From: Azolla caroliniana | Taxonomy: Eukaryota > Plantae > Polypodiophyta | Reading direction: 5' to 3' | NCBI GenBank assembly: GCA_043228905.1 | Contig: JBHGNT010000018.1 | Span: 7,502,001-7,566,000 of the forward strand | Length of the DNA stretch: 64,000 nucleotides | Shown here: in pieces, positions 1-64,000 of the stretch | Numbering within the stretch: the first letter of the stretch is position 1 | How the letters are laid out: each line of letters begins with the position of its first letter | Notes under the pieces: model-generated | What the model saw: only the letters and a program-made list of their open reading frames with translations | Databases searched by the model: none | Told to the model about the DNA's origin: nothing | Made by a program: the position numbers and the translations under genes

Positions 1-1199
1 ATAACCTTTAGGTGAAAGAACTACCCTTTTTTTATGTTCTTTATACATTATTACACATAGAACATCCCATTTATTCTCACTCTCACTCTCTCAACTATGA
101 AAAAACTTGAAGTTCACTCAAATCATAAGTGAAATGAATGTGTTTATCTATCATGAGGCATGAAAGGGAGCATTTTATCCATTTGAGAACACGTGCAATG
201 GTAGAGAAATTTCATGTTTGCTCCTCAAGAAACAAATGTCATATACCCTACTACTTCTTGAGATAAGGATCACTCATGGCCATGGAAAGATATAGACATC
301 GAGTCTCTTATCTTATTACTTGTGTAGCAGGAAGTCATGAAGCAACATCCCGTCCTCTAGGCAAACCTAGACACCATGAAACAATCCTCATAGTTTTGTC
401 ATTAAAGTTAGTTATAGTTATACCACTATCCAAGGTAATTTCCAAAAATTCTCTCAAATTGACTTTCTAGAATTGCATGGGAATTAAGTAACAATTCCAA
501 ACACACATAAAAATAGACTTTTGTATTCCGTTTGGGTGTAAGATGTTGAAAAATGGTTGGGAAGATGGGATGCAAAACACTTGCTTTACGGTGCACCTAT
601 AGATTCCTCTATGAATGAGGCTTTTTTATGGCATCAATGTATCGTAACATGGAAAGCATTACACTATATAGGATGCACTGAACTACAAGATCATAGTTTT
701 CATTGAACAAGGAAACAACACTCATCAATGTATCTTAGAGCCCATTCTGTTGTATGTTATTTGAATTGATCATTGCTTCCATACAACTTAGTTCACATGC
801 ACTTCGATATGAGATGGGAGGTTGGGGCATAAGTGATGAGACTAGTCGACCATGCACGTTTTTCCCTTTGAAACAAGTTCAAGATTCTGGATATCAAACT
901 TCATGGGTCAACTTTATAATTTTGGGAGTTGGAAAATTACAAAGGGTATATTAAGAAGTTCATGAAATATGAGGGTAAGTCTTTCACATTCAAAAAACCA
1001 AGATGAAGACATTGGAACATCAATTCTAACAAGCGCTCATTGTCAAAGGTCAATTTTAATTTTGTGAAGCCATGCTCGAGCTCTCTTACATCGACATATA
1101 AGCTCTATCTTGATATAGTAAACCTTGTAATTTTTCCTACTATTTGGATATTGAATAATTGGATAGTCCCTTGTGATGATAACTTTGAACTTCTACTCC

Positions 1200-1910
1200 A
1201 TCTACCTTTAAACATTTTTAAATGTTCTTAAAATTCCAAGAATCAAAATAATAAAATTCCAAGTCACTTTTAAGAATGTAAAGCCATTCTCAAATAGATA
1301 TATAAACTCTACCTTGCCCTCGTAAACCTCATCAATTTTCTTGTCTTTTGTTATTATGTTGTTGATCATTTTCCCTTATGAACTGGCATTGGCCTTGTAA
1401 ACCCACAATCTTTAAACATTTTCACACATTTTTCTTAAAATTCCAAGAATAAAATAAATAAATTCACCTCAAACTCTTGTAGATGCACAATATAAAGCCA
1501 GGTTTAATCTTTAACGTGTGGATAATAGAGAATCTAGATTGCGGTCATCAAACTCATCATTTTACTTGGAATTATTAAATTGGAGGGTAGTTTTCCATAT
1601 GAGACAGTGTTGGCTTCAAACTCTTGCAAAAGCTTATTCTCACATTGTTAGGGTTTGACTTGAACAATATAAATAATGTTTAATCTTTAAAATGTCGATA
1701 ATCGAGAACCTACATTGGGTTCATCAAACTCATTATTTTACTTGTAATTAATAAGTTAATGGGTACTTTTCCCTTTGGGATAGTTTTGGCTTCAAACTCT
1801 TGCAAAAGCTTATCCTTAAGATTGAGCTTAGTCTATGGAAAGCCATGCATCTCTACCACATGCCCTCCATTGTTAAACATTTCCATACATTTTTCTTAAA
1901 ATTCGAAGAA
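1200..1910. repeat. Diverged ~177-200 bp tandem repeats
   Basis: 1503-1640 resembles 1679-1816 (shared ttggcttcaaactcttgcaaaagcttat); tt(t)aaacattt...ttcttaaaattc recurs near 1207, 1411 and 1873. Confidence 0.6.
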
Positions 1911-2914
1911 ATGAAAACTAAAAATGACCTCAAACACTCAAATAATATGAGAAGATAACCATGGAATATCCACCCATCATAGTTTATTGGTAACGCCCAA
2001 TTATTGAGGCTCGAGAAAAGGCGATGGACTAACATATAAGTGCTTAAATAGCACAATTTCATAAAAATGGACTAAGGGTACTTTATGAAATAACAAAATG
2101 TTAGGGGAATCATGAATATTTCGGAGTTTCATTCCCCCCTAACACGATACTCTTTAAACACAATATCATAAAAAGAGTCGGTTGGCGTTCTAAGATGACT
2201 TTGCTTTATTTGAAAAAAGAAACACACCATTAGCTCAACTTCCCATGATAATAATAAAATGAAACAAAATGTCCTTGGAGACAACTTTAAATGCACAATG
2301 AATATACTTAGCAATTTAGATATGGTTACATACATTAAAAGACGCAAGTATTCCACATGTCTAATAGATTGTTTTTGTGTGAATTTTTAATAGACATTAT
2401 TGGTATAGGTTGGCTTGTTGACCTTGGTAGGCCAAAAGAATGTAATGATTTCAAGTAGACTTCATGGTTACCTAAAGAAACAATCAAATTTAATAAAGTA
2501 GTTCACATAGGGATACACTTCTTACATTTCAAACTCATGTTGGGCATCAAAGAAATGTAAGGACTACACACAATATTATTTATGTTTACATAATTCTGAG
2601 CACCTATAAGAGTTTTGACAATGCATGTTGAAATCATATGATAGCTTAATTAGGCATCAAATACAAAGCATCGTGCATTGCAATGAGAAATATTTATTGT
2701 AAATTGAGTGTGGATTAAATTCCTTGCTACCTACGCTTGCATGTATATTAACTAATGTTTATGATATATCGTGGTGATAACAACACACTAAAAAAGTTCC
2801 TTTATTTAGGGGGGGGGGGGGATGAGATGGAATTGTGTACATGAAGTGAAGTGTACACAATTGATGAAGGGCAATAAGTAATGAAGTGGACCATAGGCTT
2901 GAGGAGTTGTCGTA

Positions 2915-4351
2915 ATGGCATGGAGAACTCATTCAAAGCTAACCCTTAATTCTTGTTTCTTCATTTTTATTATTTTCCTTGCTTCCAATGTGTTTTGTTT
3001 CTACTTGGGCTTCTCTTGGCAGTCTAGTGGTGGTCTCCATGCAATCACCTCATTGGGCTTCTCTTGGCAGTCTAGTGGTGGTCTCCATGCAATCACCTCA
3101 TTGGGCTCTAGCTCAACTTCTCCATCCATTTATGACCATTTTGATGTTACCAATTTGCTTTCCCACCTCAACCTCACAGAGATGGAGCTTCAACTAACAC
3201 GATTCGAGGTTTCCCAACTTCGACAAGATCTTAAAGCCGCACTGGAGCTCACTCGTGATTTGTTTGCAAATGGTAAATTGTTCCAAATGTTGAGTTCCCC
3301 ATCAACATCAAATGCAAGCCATAAGACACCAGAGGAGAACAATTCCACAAATGTAATCACCTTGCGCAACGCACAAATGATGAGTGAAGAATTGCACGAG
3401 TACATCGGGGAGAAGAAATTGCCATTAGGATGGAGCTTCAAATTGGCAAGTTCGACAATGGTGTCACCAGTAGGTCACTCATGTGAGCTTGTGATAAAAG
3501 ACCTACTCAAATACATGGATTATAAGGTTGGTGGCCCTTGCAATGATGACCAAAGACTTGCCCAATCCCTCATGCTTCATGGATGTGAGCCATTGCCAAG
3601 ACGACGATGTTTTGCAAAGGCTCCTAAAGCATTCAGGGAGCCATATCCAATGCCGGAGAGCATGTGGAAAATGCCCGATGACGAGAGCATATTGTGGACA
3701 CCTTATACATGCAAGAGCTTCAAGTGCTTGATCGAGCGGAAGAACAAAGGTGTGTTCGAGGATTGCATTGATTGTTTTGAGCTAGATGGGTTTGAAAATT
3801 CAAGGTGGATAACTCGAAGTACGGGGGATACTGACCTCGAGTACTCGATCGAAGAGGTGTTGGAGATAAAGAAGGGGACGATCCGGATTGGACTAGACCT
3901 AGGAGGAGGGACTGCAACCTTTGCGGTGCGAATGATGGAGCATAATGTCACCATTATCACAAGCTCCATCAATCTAAATGGACCTTTCAACAACTTCATC
4001 GCGCTTCGAGGGGTCGTGCCATTATACCTTAGCATTGCACAACGCCTACCGTTCTTTGACAACACTCTCGATATCATCCATTCGATGCATGTGCTTAGTC
4101 ATTGGATCCCAACCATCACACTTGAGTTCATTCTCTTTGACATTGATCGAGTGCTCCGTCCGGGTGGCATCTTCTGGCTCGATCGCTTCTTCTGCATCGA
4201 GCCTCAGCTCGAGGAAATCTATCTCCCCTTATTTAACAAGCTCGGCTACAAGAAACTCAAATGGGCTATCGGCCCAAAGCTTGACCGCGATGTGCGTCTC
4301 CACGAGGTCTATCTTTCTGCTGTTTTAGAGAAGCCATTGTCACGGAAATGA
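2915..4351 (+). CDS. Plant type II membrane-anchored SAM-dependent methyltransferase (At1g29790/At5g40830-like family), single exon, 478 aa
   Basis: N-terminal hydrophobic anchor (FFIFIIFLASNVFCFYLG), family motif GCEPLPRRRC, SAM-binding motif IRIGLDLGGGTATFA, QRLPFFDNTLDIIH and DIDRVLRPGGIFWLD; uninterrupted ORF. Confidence 0.9.
   Translation: MAWRTHSKLTLNSCFFIFIIFLASNVFCFYLGFSWQSSGGLHAITSLGFSWQSSGGLHAITSLGSSSTSPSIYDHFDVTNLLSHLNLTEMELQLTRFEVSQLRQDLKAALELTRDLFANGKLFQMLSSPSTSNASHKTPEENNSTNVITLRNAQMMSEELHEYIGEKKLPLGWSFKLASSTMVSPVGHSCELVIKDLLKYMDYKVGGPCNDDQRLAQSLMLHGCEPLPRRRCFAKAPKAFREPYPMPESMWKMPDDESILWTPYTCKSFKCLIERKNKGVFEDCIDCFELDGFENSRWITRSTGDTDLEYSIEEVLEIKKGTIRIGLDLGGGTATFAVRMMEHNVTIITSSINLNGPFNNFIALRGVVPLYLSIAQRLPFFDNTLDIIHSMHVLSHWIPTITLEFILFDIDRVLRPGGIFWLDRFFCIEPQLEEIYLPLFNKLGYKKLKWAIGPKLDRDVRLHEVYLSAVLEKPLSRK
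3005..3107 (+). repeat. In-frame 48-bp tandem duplication (LGFSWQSSGGLHAITS x2) in the methyltransferase stem region
   Basis: Identical units start at 3005 and 3053; partial third start at 3101. Confidence 0.95.
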
Positions 4352-5218
4352 TGTTTTTTGTGATGATTGTTTTGCTTGGCGGATCGCCCAAGGGAATTCC
4401 GATGTATATTATTTGTGCTTTTCACTAAAATGCATGTCCATGAAAGTCCATGGCATGATTTCTGATACTGGTAAATATCACCTCCTATAAATGTTTTGTT
4501 GTTGTGAAACTCCAATATTATTGCTTCTTTTCTGAGAATGATTTGAAATGTTTGTTATGAGGCACTGATTTTGGTTAAGAATGATTTTTTTATGTGGTGG
4601 AAATGCTTGTTCCTTGTAGTATGGTTTAGAAATTACTCTCTTTAATGCAAAAATATGTAGTGGCAGAAAACAATACAATGAATTAATTGGGATAATTTGA
4701 AGCAGAGAAACTATGAAGACAGGAGGTTGTGAGGATAAACATCTTATAAAAACAGAGAAAAATGGAATGCAACTAGAATTAGTTAAGGACTCCTAAAGAG
4801 AGAACAAAGGGAGCTTGCAAAAGTAGTTAAATAATGTGAGCTTGGATAAGGTTCACATTCTATGCTTAATTGAGCTTTCATGATCCAAAAGGAAGGCATC
4901 ATAATGCACATAAGTAATCATGAAATTTTATGCAGAGCTTGATCATCTTATGGAATTGGGTTTAAACTTGGAGATAACCAACCCTTTTTTTGAGAGTATT
5001 ATCTTATGAAAAGAGGCTGACTAATTATGAGGTGTTGTGGAATTGTATGGAACAACTAGTGGAGGAATTTCTCCATGGCAACATGTTGTGGCGTTGAGGG
5101 GGGTGCCTATGGAAAATGTACATAAAACTCTATGGATGGTAGGCATTACTATGCCTTGTCTTGTTGAATTAACAAAAACTCTATGCCCTCACTAATGTGT
5201 TGAATTAGAGATGTATGT

Positions 5219-5305
5219 AATTAATGCCTTGTTGTCGTTAATTCGTTCGAGGGATGAAGAATTAATGCCTTGTTGTCGTTAATTCATTCAAGGGATGAAG
5301 AATTA
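5219..5305. repeat. 41-bp tandem duplication
   Basis: attaatgccttgttgtcgttaattcRttcRagggatgaaga twice. Confidence 0.85.
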
Positions 5306-5939
5306 AAGGAATCATTGTGAAAGAAGATATATCACTACATGTTGAATACGATGGAATTGGTGCTATGGGCTTTGGCATGGCATCAACATTACTTGGTGAT
5401 ATGGACGTTGGTAGGGCAACAATATTACTTAGGGAGAAGTTCATTGATTGTGGAGTTCATGTTTACGAACCAAGTTTGGTAAGATACGAGAATTTTGGAG
5501 GATTCATTCGAATTCTGGTGCTGAAGCTGAAAAGAAAATAACAAATCGTGTAAATTAAAGAAACTAAAAATGCAAGGAAATTCTGAAGGGACGTGAGATG
5601 CATGTTGAGATTGAAAGAAAGGGGTTGTTTGGATGAAACATTATTCTTGGATACCGAATATGAATAAGATTGGCTTGAAAAAAAAAAAAATTTATCTTTA
5701 TCTAGAAAGATTGGCTACGGTCAGTTAACATGGCTACACAATATTCATTGTAATGTTGGATTATCTTGTATCTTGCCTTAGGCCATTATAATTTTCATAC
5801 TAATGGAGGATAGTTTTTAAAAATAAAAAATAAAAATTTATTGGACTTACCAAGTTTTCATGTCAAATGTGTTGCAAGAGTTTTGAGATCGTAAACAACT
5901 ATCGACAAGCATGTGTCCACAAAACGAGGCAAGGACTTC

Positions 5940-6050
5940 ATGACAATAATGATTTTTGTGATCATTATAGACAATGATTTGTTGAGACGAACCCTCCAAA
6001 AAATGACGCCATTGTTGAAAAGAATCCACCATGGCAAGAAGCTCTTTGTC
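5940..6050 (-). pseudogene. Ty3/Gypsy RNase H relic
   Basis: Translates to KELLAMVDSFQQWRHFLEGSSQQIIVYNDHKN, matching the Gypsy RNase H consensus KELLAI...WRHYL...TDHKNL. Confidence 0.75.
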
Positions 6051-6179
6051 TACACAAATTTTTCATAAATTACATATACAACTAAAGAGACCTCTCACTA
6101 TGTTGAATTGAAACAAGTGGTTTCCACCTAAAGATTGCAAAAAAATGTTTGCTTAAGGTTCGTAATAACACATATTTAT

Positions 6180-7211
6180 GATAATGCATATGACAAAGTG
6201 AATTGGGTGTTTATGAGAATTGTAATGAGGGTAATGGCTTCAAAGAGAGAATGTCTAGTCTAGTTGATAAATTGGGGAATGCGTTAATATCACACATATA
6301 TTCTTAATATTTGCATCACCCAACCCATCCCATGTCATCAATAATCTAGAGGATGCCCGTTGAGTCCAATACTTTTTCCAATTGTAACTCATTCCATTCT
6401 AACAACGTTAAATAATATGGCAAGGGTCGGGGAAGGAGTTAATATCACACATATTTCTTAATATTTGCGTCACCCAACCTGTCCCATATAATCACTAATC
6501 TAGAGGATGCTCGTTGAGTCCAATACTTTTTGCAATTGTGACTCATTCCATTCTAACAACGTTAAATAATATGGCAAGGACTGGGGAAGGACTTAATATC
6601 ACACATATTTCTTAATATTTGTGTCGCCCAACCCATCCCATGTCATCAATAATCTAGATAGAGGATGCTCGTTGAGTCCAATATTGTTTGCAATTGTGAC
6701 TCATTCCATTCTAACAGTGTTAAATTATATGATGAAATTAAAGGTGAGATAGATGTTGTGGTGTTACAATGCCTCGAATTTATCTCCTATTGGAAGACGG
6801 GCCCTTTTCTCACACTACAAAATGCAAGACCCATGTGGTGCTTGTTCCCACCACAATTACATAATTAGGTTATTGAGTGGTGGAGTGTTGATACTATCCT
6901 TTAGGGATGGGGTCCCATGGAAGAGTGCAACATACCAAACGAAGCTTAACGGTAGGTCAACATTCATGTAACTATTGTTTATAACTAATGAATGGATATT
7001 TTCATGGAAATAATAATAATAATAATATGGCAAGGGAATGGGTGTAAGTTGGACTTTAATTTACCTTGGTAGAGCCTTATGTAGCTTAAGCGTTAGCGGA
7101 TGACCATATAATGTTTTTGGATGATAAACACATAACATTGATAAGCCCCGGAAGTGTAAAAAAAATTTGCTATTGCTTGAGGATTGAGAATTAATGGGAA
7201 TTTTTTTGGTG
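6180..7211 (+). pseudogene. Decayed LINE reverse transcriptase, 5' part (continues after the Gypsy insertion at ~14563-14670)
   Basis: Ordered LINE RT motifs: DNAYDKVNWVF (6180), RGCPLSPILF (~6348, triplicated), LADDHIMF (~7093), GLRIN (~7181); HLAYPISV at ~14636 beyond the insertion. Confidence 0.7.
6284..6730 (+). repeat. ~154-bp tandem repeat x3 built from the LINE RT GCPLSP segment
   Basis: Units start at 6284, 6439 and 6593. Confidence 0.9.
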
Positions 7212-7523
7212 TGTTACCCAGACCCGGACAGTCAGTTTTACCGAACAAGTGGGAAAGCGTCGAAAACGGAGTCAGTTCGGATCGACTGTTCGGATCAATG
7301 ACTCAGCAGTGAACAAAGAGAACTAAGTTAGTTAGATAATTTTGTAATTCTTGATAGTAAGTAGGAATAGTTCTTGATGAGAAAAGACCTTCGGTATACC
7401 TATAAAAGGGAACCGAAGGCATTGTAAGAAAGGTCGTTTATTTAGTAATATAAGTTTAAGTTAGGAATATCATGTACGGATTCTGTGTTCTTTCTATTGT
7501 CTATGTTGTTAAGTGCAAGCTTC

Positions 7524-8384
7524 CTAATTTATAACTAAGTAACGATCACGGTAATTATCGGCATGTGCTGATTCTTCCTCTATCCATTCTTCATGTACTA
7601 CCTGTCGGTGTCTTCGCGGTGCTTGTACTATCGGTGGTCTTCTTGACTGAACAGGAGTTTCCGATTCTTGAATCGGAAACAATACCGATAGCCAACGACC
7701 AAAAATTTGCTTCATTGGTTTTCCTGTTTTTACCCCTTGTAGCTGCTCTCTCAGAGCTTCCCCCGACAATAGTGGCCAGTTGAAATCCTCCTTTTCGTAT
7801 GCGGCTATGATAAACCCAGCCCTTTTTTTCGGCATACAATAAAAACGGGGACTGACAAATCCCACCTCTAGTAAAAATCTAGCCACTTCATGGAAAAACT
7901 CATCCCGACCTCCATAAGTCTGATATGCTTTTGCCGAGGGTGAGTATTCCCCGAAATACGATTGGAGTGCTTCTGATGAAGGTTTTTTAACTGCCTCAAA
8001 GCCTCCTCTTGGCATCTGTAATGCATTTCGTATTTTCTTTGTGGTGACCTTGGTGATGTCTAATTGTTGTACCAATTCTTCCGCCTGCGGATGAGGTTCC
8101 GCTTCTGCTACTTTGATGAAACCTTGTAAGTTTCTCTCATAAAGCCACAGTCGCAGTTCTTCAGACACAGGAATCGGCATGACTTCTGTGTTTGCTTGTT
8201 CTGAATCACTTGACGATGACGGTTGGAGATCTGCACAGCTTCTGTAGCGATGAAAATCAGAAAAATAGAGTTTGGGCGAGCTAGGGCACGAAGGCTCAGA
8301 ATGTTTCGAGATCTGCACTCGTTTCTGTTGCTTTGGCGACACAGAAGATACAGAAATATGCTTTAAAGATATTAACTTATGCAT
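7524..8384 (-). CDS. Extra sense ORF downstream of pol (eORF-like, unknown function), truncated by the inverted LTR
   Basis: 286-aa ORF after pol and a poly-A tract; the last ~10 codons (NYRDRYLVIN) read through the inverted LTR. The start codon is uncertain. Confidence 0.6.
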   Translation of the reverse strand: MHKLISLKHISVSSVSPKQQKRVQISKHSEPSCPSSPKLYFSDFHRYRSCADLQPSSSSDSEQANTEVMPIPVSEELRLWLYERNLQGFIKVAEAEPHPQAEELVQQLDITKVTTKKIRNALQMPRGGFEAVKKPSSEALQSYFGEYSPSAKAYQTYGGRDEFFHEVARFLLEVGFVSPRFYCMPKKRAGFIIAAYEKEDFNWPLLSGEALREQLQGVKTGKPMKQIFGRWLSVLFPIQESETPVQSRRPPIVQAPRRHRQVVHEEWIEEESAHADNYRDRYLVIN

Positions 8385-8553
8385 TATGACTAAAGAATAG
8401 TAATTGCTATTAATGTAGGAATTAATTAGTATTAATCATGCAATTCCTCTTTCTATTTATAGTCGATTCAGACTGTTATGGCAAGATTCTATTTCTTCAT
8501 TTGACAAGAACTATTGAGTGAGTTAGTTAGTTTTTTTTTTTTTTTTTTTTTTT

Positions 8554-11500
8554 TTACTCTTCCGTTTGAATAAACGGGTTTACCGGCATATCTCCCAAAT
8601 ACGGTTTAAGCCGGAATCCATTTACCCATTTCGGTAAAACCTCTCCGGTTAATGATCCCAGTTGATACGTACCATTTTTACTATTAATTATCCATACTGG
8701 ACCTGTCCATCTATACCGGAGTTTCCCAGGCATAAGTCCCATTTTCGTCTGGAAAACCAATACCGGTTTCCCAATTTCGAATTGCTCTTCCGATTTCCTT
8801 CGATGTCGATTTACGAATGCCTTGATTTGTCTCTGCTTGTGTTCTAGTGCTGACATTGATTGAATCCGTTCTTCTTCTAATACTAATAAAGCCTCTTTGC
8901 GTATCTGCTCCGATTCTATTTCATTTAACTTATTCGTCGCTTGGATACGAAGTGTCGGAATTTGGAATTCGATCGGCATAACGGCTTCAAGTCCGAATGC
9001 CATTCGGAAAGGTGTTGATTTAATGGATGTTTTGTACGAAGTACGATATGCCCATAATGCACTATTTAACTTTTGATCCCAATCAGTACGATTTTCATTC
9101 ACTATCTTCTTTAAAATTGTTTGAATTGTTTTATTTGTCGATTCTGCCAATCCATTAGCTTGGGGATAGTAAGGCGTACTTTTCTTATGAACTACGGCAT
9201 AATAATTAGTTAATTCGTGAATTAACTTGTTAATAAAATGAGTGCCTTGATCGCTTACCAATTCTATTGGGCAACCGAATCGACACCATATATTTTCATA
9301 CAGGAATTTTGCTGTGGATGCTGCTGTATTGTCTCTGAGAGCTTTTGCTTCAACCCATTTTGTGCAATAGTCAGTCGCAATTATGATATATCGATTACCG
9401 GTTCTTGCAGCTGCTGGTTTGAATGGGCCAACAAAATCTAAGCCCCATTTCTGAAATGGCTCAAGAGGTAAAACCGGTTGAAAAGGCATTCGATCCTTTT
9501 CGGTCGGTTGCCCCATTCTTTGACACAAATCGCATTTCTTACAGTATTCGATAGCATCTTTCATCACCGTTGGCCACCATAACCCGCTATTCCATATTTT
9601 TCTGGCTGTTGCTTCTCCTGCGTAATGACCGCCAGCAATTCCACAATGTGACTCTGTTAATATGGCTAATTTTTCAAATTTCCGTACTGCCCTTCGCCAT
9701 ATTCCATCCGCTCCTTTATGATACAACATGTCATTAAATAAACAAAAATTTCGACTTCGTACTGCAATTCTTTTTCTTTCATCTGTCGACATGTGTTCGG
9801 CCGGAATTCCTGTTGATAGAAATATCGTCATTTCGGAAATCCATTCATCCTCTTTTTCCTCATTCATTTCTTGTGCTTTTACTGCCTCAACCCGAAATAA
9901 TTGAGTATCTGGAAAATCATCTTTAACACCAACCGCTTCTTCTCCAGATTCAAGCCGACTGAGATAGTCAGCAATCGCGTGCTGTGCTCCTGGTCGATGT
10001 ATAATGTCGAATTCAAACTCTTGAAGCAATAACGTCCATCTGGCTAACTTGCCTGTCAATTCTTGTTTGGAAACTAGATACAGTAGAGCCGAATGATCCA
10101 CATGAAATGTAAATTTCTTACCCAAAAGGTAATGTCGAAATTTGTTCACACTATATATCATTCCCAAAGCTTCTCTTTCGGTTGTTGAATAGTTTCTTTC
10201 GGCCGACGAAAGTTTCCTACTGGCATAGTATACCGGCCTATACCAGTTTGGTTCGGATAATTGCATTAAAGCACTGCCTATGGCAATGTCCGACGCATCG
10301 ACGAAAACATGAAATGGTTTGTTCCAGTCCGGTGGTTGAACTACCGGAACCTTTGTCAGCATCTTCTTGAGACATTCGTATGCATCTTGTTCTATACTTG
10401 TCCATATAAAAGGAACTTTGTGTACTGCTGTGTGTAACGGAATAGCAATGTCTGCTAGATATCTCATCATTCAACTGTGCCACCGAATTTGACCCAAAAA
10501 TCTACTTAGAGCTTTAGCATTTGTTGGTGGTGTCGCCTCAATAATTGCTTTAACTTTGTCTGGGTCCACTGCAATCCCTTCTTGACTGACAATATGCCCA
10601 AGTAACGTACCACTCATTACTCCGAATGCGCATTTGGCTGGATTTAAGCTAAGACGCCCTTTTCGACATTTTTCTAAACATAGCCGTAAATGCTCAAAAT
10701 GATCAGCTTTCCGACTATATACCGCAAAATCATCTAAAAACACCTGCATGAAAGCTGGAATATATTCCCCGAATATTTCCTGTATTACCCGTTGAAATGT
10801 AGCTAGAGCTGTTTTTAAACCGAACATCATTACTACTGCCACAAAGACACCCCATTCTGTGACAAAAGCTGTCTTTTCCTGATCTTCCGGATTCATCCGT
10901 ACTTGGTTGTACCCACTGAACCCATCCAAGAAACTATAAATTTCATGTCCAGGTACTGCATCTAATATCCCATCTGTGAATGGCAACGGAAACGCATCCG
11001 TAATTGTCGCTGCATTCAATTTTCTGTAATCCACACATACGCGAATTTTCCCATTCTTTTTCGGGACTACTACTATCGGACTCAACCATGTTGATTTTTT
11101 GACGGGTCGAATAAATCCTACTTTTAAGAGTTTATCGATTTCTTCTTTTACTTTGATAGCATAATTCGGATTCAACTTGTACCTGCGTTGTTGTACTGGC
11201 TTTGCATCTTTATGCAAATTGATTTGATGTTGACAAAAAGCGGGATCCAGACCTTTCATATCGTCAAATGACCATGCAAAAACATCTTTATATTGTAATA
11301 GTAATGTTGTTAATGTCCGTTTGTCATTTTCCGCCAAATCTCTAGCAATCAAGACTGTTTTTCTTTCACCATCCTCTACTCCTGCCAAATCGATCTCCTC
11401 CAATGCTGAGGCTTGCACTCTCTGCGATACCTTCATTTCCTTATCTGTAGCTTCTTGTTGCATTCGTATTTCTTTCATTGTTTGCTCATCTATTAGCACT

Positions 11501-14047
11501 TCTTCGTGTGAGTCTACATATGGTGTTAATGCTTGCAAAATATCTACCTCAAATAGAGGGATGATTTTCTGATTATCATTGAAATACTGACTTTCTTCTT
11601 CCTCGTCCAATCCTTCCATCATATTAACTGCTTCTGCATGTACAGGTAAACTCTGTTTGCTTGTTGTCACTTTGTTGTGCGTCGGAATCCTAACCTTAGT
11701 CTTTCCTTTCCTAAATGTTAGCACATTTTGTTTCCAATTTTGTTTGATATTAGCTGTCTTTAACCATGGTCTCCCCAATAACAAGGGGTATGCTCCCTGC
11801 GTTTCTAACTGCAAAATTACTACCGAAATCTGAAAACTGTGTCCCCCGATTATTACATCCAGTTGTCAAAGCAAACCAATCGGTCGTACCGTACTTGTAT
11901 CTGCCATTCGTAACCAAAATGGACATGCTTCCCATTCCATGATTCCTAGTTTTTCACATGTAGCTTTGTTAATCACATTAACTCCCGAGCCTCCATCTAT
12001 AATCACATTTCCGATTTCTTGCCCGTAAAGTATTACCTTAATCGACGGATTCTGTTCATCCATGATCGAAGGGTTATTACTTGGCTGATTGTAGTGTACT
12101 GCTATTTGTTCGGAACCTTTATATGCAATTAATGCTGCCACTTTTTCTGTAAACCTTGGTACTAACTTAAGTAAGCCCGTAAGTGGCAATGACACTTGGC
12201 AATCAGCCAACAGTTTCCAAGTTTCTTCCTGTTCCTTATTCCCCAATGACTGTTGTACAGCGATGTTCTGGTCAATATTATTGTCTTGTAACATTCGATT
12301 CACATTACTTTGATTTGCTTCGTCAACCCATTCTTTTGCCGCCTTCCGAACTTCTTCCTGAATTTCCCACTCTGATTGTTTGCTTTTGCTGCGTGTCGTT
12401 ACTTGCTGAACTTCCGGTATTACCATATTAACTGCTGGACCCTTTCCTTTAACCGGACATTGATTAGCATAATGGCCTAGTTGTCGACAAATATAACAAG
12501 TGGGTACAAATGTTCCACCGGTCTCTCCATGTGCAAATTGGCCGTTACTAAATTGCTGCTCTTCATTACCACTCGGGTTTTGTTGGTATTGACGTGTAGC
12601 TTTTGGTTTGTAAAATCTCTTATTTTTATACCGATTCTGCCTAAATTGTTCGGTATTATCATTTGGCTGTGCTACATTTTGTGTTATCCCGAACTCCTGA
12701 TTTGGCAGAAAATTATTCTGTTGAAACATTTGATTATTTTGTGGAACGGTTTGAGTATTATGTTGAAAGGTCATATTACCCGGTTGAAATGCCGGATTTG
12801 GTTGAAATGCAGAATTCGGTTGCACATTCGGACAGTTCTGTTGAAACCCTTGAAATGGTGGGTTACCTTGTTGGAAACTTTGATTATTTTGTTGAAAATA
12901 TTGATTCGGATTCTGTACGAATGGTGGGTTGGATTGAGCAAATCCTGGTTGAAATGCTTGAGTCACTTGAGTGGGTTGCATATTTTGTTGTGAAAAGATC
13001 TTATTTGGCTGTAGAACCGGATTTTGTTGTACATTTTGCTAATTTTGTGAAAAATTATTATTTTGATAACCATTGAACAGATTAGTGTTATTTTGGTAAC
13101 CATTGTCAGTAAAAATTTGTCGTACTGACGCCGTAGTTTTATTAAGCAGATTATATTCACATTGTTCTACTGAATGTAATTTTGAATGACATATTGTACA
13201 ATGTGTTCTTAACGTACATTCAATTGCCGAATGCCCCGTATTTAAACAAGTGGTGCATTGAACTGCTTGTCGAAATTGTAACTCCTCTATTGTTGGTAAT
13301 GTACGGTGTAATGCCGACATGTCCATACTCTGAACATTGACCGGTGGTCGACCCATTTCTATTGCTTTATCAATTACTTGTTCGATAGTCTGATTTCGAA
13401 AATCGAACACTTTCAATGTCGTCCTTAATGGTTCTTTTACAGCTTCTAGAAAGACTTCTTTTAATTCATTATCCGGAATCGGCCTTGAAATCTGAAGCTG
13501 TAAGTTCTGAAATCGTATCACAAATTGAGATACTGTTTCATTTTTTTCTTGATATAACGCATAAAATTGCGCAATCAAATCCTTCTGCGGAATTTGTTGA
13601 TGAAATAATTGTAAAAATTTACTAGTTAACACTTCAAAGGATGGAAATCCTTGAAGACCGTTCTACGCAAACCAATTGGCGGAATATCCGTCTAATGATA
13701 AGACGAACTCAGCGATTTTTGACTTATCTTCGGCATCTGCCGACAATCGCTGAGCTCCATGGTTAATCTCCCATGTCGTTAAGAAATCCCTAACATGTGC
13801 TTCCGCATCTGTTCCTTCCCGGAACTTAGAATAAGTATAAGGCATATCGTCCCAAATGTCGTAAAAACGATACCTCTTCCGTCTGTTTTTCGTCTGAAGG
13901 TAATTGATCGGATAAGTCAGGAAGTTTCGACCACTTTGTGCTTGATTCCGGCTGTTCTTGCGCAATGAACGCTTCCTGCACTGCCTTCGTAACTGACCTT
14001 GTACGAGGGCGCTTACAACTGACCGGTGTCTCCTCTTCATATGACAT
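8554..14047 (-). pseudogene. gag-pol polyprotein of the inverted-LTR element, with 4 in-frame stops and 1 frameshift
   Basis: Zn knuckles CTTCLNTGHSAIEC and CYICRQLGHYANQC; protease IIDGGSGVN; RT VCVDYRKLN...VFLDDF; RNase H FVDASD...ERNYSTTERE; integrase HHCC, WGLDF, VSDQG, NGLAE, GPY/F-like WTGP. Stops at 13663, 13039, 11866 and 10471 lie in one frame; frameshift near 13865. Confidence 0.92.
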
Positions 14048-15747
14048 CCATTCGATTTGTTCTCTGCTTAATTGCAGATGTAACCGGGCGTGCCAAATTT
14101 CTTCTGTGTTAATCGGCTAATTACTAACTACTACCGATACAGAAGAGTGAACGTCGCTACTCAACGTTCTAACAAGGAATTGTGTTTTACGAACGGAATT
14201 ATACTATATTAATCGGTAATTACCGTGATCGTTACTTAGTTATAAATTAGGAAGCTTGCACTTAACAACATAGACAATAGAAAGAACACAGAATCCGTAC
14301 ATGATATTCCTAACTTAAACTTATATTACTAAATAAACGACCTTTCTTACAATGCCTTCGGTTCCCTTTTATAGGTATACCGAAGGTCTTTTCTCATCAA
14401 GAACTATTCCTACTTACTATCAAGAATTACAAAATTATCTAACTAACTTAGTTCTCTTTGTTCACTGCTGAGTCATTGATCCGAACAGTCGATCCGAACC
14501 GACTCCGTTTTCGACGCTTTCCCACTTGTTCAGTAAAACTGACTGTCCGGGTCCGGGTAACATGGTGCAAATCTAATGTATGGAGAGGAACCTTCAAAAT
14601 CTAGGTTGGGCAACTAGGCCTACTCCATTTGTCAACACTTGGCATACCCCATTAGTGTCAAGGAAATGAGCACCCAACCATTTTTTGTTAAGAGTAAGGA
14701 ATTCCTAACTTAGGCAATTAGTGCAAGAGAGCATTGAAGGACCAAGAGGCAAATGTTACCTCAACCTCGAGAGGAGATGATACATTGATATTGCGACTTA
14801 GTTCACACACATTATGATATGAGACAGTTCTCTGTGCACAAGTGATGAGAGTTTACTATGCAAACATTGCCCAAAACAAGTTCAAGAGTTTGAGTATCAC
14901 ACATTGATACAATGCTCTTCCTTTCATCACATTCGATTATGCTTTCCACACATTGTAAACCAAACTTAAACCCCACACAAATTTCTCAAGCACAATCATA
15001 ATGTGCATTCTTGACTGCAACATGCATTGGTAAAATTCTTGAACATCAAGTCGCTACTCACTTTTACGTGAAATGTAATATTTTTGCTTGTCTAGTGGTG
15101 GTGTTCGAATTTTATCGCCCATCATCCATGTCTCTTTTGTGCCCTTCCGATTTTGGCCTTTTTCTTTTTCCAAAATGGCGTTGGTATGCAGGCCACTTGT
15201 CAAAGACTAATTGATTATGGAACTCTACTTCTTGAGTATGAAAAAAACAACACGTTTTCAAGCCCATATCTCATGAGGTGTATGAAATGCATGTGTGGAT
15301 ATGAAGCTCTCATTAGGCCCAAAAATCCTTGTCAAGCCCATCCTTCCTAAAATCCACACCTAAAATTTGAAAACAGACTTAACACAATGATGGTTTTCTA
15401 TTCTAGAGAGAGTAAACTAAGAAACTTCAAAACCAACGGTTGGCCAAGTTGCCCAATTGAAAAATCTCTCAAATGTGCTCTAAACTAATATTCATGGCAA
15501 GCAATAAGTTGGTGTTTTGCATGAGAATGTTGCTAATGGGTGTCCGCATCCAATTTGTGATGGGGAGAGAATGTTTTGTTGGGATATAGAATTATGGGAA
15601 AAGAGATCTCAAATGTGAGTGGTGGGAAGTAAGTGATCTTCTATTATTTAGTAACCACCAACTTGCTACCTACCATGTTGTTTCACAAGTTGAGTCACTT
15701 CGTATGCCCTTGTTGTGCTTGGGGGTTTCTCAAGGTCATATGCAAAA

Positions 15748-16030
15748 CCAAAAGATGCAATTGAAAAATTAAACATTTTGGAGTAGTCCCTAGGCATGTG
15801 CCCATCCAAGTATTAAGAACCCATACAATATTTTTAGGAGTCCAAAGATGCAATTAAAAAATAAATCTTTTCAAGTAGACCCTAGGCATGTGCCCATCCA
15901 AGTATTAAGAACCCATACAATATTTTTAGGAGTCCAAAGATGCAATTAAAAAATAAATCTTTTCAAGTAGACCCTAGGCATGTGCCTGTCCGCGTACTAG
16001 GAATCGATACAATATTATTAGGAGGCCAAA
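15748..16030. repeat. 92-bp tandem repeat x3
   Basis: Units at ~15748, 15842 and 15934 (ccaaagatgcaattaaaaaat...ccctaggcatgtgcc). Confidence 0.9.
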
Positions 16031-16685
16031 TATGTATTATCTATGGTGAGTATCACCTTGCATTTGTCCCATGTGGGCATTCACTTGTAAGATCCCATAT
16101 ATATATATATATATCTTCTTTCTTGGATGAGATTTTGTCTACAAGGGAAGGCATATCCTTAGATATATGTCCCGTCTATGGTGAGTGTCACCTTCTCCCA
16201 CATGGGCTTTCGCATATGTCCAAATGAACATTCACCAGTGAACTCCCTAATACAATAAAACTTGGTTTTTCGATTGAGATTTAGTGTACGGGGAAGGACA
16301 TATCCTTGGAAATATGCCTCTCTTTGTCCATTCATAGGCTTTGGTGGTTTGCAACACAGCATCAAAGTCATAAATTTGAGAGAAGCCAACTTCAGAATTG
16401 CCAGTGGAGGGCTAGGATTTGTTTCACAGGTCACAATAGGTCTCCCGTGGACGTTAAAAAGATATCTAGCTATCTATCTATCCATCCATCCATCCATCCA
16501 TCTATGTATATCTATCTATCTATCTATCTATTCATTGACCTAGTGTGAAACCAACCTCATGCTTTAGGAGAGTATAAATAGACTTGAACAGAGAGAGAGA
16601 GAGAGAGCGAGAGACTCTCCGAAGCAGAGTTCGTACGAAGGCAAGCCACTGCGGTGCAGGTAAGCCATCTTAAGCCATCTTTTCT

Positions 16686-16722
<37 letters not shown>

Positions 16723-17665
16723 TGAAGGAAAAGAAAAAGGAAAAGATGACATATCCTTAATTGAAGAACAAATACATACCTTTGAATGGAGGATGAAGAT
16801 GATGAAGACTAACAAAGAAGAAGAAGAAGAAGAAAGTCCACCCTTTTGCGTAGAACGAAAAATCCAAGGATGAGAACATGAGTAAAGCTTGAATAGACAT
16901 AGTTTGATGACGAAAAGAATAAAAAGAAGAAGAAGAAAGAGTAGAAAGAGTAGAAAGGAGTAAGAAATCTCTTTCTTGAGAAAGAGTAGAAAGGAGAAAG
17001 AGATTCACGAATTGTTTTTGCTGGAGATAGAGAAGAAGGAGCAAGACAGAAGATGAAGCAATCAAATGCCTTTGAGGGAATGAAATGGAATAAAATCGAA
17101 AGACAATAATCATAGTATGGTCTTTGATGAATGAAACAACCAACATGCTCCTCCTTCACATGGAAAAACTAGAAAAATAAATAATGGATCTTTAATTCTT
17201 GTACTTTTGCTGTTTCTTGTTTGTCTGGTTCTCAAATTTGAAGGATTGTCTAGTGAAAAATGCCTATTCTACCATGTATTGGGTGCCGTGAGGTGGTATA
17301 TTCAACGTCTACATATGCATTAATATACTTGTAGACGTTTTGGTATTCCACAAAGATAAGGGTTTCCACATGTTTGTTTCCATGTTAGAGACTTTACATG
17401 ATAATCTAATACAACATGTCATATTGTTGTTGAGCTACACATAAGATATTTAATGAACATATTGGCTCTTTATGAGAGCTATATTTGATGAATGTGAACA
17501 CCTTCTGGTCATATTAGGATAAAAGCATACCCAATCGAGCATTCCTTTTTGATATTTTTTTAACAAATTCAAAAATTCATTCCCAAGTGTTGATGGTCAT
17601 TTTTTATGACCAAATTTTTATAATCAAATATATCACTTATAGGTAAGAGGTTAAAGAATGGTTGA

Positions 17666-19202
17666 ATGGAGGAAAGGCGGGACAACAAGCTGTATGTTGG
17701 GAACCTAGATCATCGGGTTACAGAGTGAGTATTTTTTGTGATGAAAATATACCAACTTGTGGACTGGTTTAACAATCAAGCCTTTCGAAATTATAGTATT
17801 TATTTGTTCAAGAAATGATTGACATCTGGTATGTGTCGTTATTCTTGTAAAGAAATATTATTGCTATGGGAATAACTCCGAATAGCTTCAAATTCTTCTT
17901 TATTTTCCTACTGCCCTGAGTTTTCATTACTTCCCTAAATACCTACATAAACCCTGGAAGAGAAGAAACGAGGATGAACTGTCCATAAAATTTCTCAGGA
18001 ACACAGGTATAATTGAGGAAACAAGGACAAACGAGCCCTACAGTTTTGCTCAAATAGCACATATCTTACAGGGATTGATTAATGATATTTCGAGAAATAA
18101 ATAAAGCTGGATGCATTTGGGAAATAAGGAAAAGCTCTCACAGTTTTTCAGAGTTTTTCTGATTATTATTCGTGACAATTTTGAGTGAATCTAAAGTAAG
18201 AAAAGGATATTTGTACTGCTGTATCATAATGTGAAAGAGTGGTGGCCAGTCCTTGTAGGTGTAGATCTTAATGTAATCTTGCCCTAAATACTCCATTGAC
18301 ACAGTCTCTGGTATGGAGATTGCTTATTATATTCAAGAGGTATCAAAATGTGAATCTTAACCAATCTTAGCTGAAGTATCAACATCAAATATATGGAATT
18401 AAAATTAGGCCTTTGTATTGGGATCTATATAGTTATAAAAATGGCCTTTTGGTAATGAAATGAACAAATTAAAATGCTCACAAACAAGGAGGTAGAGTGG
18501 TCCTATGAGCAAACATAGCAATCTCAATGCATTTTCATGTGCTTTTTAATCTGATTTAGTTTTATTTGTTATTTCCTGGTGTATTTTTCTCAAGCACATT
18601 TATTTCTCTCTTTATGCCCCTAAATCTCTTCATGCCTTTTCCGCATCATCTATGGAGTTATCTTTTTTGTTTACCTTGCCATGCGTTGTAATGTAGGTAC
18701 TACATCATTAAACTATTTTCACAATTTGGCAAGATTCTTTCCGAAGAATATATGTGGCATACACATGGGCCCAAACGAGGGGAGCCACGTGGTTTTGCTT
18801 TCGTAGAGTTCCATAAAAGAGAGGTTAGAACAACTTACCCTTTGCAATGGACATTGCATTTTCCCTTTTTTTAAGTCACTTCTTCTTCCAAGGTCAGAAC
18901 ATGTCCTTTGCTTTTTGCTCTTTTGAATTTAGGAAGCTGAGAAGGCTAAGCAAAGCATGGATGGTAAGCTTGCATTTGGAAGACCATTAGTAGTTCGTTT
19001 TGTTGATGAGAAGGAATCTGACATCAGGACACCTCATCCTGTAAAAGTTTCATCAGGCAAATCTTTTCCGACTTCACTCCCTTCCCAAACCACAAGAAAT
19101 GCAAAGATCATTGCCATAAAAAACAAACTAAAAGCTATGGAGCAAGAAGATAACCAAGAGAATGAAAGAGTAAAGTCAAAGCGTATGAAGATGGGGGATT
19201 GA
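17666..19202 (+). CDS. RBM18: RBM18-like single-RRM RNA-binding protein, 151 aa, 3 coding exons (17666-17724, 18697-18823, 18933-19202)
   Basis: GT-AG introns give a continuous frame: RNP2 LYVGNLD, WHTHGPKRGEPRGFAFVEF (RNP1), MDGKLAFGRPLVVRF, and C-terminal AKIIAIKNKLKAME resembling the RBM18 tail. Possible 5'UTR intron ~16660-17642. Confidence 0.88.
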
Positions 19203-20276
19203 TATAATGACTCTGGCAATGGGTTGGACTGACATTGGGTTTGATGAGTTTGCATTTTATTAATACTATGATTCTTCACATAAACAAAATTGAACTCAAA
19301 TGCCCTTAACAATTGTAGAATATCAACCAGAAGCTTTCTGAGTGACAAAGTCAGGTAAATCTGTGTCCAATTTCCTCAAGATGTGTAACTAATTTTGCAG
19401 TTTTTGACTCTTATGTATATCTTCAAATATTTTATATACACAATTTAAGTTGTGAATAGTTCAATGCTTATACATCAAATCCATAGGCTTGTCAATCTTG
19501 TTAGAACCTGTAGTAGTATTCTTTCTTAGTGCCCATGTATCATACAAATCTCCCAAATTGAGAGCATTGAACACATACCCATGTTCAATTTGAAAATCAT
19601 TTTCTCATCTACACATTCATTTGATGATGTATTGCAACAAAATAAATAATTATTAGTGACACGATATTTTATCTTAGATTGGTTCAAGAATGTACTAATC
19701 TGTTAACTAAACCTGGTTTATTAAGATTATGTGTATTTGAATAAACCATTCTATTGGCATGATACAATCATTGCATGGTTACTCATTTTCAAAAATTCTG
19801 ATTCATGCTGCTTATGACTCGACCTTACATGCATTTAATTTTTTTAATGACTGTTCTTTTGCACATTTGTGATATGCATATATGTACCTCTCATCTTAGA
19901 GTAATGAAAATGCAAAGACATCTCATGTTTGGTTTCCTAACGTAGCATACTAACCCTATGGGTATGGTATACTTACGTTTGCGTAGATATTCATGCTAAT
20001 TAAAAGGTATGATGTTCAAATATGGAGCTTTCTTATTGAACACCAATACATTTGTTGGTCTCACTCTTTACTTGTACTTATTGTTGCATTTGAAAATTGT
20101 TTAGTTTTCAAAAATATTTCTTTATCTTCTATAACATTTTGATGCAACATGTGTTGAAACAAAATGAGATTTTTTCTCCTTTCATTGTAAGCTTTTAGCA
20201 ACATATTTTAGCAACATAGTGAGTTTTCTTAGATTGATTAGAATTATAGGAATCTGTATTTCAACACCACATCATT

Positions 20277-20655
20277 TGTGTGTACTTAGGTTGTTGAATG
20301 AGAAAGCTCAACATGGGCCGAATCAGCTGAAGAAGCTGGAAGTTGGACTGAAGGAAGGCCGATTGGCTAGGCCAGATTGGCATGCAGCCGGTAGGTTGTT
20401 AGGACCAATACTCCTATTAGTAATAGGAATATTTTTGGAGTCAGTATCAGAGCTTAGTTAATGAGCATTCAAGTACTTGTTAGTATTTGTCAGCCCTCTC
20501 CCAGGGCTTGTATAAAAAGTGCTCTCTAAGCATAATTGTATACACTTGAGTCATTTTGTAATAGAAGTTTTGATTGTTTGCTCACTCGGTCTCTTTCTCT
20601 CCCTTACTCTGTGTATTCCTAACTATCTTTTGTTGTCCGTTGCGGGTTGAGCACA
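20277..20655 (+). mobile_element. Probable solo LTR
   Basis: TGTG...CACA ends, imperfect TSD TCATT/TCATA, TATAAAAA at ~20511 followed by a pyrimidine-rich U5-like tract. Confidence 0.5.
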
Positions 20656-20668
20656 TCATATATGCTCA

Positions 20669-20838
20669 AGAGTGTCTAGCTCCTTTTCTAACTCTACTCC
20701 TCAACCATGCTCTCATGGAAGGTTTTCCATCACAATTGACCATGAACATTGGTCGAGAGTGCCTAGCTCCTTTTCTAACTCTACTCCTCAACCATGCTAT
20801 CATGGAGGGTTTTCCATCACAATTGACTATGAACATTG
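20669..20838. repeat. 87-bp tandem duplication
   Basis: Units start at 20669 and 20756. Confidence 0.9.
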
Positions 20839-21296
20839 TAGACCCTATACCCCATTGACCCAAATAGATATAGGACCATTATAATTTATCATATTCTCAC
20901 CAAACTATACGGTGCATTCATATCCTCCATGTTATTGCATCTTCCCCTTTACAATGTTAAGGTGGAAAAACAAGCTAAATGGGCAAACAAAAAACACCCC
21001 CAAACACGTTTAGCAAGGTAAGAGAATGTCCCTGGTGGTCAAGTAGGAGTTGAAGGAGCTCATTTGGCGATCGTCGCGAGGTTGTCCTCGTAGAGGACAC
21101 TTGGCCTTTGAATGACAATTACTAACGTTGTCCACTTCGATTAGTGTAGGAGCTCATCATGGTTAGCCAAGGTTGTTGCAGTCGTCCATGTCTATTGTTA
21201 AACAACCAAGGGTTGTACCAAAGTAAGGGTGTGTTGGTGGTGGTTGGTTGCGAATCAACCAAGGTCAATTATAGATTGTTGGCTCTTTGCCGCTAA

Positions 21297-21330
<34 letters not shown>

Positions 21331-21482
21331 GGACTTCATTAAGGATAGATAGTTGAAAGTGGAAAAAGAATTATATAGAGACTTAACACCACAAATTTAT
21401 GTGAAGTCTACACATAAGCAAAGGGTAAACTAGAGATCTGCATAATAATAGTAAACTATACGTTTGCATATAAAACAAAATG

Positions 21483-21554
21483 TATCAGAGCGAGGTTTCG
21501 ATCCTCGGACCTGTGGGTTATGGGCCCACCACGCTTCCGCTGCGCCACTCTGAT
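21483..21554 (-). tRNA. tRNA-iMet: Cytosolic initiator tRNA-Met (CAT)
   Basis: ATCAGAGTGGCGCAGCGGAAGCGTGGTGGGCCCATAACCCACAGGTCCGAGGATCGAAACCTCGCTCTGATA: plant iMet sequence with A1-U72 pair and GATCGAAA T-loop; upstream CAA motif and downstream T-runs. Confidence 0.97.
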
Positions 21555-22845
21555 CTTGATTGAAACGAAGCTTATTAGATTTCTATAATTACTGCTATTT
21601 TTCTGTGCATTTTGAAACCCCATTCTCTATACTCTTTTTAAGTCTTGAATCGTGCTTGGTATGCTAAGAAGGGATTCAGGTATCAAACAGAAACAGACCT
21701 TCGACAGAGATATTCTCTGTGATCGTGAAGATTGATCTGATCTGTAGCGTGTGCTACTTACTTGAGGATTTGGAGCTAAAATAGATAGGACATAAAACAT
21801 TGATTGCTTCTCACACTCTCTCTCTCCCTCCATGATCATCTTGACTACTCCAGAGTTTTGTGCCAAGAATTGAACTCCAAACCCCATCATGTTCTTTTTT
21901 CTTTCTTTGGTTGTTGGTAAGAATTGAACCATCTCTTCTTCTTAAGAAAGGTGGGGGACATGCCCTAGCATGCATGGTTTCGAACATGTCATTACATATT
22001 TTACATAGAAAAAATGCATCCACCAAGGTGCTCATTGTAAATTCTTAATCAAGTGAAATTATTCAAAGGAAATAGACTAATTCTTGGGAAGGCAATCTCA
22101 AACATTTACCAACTTTTTGTTTGGGAAAGAAAATATTTCATAAGGCAAGAAGAATGTGAGAACTATGGCAGGGCCAACATCACAACCATACATGTGTATG
22201 ATGTCTTTGAAGATTATCTATAAAGTATGGGTAGGAACTACTACAATATTGATCGTTTGGAGGTTAATAAATGTCATGTTAGTAGTGTCTTAAGTCACTA
22301 AGCCATGAAAACTATTTGCAGACAAATGTCAAGAGATTTCACCATTACCTCTACAAGAAAGGTAGTTATATTACAAGTTCTAACTACATGGTGAGAAAGT
22401 CATGTACAAGAAGAACCTTTTGATTGGTGACGTAACGCGAACCATAACCCATAAGTCATTACAAATGTTTGTTGGGTCCATGAATCACATGGACATTTTC
22501 TTAACTGACACTGTACTTAAGCAATTACAAATTATCCAGCCTAATTTGCTTCTTCTTTTTTGACATGTGTTTGTGAAGTTTTTGTTCTAAACCTACCTGT
22601 AGCCTATATATATTATCTTTGATGAGGTGACCATCGAGACTTTCTACAAGGGATCAAGGGAAGCTCTATATGAAAGTTTCAAATGACCAAACCTTAGGTA
22701 GTTGCGTTAAAATGTCAAGAGGTTATGTATAATCATGTGAGAGGGAACTAAAATGTACGATTGCGAAAGTCTTTTGCATGTGCGAAATATGGAGGATGAC
22801 GTCCATCCATGTCTAGGACACTACATTCAAACACAAGCCATGCTT

Positions 22846-25306
22846 CTACAAGCATGTCACTCGATTTGTCCGCCTACGTCTCCATTTCACCAAATTCCTC
22901 AAGAATTCCAAGACCTGCCATGTTGCATAAGTCAAGATTAAGACACTAACCGTAATAGTTTTCTTTTTCTTTTTTTTGGGCAATTTCACAGTGGCTACTT
23001 TTTTGAAAATTTGAAGTACCTCTGTCGGATCACGAAGTGAACACATAGCATTGGTTTCTTTTGCTGTATTCGAGACCAATATACCAAGGCCACGATTGCT
23101 CCTGGTAATGACCTATATATATATATATATATATAATATGATGCAATAAACATTAGATTTTGGTTTTGGAATGGGAGTCTTTAATCACATATTTAGCCTC
23201 TACAAAACCTTGAATGCATCTTCGTCCGTTCGATCATCCCCAATATAGATCGGAAAGACATCACTTCGGTTTCCGAGTCCTTAAAAAAGGTAAGCAAGAA
23301 CACATTTTTTTAAGGTAAATTTTTTGAGGAATGAACTGCTAATCATCCTGAGAAGATATTAGGCATTTGTAATATTTGCTTACCAAGAGCTCGAAGCAAG
23401 TAATCGAGAGCCTTTCCTTTGTTCCATGCAATCGATGGACGAACTTCCAATATCTACTAAGCACAAAACACAGATATTGTCATTTGATCCATTTGCAAGT
23501 GAATTTTGACAGATTAAATTTCCTCACAGAAACATCCAAGCTCTCTTCGATCCTACCTTTCGTCCCTGTGTTAGTCGTAGATTTGGATATGAGTTCAACA
23601 CGTGTTGGACTTGTTCTGCCAGTGCAAGCCAATTCTGTTGGAAACAACAGGAAACATCTCATTAGAGCATTATATATAATACAAAATTCCCTCTACCCGA
23701 AACAATATTAGGCCCATTCTCATGAATACAAAGATGGTTTTGTCAGGAATGGATGTCTTTTGGAAGGTAAATCGATTTGTTTAGAGTGTTAATAAACACG
23801 GTTAAAGATGTAATGGAGGTTTCTTTACCTCTTCTTTAACGCATCGGAAATGGACGCTTATACAAAACTTGTTATGCTCAACATTTGCTCCAGGTATTTG
23901 TCGAGCACCCTCGTTCAGTAAGTTGAAAACCTATATACAGCAACAATGTGACACCAAGGGTTAATATGTTGTGTGAATGAAATAACAAGATCAAAATGAT
24001 TGTCACAAGCCAAAGATGGGGCGTTTCCTACTTATAATGCATTAGACTTTGACAACAAAAAATTGTTAGTAAAATTACCTCGTCCATTATTGATGTGAAC
24101 TCACTAGCTGGTTGGAACAAGACCATTTCATTTCCCTATAGATTCACAACCATTGAATCACTCATTCACTCATTCATTTATTCATTCAGTCAATCAATGG
24201 TTAATCATTAGTAGTACCTTCTTATCCTTAGCTTTAGTACCATGTGCTTTGAAACCATTACAACTCTCGGCTGGACCCATAATGTCCATGCCATGACTCC
24301 CGGCATAATAGAGCTCTGGCAATTGAACAAAATCATAGACCTATGGATACACATATATTTGAATCCGTTAGTCTCAGTTCTGATTGTATAAGACAACTTA
24401 CTAGATAATACTAGCCTAAAATCCAAATATAAAGGTATATATATTGAAATTTTTGATAAATAATGTATTGATCATTATTACCATTACCTTTTCTCTACTT
24501 CTCCCTGTAATGATAGATGTTGGGAATAGTGTCGCTGCATCCTTCACCATGGCTCGCATCTGTTTTTGAATAAATCAGTAACCAAAAACACATGATTGTT
24601 AACTTAATTAACAGAAATATATATATATATATATAAATCAAGGAATCATGGTTCATTTCTCAAACATATAACATATGTATGATGGTATCCTTTTCTTCAT
24701 GATGTATACAAAACAAAAGAACAAATGGAAAAGAAAGGACACCTCAGCTGACATAAACGCTCGTTCAGGATCTTTGACAATGGGAGACAGAGTCCCATCA
24801 TAGTCTAAGAAGATGGCAATTTTTTTCCCTGCAGCAGCATTAATGATTTCGTCGAACTTGTCAAGAGCCGATGGATATTTTAACTACAAAAGAAAGATAA
24901 AGCAGAATTATTAAGAGCTGAAACTTGATGAGACCATGAGAAAAGAAAAAACAACTAGTGTTTCTTATTTGTATCAAAATCACAGGATAAGTGACAGACA
25001 GACAGATAAGAAACCAACCATCCATGCTCTGTATTCTATCTCGGCGGCATCACTATCAGATTTGTCAAGGGGTTCGGCTTTCCTATCATGTCTCATCATT
25101 CTGGGAGGGGACAAATCCCTCATGGCCTTAAGCCAATCATGAGCAATATTATTGTAACCATTCTCACTACTATTCCATGATGAGCTCACATTAGTGGTAG
25201 TATAAGTACCGCCAATGTGTGTGCATCGGATCATCGACACGGCAGCAGCAACTATGGGAATCTCTGTAATGTTTGAGCTAGGTTTTGGAGGTTGTACGAG
25301 GGCCAT
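22846..25306 (-). CDS. TPP: Trehalose-6-phosphate phosphatase (HAD family), ~387 aa, 11 coding exons
   Basis: Exons 25306-25019, 24883-24743, 24559-24488, 24340-24218, 24135-24079, 23930-23829, 23634-23557, 23453-23384, 23279-23209, 23112-23020, 22914-22846; all GT-AG and frame-consistent. Motifs [46 protein letters not shown]. The N-terminal start is less certain. Confidence 0.95.
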
Positions 25307-26361
25307 GGGAAGTAATGTGGCCTTGAAATGGAAGGAGGTTTTTGATAATATGCTAGGGAACTGTTGTGGGCAAATTACCTCACAAAAAGGGACAAGAGTA
25401 AAATACTAAGGGGATTTAAGTATGGAGGCCTGAAGTTCTAAGTATTATAGGAAAGCTAAGTCTACATAAATGTCTCTCTCTTTATATATACATGCATACA
25501 TGTGTGTGTGTGGAGAACCCATACCCAGTTAAGGTAAGAACAGAGGGCCATGGAAATCAACATTATTTCTGACAAAGGAAATCTTCTGGGTATGGGAAAA
25601 AGGGAATGGGCAAATTCAAAACCTCATTCCAATGTTCATGGGCACTTCATTCTTTGTCAGAAGCAAAAAAATAAAAATAAAAATAAAAATGAAAGGCAGC
25701 AGGTTTGACGAAGCAATGCTTTTCAAAGAGCATGTGTGTGAAAAACCCCAAAAAAAAAAGACCAAAAGAAAGAAAAAAAACAGAGTTACCTTTTGACCTA
25801 TCATCATGTGTTGTTTGGTCCTTTAGAGACATGGGCAAATTGGGTCTTATTCTTCTCTTCTCCTTATTCGACAGGAAATTCTGCTTTCCTCTTCATAATG
25901 GTGTGAAAATCCATGGAAAGAAGGAAAAGGTGAGTTTAAAAAAAAAAGGAAAGAAGAAAGGAAGTATACAGACCACCAAATCAAAAGGAGAATTTGTTTT
26001 CCCATGACGAATGAGATTGATGGGTAAAAGCAGAGGAGGGGAGGCATATACATAATCATTTTTATAGAAACCCAATGTCTGCTCTTTGGGGCATTCAGGA
26101 TTTTCATTAACGTGTGATCGATCTGTTTTCTGTTCAGAGGAGATGAACTAAACACACAGAAAAAATGGGGATATGGAGGGTATAAATTATATGATGTGGT
26201 GTGTGCTTTTTTGAAAAGGAAACATTGGGGATTCCTAAATTCCTATAAAACGATGGATCCTTCCTTGGTCGAGAGATATATAAAACAGGGGAAAACAGGG
26301 GACCCATTTTCCCATTGGAAATTTGTGACTAAAAGGAAAGGGGAGAAAATTTTAATCTGAT

Positions 26362-26820
26362 ATATGTATGTATGTATGTATGTATGTATCCATGAATGTT
26401 TGTATGTATGTATGTATGTATGTATGTATGTATGTATGTATGTATGTATGTATGTATGTATGTATGTATGTATGTATGTATGTTTGTATGCATGCATGTA
26501 TGTATGTATGAATGCATGCATGCATGTATGTATGTATGTATGTTTGTATGTATGTATGTATGTATGTATGTATGTATGTATGTATGTATATATGTATATA
26601 TGTATGTTTGTATGCATGCATGTATGTTTGTATGCATGCATGTATGTATGTATGAATGCATGCATGCATGTATGTATGTATGTATGTATGTATGTATGTA
26701 TGTATGTATGTATGTATGTATGTATGCATGCATGTATATATGTATGTATGGATGTATGGATGGATGGATGTATGCATGGATGAATGCATGTATGCATGCA
26801 TGTATGTCTGTATGTATGTT
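26362..26820. repeat. Long (TATG)n/(CATG) microsatellite upstream of TPP
   Basis: ~460 bp of tatg with catg/gatg variants; further (TG)/(TATG) tracts at ~27145-27250. Confidence 0.97.
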
Positions 26821-27690
26821 TTTTTATTTATTTAAATGAAGATATCCTGTCATTAGTGTAACCATCTTTACAAGATTTTAAATTCTATGTGATCGGTGGG
26901 GGAAACAACCATTTCGGAGGTTGAAATTGCCAATAAGGAGTACCATAATTGGCTGTCATGAATGGAGTAGCTTTCCATATAGTGATAAACTCATGCCGTT
27001 GAGCAATTTTAGCATCAGTACCTCCAACAATACCATCCCATTGTCCCTTCAAAAGTATGAACTATGTCTAACTAAATATTTGAAACCAATTCAGCCGGTG
27101 GTGTTTTAAGTTGATGGAAAATGAGAGAACACCTAACCTTCCAAATGTATGTATGTATGTTGTGTGTGTGTATGTGTGTGTGTATGTGTGTGTGTATGTG
27201 TGTGTCTCTGTATGTATGTATGTATGTATGTATGTATGTATAATGTGTGTGCTTTTTTGTCTTGCATTTTGTAGTGTGAGAAAGGGGGCATTTTATAATT
27301 TGTGTGCTTGCTTTGTTGGACTCTCTTTTAATCCCTTCCTTTTACTAGGGAAATTGGTGAGTTCAAAAGGTGGGGGTAAATTTGTACATATTGCTCTACG
27401 GTCGGTCGCCTCTTCTGCGGGAAACAAACCGTCACTCGTGTACGACTCTGAATGAGAGAGAAACTCTTTCTGCTTCCGTGAATATGATGGGAAATTTGAT
27501 TGGAAAATTAATGGGAAATCAAAGCAAAGGAAACAAAAACAAAATAACACAATGAGACACGAGAGAACACACACACACACACACTTACGGTCTTACCCAT
27601 TACATGACGGACCTTGGAATTGATGGGAATCTTTATTCCATACAAAGTATGTACGCCATTGGCCTCTTCTTTGTGTGTGTGCATGTGACC

Positions 27691-27698
27691 CACGTGTC
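27691..27698. promoter_or_regulatory. Possible ABRE/G-box (CACGTGTC); second CACGTGGC at 28464-28471
   Basis: Motif match upstream of TPP only; function not shown. Confidence 0.3.
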
Positions 27699-30600
27699 TT
27701 TGTCATGACCCCCCTTACAGTTAGTGATGGGAAAACGGTGGGATGTCAGTGGAAGAAGATGCCAGGCAATTCGTCTTCTTTTTAATTTCTTTCTTCTTGT
27801 TGCTCGTATATCTTAGAAATTGGAACCTGCAAGTACACTTTGATGGTAACCATATGTATGTTGACACTCAGACGACATATTTGTGGATGAAATGCCCACT
27901 CTCTATGCCAATTTCAGAAAAAAACAAGCAAATATGACAAACACCCAATGATCTAGTTGACTGCCACCTAGCAAAGATTTTTTTGGATTGATCTATACCA
28001 CAACTCAATCCCAAGAGCCCACCTCACATCCCTCTGTGTGTGACCATTTTCCATCGTGGCTCCACAATCTACTTGTGGGAAATTAATAACCATGTTTTTG
28101 GTGGCTATAATATCGAATGTGTTTATTTATTTTCTTCTCATGAAATATTATTTACATGTTTGTTTTCCTTTGACCTTTTTGTCTCGTACACTTGTTTTAA
28201 CACACCACACACAAGACATCACTTTTACCCCTTCACCAAGTCGTCGAAACTGTGAAAATGTGCATTACAAGCCAACATTTTAGTCAATGATAGGGCCATT
28301 TGCATATAGATAGCTCCTTCCATGTACAATCAAGTTTGGACTCTAGATCAAACTCCACACTTTGGGTTTTACTTATAAACAAGGGCAAGTTGGTTAGTTT
28401 CTTAAGCATTTTCCATTCATTCTTGTTACTATGTCTCAAGCTAGTTTTGGTTGAACATGCTCTCACGTGGCTCCATGCATTACACAAGTTCCACCTCCCC
28501 TTGTTATCATACAAGCTACTACCATAGGCATTGTTGAGTGTGTCATTAAGGACGCCAAAGGTACATTGTAAAATTATGGAAAGCTAATACATGTGAATGG
28601 TAGCTTTAACTTTTAGGTGCCAATCATAAATTATGTTGGGCACAAAAACATGAATGTTGAGAGCAAGTTGCTCATTGGTTGACTTTTCTTGCAAAAGGAC
28701 TAAGATGCTTCTTATAAAAGATGAAAGATTTGCAAAGCTACCAACTGCATAATTAAAAATTCCTACCTAGTTGACATTCTAACATGTGTTAAATGATGCA
28801 CAATTATAATGGTGGAATTTCCATTATACCCTATTCAAAATCCAACATGTTTAACCAATGGGCAAATTCAATACCAATTTTATTACTTTTCTAAAATTCT
28901 CACACTCAAATTAGTCTTGAAAAGTAAAAATACTAATTTCTAGAGGCATTTATGGCCCAAATACATTGCACATAGTACCTAATGCGAGAATCGGTTAGGG
29001 TTAGGTTAAATATAAAGGCCAATTTTAAATGTACCTAACATGTCTGTGTCAATGTTCCTAGTTACCATCCATCATTGACATATTCAAGTCAACGAATAAA
29101 TTATGAATGATTATATAGGTCACTCACTCATGAACCTTATCTTCAAAGGTTGATAATAACAAATTTGTTAGTAGACGACAAAAAATCCACAATTTATGCT
29201 AATTTACTCCAATATTGTCTTTCAATTATCCCAACAAATGTAGGTTAAATGCTTCTCTCTCTTCACCATAGATGTTTTGGTATACCTATACTTGGAGGTC
29301 CAATATATTGAAGACATGAAATCACTTATAATAAAATGATAGTGGCTACTTAATTCACAAATTATGAGAACATTTGTGTAACATACGTTGCCGAAGTTTT
29401 AGATAATCATGAAAGGCGGATAGTATGGAGTGATCATGAATAAAAGTAGGATTCTAATTTTGTGGGCTATATGATCATATTGGTTAAGCTTAGGCATTAC
29501 AAACACCACCATGTGGTTTTAGATATAGGTTATGCAAGATGATTATGAAAAATTGTAAAGCATGTAGAAATAAACATCAGCCATATGGCTCATTGATATT
29601 ATTTTGGTAATCTTCTTGAAAATGACAGTGTTAGCATATAGGTGTGCAAAGTGTTTTCTTTCTAGAATAGCTCGCCAATTGAGACTCAACCCGAAAGATT
29701 GAGGTGAATAGTAAGAGGTCTTTGAGTTGTGTATCTCTTGTTATGTCTCATTTCTAATTAACCCTATCAATATCATATATCAAAATAAAGCCTCGTACTA
29801 AAAATATGTGCGTAACATTGTGGAGTATTTTGTTTTTCTTTATTTTTTAAGAGGTTTTTGTGGGTGCTTAATACAAAGGAGTGAAAACCATCAGACATAT
29901 TGTGTTTACCGAGGTAATCGAGAGCAATGATGTTGGAAATCCAACAACGTTGAGGGATTTTTCTCTATTTAAGAAATATTTTTAAATTGAATTACAATAT
30001 TGATTTAACTAGCATGTGAAACCAAATGATCAATAGGGATCATGTGATTAAAATTGGGAGTAATATTGAGATTATGATTGAGACTAACTACATATTAGGA
30101 TTTTGAACTTCCAATGCATACATGTGTATCCTAGATCTAGACAAATTGAGCATGTAATGGAAAGATAGTTGATTTAGTTATTGATAGGAAGAGTGCATAC
30201 ACTTTCGCAAGACATGAGGGGGACATGTGACAATGATGAATTTTTTTGTTTCAAATTACAACCTCTAAGAAACAAGAAGATTGTTTACTAAAGGTGTTGA
30301 TAGATAAGTCCTCATTTTGTAAGCTCTTGTTGTTATTCTCATAAGAAGTAAAGTGCATTGACAATGATGATCAAATTTAATCAAGTGCATGAATTTGATA
30401 TTCACATGCTCCACTAGTGATATGACAATGGTTTGGTAAAGGAGAGAGTGTGTTAGATGAAATAAGTAATATTACACCCCCAAACTATCATCATGCTCTC
30501 ACAATAATTGATGGAACCTCACTAATACGAAATTCCAAGGGGAAACTTTTGCCTCAAGGAATAGGAGGTTTCGAGATCCATAAGTTTGATAGAACCAACT

Positions 30601-31736
30601 TTTTTGTGGAAGAACAAATTTGTGATGTTTTAGTTCAAAGCAAACAATGAACCAACTTTTCTATGTGGAAGATTCAAATTTGTAAGGTTTTGTATATCAA
30701 CAACTTTGACGCCATTGTTCAACAATGGAGGAGACCGAGGATCAACAATGGTGAAGTTATTAGCCTCATGTGCACATTTCCCAAGTCATGGGACATCTTC
30801 AACACAACTCTTTGTACAAGTGCATCAAAAAGTAGAGATGCATAACACAAAAATGTAAATCACTTCTCAATGAGGAGATCTCTTAAAGGTGTATGGTTGA
30901 TGCACAAGATGGTGAAGTGTACAATATGCAAGATCCATTCAAGTAAGGCCCTAAATGGATTTTCAGAAAAAGTGAGGTAGTTGCCCACCTCCTTCTCAAA
31001 TGATGATATAGGAAATCAACATCCTGTTAAAGAGGACAAAGAGGATAGAAAATCATAAATTCACCTTCCTCCATGGGGTCCTCAAGGATGTAGTGTATAT
31101 GGAGCAAGCCATCAACTTTGTACAATGAAATAAGGAGGAAATAGTTTGAAGACTAAAGAAGAGCCTTACAACTTGAATCATGCGCCCTAATAATGGTATT
31201 TGAAGTTTGAATCATTTATATCGTCAAAATGTTTCTACCACAATAATGAGGACTCTTGCCTATACATTGAATAGAGCATGATGACATTTTAATCCTCCTC
31301 CAAAACTTTGGCATGAAGGCATTGTAATGGTTATCGGATGGGATGTAACATTATAGCAATTAATGTAAAATGTATGATTAGACACCTATACAACAATAGA
31401 GAGGTTGAATATAAAATTACAAGGGCATTATAAGTATTAAGGTATCTAATCATTGGTTTAAGAGAGATTTAAACATGTACTTGGCATGGGCAACAAGCTT
31501 TTGTAATCATATGCTTAGACAACATCCTTTCTAGCTTATGTGTTGGAGGAGATAAATAGAAATTAGATTCAAATTCTCCGATTTTGAGGTTGATACTTTG
31601 TCTATATCTCTTCTCTTAGAAAGGACTCATATACAAGATATGTTTATGTAAAAGAATAGTGTGTGCGGAAACGTATGTGAAGCATAGAGTACACAGTTTA
31701 GAGAACGACAATTTGGTAAAACACAGAAAACGCAGA

Positions 31737-31815
<79 letters not shown>

Positions 31816-34112
31816 CAACTCAGTTCTATTTCAAAATAATGATACTCTGTACATACTTTGTGCTCAGTGAGCACCTTTTATACAAGCCCTTACTATCGGG
31901 CTGACACAAGTACTGATAGTACTTGACTGCTCATAAATGAGCCTACTACACTAACTCCCAAAATTATTCCTTACGAGGAATACTATATTCACGACCTTTC
32001 GGTTTACGCACCGATACGGCCACGTTATGCGTACTGTTTTACGCACCCAGTCTACGCACTGGGTTATGCACCCAATGTTGAGCTTGTCACTCAACACTCC
32101 CCCTCAAGCTCAACTTGAAGTTCCACATGATCCTCCGGATCTTCACTCCAACTTCTCCTGGCTTCATGCCTTGCTCGTGCTCCTCGACCTGTTCGATTTC
32201 GCGCTCCTCGACCCTTCTGGTCGGCTAGTCTGCTCATTTGTCCCTTCTCAGCTTCCTTGTTGTTGCGGTGTTGGCGCCTCTTCCACTGCCCTTTCCTCCG
32301 CTTGGACCTCAATTGATTCGTAATATATCCAAATCGAACATTTCGATTGAATCGGTCTCTTCCGATTCAATTCCACTTACATCCGAATTAGCTGTCTCCA
32401 ATTCTTCTTCAGTCTTTAGGCCTTTGACAATGTCAGACCACGTCTTGGTCTTGGCCTTACCTCCCCCTGATTCGGATGTCCTCGACTCTTCCCTACGATT
32501 ACGACCCTTGCTCTCTTCTTCGGTTTCTTCCGCCGGCCCGAAATTGAGTTCTACATCCGACTCCGCATCACGGTCACTTCCGCCGCGATGATCACCTTCG
32601 CTCCTTTCACTCTCTTGTTCTTGTCTCCCCCTCAAGTTCGGCATGTTGAGGTGATGCAAACCCAACTCACCCGAGAAATGTCGCAACTTGTCGAGACCAA
32701 GAGGTTTGGTGAAGATGTCGGCAACCTGCCAATCAGTCAGAACATGCACCAATTCGACTTCACCTGAAAGGACCCACTCGCGGACAAAATGGTAATGCAC
32801 CTCAATGTGCTTGGTCTGGGTGTGGAACACGGGGTTTTTCGCAAGGTGGATATTGTTGAGGTTGTTGCAATAGATCGTCTTTGGATCAGACACCTCTACA
32901 TGTAGATCCCGTAACAACCGTTTCAGCCAAATGACTTCGCACGTAGCGACAGTCGCCCCTCGATATTCGGCCTCCATGCTCGATAGTGCTACTGTCAGCT
33001 ACTTCTTACTGCTCCACGCGATCGCCGCACTTCCTAATGAGAAGGTGTATCCAGATGTGGATCTATGATCAATGGCGTTTCTGGTCCAATCGGCATCTAT
33101 GTAGCCAACCAACTATTCGGCTACGCCTGCCCGATACAACAACACCATGTCTTTCATGCCGCTGACATATCTCAATATCCTTTGCGTGCACTGAAAGTGT
33201 TCGGCCATAGGCTACGACATAAACTGACTGATTAAGCTGATCGGGAAACTAAGATCCGGTCGAGTAATCGTCAAATAGATGAGGCTTCCGATGATTTGTC
33301 GAAACCGTGTCGGGTCGCACGCCTTTCCCAAATCTCGGCGAAGCTTTGCGTTTTTGTCCAAAGGGGTTGTGATGGGCTTACAATTTTCCATCTCGAACTT
33401 GAAGAGCATATTCAGCGTGTAATGACGCTGGCTGATCAATATGCCTTGGGGGTATAGATCACTTCGATCCCGATGAAGTAGTGAAGGTCTCCAAGATCCT
33501 TCATTTCAAATGATGCCGCAAGTTGAGACTTTACATGGCAGATTTCGTTCATGTCGGCATCGGCAATGATTAAATCATCAACATATAACAAAAGGCTTAG
33601 CGGGCTATGTTGATCTTGCCGAACAAATAATGAAGAGTCAGACTTCCATGTCAAAAACCCCATCTTATGCAACCGTTGCGTAATCTTTGCGTTCCAAGCT
33701 CGCGGGGCTTGCTTGAGTCCGTAAAGTGACTTCTTTAGTCGGCAAACTGCCGAAGTGTTCTGTTCGGATAGAAATCCGGGGGGATGTACCATGTATACAT
33801 GTTCCTCAAGATCGCCTTGCAGGAACGCGTTCTTTACATCCATTTGATGTAAATGCCACCCCTTCGCCGCTGCTACGACTAGCAGGAGACACACAGTAGT
33901 CATCTTCGCAACCGGTGCGAAGGTCTCATCGTAATCCACGCCGTGCTTCTGCGCATAACCTTTCGCAACTAATTGGGCCTTATATCGGTTGACAGAGCTG
34001 TCCATGTTGTATTTGACCTTGTACACCCACCTACATCCAATCGGCTTCACACCCTTTGGTGCGTCAACCAGGTCCCACGTCTCATTCTGCGTTAAAACGC
34101 GCGCATCTCTTT

Positions 34113-37100
34113 TGTGAAAGATTATGTGCGGAAGCAATAGAAAACGAACACAGAGAAAATACACAGGTTTAATGGAGAGCTTGAATATACACAATACGCG
34201 GGAGAGACAGAGAGAGAACACATAGAAGCTAAATTCAAAAAATACTAATTCTCTGTACATACACCGTGCTTAGTGAGCACCTTTATACAAGCCCTGACAA
34301 TCGGGCTAACAATACTTGACTGCTCATAAATGAGCCTCAACACTTACTCCCAAAACTATTCCTTACAAGGAATATCTCTCTAACGGCCTTTCGGTTTACG
34401 CACCGATACGGCCTCTCGTTACGCACCGGTTTGCGTATCCGTTTTACGCACCGGTCTGGCCTAACTGATCGGTCCCAACCGATCCGGTCCTTGGCTTGCT
34501 AAGCCGATCCGGCCGACGTTGAGCTTGTCTCTCAACACTCCCCCTCAAGCTCAACTTGAGGCTCTTCGGGATCTTCGGGATCTTCGCTCCGGTTCCTCTT
34601 GGCTCCACGCCTCGCTCGCGCTCCTCGGCCTATTCGATTCCGCGCGCTTTGACCCTTCAGGTCGGCTTGTCTGCTCCCACAACCCTTCACAACTCCCTTG
34701 CTATCGCGGTGTTGACGCTTCTCCTACTGCCTTCTTTTCCGCTTGGCCCTCGGTTGATTCAGTGTATCCGAATCAAACATCTGAACCGACTCGGCTACCT
34801 CTGATCCGTTTTCGCTCTCGTCCAAGTTGGTTGTCTCCAACTCGTCTTCGGTCTTCTCGCCCTTGATGACGTCATCTCCCCCATGCTTGGTTGGATTCAG
34901 CTCTTTCTTTCGGTTGCTCCCCTTATGTTCGCTTTTGGACTCTACCGCGGATCCATCCTCGGCTTCTTTAGCCGATCCGAATTCGTCATCCGACTCGGCG
35001 TCGTGGTCTTCTCTGCTCCTTTCCTGCTTCCTTCCATAGTCATTCGGGACGTCTCTCCCCCTCAAGTTTGGCACGTTGAGGTGACGCAATCCAAGCGCAC
35101 CCGAGAATTGCCGCAACTTGTCTAGACCAAGGGGCTTGGTGAAGATGTCGGCAATTTGCTGATCCGTCGGAACATACTGAAGTTTGACCTCACCAGAAAG
35201 GACATGCTCACGGACAAAATGGTAGTGCACCTCAATGTGCTTGGTCCGTGTGTGGAAAACGGGGTTCTTTGCAAGCTGGATGCTGCTGAGGTTGTTGCAG
35301 TAGATCGTCGTCGGATCGGACACCTCCTCGTGCAGGTCCTTAAGTAGCCGCTTCAACCATATGGCTTCGCATGTCGCGACAACCGCTCCTCTATACTCAG
35401 CTTCGGTGCTCGACAATGCAACTGTCAGTTGCTTCTTACTGCTCCACGCTATCGCGGCACTCCCAAGAGAGAATGCGTATCCGGACGTGGATCGGTGGCG
35501 TCGCAAGCCCAATTAGCATCGATGTAGCTGACCAACTACGAGGTTGTACCGGTCCGATATAGTAGTCCCCGGTCCTTAGTGCCGATTACGTACCGCAGTA
35601 CGCATTGCGCACACTGAAGGTGCTCCTCGATAGGCCGCACCATAAACTAACTGATCACCCCGACTGGGTAGCTGAGATCTGGTCGGGTGATGGTCAAGTA
35701 TATAAGGCTGCCGACTATCTGTCGGAACCTCGTCGGGTCGCATACCTTTCTGGACTCGGGGCGAAGCTTGACGGTTCTATCCAGAGGAGTCGAGACGGAC
35801 TTATAGTCTGCCATCCCGAATTTGAAGAGCATATTTAGCGCGTAATGGCGTTGGCTGATCAATATGCCTTCGGGGGTACAGATCACTTCGATACCGAGGA
35901 AGTAATGAAGATCCCCCAGATCCTTCATGTCGAACGATGCCGCAAGCTGGAGCTTCACGCGGTCGATTTCACCTAGGTCGGCGCCGGTGATGACCAAGTC
36001 ATCAACATATAGTAGAATACTGACTGGACCGAGTCGACCTTTCTGGATGAACAGGGAAGAGTCCAATTTTGACGTTGCAAAGCCCATCCGACGTAGTTGC
36101 TGCATGATCTTCGCGTTCCAGGCACGCAGGGCTTGCTTTAGTCCGTAAAGGGACTTCTTCAATCGGCACACTACCGACGTGTTCGTTCCGGAGTGAAATC
36201 CGGGGGGCTGTACCATTCCTTATGGCTCGTCATGTGATTTGACGCGCCGGAGTCGACGTACCACACCTCGTCCGATTTCGGGGTGGTCTGCTTCATTGAG
36301 TTTGCTTCGTGTCTCGTCACGAAGACTGACCCTTTTCCGGTTTCTCTGGATCCTTCGGGGTAGTGCGATCGTTGCTGATTTCCTTTGTCGGTCTATTCGG
36401 AACCTGATCCGGACTCGGTTCTCTCCGAATCAGCGCGTTTTTTCCAGCACTCGCTCTCCCTGTGGCCTTTCTTGCCATAGTACCAGCATTCCGCGGAGGA
36501 TTTCCCTTGCCGGTTCTCGTCGCCTCGACTCCCCTTGTTTCCGGAGGGTCCGGAATTGCTATCGGCATCACTTCGGTGCCTTCTTCCTTGATCCTATCGG
36601 CCGCCTCCATTGCGTACCGACTCGCCTTGTCCACCACGACCATGGGGCCTATCTCCCTCCGTGTACATCATCTTGCTGTCGGCATGCGTGATTGTTGATG
36701 CACCCGCATGGTTCTCCTTTATAAGGAGCATCGACTATAAGTCGAAAAACGACGATGTATTCTCCCGTGTACACACAACAGTTCGGAACGCTCCGAACTT
36801 TGACGCCAAACCCCCGAGACAGACTTGGACCATCTCGCTTTCCTCGATGGTCACATTGATGGAAGCTAAGGAGTCGCATATGTCCTTGATCTTCGAGGTA
36901 TAGTCAGCCACCGAAAAATCGCGTTGTCGTAGGTTGCTCAACTCTTGTTGGAGCTGATGCTTCCTGGCTGTGGTGCTCGTGGCGAAGATCTTCTTGAGAT
37001 TTTCCACGCACCCTTCGGCGTTTTTGCATCCCGAACGTAGCTTAATAACTGTTCACCCACACAAGACGCGAAACAGTACAACACTCTGCTCGCCGATTGT

Positions 37101-37793
37101 TCCCACGTTGGGAAATCTTTGTGTGTCGATTCGGGTGTTGTGTCATTTGCTTCGTCGACATAGCTCTAGTAACCGTGCCCGAGCAGGTACTGGTGCATCT
37201 TGTAGGACCAAGACGCGTAATTGTTTCTGTTGAGCTTCTCTATTGGAAGCGAGCTAGCCATTCCTCTATCCATCGGTTTTGCCTATTCTTCTTGGTTAGT
37301 TTTTCTTTCAAGCTATGTCGGCTGTAGAGGTTCTCAACCCTCGCGCTCTGATACCATATGAAAGATTATGTGCGGAAGCAATAGAAAACGAACACAGAGA
37401 AAATACGCAGGTTTAATGGAGAGCTTGAATATACACAATACGCGGGAGAGACAGAGAGAGAACACACAGAAGCTAAATTCAAAAAATACTAATTCTCTGT
37501 ACATACATCGTGCTCAGTGAGCACCTTTATACAAGCCCTGACAATTGGGCTGACACAAGTATTGACAATACTTGACTGCTCATAAATGAGCCTCGACACT
37601 TACTCCCAAAACTATTCCTTACAAGGAATATCTCTCTAACGACCTTTCGGTTTACGCACTGATACAGCCTCTCGTTACGCACCGGTTTGCGTATCCGTTT
37701 TACGCACCGGTCCGGCCTAACTGATCGGTCCCAACCGATCTGGTCCTTGGCTTGCTTAGCTGATCCGGCTGACGTTGAGCTTGTCTCTCAACA
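34113..37793 (-). mobile_element. Ty1/Copia element B, a relative of A, internally deleted, inserted at the start of the RT of A
   Basis: LTRs 34113-34537 and 37357-37793; TSD TCTTT/TCTTC; iMet PBS; PPT; gag is joined directly to mid-RT (MVQPPGF) at ~36216. Confidence 0.92.
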
Positions 37794-38138
37794 TCTTCCT
37801 CCATTGCGGCATGCCAGTTTGCGTCTTTCGCCGTTTCTGCGTAGCTCTCTGGCTCACGCACTTCCGTCACTCGCGTCATGTACGCGTAATGATGCGCCAT
37901 GTACTCATTATACCCGTATCTCTTTACGGGGTTCATCAAGCGGGTAGATCGACGTAATTTGAGATTACCTGATTTCACAACCTTTTCGGCCGATTTTGAC
38001 CTCTTCTGCGGAGGTTCCTTTATGATCGGCTCGATGTCAGGTTCGCTCCAAATTGACTCGGCGCTGTCGAAATCGTACTCCGGCATTTTCTTCTTGCCCT
38101 TCTCCTTGCGCATAAACCGTCTCCTCGGTTCTTTACGC

Positions 38139-40296
38139 CGTCGTGCCTTTCGGCGCCAGATCGTTTGCGTGAGTCGGGTGGGAACTGCTGGGGTTTTGGA
38201 CTAGGAAGAGGAGAGTTTTAAGGCTAATAAGAATATAAATATGTTGTAAGAAAGAGTTATAGTAAACTTGTGAATCCCACGAGTGTATTGTATTAGATTA
38301 ATCAATATGAATATAAGAATAATTTGGGTTGAAAGAGAATGATATAGAATCCTCGTGAATCCCACAAGTATAGTTTATTAATTGGTGTTTTTTAGAAACA
38401 TATCTAGTTTCAAAAATATTTTTCATCCCCCCCCCCATTACATTGTGCTCCCCATCCTTATGTAGTGATGAGGGAGTCTTAGCAATCCATGCTTTTTCTT
38501 CTCTAACTATAGACTCCATGCTTTTCCTATAGATAGACTATATGCTTTATCTAAAGTGATCATGCTTTTTGTAACTTGTGTGTTTTTTTATCAACTATAG
38601 CGTTCATGCACGCTAGATGTGCATGCGTAGCTTTTTCTTTTAGCATGCGTTTTCTTTTAACTAAAGTTTATCCCAGCGGAACTAACCTTTCTATGTGGAA
38701 CATCTATTTTTAACACTAATGAAATGCTAGTGCAATGGTAAGACATTACATTATTAACTTGAAGGTGCAAGGTTCGAATCTTGCCCTATGCATGTAATGC
38801 CTATTTGTATATTTTCTTCTTTTTTTCTTCATATTTATTAAGTCGGTTATTTTATATTATTTTCACGTAGTGTACGAAATACTCTACGACACTCGCCCCC
38901 TCCGAACCCGCACATCCTCTGGTATGTGCCGAAGTTGTCAGTGATTGTTAGTCTCGTCTGTCCGTTCTCCGCATGGTTGGTTTCGTCGCCGGCCCCGTTC
39001 GGTGTCCGGTTTTTGGTTGCCGACTCCCCCCGGTTTCCAGTTCTATTCGGTTGCAGGCTCTATCCGGTCTCCAATTACCGACCCTCGTAATTCTTCTTTA
39101 CTTGTAGGACCCTCCGTTTCTCTTGCTATGTCGGCTTTGTCTCTCCATTTTGAACACATTCATTCTTTCCACTTGAACCATTGTTGCCATCCGATCCACC
39201 ATAGTCTTCGTTCGCTTTTTGCATTGCTATGGCCCGCTTGGTCCTTGTCATCCGTGGTAGTGTCTTTGCTTGGCCTCTTCCTTGTCTTTATCAATATTGA
39301 TTTCTTTTCGGATCTTCGGTTGAGTTGGATTAGCTTCTTTCCGATTCGGTATCGTCCGATCATCTTTCGGTTAGATCGGCTTCCATTCCGATTTGTATTT
39401 GGCTGATTCGGACTCGGTTGATCGGTTTTTACCGATTCAGCCCCCTTCCGGATCTGTGTCGACCGATCGGTTTCCGTCTAGATTTTCTTTCTTTTCTTTG
39501 TTTTCACTGGTCTCGACCGATTTGACTTCCAGAACTTCTTTCCGGATCGGTCTCGTTCGATCGACTTCCGGTTGGAATGATTTCCGTCCGTGTCGAACTC
39601 TTGGATTTTGTACGGATCCACTTCCGCTTGCTTTAGCTTTCTTTTAGACTGGAATTTCGGACGGATCATCTTCCATCCGAACCGGCTTCCAACTTTACCT
39701 TCCTTGCCGCCATCTCCCGTCTCTCCTGTCTCACGTTGGTTCTCGGATGCAACCGTCGAAGTCTCTAGGATTAGTGCGCATGAACCCTCGGTATTATCAT
39801 CCTCTATCATTTCAACCATAGCCACCTTCTCGGCTATCTCTCCGTCGTATGAATCAGCTTCGACCTTTGTTTTCTCTCCACCACCTTCCATCTTGTTAGG
39901 AAATAGGTCCCTTCGGATGGGAAGGGAGAAGAACAGTGCTGATGAGCAAACTCGGCCGAGGCCGAAACTGGATGACGAGTACCCGGCTATGGAGAGCCGG
40001 ATGGTGCAGACCCGGTGAGAACCGGATGAGGAGAACCCGGCTACGGAGAGCCAGATGGTGCAGACCCGGTGAGAACCGGATGACGAGTACCCGGCTACGG
40101 AGAGACAGATGGTGCAGACCCGGTGAGAACCGGATGAAGAGACATATTTGTAAATATGTTTCTGAGAGTCCATCGTGGCTATATTTGTAAATAGCCTAAA
40201 AGTCATATTAGTATAAATATGACTTAGGGCAAACTTATGATGTATAGTAGTTATCATTCTTGTTGGTGCAAGAAGAGAGAGCGTGTAACTGTGTAC

Positions 40297-40332
<36 letters not shown>

Positions 40333-42413
40333 GGTTTCGTATCTCTGTTGTAACCGCCGACTGTGGCGAAGATAGCAAGCTCGAGGTCGTGGCCTCGATG
40401 CTTTTCTATTGTACATTCTGATATAGTGATAGTTTGCGGTTTGCGGGCTGCCGTGGTTTTTCCCGAGTTTGGGTTTTCCACATAAAACATCCTGTGTACT
40501 TTTCTCTCCTTTGTGTCGTGCATTCATTCCCGTTTTTTGTTTATGATTCTAAGCTTGGTTGTGGCCGAGCATTGCGCATAGGGAGCGTGTAGTTCCCGTC
40601 ACATCTCTTCGGTCTCACGTTGCCTTTCGAACGCAACCGCCGGAGTCTCTGGAATCAGTGGTGGGGAAGTCTCAATATGGCCATCCGCCATTGATTCGTC
40701 CATAGCCACCTTCGATTCGATGTCATCTTTCATGGCGACCTCCTCAATCAAGTCCTCCATGCTCTCTTTCACTGCATCAATTATGCGTACCCCTTTTTCA
40801 CCCGATGTTTTGGACACTTGTATTCCGAAATCTTCTTCGACACTTGGGTTATCGGCCTTATCCTTCACCGTCGTTCTTTCGCAAGAGAAGAGGGTAGCTT
40901 ATTTTACACCCTCTTCCGTCACACCATCATGTTGTATTTCGGCCTTCATATTGGCTCCATCGATTGTCTTCAATCGACCATCCTTCATCGGCCATGTCGT
41001 TGACAAGATTCTCATCTTCCTCTCATCATGTCTCCGGCATACCCTTTGGACTTCAGCCCAATCTTCGGTAAGACCATTCGCACCGTCATCGTCTTCGAGT
41101 TCGATCCCGATGTCCATCCTTTCTTTTCGATCGATCGATTTTACGAACATTAGGACTTTATCCTCTCCCACCAATCTTTGTTCCCGCTTCGAGAGTCGAG
41201 CAAAACAATGCTCGAACTCTAGGAATACTTGTGTTGCACTCCGGTAGATCTTCTCCGATGCCACCCATTCGTCGAATTCTCGCCGATCTTGTCCCTTTGA
41301 TCTCTTGAAATCATATGCCTCTCGTAAAGCTTCTTCAAAGGACCCCCATGTTGGATTTTATTGCCGTATCTTGTAGATTCTTTCTTGTAACTCATCCGTG
41401 GCTACTCGATTGAAGGATGTCACTTGCAATCCTTCCAGTATCCCACATCGCATCATCTCGGCCTTGTATTTGCATAGATAGCGTGTCACATCCTTTCTGT
41501 CGAATTCCCCGTTTCTTTGCACAAGCCGCGCTACTGCCGATTTCATCTCCGACATTGTGCGTTGCTCTTCTTGCATCCGCTTAATCATCATCATCATCAT
41601 ATTCATCGCTTCTTGTCAATTCTCTATCTCCTTACCACCCCTCTTCATGTCAGGTTCACCACATGTGTCGTGCCTTTCGGCGCCAGATCGTTTGTGTGAG
41701 TCGGGTGGGAACCGCTGGGGTTTTGGACTAGGAAGAGGAGAGTTTTAAGGCTAATAAGAATATAAATATGTTGTAAGAAAGAGTTATAGCAAACTCGTGA
41801 ATCCCACGAGTGTATTGTATTAGATTAATCAATATGAATATAAGAATAATTTGGGTTGAAAGAGAATGATATAGAATCCTCGTGAATCCCACGAGTATAG
41901 TTTATTAATTGGTGTTTTTTAGAAACATATCTAGTTTCCAAATATTTTTCACCCCCCTTACATTGTGCTCCCCATCCTTAATGTAGTGATGAGGGAGTCT
42001 TAGTAATCCATGCCTTTTCTTCTCTAACTATAGACTCCATGCTTTTCCTATAGATAGACTATATGCTTTATCTAAAGTGATCATGCTTTTTGTAACTTGT
42101 GCGTTTTTTTATCAACTATAACGTTCATGCACGCTAGATGTGCATGCGTAGCTTTTTCTTTTAGCATGCGTTTTCTTTTAACTAAAGTTTATCCTAGCTG
42201 AACTAACCTTTCTATGTGGAACATCTACTTTTTAACACTAATGAAATACTAATGCAATGGTAAGACATTACATTATTAACATGGAGGTGCAAGGTTCGAA
42301 TCTTGCCCTATGCATGTAATGCTTATTTGTATATTTTCTTCTTTTTTTCTTCATATTGATTCAATCGGTTATTTTTTATTATTTTCACGTAGTGTACAAA
42401 ATACACTACGACA
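38139..42413 (-). mobile_element. Non-autonomous gag-only LTR element C (tRNA-Trp PBS)
   Basis: LTRs 38139-38891 and 41666-42413; 4-bp TSD ACGC; PBS TGGTGAACCTGACATGAA (~41644-41661); PPT GAGGGGGCGAG; decayed gag (GEFDRKDVTRYL...); no pol domains seen. Confidence 0.88.
39894..40601 (+). mobile_element. Solo LTR (Copia family related to the element at 61389) inserted in element C
   Basis: TG...CA ends; perfect TSD CATCT; removing it restores the host frame RETEEMEGG; internal 54-bp tandem repeat x3 (~39970-40140); similar to 61389-61887. Confidence 0.88.
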
Positions 42414-42789
42414 ACGCGGGGACATCACGGACGAGTCTCCACTACTCGTCGTCTCTTCAATAGGTTGGCCATTTCGGCCCAACCCCTCATTTGGCCCACT
42501 TAGCCAAAATTAGATTGGACTCTCTCTCAGAGCTCCGATTTCCCCATCATGTGGAGGCATTTCAGCCTCGCTAACTTCGTCCTCAGAATTTGGAATGGAG
42601 TCATGAGGAGTTGGAGGTGAAGGCAAGTACCATGAAGCGGACTCGTCGAACACGACATCTCGGCTTATGCGTACTTCCTTCTTTCGGGGGTTGTAACACT
42701 TATACCCCTTTTGCTCGTCTGAATAGCCGACGAAGATACATTTCTCGGCTTTGGCATGCAGCTTCCTCCTTCGGCACGTGCACATACGC

Positions 42790-45700
42790 TGTCGCGTTGT
42801 TACGCGCGTACGTGTAGAAGGGGCGGGACCACCGGGGTCTCGGACTAGGGAGTGGAAGAGAAAGAATAGGACATGATATGGAGGCTTAGCTCAAGAGGAG
42901 AAGAGGAAAGAATAAGACCACAACATAGAAGGAGAGATCGGCGGAGGCAAGATGTTCAACAAGTTATATTAAAACAACGAATGGTTACAGCAATGGTGGC
43001 CACATGGGCCACACCAAACGACTATGAGAAAACCCTAACCGAAGATGAATAAGGAACCCCTAAACAAAACCCTAGCCCTAAAACGGTAAGAACTCTAGGC
43101 TAAGTGGTATACCTCTCATACGCAAAATAGGCAACCCTTTCATAAGTGACCCCTCCCTTCCTTTTATAGCCCAAGGAGGGAGGGACCTTACAATGTGGGA
43201 CAAAAATTTCCCCTCTCTTTCAATACACCATATCCTAGTATACATGTGCACATGTTGCACACCACCGACTTGCCCCTTCCACCCCGGTTTCCGCCTATGG
43301 ACGAAAATCTTCACGACATCCACCCCCACCAAACCGCACATCCACCGGTATGTGCCAAGAAAGGAAAAGGGTGAGAGATTTCGGCCACGGTGATCAACCG
43401 GGTCTTTCGCCTTACCGGCACCCAACCTTCTTGCCGGTCCCTTGCCGGCGCCGATCCGTCTTGCCAACTCCTTACAGGCCCCGACCCGCCGGCTCCATCC
43501 GATCCACCACGTCTAGCGCACACACCTTCTTCTTCGACTGGCCATCCCGAACACCGTTGCCGATCCTGTCTCCCTTCCTTCGCTCACCGCACATGTCCTC
43601 CGGTTAGACCCCTGATTACTTCGATTGCTCGCCGGGTGCCGCTCCTCGCGTATCGCGTGTGTTCCACCTCCGGCTCGACCTTCTCCTCGGCCCGAACACC
43701 TCGTACTGACTCCCTTCGTTCTGCGCTCGGCTTCCGTAGGCACTTTCCGTGCGTCGTTGTCATTCATCGAATGCGCGCTCGTTCTTCGGTCCTTACGTGA
43801 CCCTGTTATGCGCTCCTTGCTTCTCCCTTGCTCGCCGTGCTCTCTCGCTGTAGAGCGTACCGTCATCCCGACCACCATGTCAGTGCCCTTCGCGACTCCC
43901 GTTATCGCTTCATCCCGACTCTCGTCCTCTTGGCCCGCTTGGCCTCGCATGTGTTCCGGGACGCCGCGCTTCCTCTTCTCGGCGTGTAGCCCGTCGCTCT
44001 CCTCACACCTCCTTCGGTTCTCAAGACACTGCCTTCTATGCTCGCCGATCATCCGCCGATACGGGCACCTCACCGCTCCGTCTCTCGCCGCGTGCATTCC
44101 TCGCAAAGGCTCGTATGTCCTCCGGGTGAGTTCCTGATCTCTCCGATCGCCCTCCGGATTCCGCTCTTTTCGTGCCGCGTATGTTCCTCCATTGGTTTTA
44201 TCGTCTCCGCATGCCGAACACCTCGGTGTGTCGACTCTTCCCGCTCCGCGCTTGCCTTCCGTAGGCTCTTCCCGTGCGCCGATGTTGTCCCCCGAATATG
44301 CACTCATTCTTCGGTCCTTACGTGACCCCGTTACGTGCTCCTCGATTCTCCCTTCCTCTCCGTGCTCTCTCGTAGTAGAGCGTATTGTCATCCCGACCTC
44401 CGTGTCGGTGTCCCTCGAGGCTCTCGTTACCGCCTCGCCTCGACTTGCGCTTTCTTGGCCCGCCTGGCCCGCTTGGCCGCACACATCCTTTGGGATGCCC
44501 CGTTTGCTCCTCACGGTACGTGACCCTCCGTTCTCCACGCATCCCCTCCGTTTTCCCAGACACAATCCTTTGTTCATGCTGATCACGCTTGTCTCGTTCC
44601 GTCGATCTTGGCGTCTCGTCGCACTGTCCGTCGTCCCGCGCTTGCCTCTCGAAGGCTTCCTCCGACCGTCATCGTCGGTCACTCGTTGCGGCTCCTCCGA
44701 ATGCACGCCTGCTTCTTGGCCCATTTTACGCCGTAGTGCATGCTCCATTTTACGCCGTAGTGCATACTTCGTATTACGCGCCTCATCCACCGTAAACCCG
44801 ACCTCCGCGTTGGTCCCTTCGTCCTTCGTTGCCGTAGCCCATTCCAACTCGGGCTTGCCGTCTTGGCCCCGCTCGTCCATTATTTCATACCGGATATCTA
44901 CACCGGTCTCCACCCCTGCATCAGCCTCTAACTCCTCGCCGCCACCCACAGTCTCTTCGGTCTTATGTTGATCCGCAACCGCCGAAGTCTCAAGAATAGG
45001 TGCAGAGGGTTCCCCTTGCTCTCGGTCTTCCGCCAAGCCGTAATCACTGTGCTCGGTTAGCCTCCTTCTTGCGCTCACCGGCTCCCACCACGTGTTGTGG
45101 CTCGTACACCTCGGCCTCCAATCATGCTGACATAGCCTTCGCCCGGATCGGTCTCGACCGATCGAGTTCCGGTTTGGTCGGCTCCCTTTCCTAACCGTAA
45201 CCAGCCGGTACATGTTTGTCCGCACAAATCCGGCCTTGCTAGCTCTTCTTCGGTTCGGGCCCGGTTGACCGGACCCCACTCCAATCTTCTTCCGCCTTCT
45301 CTTCCGGTCGTGTCGGATTACCGACCGGTTCATCTTCCGGTCGGGTCGGTTCCCGACTCTCTCCTCGCCGTTCCTGACCTCTCTGTCGGTCCTCTTGTAT
45401 ATGCCCGTTCCGGGCCTCTCGTCCTCATCTTCGCATGTGTTCGCTCCGGGCCATGCCTCCTCACGGCCACTGTCCTTCTCTTCGGTCTCATGTTGGCATT
45501 TGAGCACAACCGCCGCAGTCTCCGACCCCGGTGTCGAGAGGTCTTGCCTCCGTCCGCTATGACCTTCCTCGTCGTCGTTTCGATCGTCCGCTTTGCCGCC
45601 GCCACCTTCCGTCTCTCCGGTCTCACGTGGGCTCTCGGGGCCGACCGCCGAAGTCTCTAGAATAGGTGTGGGAAAAGTCCCGGTACCGTTACTCGCCGAT

Positions 45701-47462
45701 GCCATGTTCGTAGCCACCTTCGTTCGGACGCCGTGGTCCGTGGCTATCTCTTCCTCGTTCTCTTCGTCGCCGTGGTAGCTTGCCTTGCCGCCACCACTGC
45801 TCGTCGCTCTAGGTCTCATGCCGGCACTCGGGCCGACCGCCGGAACCTCTAGGGCCAGTGTGTGTAAGGTCGCGGCACCGCCACTTGTTATGTCCGTAGC
45901 CACCTCTATCCGGACGTCGTTGTCCGTGGCTACCCCGTCTCCAATCGCGGAAGCCTCGATTACGCTTGCCGCCTCCTCTTCCTCGATCCTCTTGCCGTCG
46001 TCTTGGTTGCCCGCCTTGCCGCCGCCACCGCCCGTCGCTCTAGGTCTCATGCCGGCTCTCGGGCCGGCCGCCGGAGCCTCCATGACCGGTGTGGGTAAGA
46101 ACTCGGCACTGCCGCTCGTCTCCTCCCCATTCGATGTTTCGGGCCGCCATGTCCCGAATCCGTAGTTATCGGCCTCCATGGCCGTCCCTTCACCGCAAGG
46201 CAAGAGGGTTGCTTGCTCCACACCCTCTCCCATGTCGCCGTCGTACGCTCTTCTGGCCTCTGTATAGGCCCCGTCTTCTACGCTTAGGGAGGCTTCTTCC
46301 TCCGTATCCTCCGATCGCCTCCGGCCCGACTCCATAATAAGCCCTTCTTCGGCTTCAATTTTCCCCTTCACAAGCTCGCATGCCTCCCGTATTAGCGCTT
46401 CTAGGTCGAGCTCCTCCGAACCGTTTTGCGTTGAGCTCTCTTCCGGCGGTAGTGTGTACTCACTCACCGCTCTCTCTTCTTCGCCGCTTGCGGGCCGTGT
46501 TGTGGCCGACCGCCTCGTGTCATGTTGCCGGCACACCCACCGATCGAACTCATGTCGACCTCTTCCTTCCGGTTCCGTGTACCCGTACGCCTCCAATAGG
46601 GCTCCCTCAAAGGACACCCACGACTCATGAGCTTCCCGTAGCTCCTTGACCTCCTTGTGCACCGATACAACCGCCACTCGAGGAAAATACTCTAGCCGCA
46701 TCGCCTCGTCTACGCCCCCTTTCGCCATCTCGGCATTGTATGCTTCTAAGACATTGTCCCCGTTGAACCGGCCGACTCGATCAACAACCTTTTCGACGGC
46801 TTGTTGAGCCGCATCTCGCTTCGCCATCTTCCGTCCGGCTTCTATCACGATCTTTGCCATCATCTCCTCGAAGTCGAAGTCTTCTTCCATCTCCATGCTC
46901 CTTTGCCGCCCTTCACGTCGGGTTCACCAAAGATGTCGCGTTGTTACGCGCGTACGTGTAGAAGGGGCGGGACCACCGGGGTCTCGGACTAGGGAGTGGA
47001 GGAGAAAGAATAGGACATGATATGGAGGCTTAGCTCAAGAGGAGAAGAGGAAAGAATAAGACCACGACATAGAAGGAGAGATCGGCGGAGGCAAGATGTT
47101 CAACAAGTTATATTAAAACAACGAATGGTTACAACAATGGTGGCCACATGGGCCGCACCAAACGACTATGAGAAAACCCTAACCGAAGATGAATAAGGAA
47201 ACCCTAAACGAAACCCTAACCCTAAAACGGTAAGAACTCTAGGCTAAGTGGTATACCTCTCATACGCAAAATAGGCAACCCCTTCATAAGTGACCCCTCC
47301 CTTCCTTTTATAGCCCAAGGAGGGAGGGACCTTACAATGTGGGACAAAAATTTCCCCTCTCTTTCTATACACCATATCCTAGTATACATGTGCACATGTT
47401 GCACACCACCGACTTGCCCCTTCCACCCCGGTTTCCGCCTATGGACGAAAATCTTCACGACA
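42790..47462 (-). mobile_element. Non-autonomous gag-only LTR element D (tRNA-Trp PBS), young
   Basis: 529-bp LTRs 42790-43318 and 46934-47462, about nine substitutions apart by eye; 4-bp TSD ACGC; PBS TGGTGAACCCGACGTGAA 46912-46929; purine-rich PPT at 43319; interrupts the integrase of A at GNIA|YVH. Confidence 0.93.
43513..46896 (-). CDS. 1127-aa Gag-like protein with a long repetitive low-complexity tail
   Basis: Open ORF starting just after the PBS; N-terminus VGRFNGDNV...YNAEM resembles the gag of C; repeated PILETSAV/GGGGKA units and a ~525-bp internal duplication; no PR/RT/INT motifs. Confidence 0.7.
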   Translation of the reverse strand: MEMEEDFDFEEMMAKIVIEAGRKMAKRDAAQQAVEKVVDRVGRFNGDNVLEAYNAEMAKGGVDEAMRLEYFPRVAVVSVHKEVKELREAHESWVSFEGALLEAYGYTEPEGRGRHEFDRWVCRQHDTRRSATTRPASGEEERAVSEYTLPPEESSTQNGSEELDLEALIREACELVKGKIEAEEGLIMESGRRRSEDTEEEASLSVEDGAYTEARRAYDGDMGEGVEQATLLPCGEGTAMEADNYGFGTWRPETSNGEETSGSAEFLPTPVMEAPAAGPRAGMRPRATGGGGGKAGNQDDGKRIEEEEAASVIEASAIGDGVATDNDVRIEVATDITSGGAATLHTLALEVPAVGPSAGMRPRATSSGGGKASYHGDEENEEEIATDHGVRTKVATNMASASNGTGTFPTPILETSAVGPESPRETGETEGGGGKADDRNDDEEGHSGRRQDLSTPGSETAAVVLKCQHETEEKDSGREEAWPGANTCEDEDERPGTGIYKRTDREVRNGEERVGNRPDRKMNRSVIRHDRKRRRKKIGVGSGQPGPNRRRASKAGFVRTNMYRLVTVRKGSRPNRNSIGRDRSGRRLCQHDWRPRCTSHNTWWEPVSARRRLTEHSDYGLAEDREQGEPSAPILETSAVADQHKTEETVGGGEELEADAGVETGVDIRYEIMDERGQDGKPELEWATATKDEGTNAEVGFTVDEARNTKYALRRKMEHALRRKMGQEAGVHSEEPQRVTDDDGRRKPSRGKRGTTDSATRRQDRRNETSVISMNKGLCLGKRRGCVENGGSRTVRSKRGIPKDVCGQAGQAGQESASRGEAVTRASRDTDTEVGMTIRSTTREHGEEGRIEEHVTGSRKDRRMSAYSGDNIGAREEPTEGKRGAGRVDTPRCSACGDDKTNGGTYAARKERNPEGDRRDQELTRRTYEPLRGMHAARDGAVRCPYRRMIGEHRRQCLENRRRCEESDGLHAEKRKRGVPEHMRGQAGQEDESRDEAITGVAKGTDMVVGMTVRSTAREHGEQGRSKERITGSRKDRRTSAHSMNDNDARKVPTEAERRTKGVSTRCSGRGEGRAGGGTHAIREERHPASNRSNQGSNRRTCAVSEGRETGSATVFGMASRRRRCVR

Positions 47463-49789
47463 ACGCGATGTTGCCAAAAATCCTCAAGTGTGCCAAGTTC
47501 GGCTTCTTTCTGAAATATAGCTCATGTGGCGACACTCCTCCATTAGCAGAAGTCTGATTCTGCAGGTAGACAACCGTCCTCACGGCGTCGGCCCAATAGA
47601 ATTTCGGCATATGCTTCACTTCAAGCATTGCCCTGGCCGCGTCTTGAATCGTCTGATTCTTCCTTTCGGCTACGCCGTTCTGCTTCGGCGTATATCTACA
47701 CGAGAATTCACGTTGAATTCCCTCCTTCTGTAGATAACTCGTGAACTGGTCGGAGAAGTACTCCTTCCCGCCATGGGACCGTAGGTATTTGATCTTACGC
47801 CCTGTTTCCCTTTCCGCAAGGCTCTTCACATTCAGGAAACATGCGTAGACTTTGCTCTTCTTCGCGATCGTGCATACCCACGTGTGCCGAGTGAAGTCGT
47901 CAATGAAGGTTACAAAGTAACACCTTCCATCGAGACTCACGTTCTGTGCCGAACCCCACACATCCGTATGGATCAAATCCAGTGGATTTCGACTATGATT
48001 ATGCTCGTTGGGGAATGGAAGTCGGTGTTGTTTTCCCATTTGGCAGGCTTCGCAGACTTGGCCATTCTAGCCTCGAAATTTCGGCAAGTTGAACACAATG
48101 TTCTTCGTCCGCATTTCACGAAGCCACGGGAAGTTAATATGGCCGAAGCGCTTATGCCACAGGTCGATGTCCAACTCGACCTTCTGCCCTTTCGCAAACA
48201 TAACGATGCCTACATGGTTGGTTTCGAGGATAACAATCCTCCCTTCATGGCGTCCTTGTGCGATTACTTTGTCTTCCTCTTCTATGAAGCACCCTAGATG
48301 CGTGAATCGAACCCGCATTCCCTGGTCGACGATCTGACCGACCGACACCAGGTTCTTCGTTATTATCGAGACATGCAACACGTTCATGAGTTTCCCTTTC
48401 TGCCCGACGTGGCTGAGGGGAACTTCGCCGACATGTTCAATGGTATGCGGAGTGTCGTCTCCCGTTTCGATCACTCCTTGCGATTCCGATTTCTCCAAGT
48501 ACGAGAACCACTCCTCGTGACTCGACATATGATTTGACACTCGGGAATCAACATACCACACCTCGCTCGATTTCGAGGTGTTCACGGCCATAGAATTGGT
48601 TGTATGCTTCATTATGAAGGTTGGGCCTGATTTGTTTTCGGCTCGTTCAGAGCCTTCTGCGTAGTGTGATCTCTGACGCCTCTCTGCATCTCTTCGGCTC
48701 GATCCGGCTTTGTCTGAATCGACTCTCTTTTTACAGCACTCACTCTCAATGTGGCCTTTCTTGCCACAATATCAGCATTCCGATTCGGCCTTCTCTTGCC
48801 GGCTTCCGGTGCCGCCATGACTCCCCTTGCTTGTGGAGGGTTAGGAACTGCTGTCGGCATTTCGATTATGCCGCTTGTTCTGCTCTTGTCGGCCACCTCC
48901 ATTGCGCACCGATCCGCCTCGTCCACCACGACCACGGGGCCTATCTTCCTCCGTGTACATCATCTTGCTGTCAGCGTGCGTACTCGTCGACGCACCCGCG
49001 TGGTTTTCCTCTACGAGCAACATCGATTGAAGCTTGAAAGACAAAGGCGTATTCTCCCTCGTTCAAACCGCCATTCGGAAAGCTCTGAACCTGGACGCTA
49101 GCCCACCAAGGCACACTTGCACCATCTCGTCCTCCTCAATGTTCACATTGACGGAGGCGAGAGAGTCATAGATTTCCTTGATTCAGGCTGTGTAATCGGC
49201 CACAGACAGAGCTTTCTGCCGGACATTGCTGAGCTCCTACCTGAGTTGTAGCTTCCTGGCCGTTGTGCTTACAGCAAAAATCTTTTTGATATTCGCCCAC
49301 GCGTCCTTTGGCATCTTACCATCCCGAATATAGCTCAATAGTTGGTCCTCTCACATTGGTTGCAAAGCAGTAGAGAACTCTGCTTGCCGCTTGTTCCCAA
49401 GCTGAAAAATCTCTGTCTCTGTTTGTCGAATCGGGTGCTACATCATTAGCTCCTTCGACATAACTCCAGTAACCGTGACCAAGCAGGTACTGGTGCATCT
49501 TGTACGACCAAGATGCGTAGTTTCTCCTGTCGAGCTTCTCAGTCGGTAGAGAGCTCTTCCCATTCCTCTGTCCATGTTGTTGTCTTATCTTTTCCGAAAA
49601 CCAAGAATAACAACTCAACTATGTCTTTGTCGCAAGCTTTTCTGTCGGCTACAGAGGACTTCAACCCTCGCGCTCTGATACCATGTAAAAGAATAGTGTG
49701 TGTGGAAGCGTATGCGAAACACCGAGTACACAGCTTAGAGAATGACAATTTGGTAAAACACAGAAAACGCAGAGATGGAGATGGAGAGG

Positions 49790-49825
<36 letters not shown>

Positions 49826-50292
49826 AGAAAACTCAGTTCTATTTCAAAATAATGATACTCTGTACATACTTCGTGCTCAGTGAGCACCTTTTATACAAGC
49901 CCTGACTATCGGGTTGACACAAGTACTGACAGTACTTGACTTTCATAAATGAGCCTACTACACTAACTCCCAAAATTATTCCTTACGAGGAATACCATAC
50001 TAACGGCCTTTCGGTTTATGCACCGATATGGCCACGTTATGCGTATTGTTTTATGCACCCAGTCTACGCATTGGGTTACGCACCGTGTTACGCACCCAAT
50101 GTTGAGCTTGTCACTCAACAATTTACTTAGTCCCATAGGTCAATATTGATACAAATTCTATTCTATTCTCTCAAGATGAGAGAGAGAGAGAAACTAATTT
50201 TTATTCGAGAAAACCTAAAAGACTAATACAAGCATGGTCGATGGTAAACTAGTTTCGTTTCAATGGAGCTCATCAATGCACATGACCATGTG

Positions 50293-53200
50293 TGTTATGG
50301 GCATGCCCATATAATATTCTGTGGTGAGAAGTTACCGTAGTATTCTATACACGTGGATAAGTGTGAGGGTTAAACGAGAGTGTAAAGAAGGGGAGGATTA
50401 CTTTTAATCCTCGGGATTGAGACAACCCATTAGGCCAAGTGTGAACTTGCCTAGGGGCCTTGGGTATCGCTATAAATAAGAGGCCGAGCTACCCTCATTT
50501 CATCATCTTGTTGACTACGTCGAGACTCTGTCTTGTGGTGGGTCAACTCTTGTAGCGAGCGCGCCAGCACCAGGTACGACTCGACGCCACGGCGGTGGTA
50601 TGGGACACCGATCGAGGCTCGAGTCCGTCTCGATCCCTTCGCTTGGGGGTGGTCGGGTGGATCGACACCCTTGTTTCTCTCTCTCCTCTCTATCTAGATC
50701 TATCTATTCATCTATATTCCATCCTTAGCTAATGCTTACGTTAGTCTATGTCTCTAATAGTTGGTATCAGAGCTAATGTGCTAATGTTTCTTTTGTTGTC
50801 TTTTGTTTTGTTGATTGATGGTGATCGATCGATGTGCGGTCGGCCTTGATCCAAACAATGATCAACAAAAGAACTTCGGTAATCTTTCTTGTTTTTTCTA
50901 TTCTTTCTTCTCCCAATTTAATCACGTGTATGGTTAATATGTAATTTTTTATATATATATTCAATGATGTTGTAGTGGTAAGTAATTGGTTGTATAAAAC
51001 GTTTACATATGTGTATGAGGTCAATACCTCATTTGACGTATATTGAATATGTGATGAGTGTTGTATGCGCACGAGGTTAATACCTCAATTGCGTATTACG
51101 TTCACAAACATATGTTACGTTTGCATATGAGGTCAATACCTCGATACGTTGTAAATGATATGTGTTTGGTCTCGTATGCGTAAGAGGTCAATACCTCAAT
51201 TGCGTATTACGATTAACCCTTATTTTTGGATGTTTCGTGTGCGTAGAGGTATATGCCTCGATTACGTCATTTTTGGCTATTAAATATAAGTGCGTACAGG
51301 TATATGCCTCGATTATGTATCTCGATTATGTCATTTTTGGCTATTAAATATAACGATTTGTTTAATATAGGCATATGTGGTCACGTGCATACGTAGTTGA
51401 TCGTATATATGTGATAATATACATATGTGTATATAAGTTATTACGTGATTTTAAATCGAATGTTTTCCTTTTTGGGGAAAGGATCTTGGTGGCCGTCCTC
51501 ACATTTTTGTGAGAATAGTGTTGTCAGCATCCCTTTTTTCAACAATTTCTTATTGTTGAAATCCCCGTTGGTGAATTCGATATTTCGTTACGTAAAGAAA
51601 CGCCTATAGCCATAATGATTTTGAGTATGTAGGGCTTGACCCACTTCATATGAGTTCGCTCCTATGACACACGTATCCAACATCCCTCCCTCATTACGTG
51701 GATACGATGCCACAATGAGATCATTCTTACGAGAGGCATTCGTAATGACGTGACCATGTGATGGGCCGCGTGGGCCTACTACGAAAAGAGGGCTCATTTG
51801 GCTTGACCATTAGGTTGGACTTTGGCGTATGCCACCATAATTACGAGACTTGAGGTTAGTTAACGTACCAACATAGTTGTAGTAAATGAGGGCGAAATAA
51901 GAACTCTTGACATATATGTTTCTTTTAAAAAAACATTTATGGGCAAATGCCTTGCATATCTCTTATACGCATGAAACATTAAACATTCAAAGAAGAGCAA
52001 TTTACTTGGTTGGCTCAAGTGTTTAATGTATTTGTTCTCGAAGTTTGGAGTTCAAATATGACCAAGACCATACAACATCATTGATACATATGACTATAAC
52101 ACATGTTTAGACTTAAGGTCTAAGTGCACTTCGGGGTCCTCGTAATAGGACTTAAAAGAGCCGAAACCACATATGTGGGCACCGAAACATAGTTTATTGT
52201 TAACATTTTTTTCGTGTATAAACTATTCATGACGTGAACATACATGGTTGAGCCTCGGGGAGCCGCCATGAAAAAATTGATATAGAGATCAGGGAAAGAC
52301 ATTTACTTATCACCCCCATGGTTTTTAAAACACCTTTGTGTTACCATAGTAACTTGATCTTGAACCTCATCTCCTACGTCTAGAGGGGTATTGATGTGAG
52401 ATCATGATATCGATTAATGTTTGCCCATGATATGTTTACATCACAACATGATGTTATGACTATTTGTCTGACCCTAGATGTATTTTTCGCAAATAATCCA
52501 ATACCTTAGTTTCACCGCTCAACAGATGACCGAACTTCGGCAATCTCAAAGTGCTCTCGAGGCACGTGTCATTAGTTTACAACGTGAGACTAATAGACTT
52601 GATGAGCGACAAGGTGAACCATCATTTGTCGTTAAGCCATTTACGGGAGAAAAAAAGGAAAGAACCGAAGAAGCAATGTACACGTGGTTGGGCCGGTGGG
52701 AGTCTCATTTTGAGCTCTATCCCACGCCAGATGGTACGAAGATTGCATATGTCGCTATCAACACACTTCGAACAAGGACCACAACAAACCCAACGAAGCG
52801 CCCGGGACTAAGCAGTCACAATTCGTTGGGAAACGCAAGACACCCAACGAATTCATGGATCGCGATTGTAAGCGACAACATCCTTTTTGCGTATTCTGCA
52901 AAAAGAAGGGTCATACAAAAGAGCAATGTCGAAAGCTCCAACGGAAAGTGCACGACAACAAAGCTAAAGCTGCAGACCACAAAGGTCAGATTCCTAATGT
53001 CCTTCAGGTCTATACACATCATTTAAGTAATTGTCAATGTTCTTTCCCTCACTATGTACTGGGTCCCAATGATTTACTACGTGCAAACGGGTATATGAAT
53101 GGATCTCCCGTACAATTTTTGTTTGATTCAGGAAGCTCACACAACTTTGTGAATGATCGTTTGTTCAGATATGGGGAATCCAACCCACCGTTGTAATACT

Positions 53201-56200
53201 GGGTTATCCCTGGTTTTATAATAAAAACTCTTCTTTATTTATTGATTGGGTTCATCATTCAATAACTTTTGTACTGAATGATTGTACTCATTTTATTCAA
53301 TTTGTCAAAAAACAATCCCTCTTGGTTGTTTCCTCGTGTCCATCAATATCCGAGTTGTCTTGTTCTACTCTATTTTATTGTGTACATGATCCAGACATTC
53401 ACGTTTACAATATCGATAATGTCTCGGTTCAATTAACATATTTTGAACAACAACAACTTGATGAAATCTTAAATGATTTTCGTGATGTTTTTCTGAGTGA
53501 ACTACCATATGGTTTACCTCCTAAACGTAATATAGACCATCGTATCGATATTGTACCTGGCGTTGCAACAATAAGTGTACCTCCTTATCGCTTAAGTCGA
53601 TCTGAAGAGGATGAGGTAGCTAAGCAACTGAAGGACTATTTACGAATGGGTTATATACGTTATAACAAATCTCCATGGGGTGCACCGGTTCTCTTGGTTA
53701 AAAAGAAAGAGGGCACATGGCGTATGTGTATTAATTACCGATGCTTGAATAAAGTGACGATCAAGAATTCGTATCCATTGCCCCGGGCTGACGATCTAAT
53801 TGACCGTCTCCAGGGAGCTCGGTATTTTACGAAACTTGATCTCTGTACTGGCTACCATCAAATATGTATAAGTGAGGACGATGTTCCAAAAACGGCATTT
53901 CGTATGCGCTATGGCCATTATGAGTTTTTGGTTATGCCTTTTGGTTTGACCAATGCTTCGGCTACATTTCAACAAGAAATGAATGACATTTTCCGAGAAC
54001 AAATTGGAAAATTTGTCGTTATTTTCTTGGTTGATATTTTAGTTTATAGCCGTACATTACAAGAACATGCTAAACATGTCCGCTTTGTTTTACAAACATT
54101 GCGTGACAAACAGTTTTATGCAAAGATCTCAAAATGTGAGTTCTTCAAGAAATCAATTACTTATCTTGGACATCTCATAATTGAACGAGGAGTTGAAATT
54201 GATCCTTCTCGCATCGAGAAAATCAAGCTTTGGCCCACTCTTCGGAACATTCGAGAAGTTCGATCATTCCTTGGTTTTGTCGGGTTTTTGCAAAAGTCCC
54301 TTCATAGTTACTCCCAATTGACGACGCCGTTTATTGATCTTCTAAAAGATCAAACGCGTAAGTCTACAAAACCTATTGTATGGAATGCTACACTAGACCT
54401 CACTTTCAAGGAACTCAAGGACCTGGTGTGCAAGGCTCCTTCACTTCTTTTACCCAATCCTTCAAAACCTTTTGAGGTTGAAACCGATGCAACTGATTAT
54501 GCTATGGGTGTTGTCTTATATCAAGATGGTAAACCAATAGGATTCGAGAGTAAGAAACTTGATTCTGCTCAATGTCGGTATACCATTCAAGAAAAGGAAT
54601 TATTTGCAGTTATACATGCGCTCAAAACATGGCGCCATTATCTTTATGGAAATCGTTTTGTGGTAACTACGGACCACGAGTCCTTGAAATATTTTTGTGA
54701 CCAACAAGACCTGAAAGGTCGCAAGGCACGAAGGGTTGATCTCATCCAGGACTTTGATTTTTCCATACGATATCGTAAAGGTTCCATGAATACTGTTGCT
54801 GATGCACTAAGTCGCATCCGTGAAGTTAACAGTCTTAGCTTCACTGAAATAACATCAGATCTTTATGATCACCTTCGAGGAAAGTATCCTGATGCAGTTA
54901 TTTCGCAAAATACTGAGCAAGAGTTGATTCTGGAACAAACACCACCACATCCTCGAAGGAATACTTCCACATTGCTAACGGTCTGCTCTATCGTAATGGG
55001 AAGGTTTGTGTTCCAGATTTACCAGAGGTCAAAAAGAGAATTCTTTTTGAATGCCATGATGCACCCTCAGTAGGGCACCCTGGAATACATCATACACTCG
55101 TTCTCATCTCCACTCATTTTATTGGCCTAAGATGCGTCCTGACATACATAACTATGTGACTAAATGTCACCAATGTCAGGTTAACAAAGCTGAGCGACTT
55201 AAAGCCGCAAGACTTTTACATCCCTTGGACATTCCCAAAAATAAGTGGGAAAGTATATCCATGGATTTTATTGTTAGCCTTCCTCGCACCCAAAAAGGCC
55301 ATGATGCCATCTGGGTTGTGGTTGATAAACTAACTAAAATGGCCAGATTTATTGCTACTAAAACCATGGTAACAACTCCTAAATTGGATTACCAATTTGT
55401 TGATGAGTTATTTCATTTTTATGGGTTACCGATGGATATCGTGAGTGATCGTGATCCAAAGTTTACTAGTGACTTCTAGACGCAAGTCTTCAAGAAGTTA
55501 GAAACTACATTGAGCATGAGCTCCATGGATCATCCTCAATCCGATGGACAGACAGAACGAGTAAATCAAATTATTGAGGACATGCTTCGAGCATACGTTG
55601 GTGCAAAACCAACAAAATGGGAATGTTACCTCCCAATTTTGGAGTTTGCTTATAACAGTTCCAAGCATACGTCGACGGGATATAGTCCTTTTATGTTGAT
55701 GTATGGTTTTCAGCCACGAGCCCCGATTGATGTTAATATACATCATGATGAGTTGTGAAGTACGCAAAACTTTCTTCGGGATATGCAAGATATGTTGCAT
55801 ATTGCACGAGATAATATAAAAACAGCTCAAGATAGAGCGCGTTTTTATGCCGATCATCATAGGCAACCTCATGTATTCAACCCTGGACAAAAGGTATTTT
55901 TACATGTACCTCACAATTCTAAGACATTGTCTACGAGTAAGTGCGCTAAGTTAGCCCCACGGTTTTGTGGACCATTTACAATCCTCAAACGCATTGGGTC
56001 ATCCACCTATCGTCTCGCTCTTCCCGATGGTGTTGGAATTCATCCAGTCTTTCGTGTGAGTCGTCTAAAAGAACTTCTAGGTTCTGGCGACAATACAGTT
56101 ACAATTGAAACTCTGGTTACTTCTGAAGGATTATCTTCTAAACCACATGTACCAGAAAGAATTCTCGATGTTAAAACAAAAACATTACGTACTAAAGAAA

Positions 56201-56796
56201 TCCGAGAATTTAAAATAAAATGGATGGATAAATAAATAAAAGATGCCACATGGGAATGCGAAAATACTCTCAGAACTAACTTCCCTAACTTTCCATTGCA
56301 AGAGTGCAATGTTTTAAAGTGGGGGAGTATGTTACGGGCATGCCCATATAATATCCCGTGGTGAGAATTTACCGTAGTATTCTATACACGTGGATAAGTG
56401 TGAGGGTTAAATGAGAGTGTAAAGAAGGGGAGGATTACTTTTAATCCTCGGGATTGAGACAACCCATTAGGCCAAGTGTGAACTTGCCTGGGGGCCTTGG
56501 GTATCGTTATAAATAAGAGGCCTAGGTACCCTCATTTTATCATCTTGTTGACTACGTCGAGACTCTGTCTTGTGGTGGGTCAACTCTTGTAGCGAACGCG
56601 CCGGCACCAGGTACGACTCGACGCCACGGCAGTGGTATGGGAAGCCGATCGAGGATCGAGTCCGTCTCGATCCCTTCGCTCGAGGGTGGTCGGGTGGATC
56701 GACACCCTTGTTTCTCTCTCTCCTCTCTATCTAGATCTATCTATTCATCTATATTCCATCCTTATCTAATGCTTACATTAGTCTATGTCTCTAATA
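50293..56796 (+). mobile_element. Ty3/Gypsy chromovirus F, both LTRs present, decayed
   Basis: 467-bp LTRs 50293-50759 and 56330-56796; perfect TSD ATGTG; iMet PBS 50762; PPT AAGTGGGGGAG; Zn knuckle CVFCKKKGHTKEQC, PR LFDSGSSHNF, RT ([18 protein letters not shown]), RH, INT (SMDF, SDRD, DGQTE, GPF), chromodomain PERILD...IKW...DATWE. Confidence 0.95.
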
Positions 56797-57055
56797 ATGT
56801 GGGAGCAGAGAGGTAAGGGGCATAGAATGAACCATACGCGCAGAATGAGTCAATCAAACATGTATGATAATCATCTCAAAGTTGAATTGGATTTACAAGT
56901 TGGAAAAAAATAAAGAATGGAATTTGAAAATTGAATCACATGAACTTTGAAACTTAGCGATTACTTAACGACTAAACCTTAGAAAGCTGATGCTTCCAGA
57001 CGACATCTAACCATTAGAGACAATACTTTTCTCCCTCTTTCCATATCCAACACTT

Positions 57056-60000
57056 TGTTACAACATTGCTATTGGCCGGTTCGGACGGCCAGGTGTGAAA
57101 AGGCCGAAAAGCGGTTACGAGTCAAACTAAAAGCGGGTAGGGCCAAATGAAGCAGTAAAGAAGCGGGAAGGAAAAATAGTAAATATTTAATAGTAGTAAC
57201 GGTTCACGCTCCGTTCTTAACCGTCCATGATGCCTATAAAAAGGGTCATGGGAAGCTTGTAAAAGGAGTCAAATAGTATTGTATCAACTCTGTCTTTCAT
57301 AATAGATACACACTGTAGTGTGTCGTAATTGATCTATGTCGAGTCCTCACGTTCCTATGGAAACGTGTTCATAACCAGTCGGTTGTACCGGCTCGTGTTC
57401 ATCTTCATAGTCGCACAATCACACTCTGTTCAATTCCTACATGGGTTATTACTATCATTTCGAAAGCGAGATGATCCCACTTAGACTTTCCGACCACAAG
57501 ACCTTGAGTCGGATACTAAAGGATGAGTGTTCGACACCATGTTACCTTGAGTTGGTAACATTTTTGGCACGCCGGGTAGGATTGTGGGTCCACAGAAGAA
57601 CATCGGGGAATGGATGTCATCTAGCCGATGAAGCAGCAAAGAGACGACGTGACGAGGAAAACCTCACACTTGAGCGGAATCCCGATGCACGGTAGATGTC
57701 ACATTGGAACAATTGCAACTAGACATTCCACTACTGGACCACGATGAAAGTGTGGATGAATCCACACTGATTGAGCAAAGCCACCTAGGGCCGGAAGTCC
57801 TCTCCAAAGCGCAAGACGAAACCGGAGCAACCCGCGACAGTAGCTCAGAGGTCGACCACAAAGGCTTCCACACACCATTCACTTCGGATCACGCTCACCA
57901 TTGAGTCAGATACTAAAGGACGAGTATCTGACACCGTGTTACCTTGAGTTGGTAACATTTTTAGCACACCGGGTAGGATTGTGGGTCCATTGAAGAACAT
58001 CGGGGAATGGATGTCATCTAGTCGATGAAGCAGCAAAGAGACAACGTGACGAGGAAAACCTCACACTTGGGCGGAATCCCGATGCGCGGTAGATGTCACA
58101 TTGGAACAATTGCAACTAGACATTCCACTATTGGACCACGACGAAAGTGTGGATGAATCCACACTCATTGAGCAAAGCCACCTAGGGCCGGAAGTCCTCT
58201 CCAAAGCGCAAGACGAAACCGGAGCAACCTGCGACAGTAGCTCAGAGGTCGACCACAAAGGCTTCCACACACCATTCACTTCGGATCACGCTCACCATTG
58301 AGTCGGATACTAAAGGACGAGTATCTGACACCGTGTTACCTTGAGTTGGTAACATTTTTGGCACACCGGGTAGGATTGTGGGTCCATTGAAGAACATCGG
58401 GGAATGGATGTCATCTAGCCGATGAAGCAGCAAAGAGACGACGTGACAAGGAAAACCTCACACTCAGGCGGAATCTCGACGCGCGGTAGATGTCGCATTG
58501 GAACAATCACTACTGGACGTTCCATTATTGGACCACGACGAAAGTATGGTCTAATCCACGCTCATTGAGCAAAGCCACCCAGGGCCGGAAGTCGTCTCCA
58601 AAGCGCAAGACGAAACCGGAGCAACCTGTGACAGTAGCTCAAAGGTCGACCACAAAGGCTACATCACACCATTCACTTCGGATCACGCTCACGATAGTAT
58701 CAACATATACGACCCCAACACTATGACATTCCGATGACGTAGCCGATGTAGAGGTGCATGTGAGGGCATTTCTCACCACGTGGCAACCCAACCATGTGTC
58801 TCAACGACTAGCGGAGGCTGACGCCAATGCGTCGAAAATAGCAGAGTTCGGGTTATCCCTAGATGAACTGGTATTTGCAACATGACTTGGCATCATTTCC
58901 GACTTTCGAACACTTGTGGACATGGTTCACCTGATTGTTCCGTCGTCAAATCCCACAACGCGAACTAATAAGTCCATTTACTCTATTGGCCAATACGACC
59001 ATGAACCCGTCTCACAGTTTGTGATTCGCTTCCAGAATCTCCGCCATCAGTTAACACGGCAGCCCAGGGAAGACGAGGCTAAGGAAACCTTCTTGGCGGC
59101 CCTGCGCGAGCCCATGTGAACGATCGTCGCCATGCTCAACTTCACGGAGCAGACAACCGACAATGTGATTGACTGTGTACTTTGATTAGATAGTGAACAA
59201 ACGGATGGAAGCATGTCTATGACTACCTTACAACGAGCCCTAGGCTTGCTACCGAGGGACAACGAACTGTGATTTCGTCAGGCTGTCCAATGCACCATTT
59301 GTCTCAACCCAGGGCACTCGATTATCAAATGTAACATGCGAGTGCATTGCCCAATCTGCCACTCTCGGGTACATACCGTAGAACAATGCGAATATAACCT
59401 CCTCAATCAACCCATGGCAACAATTCGACGTATTGAACCACAAAACACCGGAAGACAGTCGGATAATCGAGTCCGACAAGTCGATCAACATAGGGATGAG
59501 GCGCTTCCTCGCTATAATGAATGACCTCGACAGGAAATTGAATGGTATTGGGACGACGATGATCGCCGGGACGACGAGTACCGACGAGGGGATTGCAACG
59601 ACAATAGGTATGCACCCCATTATGACAATCGGTTACCTATGAACAACAGGAGTAGTCAAACCAAACCATGAAGCTATTGGGGCGACCGGCAACCCCGGAA
59701 CCCTCGCTCAAGAGATGACAACCTTGATGACGATCAACGAAGGCCACCAACTAACAACCGTCATGATAATCGTTGAAAACCCCGCTATACGCGCCAATAT
59801 CAATGTCAACCGCGACCCCGAGATGAGCCCAAATGGCAATTGGAGCCAATCGCTCTGCCAGCGGTCGAAAGAGGGGAATTGAGCATATAGTGTTTTAACT
59901 GCCAACAATTGGGGCATTATGCAACCCAGTGTTCACGACGGGAAAAAGGCAAGGGGCCAGCGGTAAATACAATCACCGCTGAGGTACAACAAGTTACCAC

Positions 60001-61368
60001 GCGCAACCATGCAAAAACATTGGAATGGGAGGTCTAGGATGAAATCCAGAAGTCGACGAAAGCATGGGTCGAACAAGTAAACGATGTGAATGTCGATAGA
60101 ATGCGTCAAGAGAGCATAACCGTCGCGGCCCCTCTGCCAGCCTCGGTTGATGATGCCACAACAGAGGAGGACCCCCTTGCAGATTGTCAAATTACGATGT
60201 TGACAAACAAATTGCTAAACCTTGTTCTGTGGTTTTGTCAAATGTTGGAAACGAGAATGCGTGAGGACCCACCAACCATTGCGGCACATTTCACAGAGTC
60301 CGTGAAGGGTCGACGGTCGTAGATCACCATAACCCTACCATAAAAATTATAATCAAGGGGGAATAAATTTCCGGTTGCATAATTGACGACGGGTCGGGGG
60401 TAAATGTCATCAACAAAGAGACCTGCCACTGCCTGGGGATTGCACTTGGGAAGCTTGCCCAGTTTTGCTCCACATGGCGGAAACCCGATCAGTCCGACCT
60501 TTGGGATTGCTGCGGAAATTGGGAATCATAGTAGGCGGACATTCCTTCGAAATATTGGTGGTGGTCCTACCACTGGATGCACCAGGAGCGTACCCCATTC
60601 TATTAGGAAGACCATGGCTGTGCTCGGCGAATATCAAACAATATTGGCAATATAATAATATTAGCTTTCGTCGCGGCCAAACCAAAATTTAGGTGAGAAC
60701 CCAAGAAAGTGCGCCAACAATGAAAGAGCTGACCCTATTGTATGTAGAGGAAATCCACATGCTAGAAGGACTGGTAGATGAAGAAGTGGAGTAGTACCTT
60801 GAAGAAAACTGGCTCGTACCTCTCTTCGAAATTGATGTTATTGAGGGAATCGGCGCGTACGTCAAACCCACAATGGTCGAGGACGACGGTTGCGAGCTAG
60901 ACATGGAGGTGGTTATGGACTTCGGCATTAGAAGAAATGAATTTCGGGACCGCTGAGGAACCACGACCAGTGTCCATTGCCAAGGATTTGCCAACCCCAG
61001 AGAAAACGGCCATGATCGAGCTATTATGGGAACACATGGATGTATTTACCTGGTCTACGAAGATATGAAGGGGTGTGACCCAAAATTTACCAGCACCAGA
61101 TACATCTATCAATAGATGCCAAGCCTGTACAACAATGTTGATACCGAATGAATCCAAATTACGCGGTTTGCATAAAGGAAAAAATCGATAAACTATTAAA
61201 AATCAAATTTGTTCGTCCTGTCACAGTCTGATAATCATAGTTCCAAAGAAGAACGGAAAAATTCGGGTGTGCATCGATTACTGAAAATTAAATGTCGTAA
61301 TGGTAACCGACACATTTCCTCTACCATGCACGGATGTGGTGTTGGACGTTGTATCCGGCCACGAGATG
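57056..61368 (+). mobile_element. Decayed Ty3/Gypsy element G, a relative of the 7212-14562 element, interrupted in RT
   Basis: LTR from ~57056/57067 to 57560 ending TAACA, TATAAAAGGG; PBS TGGCACGCCGGGTAGGA; gag/PR/RT remnants collinear with 8554-14047 (e.g. SVRPLGLLRKLGIIVGGHSF, YPILLGRPWL). Confidence 0.85.
57504..58692 (+). repeat. 397-bp tandem repeat x3 spanning LTR end, PBS and leader/gag start
   Basis: Units start at 57504, 57901 and 58298. Confidence 0.95.
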
Positions 61369-61388
61369 TAATCATAAAGATATTCGAC

Positions 61389-63270
61389 TGTTGGGAAACC
61401 GGTCCCTCCGGATGGGATCAAATGAGCCGGATCAGATGGATCCAGAAGGTATCCGGATCGGATCCGGTGTGAACCAAAAGTAGGGACATATTTGTAAATA
61501 TGTTCCGATGCGCCTGTTGATGCCATACTTGTAAATAGCCCAAAAGTTATATGAGTATAAATAACTAAGGAAAAACTTATTGTGTATAGTAATGAGTTAG
61601 TTAGTAGTTATCTCTAGAGAGAGAGAGAGAGAGAGATACATAAAGCTTTTCTGTTGTAACCGCCGGTTGGCGAAGACAGAGCTCGAGGTTGTTTCCTTTG
61701 AGTTTTGCACTATTGCACCTCTCCCCTACAGTGATCCTGTTCGGAGTCTGTGATGTTTTGCCTCTCGAGGTTTTCCACATAAATATACGGTGTCATCTCG
61801 TTGTCTGTGTAAGTGCATTGTTCCTATTCTCTGTTAATCTTCCATTAGTGTTTGAAACTTGGTTGTGGTCGAGTGCGATTCTCTTCAAATTGGTATAAGC
61901 GTGAAGTTCTAAACTTCAAACAAAAGAAGAAGATGGAAGAGTCATTCAGTGGCATGTTCAAGCTCACCGGCTCCAACTACCTAGTGTGGAAGTAAAAAAT
62001 GAGGGACATATTAGCGGTTAAAGATCTCTGGTTGTAAAGAGCAGACAAGATCGATGCCACGACCTGGAAGGTAATGCATTTGAAGATGACAGCATACATT
62101 CGCTACTTCATCAACATGAGCTTGTATGACAACTTCCATGACGAGAACAAGGCTCATGAACTCTAGGAGAAGATCGACACTATGCTGGAGAACAAGAATG
62201 TTGAGAATCGAGTCTCTGTATTTTGAAAAATAGTGAGACTCAGATATCAGGACGAATCCAGTATGGCGGAGCATATGAACGCTTTCCAGGGGCTAATAAA
62301 CCAGACTACCTTGCTTGAAGTACCGTTAGCTAACGAGGTATTGACATTGTTACTCCTTAGATCCCTTTCGGATAGCTGCAAAACGCTGGTCGTCACATTG
62401 GGCAATGACGGACCGAAAGGAAAGAACTTATCCCTAGCAAGAGTAAAATAAAGCTTGCTAAATGAAGAAGCTCACTGGAAGGACCGAGATTTCGGAACCA
62501 ACCTGAAAGCCTTAGTTACGGAAAATGACTCAAATCGGGGAAGAGGCCGGGATAGAAGCTCTCTGAATCGGGACAAGTCGGGGACGAGGCCGAAGTCGAA
62601 GGGGAAGCCTACCTGTTTCTACTGTGGGAAACCAGGGCATTTCCAAAAGAATTGTTGACACTTCTAGAAAGCAAAAGGGGGAGCCGACGACTTCGAACCG
62701 AAGAAGATTTGGGAGAGGAAAGGAACGTCTGCAATTGTGACAAGCAAAGAGGAACTACTGGTAATCACTGAGGAGAGTGAGCTACATCCGGTCAACGATG
62801 AATCAACATGGGTAGTCGTCTATGGAGCGTCATTCCATCTGACTCCCGACTGGAAGTGCTTCTCATCTTATAGAGCTAGAGATCACGGTTGTGTAAGGTT
62901 GGGGAATGAAGGCGCACGCCGAATTGTCAGCATAGGAGATGTGTGGTTGACTAAGTCAACCGGGTGCAAGCTACTATTGAAAGATGTTTGACACATTCCA
63001 GAGGTTCGACTGAACTTAATTTCAGTTGGTCAGCTAGACGATGAAGGCTACATGGGTAGCATCCGGAACGACACCATGAAGTTTTGCAGAGGAAGCCTGA
63101 ACGTGGCCCGAGCCCAGAAGATCAACACACTATACCTGATGCATGTTGGATATGTCGGAAGGAAGTGAACATAGTATCCGATACTGCTGGTGAGCTGTGG
63201 CACAAAAGGTTGTGTCACATGAGCCAGAATGGGATGCAGAGACTTGGCAAAGACAAACTCATTCCGGTCG
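61389..63270 (+). mobile_element. Ty1/Copia element H, 5' part, decayed
   Basis: LTR 61389-61887; degenerate iMet PBS TGGTATAAGC; gag MFKLTGSNY..WK from 61933; CFYCGKPGHFQKNC; PR WVVVYGASFH; LWHKRLCHMS. Confidence 0.85.
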
Positions 63271-63297
63271 AGATCACCCATGAGACGGAAGGCACTA

Positions 63298-64000
63298 CTT
63301 GATCGGCCACCGGCCCTTCTTGTAGAAGTCCATTGACATTAGGTTGATTTCTTATCCATGGTCGATCAACGTCACTACCAGCTCCTTCACATCCCCGATA
63401 CGAACCGGGGTCTCCATCGTCGCCCTTGCCCAGTGCGGCTTCAAGACTATCCGGAGCCTCCTCCTCCATCGCCGTCTCTCCGACGTGGGCTTCTTTTACC
63501 TCCACTGGCTTCTCCTGCTCTGCCTCTGACGAAAGCTGCTTCCTTTTCACTAGGTCCACAATGGAATCGTGGAATTTTTTCTTTGCGATTCCCAGCACCG
63601 CTTGTCATGAGAGCTCCACCTTGCTATCGAGGATCCGCTCTTCCAGGATCTTCTGCAATCCGTTGTCCTCTCTATCTTCGAGCTCAGTCAGAAGCTCGGA
63701 ATCTTTGCCTTCCCCTATGGGCTAACTGGGCCTCCGTCATTCTTTTTCGGCCCACTCCAGGTCTCATACTGGTTCGAGGGACCAGCCTCTTCGGCTCGTT
63801 TGTCCTCGACCAAAACCTCATAATCTGGCATGCGGCTTCTACGAAGCCGGTTTTCTATTCAACTGGATTGTTCCATCCGGTGCCTTCCTGGACCTGCCTC
63901 TCCGCGCGGTCCACCTCTACCTTCTATAGCCTCAACCCCGACATGCCTTCTACAATTATCCTCTTCATGCTTTCTAGTTCCGGGCAACGGTTTCTTCCAT
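63298..64000 (-). pseudogene. Fragment of a Gypsy gag-protease region, running off the window
   Basis: Minus strand reads VTLIDHG*EINLMSMDFYKKGRWPI (aspartic protease DHGSE motif with a nonsense codon); the upstream charged linker resembles a gag-PR spacer. Confidence 0.6.

What the first reader, a model, noticed from the sequence alone, without database searches (positions are those of the whole stretch)
7207..14567. Gypsy retrotransposon with inverted LTR ends inside one clean 5-bp TSD
Seen: 7212-7557 is the reverse complement of 14217-14562 (three transitions noted by eye), so both ends are the same U3 end (TGTTACCC) facing inward. There is no direct-repeat 3' LTR and no PPT, yet TGGTG is duplicated exactly on both flanks and the host LINE continues across the insertion. 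Known: LTR elements normally have direct LTRs and integrate one U3 and one U5 end; DIRS-type inverted repeats go with tyrosine recombinase, whereas this element has a DDE integrase. Inference: integrase processed a U3/U3 cDNA in a single event. This is either a rare aberrant reverse transcript that still integrated or an undescribed subfamily with TIR-like LTRs.
Basis: partly seen in the sequence, partly recalled or inferred. Interest (0 to 1): 0.85.

Follow-up and report, generated by a model that had tools for sequence, protein, structure and literature searches.

The report
Retrotransposon inserted by two left ends
A young but broken copy of a plant jumping gene carries its left end on both sides, facing inward under one clean insertion scar; it is likely a one-off copying slip that the element's own integrase still inserted, and it has the layout that would be a first step from a retrotransposon towards a DNA transposon.

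Summary
Real. A Ty3/gypsy copy (7212-14562, minus strand) has a full 456-bp 5' LTR and, in place of its 3' end, an inverted copy of LTR bases 1-346; TGGTG flanks both ends. Contigs of public runs confirm the left junction (one run, possibly the source sample) and a contiguous empty site (two other samples). The parent family is normal in LTR layout: direct 3' LTR, intact polyproteins 98-99% alike, and an 883-898-aa extra ORF that this copy cuts at codon 277, at a 4-nt microhomology. So it is not a subfamily with TIR-like LTRs but most likely a one-off: reverse transcriptase switched from the extra ORF onto a second plus strand, and integrase inserted two U3 ends. 'No PPT' is a family trait: an inverted PBS-like site stands 2 nt before the 3' LTR, while the 5' PBS lies 11 nt from U5. 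The copy is predicted unable to replicate. I found no paper on such two-U3 integrants, but this scan noted like cases on other DNA (at least 7 genomes, unchecked notes), and the PPT-less lineage in this genome. Genome-wide copy number could not be counted.

The parts
7207..7211 (+). Left target-site duplication TGGTG
   Evidence: single copy in empty alleles
7212..7557 (+). Inverted copy of LTR bases 1-346 (U3 and part of the likely R) replacing the 3' LTR; starts TG at the host junction
   Evidence: left junction in run X1
7401..7407 (+). TATA-like box of the inverted arm (LTR position 190), pointing into the element, antisense to gag-pol
   Evidence: function inferred
7554..7557 (.). Inner junction: 4-nt microhomology shared by the LTR plus strand and the antisense of the extra ORF
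   Evidence: family contigs leave the LTR after 7557 and the extra ORF before 7554
7524..8384 (-). Truncated 3' extra ORF: 277 family codons plus 9 codons read from the inverted arm; family protein 883-898 aa, no Pfam family
8453..8462 (-). TATA-like word upstream of the extra ORF; an A25 run (8531-8555) follows the integrase stop
   Evidence: function not tested
8554..14047 (-). gag-PR-RT-RH-INT polyprotein gene, broken by a frame change near 13865 and four in-frame stops (13663-65, 13039-41, 11866-68, 10471-73); no chromodomain or extra RNase H hit
14085..14095 (-). Primer-binding site beginning TGG (tRNA-Arg type by recall and earlier notes; not matched to a tRNA gene here)
14096..14106 (-). 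11-nt spacer between the LTR's terminal CA and the PBS, also present in family contigs
14107..14562 (-). Full 5' LTR, 456 bp, TGTTA...TAACA; 12-bp palindrome at 14214-14225 (LTR 338-349) where the inverted arm ends
14563..14567 (+). Right target-site duplication TGGTG
6345..7206 (+). Host flank: decayed LINE-like RT remnant (left part)
   Evidence: weak RVT_1 hit; motif order recalled
14568..14902 (+). Host flank, right; contiguous with the left flank in empty alleles

Best explanation
This is a single broken Ty3/gypsy copy with a U3 end at both termini and one 5-bp target duplication, likely made when reverse transcriptase slipped from the extra ORF onto a second plus-strand copy of the LTR and likely inserted by the family's own integrase. 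Shown: layout, TSD, empty allele, normal parent family, truncation point, 4-nt microhomology. Inferred steps: (1) the plus strand, after normal transfer at the PBS, ran through gag-pol into the extra ORF; (2) at codon 277 its 3' end paired with a spare plus-strand strong-stop DNA at LTR 340-346 (4 perfect, 6 of 7 bases) and copied it back to base 1, or, equivalently, a strong-stop DNA stalled at base 346 primed on the sense strand; (3) the linear DNA then had two correctly made U3 ends, which integrase processed and joined in one concerted step; (4) the copy decayed by CpG transitions. It is predicted to be a dead end: its RNA would have no direct R repeat and no second-strand priming site, and would fold back on itself. 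About 0.9 for 'one-off, both ends integrase-made'; about 0.65 for the reverse-transcription slip as the way the inner joint arose.
For: Both host junctions fall exactly at TG/CA of U3 with a 5-bp TSD; one-ended integrations in HIV/ASLV instead give rearranged host junctions (PMC5041404, passages). Retroviral integrases join two identical ends concertedly with a correct TSD in vitro (U5 oligos; PMC3790719, passages). Ty3 makes several displaced plus-strand strong-stop DNAs per particle and dead-end ones accumulate (PMC5371799, passages). The arm (346 nt) is shorter than a strong-stop DNA (456 + spacer + PBS). The inner joint is not at an LTR terminus, so integrase (autointegration) did not make it. 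A 4-nt or longer microhomology arises at 1.9% of random joints, and this site is the best of 444 LTR positions by matches in the last 7 nt. Both arms share the minority state at LTR 100 and 104 (other letter in 5166 of 5166 depth in X5, 159 of 159 in X3 at LTR 104), and that state also occurs in X2, whose contig shows the empty site, so the arms come from one parental subfamily. Arm divergence predicts 2.7 stop codons (range 0.6-7.9) against 4 seen: arms and body look equally old. Empty site in X2 and X5.
Against: One junction cannot separate a polymerase slip from end-joining of two cDNAs. By duplex energy over 12 nt another LTR site (window starting near LTR 412) ranks above the junction. 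A 12-bp palindrome occurs in 144 of 1000 shuffled LTRs, so the palindrome alone is weak evidence. No listed contig bridges the inner or the right junction, and X1 may be the sample the window came from. The age test has wide limits. No genome was available to count copies; contigs drop rare variants.
Confidence: 0.65

Rival explanations
1. Integrase paired the U3 ends of two separate cDNAs of one parent, inserted them concertedly, and host microhomology-mediated end joining fused the two free ends after resection.
For: Gives the same outer junctions and TSD; 4-nt microhomology suits end joining (recalled); integrases use two separate identical donors in vitro.
Against: One partner would have to be trimmed to 346 bp, inside the length of a strong-stop DNA, while the other kept 7 kb; arms share subfamily variants, which needs both cDNAs from one subfamily.
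Confidence: 0.17
2. A normal copy was rearranged after insertion: repair synthesis replaced the 3' end with an inverted copy of the 5' LTR (or a nested opposite copy lost two pieces), rejoining through the 5-bp TGTTA/TAACA terminal repeat.
For: The LTR termini share 5 inverted bases, so microhomology exists at both breakpoints; TSD would be kept; arms share variants.
Against: Needs a breakpoint within the last 5 bp of the 3' LTR; arms are not younger than the body (low power); the variants shared by the arms also occur in a sample with the empty site, so none is shown to be a post-insertion change copied across.
Confidence: 0.09
3. A replicating subfamily with inverted LTRs, moving by some DIRS-like or cut-and-paste route.
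For: Whole gag-pol lies between two integrase-type ends; copy number was not counted; contig assembly can drop a low-copy joint.
Against: Family contigs cross LTR 346 and the extra-ORF joint unbranched at depth 2841 (X5) and 159 and 78 (X3) and show a direct 3' LTR; 7 of 7 long homologues lack the cut; the window's truncated protein is not in the collection; no internal complementary region (longest match 11 nt); coding region broken.
Confidence: 0.05
4. Assembly artefact in a high-copy repeat.
For: About 150 LTR equivalents by contig depth in X5 (2841/18.8, rough); right and inner junctions not seen among listed contigs.
Against: Left junction exact in X1; the inner joint is a 4-nt overlap between different parts of the element, not a repeat; the right end gives a perfect TSD that the empty alleles confirm; arms differ at three CpG sites and share minority variants.
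Confidence: 0.03

Closest known systems
Plant non-chromovirus Ty3/gypsy elements with a 3' forward extra ORF (OTA-like; Neumann et al. 2019, PMC6317226, passages)
   Same: gag-PR-RT-RH-INT order, no chromodomain hit, non-Met PBS, 5-bp TSD, extra ORF after pol
   Different: This copy has inverted, unequal LTRs; the family has no PPT, no extra RNase H hit, and a PBS 11 nt from the LTR (that survey scored 0-5 nt). Tree did not place it in a named clade.
Template-switch complex LTR insertions of Triticeae, rice and maize (Sabot and Schulman 2007, PMC1950507, first half of text read)
   Same: Aberrant reverse transcript inferred from one TSD and near-identical outer LTRs, inserted by integrase
   Different: Those have three direct LTRs and normal U3/U5 ends; here the polarity flips and both ends are U3.
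Ginger1 DNA transposons (Bao et al. 2010, PMC2836005, passages)
   Same: Gypsy-type integrase between terminal inverted repeats starting TGTNR; the paper suggests Ginger1 TIRs came from two oppositely oriented LTRs
   Different: Ginger1 has 40-270-bp TIRs, 4-bp CCGG/CCGT TSD and multiplies as DNA; this copy keeps gag and RT, has a 5-bp TSD, shows no second copy, and likely gained both ends in one event, not by two insertions.
DIRS-1 (PMC7192593, passages)
   Same: Retroelement bounded by inverted, unequal terminal repeats
   Different: DIRS uses a tyrosine recombinase and an internal complementary region; neither is here.
HIV-1 proviruses with asymmetric LTRs and inversions (PMC9278108, passages)
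   Same: Reverse-transcription misalignment products that still integrate
   Different: In the passages read the LTRs stay direct; no two-U3 provirus was described there.

Membership tests
Ty3/gypsy LTR retrotransposon | gag, PR, RT, RH, INT in that order | tested here: met
   Pfam; protease by a DGGSG motif only
Ty3/gypsy LTR retrotransposon | DDE integrase with zinc finger | tested here: met
   rve and Integrase_H2C2
Ty3/gypsy LTR retrotransposon | TG...CA ends and 4-6 bp TSD | tested here: met
Ty3/gypsy LTR retrotransposon | Two direct LTRs | tested here: not met
   Not in this copy; present in the parent family (X3 1036-nt contig)
Ty3/gypsy LTR retrotransposon | PBS after the 5' LTR | tested here: met
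   TGG-starting site 11 nt after the LTR; tRNA identity not tested
Ty3/gypsy LTR retrotransposon | PPT before the 3' LTR | tested here: not met
   Lost region in this copy; in family contigs of 3 of 4 runs an inverted PBS-like site stands there
Named non-chromovirus clade (Athila, Tat, Phygy, Selgy) | RT phylogeny with reference members | tested here: inconclusive
   26-row tree, backbone open, no REXdb references available
DIRS | Tyrosine recombinase | tested here: not met
   No such Pfam hit in 6 element ORFs; rve instead
DIRS | Internal complementary region | tested here: not met
   Longest internal match to either end 11 nt
Ginger1 | TIR 40-270 bp beginning TGTNR | tested here: not met
   Begins TGTTA but is 346 bp
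Ginger1 | 4-bp CCGG/CCGT TSD | tested here: not met
   5-bp TGGTG
Ginger1 | Several copies sharing the same ends | tested here: inconclusive
   No branch in family contigs, but no genome to count in
Template-switch complex insertion (Sabot and Schulman) | One TSD and near-identical outer LTRs | tested here: met
Template-switch complex insertion (Sabot and Schulman) | Third, internal, direct LTR and two cores | tested here: not met

The most novel reading that the evidence does not exclude
In this PPT-less lineage plus strands are primed repeatedly at an inverted tRNA site 2 nt from U3, while U5 carries an 11-nt extension, so two-U3 cDNAs form and integrate at a raised rate; such copies, with a whole integrase gene between two long inverted ends, are the one-step raw material from which Ginger-like DNA transposons arise, and some have already moved again as a unit.
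Probability: 0.12. Interest if true: 0.8.

Novelty: new variant of a known kind. Interest (0 to 1): 0.47.

Why it matters
It shows in a genome, with an empty allele as control, that an LTR-retrotransposon integrase likely accepts two identical U3 ends, and that a reverse transcript can likely change polarity and still integrate. That gives a one-step route to the 'integrase between inverted LTRs' intermediate proposed for the origin of Ginger1 transposons. LTR finders that need direct repeats would miss such copies, so their rate is unmeasured; a census of arm lengths would read out plus-strand intermediates in vivo, of special use in a lineage that lacks a PPT. The inward-facing promoter and fold-back RNA would also make it a candidate source of silencing RNA against its family. 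As a single, probably dead copy, its own weight is modest.

Tried and rejected
No whole genome is held, so direct versus inverted copies were not counted. Earlier-findings look-ups by sequence and by relatives found nothing. Only 4 of 20 listed runs were laid, all as contigs; no raw or long reads were offered. A product joined at the inverted PBS (a built-in route to inverted LTRs that I looked for) did not appear among the 24 of 205 loose ends shown: no verdict. Palindrome as cause: weak. DIRS-like ICR: none. Autointegration: rejected, the inner joint is not at an LTR end. One-ended integration with host repair: rejected, both host junctions are exact. Two independent adjacent insertions: rejected by the empty allele. 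Clade placement by tree: unresolved, with a long-branch outgroup (24 of 120 hits used). The solved-structure look-up for integrase was not completed. The only tRNA gene in the window is tRNA-Met, so the PBS could not be matched to its tRNA. Paper searches for such elements gave none: 0 papers; listings read; hits were DIRS, HIV integrase or host rearrangement papers. The library lacks most subscription papers, and supplements of PMC6317226 (PBS types per clade) were not read.
Full report
Observation. The element lies on the minus strand from 14562 to 7212 (7351 bp). Its ends form an inverted repeat; over 346 bp the arms differ at three sites, LTR positions 9, 31 and 63, all transitions in CpG. 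TGGTG stands directly outside both ends (chance about 0.001). No direct second LTR occurs in the window. Pfam finds gag, a zinc knuckle, RT, RNase H and an rve integrase with its zinc finger, in gypsy order, and no tyrosine recombinase, chromodomain or extra RNase H. The polyprotein gene has four in-frame stops and a frame change near 13865; five intact family polyproteins of 1830-1836 aa match it at 97.9-98.8%.

Independent data. Of 20 runs holding the stretch I laid four, all as contigs. X1 has a 373-nt contig across the left junction with no difference, depth 9; it may be the source sample. X2 (687 nt) and X5 (2163 nt) each hold one contig that runs from the left flank (to 7207) straight into the right flank (from 14563): the empty site, with a single TGGTG. 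Both show one more T in the T-run than the window predicts, which I read as homopolymer slippage. So the insertion is polymorphic and the flanks are contiguous. No listed contig covers the right or inner junction, but the tables were cut (32 of 1217 and 32 of 1549 pieces). The LINE nature of the target is only weakly shown (RVT_1, E 0.0016, 1 of 12 frames).

The parent family has direct LTRs. High-depth contigs continue from LTR position 346 into U5 (X5 depth 2841; X3 depth 159) and from the extra ORF past the junction (X3 depth 78), without a break at the junction. The X3 contig of 1036 nt carries 578 nt of 3' internal sequence and then a whole direct LTR ending at position 456. Rough depth ratios in X5 give about 150 LTR and about 55 internal equivalents (the tool warns that depth is no copy number). 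Family extra-ORF proteins are 883-898 aa in 5 of 7 long hits; their match to the window stops at 7554, codon 277. So this copy has lost about 600 codons, the 3' UTR and the 3' LTR. The family sequences overlap the window at 7554-7557: a 4-nt microhomology, 6 of 7 with one mismatch, within a 12-bp LTR palindrome. Such overlap arises at 1.9% of random joints, but by duplex energy the site is not the best in the LTR and palindromes of that length occur in 14% of shuffles.

Two family traits bear on mechanism. First, there is no PPT: contigs of X1, X2 and X3 show a PBS-like site, inverted, 2 nt outside the start of the 3' LTR. Earlier unchecked notes describe this for several families of the same genome and propose tRNA priming of the second strand; I confirmed the site, not the priming. 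Second, the true PBS lies 11 nt from the LTR's CA, also in family contigs, whereas Neumann et al. scored 0-5 nt (PMC6317226, passages). The cDNA would thus have a 2-nt extension at U3 and an 11-nt one at U5 (inferred).

Mechanism. Both host junctions are exact integrase-type ends; one-ended integrations of HIV and ASLV give rearranged host DNA instead (PMC5041404, passages), and retroviral integrases join two identical ends with a correct TSD in vitro (PMC3790719, passages). The inner joint is not at a terminus, so it predates or is independent of integrase. One strand of the insert begins as LTR plus strand and continues as minus strand, which is what results if the growing plus strand pairs with and copies a spare strong-stop DNA, or if a stalled strong-stop DNA primes on the sense strand. 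Ty3 particles hold several displaced and dead-end plus strong-stop DNAs (PMC5371799, passages). The arms share minority variants at LTR 100 and 104 that also exist in X2, whose contig shows the empty site, so both came from one parental subfamily. Arm divergence (0.9%; 95% range 0.2-2.5%) predicts 2.7 stops against 4 seen: no sign that the arm was copied later, though the test is weak. I give 0.65 to the slip, 0.17 to two cDNAs joined by host repair, 0.09 to later rearrangement through the 5-bp terminal repeat, 0.05 to a replicating subfamily, 0.03 to artefact. The copy is predicted not to replicate: its transcript would lack a direct R repeat and the second-strand site, and would fold back; the inverted arm also points a TATA-like box (7401) into the element.

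Comparison. It is a derivative of a non-chromovirus gypsy family; the tree did not fix a named clade, and the nearest named RT relatives, about 50-54% identical, come from liverworts and a fern. It is not DIRS (no recombinase, no ICR; PMC7192593, passages) and not Ginger1 (TIR length, TSD, retained gag and RT), but it matches the intermediate that Bao et al. suggested for Ginger1, an integrase gene between oppositely oriented LTRs (PMC2836005, passages), here reached in one event. The closest described process is template switching that yields complex insertions under one TSD (PMC1950507, first half read), where LTRs stay direct.

Novelty. My paper searches (listings only) found no description of two-U3 integrants; the library is incomplete. 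This scan's own unchecked notes report like insertions in at least 7 genomes and two more like-ended insertions in this genome, so the class seems recurrent and this is one more, unusually complete, case. What it adds is an empty-allele control, an exactly mapped joint, a whole gag-pol between the arms, and the PPT-less parent with asymmetric end spacers. Verdict: real; new variant of a known kind; interest 0.47.

Noticed in passing
family contigs at window 14562: The parent family has an inverted PBS-like site 2 nt before the 3' LTR instead of a PPT; seen in 3 of 4 runs.
   Followed up: partly
14096-14106: 11-nt spacer between LTR end and PBS, family-wide; how integrase trims such a U5 end is unexplained.
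   Followed up: partly
7524-8555: The 3' extra ORF (883-898 aa in the family, no Pfam family in its first 277 aa) has its own TATA-like word and follows an A25 run placed right at the integrase stop.
   Followed up: partly
57056-61374 +: A second, older element of the same lineage (about 40-60% protein identity), LTR 57056-57560 with PBS 4 nt after it, and three tandem 397-bp copies of the LTR-end/PBS/leader region; cut in RT by a Copia-like element.
   Followed up: no
14598-15288 (run X1): X1 holds a second haplotype 7-9% diverged at single-copy depth, suggesting a homeologue or paralogue of the flank.
   Followed up: no
2903-4351 +: Intronless-looking host gene for a SAM-dependent methyltransferase (Methyltransf_29/11) with a short internal duplication near its start.
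   Followed up: no
6274-6731: About three tandem copies of a LINE RT fragment (roughly 155-bp period).
   Followed up: partly
21482-21554 -: tRNA-Met gene.
   Followed up: no
31700-56700: Nest of Copia and chromovirus-like Gypsy remnants with several direct-repeat pairs.
   Followed up: no

What the first reader, a model, noticed from the sequence alone, without database searches (positions are those of the whole stretch)
38134..47467. Two tRNA-Trp-primed gag-only elements hit the same hexamer TACGCG with 4-bp ACGC TSDs
Seen: removing C restores ctt-TACGCG-ggg and removing D restores caca-TACGCG-atg (GNIAYVH of the host integrase). Both duplicate exactly ACGC, have the same orientation, and lay only ~380 bp apart in the original Copia. 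Their LTR bodies differ (~750 vs 529 bp) but they share TGTCGYG...YACGACA termini and a Trp PBS set 4 nt from the LTR. Every other TSD in the window is 5 bp. Known: most plant LTR elements make 5-bp TSDs with weak sequence preference; 4-bp sequence-biased targeting is known from insect errantiviruses such as ZAM and Idefix. Inference: a lineage whose integrase prefers a CpG-containing alternating purine/pyrimidine site, which would steer insertions into CpG-rich transposons. Only two sites are available here.
Basis: partly seen in the sequence, partly recalled or inferred. Interest (0 to 1): 0.8.

Follow-up and report, generated by a model that had tools for sequence, protein, structure and literature searches.

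The report
CpG-targeting Phygy-like gag-only retrotransposons
Two defective plant jumping genes both landed on a CG dinucleotide, and their relatives do the same almost everywhere, which likely makes them members of a moss-type lineage (Phygy) whose liking for such sites is already published, while the shared six-letter site is likely a coincidence.

Summary
C (38139-42413) and D (42790-47462) are gag-only LTR elements with exact 4-bp ACGC duplications inside one Copia element. One error: C's outer left end reads CGTCG, not TGTCG.

The target bias is real, but the hexamer is not the rule. In 69 flank junctions of related families, 53 have CG at the centre of the 4-mer (63 with CpG decay; background 3.9%). 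The consensus is (c)ACGT(g), and only 4 of 69 fit TACGCG. In three sequencing runs the majority flank at D's terminus ends in ACGT.

Autonomous relatives with the same primer site and termini are about 8.8 kb and lack aRH and chromodomain. REXdb lists Phygy as 4-bp TSD (100%, NCGN), tRNA-Trp primer (81%), 7.7-10.0 kb. These are therefore likely TR-GAG-type derivatives of Phygy. I could not run the REXdb tree.

New details: the refined motif, a single gag-only clade, and an acidic or shortened target-contact loop in the integrase. Steering into other transposons is not shown. An earlier scan note names Phygy elsewhere in this genome (e1-10618240).

The parts
38135..38138 (.). Left copy of C's 4-bp target site duplication, ACGC
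38139..38891 (-). Element C 3' LTR (753 bp); its outer end reads CGTCGTG on the + strand instead of TGTCGTG
38892..38915 (-). C purine-rich tract; the G run ends 4 nt before the LTR
39894..40601 (.). Unrelated solo LTR inserted in C's gag tail, exact 5-bp TSD CATCT
40617..41648 (-). C gag (capsid-like) region, with in-frame stops; no zinc knuckle, protease or pol match in C
41644..41661 (-). C primer binding site (2 mismatches to D's), then a 4-nt spacer (41662-41665)
   Evidence: Trp identity recalled
41666..42413 (-). Element C 5' LTR (748 bp)
42414..42417 (.). Right copy of C's TSD, ACGC
42418..42785 (-). Host Copia sequence (downstream part of the integrase region) between the two insertions
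42786..42789 (.). Left copy of D's TSD, ACGC
42790..43318 (-). Element D 3' LTR (529 bp)
43319..43345 (-). D purine-rich tract; the G run ends 4 nt before the LTR
43513..46923 (-). D open frame of 1136 aa: gag N-terminal part, an in-frame loss of about 73 aa relative to P0005, then a long low-complexity tail; no Pfam match
46912..46929 (-). D primer binding site (18 nt, CCA-ending complement), then a 4-nt spacer (46930-46933)
   Evidence: Trp identity recalled
46934..47462 (-). Element D 5' LTR (529 bp)
47463..47466 (.). Right copy of D's TSD, ACGC
47455..48066 (-). Host Copia integrase core (Pfam rve), interrupted by D at GNIA|YVH
31647..50120 (-). Host Copia element that carries C, D and a second Copia (34113-37793); 5-bp TSD with one mismatch

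Best explanation
C and D are non-autonomous gag-only LTR retrotransposons, likely of the Phygy lineage of Ty3/gypsy, that were likely copied and inserted by the enzymes of autonomous relatives whose integrase likely cuts four bases apart around a central CG. Shown: their structure, the 4-bp duplications, and a CG centre in 53 of 69 junctions of related families with consensus (c)ACGT(g). Also shown: autonomous relatives with the same primer site and termini, and a single gag-only clade nested among autonomous gags. Inferred: the RNA is primed by tRNA-Trp and packaged with a helper's Pol. The helper's integrase accepts the shared TGTCG...CGACA ends and bends the target at the central pyrimidine-purine step, as foamy virus integrase does. 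It adds base-specific selection strong enough to make CG nearly obligatory and to favour A and T at the edges. The two hits on TACGCG are likely independent events of different age that matched by chance in a CpG-rich host.
For: Window anatomy. Left junctions: 43 of 54 NCGN, 49 with CpG decay, background 3.9%. Right junctions: 10 of 15, 14 with decay. CG sits at -3/-2 on one end and +2/+3 on the other, which fits a 4-bp stagger. L054 has CCGT on both sides of an LTR. The loose-end majority at D's terminus ends in ACGT in X1 (46 contigs), X2 (39) and X5 (48), agreement about 0.4. 17 junctions carry the same primer site (one degenerate), spacer 3-5 nt in the 16 measurable. L010 and L048 are autonomous (gag-protease 730 aa; RT-RH-INT about 1175 aa) with no PF13456 (aRH) or chromodomain hit; L048 is about 8.8 kb. 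L033 joins a C-type LTR (80% over 697 bp) to a pol 69% identical to L048's. REXdb Phygy: 4 bp 100% (NCGN), tRNA-Trp 81%, 7656-9968 bp. The gag-only clade has support 100/99. LTR divergences differ, K2P 0.034 vs 0.017. A central YR step in 4-bp integrations is described in PMC4422553 (passages).
Against: No Phygy reference sequence could be read (REXdb FASTA too large), so the clade placement that defines Phygy is untested. The junction set comes from related families (LTRs 76-84% identical to C and D), mostly from a few similar assemblies and perhaps another species. It was selected for an intact TGTCGYG terminus. Four short-read contigs with a flank at both ends of one LTR have non-matching 4-mers (L042, L043, L057, L59 = L059); I read these as chimeras across collapsed LTRs, but that was not proven. 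6 of 69 junctions have neither CG nor a one-step decay product. Hexamer-compatible half-sites are 4 of 53 CG sites against about 0.9 expected (p=0.013), so a mild CGCG sub-preference may exist. X10 listed no loose-end row at the terminus among the rows shown.
Confidence: 0.85

Rival explanations
1. The integrase serving C and D recognises the hexamer TACGCG (an alternating purine/pyrimidine site).
For: Both window sites are TACGCG, and they are two of only three such + strand sites among about 350 CpGs of the host element. When the 4-mer starts with G, the base before is a pyrimidine in 11 of 11 cases (C 7, T 4; p=7e-4, post hoc). 4 of 53 CG half-sites fit the hexamer, against about 0.9 expected.
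Against: TACGC is 0 of 54 left junctions; ACGT is 19 of 54; T before an A-starting 4-mer is 7 of 37. The majority flank in three runs laid on D's own terminus is ACGT preceded by C, C and A.
Confidence: 0.05
2. The elements belong to TatI, the other REXdb clade with 4-bp TSD and a tRNA-Trp primer.
For: TatI: 4 bp (100%), tRNA-Trp (75%), 8950-9421 bp, n=4.
Against: TatI carries an aRH domain between protease and RT in 100% of cases, and PF13456 detects aRH in 2926 of 2941 at E<1e-10. None of 4 ORFs of L010 and L048 hits it at E up to 1. The NCGN preference is reported for Phygy only.
Confidence: 0.03
3. A sister clade of Phygy, not yet named, shares the primer, the 4-bp stagger and the CG preference, and is spread through non-seed plants.
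For: REXdb defines Phygy as a species-specific clade of Physcomitrella patens. The named relatives of the helper pol are from the liverwort Riccia sorocarpa at 51-68% identity; no Physcomitrella-named hit was among the 120 listed of 209.
Against: All four testable non-sequence features match Phygy. Phygy has been annotated in a liverwort (PMC12885004, passages).
Confidence: 0.2
4. The two insertions mark a local hot spot in the host Copia (chromatin or tethering), not sequence choice.
For: They lie 376 bp apart in one host; Phygy nested in other elements is reported in P. patens (PMC6911290, passages).
Against: All 54 left flanks are different sequences. One that matches this window's Copia RT region (L049) lies at another position. 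The CG bias holds at unrelated loci.
Confidence: 0.07

Closest known systems
Phygy clade, non-chromovirus Ty3/gypsy (Neumann et al. 2019, PMC6317226; passages and two supplementary files read)
   Same: 4-bp TSD with NCGN motif, tRNA-Trp-type primer site, no aRH, no chromodomain, coding region filling the internal part, autonomous size (about 8.8 kb) within 7656-9968 bp.
   Different: C and D are non-autonomous gag-only forms of 4.3 and 4.7 kb. The motif resolves here to (c)ACGT(g). The host is probably not P. patens (species not determined). Clade placement is untested.
TR-GAG / semi-autonomous LTR retrotransposons (as described in PMC13570524, passages)
   Same: LTRs, primer site and purine tract with a gag ORF and no enzymes; mobilised in trans (inferred).
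   Different: These derive from a Phygy-like gag, carry a long low-complexity tail on gag, and form one supported clade of several families. The passages read name TR-GAGs in Coffea, Arabidopsis and Triticeae.
TatI (REXdb)
   Same: 4-bp TSD, tRNA-Trp primer, similar size.
   Different: TatI has aRH; the helpers here do not. No NCGN bias is reported for TatI.
Drosophila ZAM-subgroup errantiviruses (PMC5408687, passages)
   Same: Sequence-biased, palindromic CG-containing target (CGCG).
   Different: Those have AGT/AnT termini and two or three ORFs; here the termini are TG...CA, there is no env, and the motif is NCGN with A/T edges. A parallel, not kinship.
Prototype foamy virus intasome (PMC4422553, passages; PDB match)
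   Same: 4-bp duplication and a pyrimidine-purine step at the centre; best PDB sequence match of the helper integrase (E=1e-20).
   Different: Retroviral preferences are weak. The position of PFV Ala188, neutral and compact across retroviruses, is acidic here or lost by a one-residue gap.

Membership tests
Phygy (REXdb) | RT-RH-INT clusters with the P. patens Phygy branch | not testable with these tools
   REXdb FASTA and element table are too large to read; no Physcomitrella-named protein among the 120 pol hits listed
Phygy (REXdb) | 4-bp TSD | tested here: met
   C and D exact; L054 pair CCGT/CCGT; CG position at both ends fits 4 bp. Four contigs with non-matching pairs are read as chimeras.
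Phygy (REXdb) | NCGN insertion preference | tested here: met
   53 of 69 junctions, 63 with CpG decay, background 3.9%; majority ACGT in three runs
Phygy (REXdb) | tRNA-Trp primer binding site | tested here: inconclusive
   One conserved CCA-ending 18-mer in C, D and 17 loci, identical to a plant small RNA listed as miR894. The Trp assignment is recalled; searches for the tRNA gene found nothing.
Phygy (REXdb) | Non-chromovirus: no chromodomain, no aRH | tested here: met
   No such Pfam hit in 4 of 4 ORFs of L010 and L048
Phygy (REXdb) | Autonomous size 7.7-10.0 kb, coding region filling the internal part | tested here: met
   L048: internal part about 5750 bp plus an LTR of 1534 bp counted twice, about 8.8 kb (only one LTR is whole in the contig); ORFs run from the primer site to near the purine tract
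TatI (REXdb) | aRH domain between protease and RT | tested here: not met
Selgy (REXdb) | tRNA-Ala primer, 4.4-6.7 kb autonomous size | tested here: not met
   Helper size about 8.8 kb; the primer site is not Ala by my recall
TR-GAG (non-autonomous, gag-only) | LTRs, primer site and purine tract with gag but no protease, RT, RH or INT | tested here: met
   Gag matches; no pol or protease match inside C or D
TR-GAG (non-autonomous, gag-only) | Mobilised in trans by an autonomous partner | not testable with these tools
   Inferred from intact TSDs, shared termini and primer site, and autonomous relatives
Errantivirus (ZAM/Idefix) | AGT/AnT termini and env | tested here: not met
   TG...CA termini and no third ORF

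The most novel reading that the evidence does not exclude
This lineage has a near-obligate CpG-reading integrase: 63 of 69 junctions carry CG or its decay product, with consensus (c)ACGT(g). It reads the CpG directly, and perhaps its methylation state, through an altered target-contact loop, acidic at the PFV Ala188 position in 102 of 102 matched homologues. That would be a DNA-encoded route into methylated repeats that needs no chromodomain, and a whole clade of gag-only parasites has exploited it across several families.
Probability: 0.2. Interest if true: 0.65.

Novelty: new member of a known kind. Interest (0 to 1): 0.27.

Why it matters
The core claim (4-bp, CG-centred targeting with a Trp-type primer in a plant Ty3/gypsy lineage) is in print for Phygy, so this is not a new system. 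What it adds is modest: a sharper motif, evidence that the trait extends to several families outside the one moss where it was described (host species not determined), and a single clade of gag-only dependants. It also offers intact helper integrase sequences (L010, L048) with which one can test how a plant integrase picks CG and whether methylation matters. If methyl-CpG were read, it would explain how a chromodomain-less element reaches heterochromatin.

Tried and rejected
No whole genome is held for this window, so a genome-wide logo of the exact C and D families was not possible. The first read-laying run (28) gave no per-copy flanks; it showed only very deep cover of both LTRs.

Rfam and ARAGORN found nothing meaningful in the elements. 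Pfam has no match for either gag. Viral contigs hold no relative of the gag-protease. Probes for the priming tRNA gene found nothing in viral or prokaryotic collections. The Atlas look-up for a host gene gave no result, so the host taxon stays open. The Atlas search with the helper pol gave only generic Gypsy clusters.

tRNA-gene targeting (Ty3-like) is rejected: 2 of 56 loci scanned hold a tRNA gene. Eight of 79 pattern hits were dropped as chance because the bases after the pattern did not continue the LTR. For right ends I left out 9 purine-tract junctions, 2 head-to-head ends (L046), 1 duplicate (L054) and 1 without flank (L076). I kept L020, which the filter had flagged, and added L001.

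No structure was predicted: a fold match would only confirm an integrase. Papers: DUF4100 has no hit; PMC7466625, PMC9002660, PMC8282616, PMC13469084 and PMC5426797 (passages) added nothing on target sites. I found no paper refining NCGN to ACGT, or describing gag-only Phygy derivatives, in searches. That library omits most subscription journals, and REXdb's element table (unread) may list each TSD.
Full report
Observation. The window shows two LTR elements on the minus strand inside a Copia element (31647-50120): C at 38139-42413 and D at 42790-47462. Their LTR pairs are 96.7% and 98.3% identical, K2P 0.034 and 0.017, so they are likely separate events. ACGC flanks both ends of both. The empty sites read TACGCG, and D's lies in frame in RIFGNIAYVH of the host integrase. 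Each has an 18-nt CCA-ending primer site 4 nt from the 5' LTR and a purine tract whose G run ends 4 nt before the 3' LTR. One detail is off: C's outer left end reads CGTCGTG. The five other insertions I delimited have 5-bp duplications, three exact and two with one mismatch.

What the elements are. Neither gag hits Pfam. C's gag finds 15 longer proteins among 943 candidates. One of them, P0008, continues into DUF4100 and a protease; the other 14 show no protease or pol family. D's frame is open for 1136 aa but lacks about 73 aa of gag in frame relative to P0005. No pol or protease match lies inside C or D. In a tree of 22 gag rows, C, D and seven gag-only proteins form one clade (100/99) nested among gags that carry a zinc knuckle and, in all but one, my protease motif (midpoint root, for drawing only). 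This explains the shared termini and primer site: one non-autonomous lineage, split into families. Gag-only elements are a known category (TR-GAG; PMC13570524, passages).

Target sites elsewhere. No genome is held. I scanned metagenome contigs with a motif shared by the two LTR ends and got 79 loci. Eight were dropped as chance; 17 are primer-site junctions (spacer 3-5 nt in the 16 measurable) and 54 are flank junctions, all different. In 43 of 54 the four bases next to the LTR are NCGN, 49 with CpG decay, against 3.9% CG in the flanks (p=2.7e-50). The commonest are ACGT 19, ACGC 5, CCGT 5, ACGG 4, TCGT 4. At the other end 10 of 15 junctions are NCGN, 14 with decay. Pooled, n=69: C 27 at the outer base, then A 37, C 61, G 58, T 43, giving (c)ACGT(g). 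ACGT is 20 of 53 CG sites against 4.9% expected, and TCGA, the commonest background 4-mer, is 0 of 53. CG at -3/-2 on one end and +2/+3 on the other fits a 4-bp stagger. L054 shows a matched pair; four other contigs show unmatched pairs, which I read as chimeras of collapsed LTRs. These loci are relatives (LTRs 76-84% identical), not the window's own copies. As a second source, contigs laid on D's terminus give a majority flank ending in ACGT in X1, X2 and X5 (46, 39, 48 contigs; three studies; agreement about 0.4). X10 showed no such row among those listed.

The hexamer. TACGC is 0 of 54, and 4 of 69 half-sites are compatible with TACGCG. Two sites share a hexamer with about 1% probability under these frequencies. 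A weak CGCG sub-preference is possible: a pyrimidine precedes all 11 G-starting 4-mers, and 4 hexamer-type half-sites compare with 0.9 expected (post hoc). TACGCG is best read as an allowed variant that matches the consensus at four of six positions.

The helper. L010 and L048 carry the same primer site and a TGTCGCG terminus with overlapping gag-protease and RT-RH-INT frames. Pfam finds no aRH and no chromodomain. L048 comes to about 8.8 kb. L033 links a C-type LTR to a pol 69% identical to L048's. Named relatives are Riccia sorocarpa proteins.

Comparison with what is known. Neumann et al. 2019 (PMC6317226; passages; supplementary files) state that Phygy elements prefer NCGN. They list 186 elements with 4-bp TSD (100%), tRNA-Trp primer (81%) and 7656-9968 bp. 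TatI shares the 4 bp and the primer but has aRH, which PF13456 detects almost always and which is absent here. PMC6911290 (passages) confirms 4-bp TSDs as most common in Phygy and reports Phygy nested in other elements. PMC12885004 (passages) annotates Phygy in a liverwort. The reference sequences were too large to read, so the elements work like Phygy on every feature I could test, but membership by phylogeny is open. The Trp label is recalled; D's 18-mer equals a small RNA listed as miR894 and mapped to gypsy repeats (PMC5846777, passages). An earlier scan note also names Phygy as closest for other nested elements in this genome (not checked by me).

Mechanism. Shown: structure, duplications, CG bias, helper anatomy. 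Inferred: trans-mobilisation, and target bending at the central pyrimidine-purine step as in foamy virus (PMC4422553, passages). Flexibility alone should admit TA, CA and TG, so near-obligate CG suggests added base reading. A lead: the helper integrase aligns a Glu with PFV Ala188 (numbering recalled), and this position is Glu in 86 and Asp in 16 of the 102 homologues matched out of 120 examined. Retroviruses have neutral compact residues there. A one-residue gap beside it makes the alignment ambiguous, and in PFV that residue contacts bases outside the duplication, so it may not explain the central CG.

Steering into transposons. In the window, transposon stretches hold 0.039-0.093 CpG per base against 0.012-0.016 in the two non-repeat stretches, so a CG-seeking integrase would meet more targets in repeats. 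But flank CpG density equals the window mean, and only 24 of 54 flanks match a transposon with my small library (25 hits, one of them a tRNA gene). This part is not shown.

Verdict. A real feature, already explained in its core by the published Phygy preference; the hexamer is likely coincidence. New member of a known kind, interest 0.27.

Noticed in passing
window 7212-14562: A Ty3/gypsy element (gag, RT, RH, INT by Pfam) is bounded by 350-bp inverted repeats, 99% identical, with TG...CA ends and an exact 5-bp TSD TGGTG; no direct LTR pair was found. A CCA-ending primer-like site lies near 14085-14096. It looks integrated as one unit with an inverted outer LTR part at its 3' end.
   Followed up: partly
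window 38727-38790 and 42249-42312: Both C LTRs hold a tRNA-like piece with A-box and B-box-like words on the strand opposite to gag. ARAGORN and Rfam do not call it. It is 93.5% conserved in L033 and L066, whose LTRs are otherwise 78-80% alike, and read depth peaks there. Possibly a captured SINE or a Pol III promoter.
   Followed up: partly
window 39187-39201 and 43495-43509; L008, L011, L061, L062, L069: A 15-nt word reading WWIGW in the gag frame is identical in C and D, and lies 150-270 nt before the purine-tract region in gag-only relatives; it was not found in L010 or L048. It may be a cis signal or a conserved protein tail.
   Followed up: partly
window 38892-38896, 41662-41665, 43319-43322, 46930-46933: Four bases separate the LTR from the primer site and from the G run of the purine tract, in both elements. 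This could mean cDNA overhangs longer than the usual two bases; the primer-side spacer is 3-5 nt among relatives.
   Followed up: partly
window 46912-46929: D's primer site complement is identical to an abundant 18-nt CCA-ending small RNA listed as miR894, likely a tRNA 3' fragment that could silence this lineage.
   Followed up: partly
window 63277-63822: A further fragment related to the autonomous gag-protease (DUF4100/protease region, 36-43% to P0008) lies on the minus strand at the window's end, without a recognisable LTR on its left.
   Followed up: no
window 21482-21554; L054 1046-1117: A tRNA-Met gene in the window. L054 holds a 96% similar gene between two LTR copies that are each followed by the same flank, perhaps a tandem unit.
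   Followed up: no
L046 around 1085: Two LTR ends meet head to head across ACGT; either an insertion at another element's end or an assembly artefact.
   Followed up: no
window 26260-26840 and 57501-58692: A (TATG)n-type microsatellite and a three-copy 397-bp tandem repeat.
   Followed up: no
window 2903-4351: A host open frame with a SAM-dependent methyltransferase match (Methyltransf_29).
   Followed up: no
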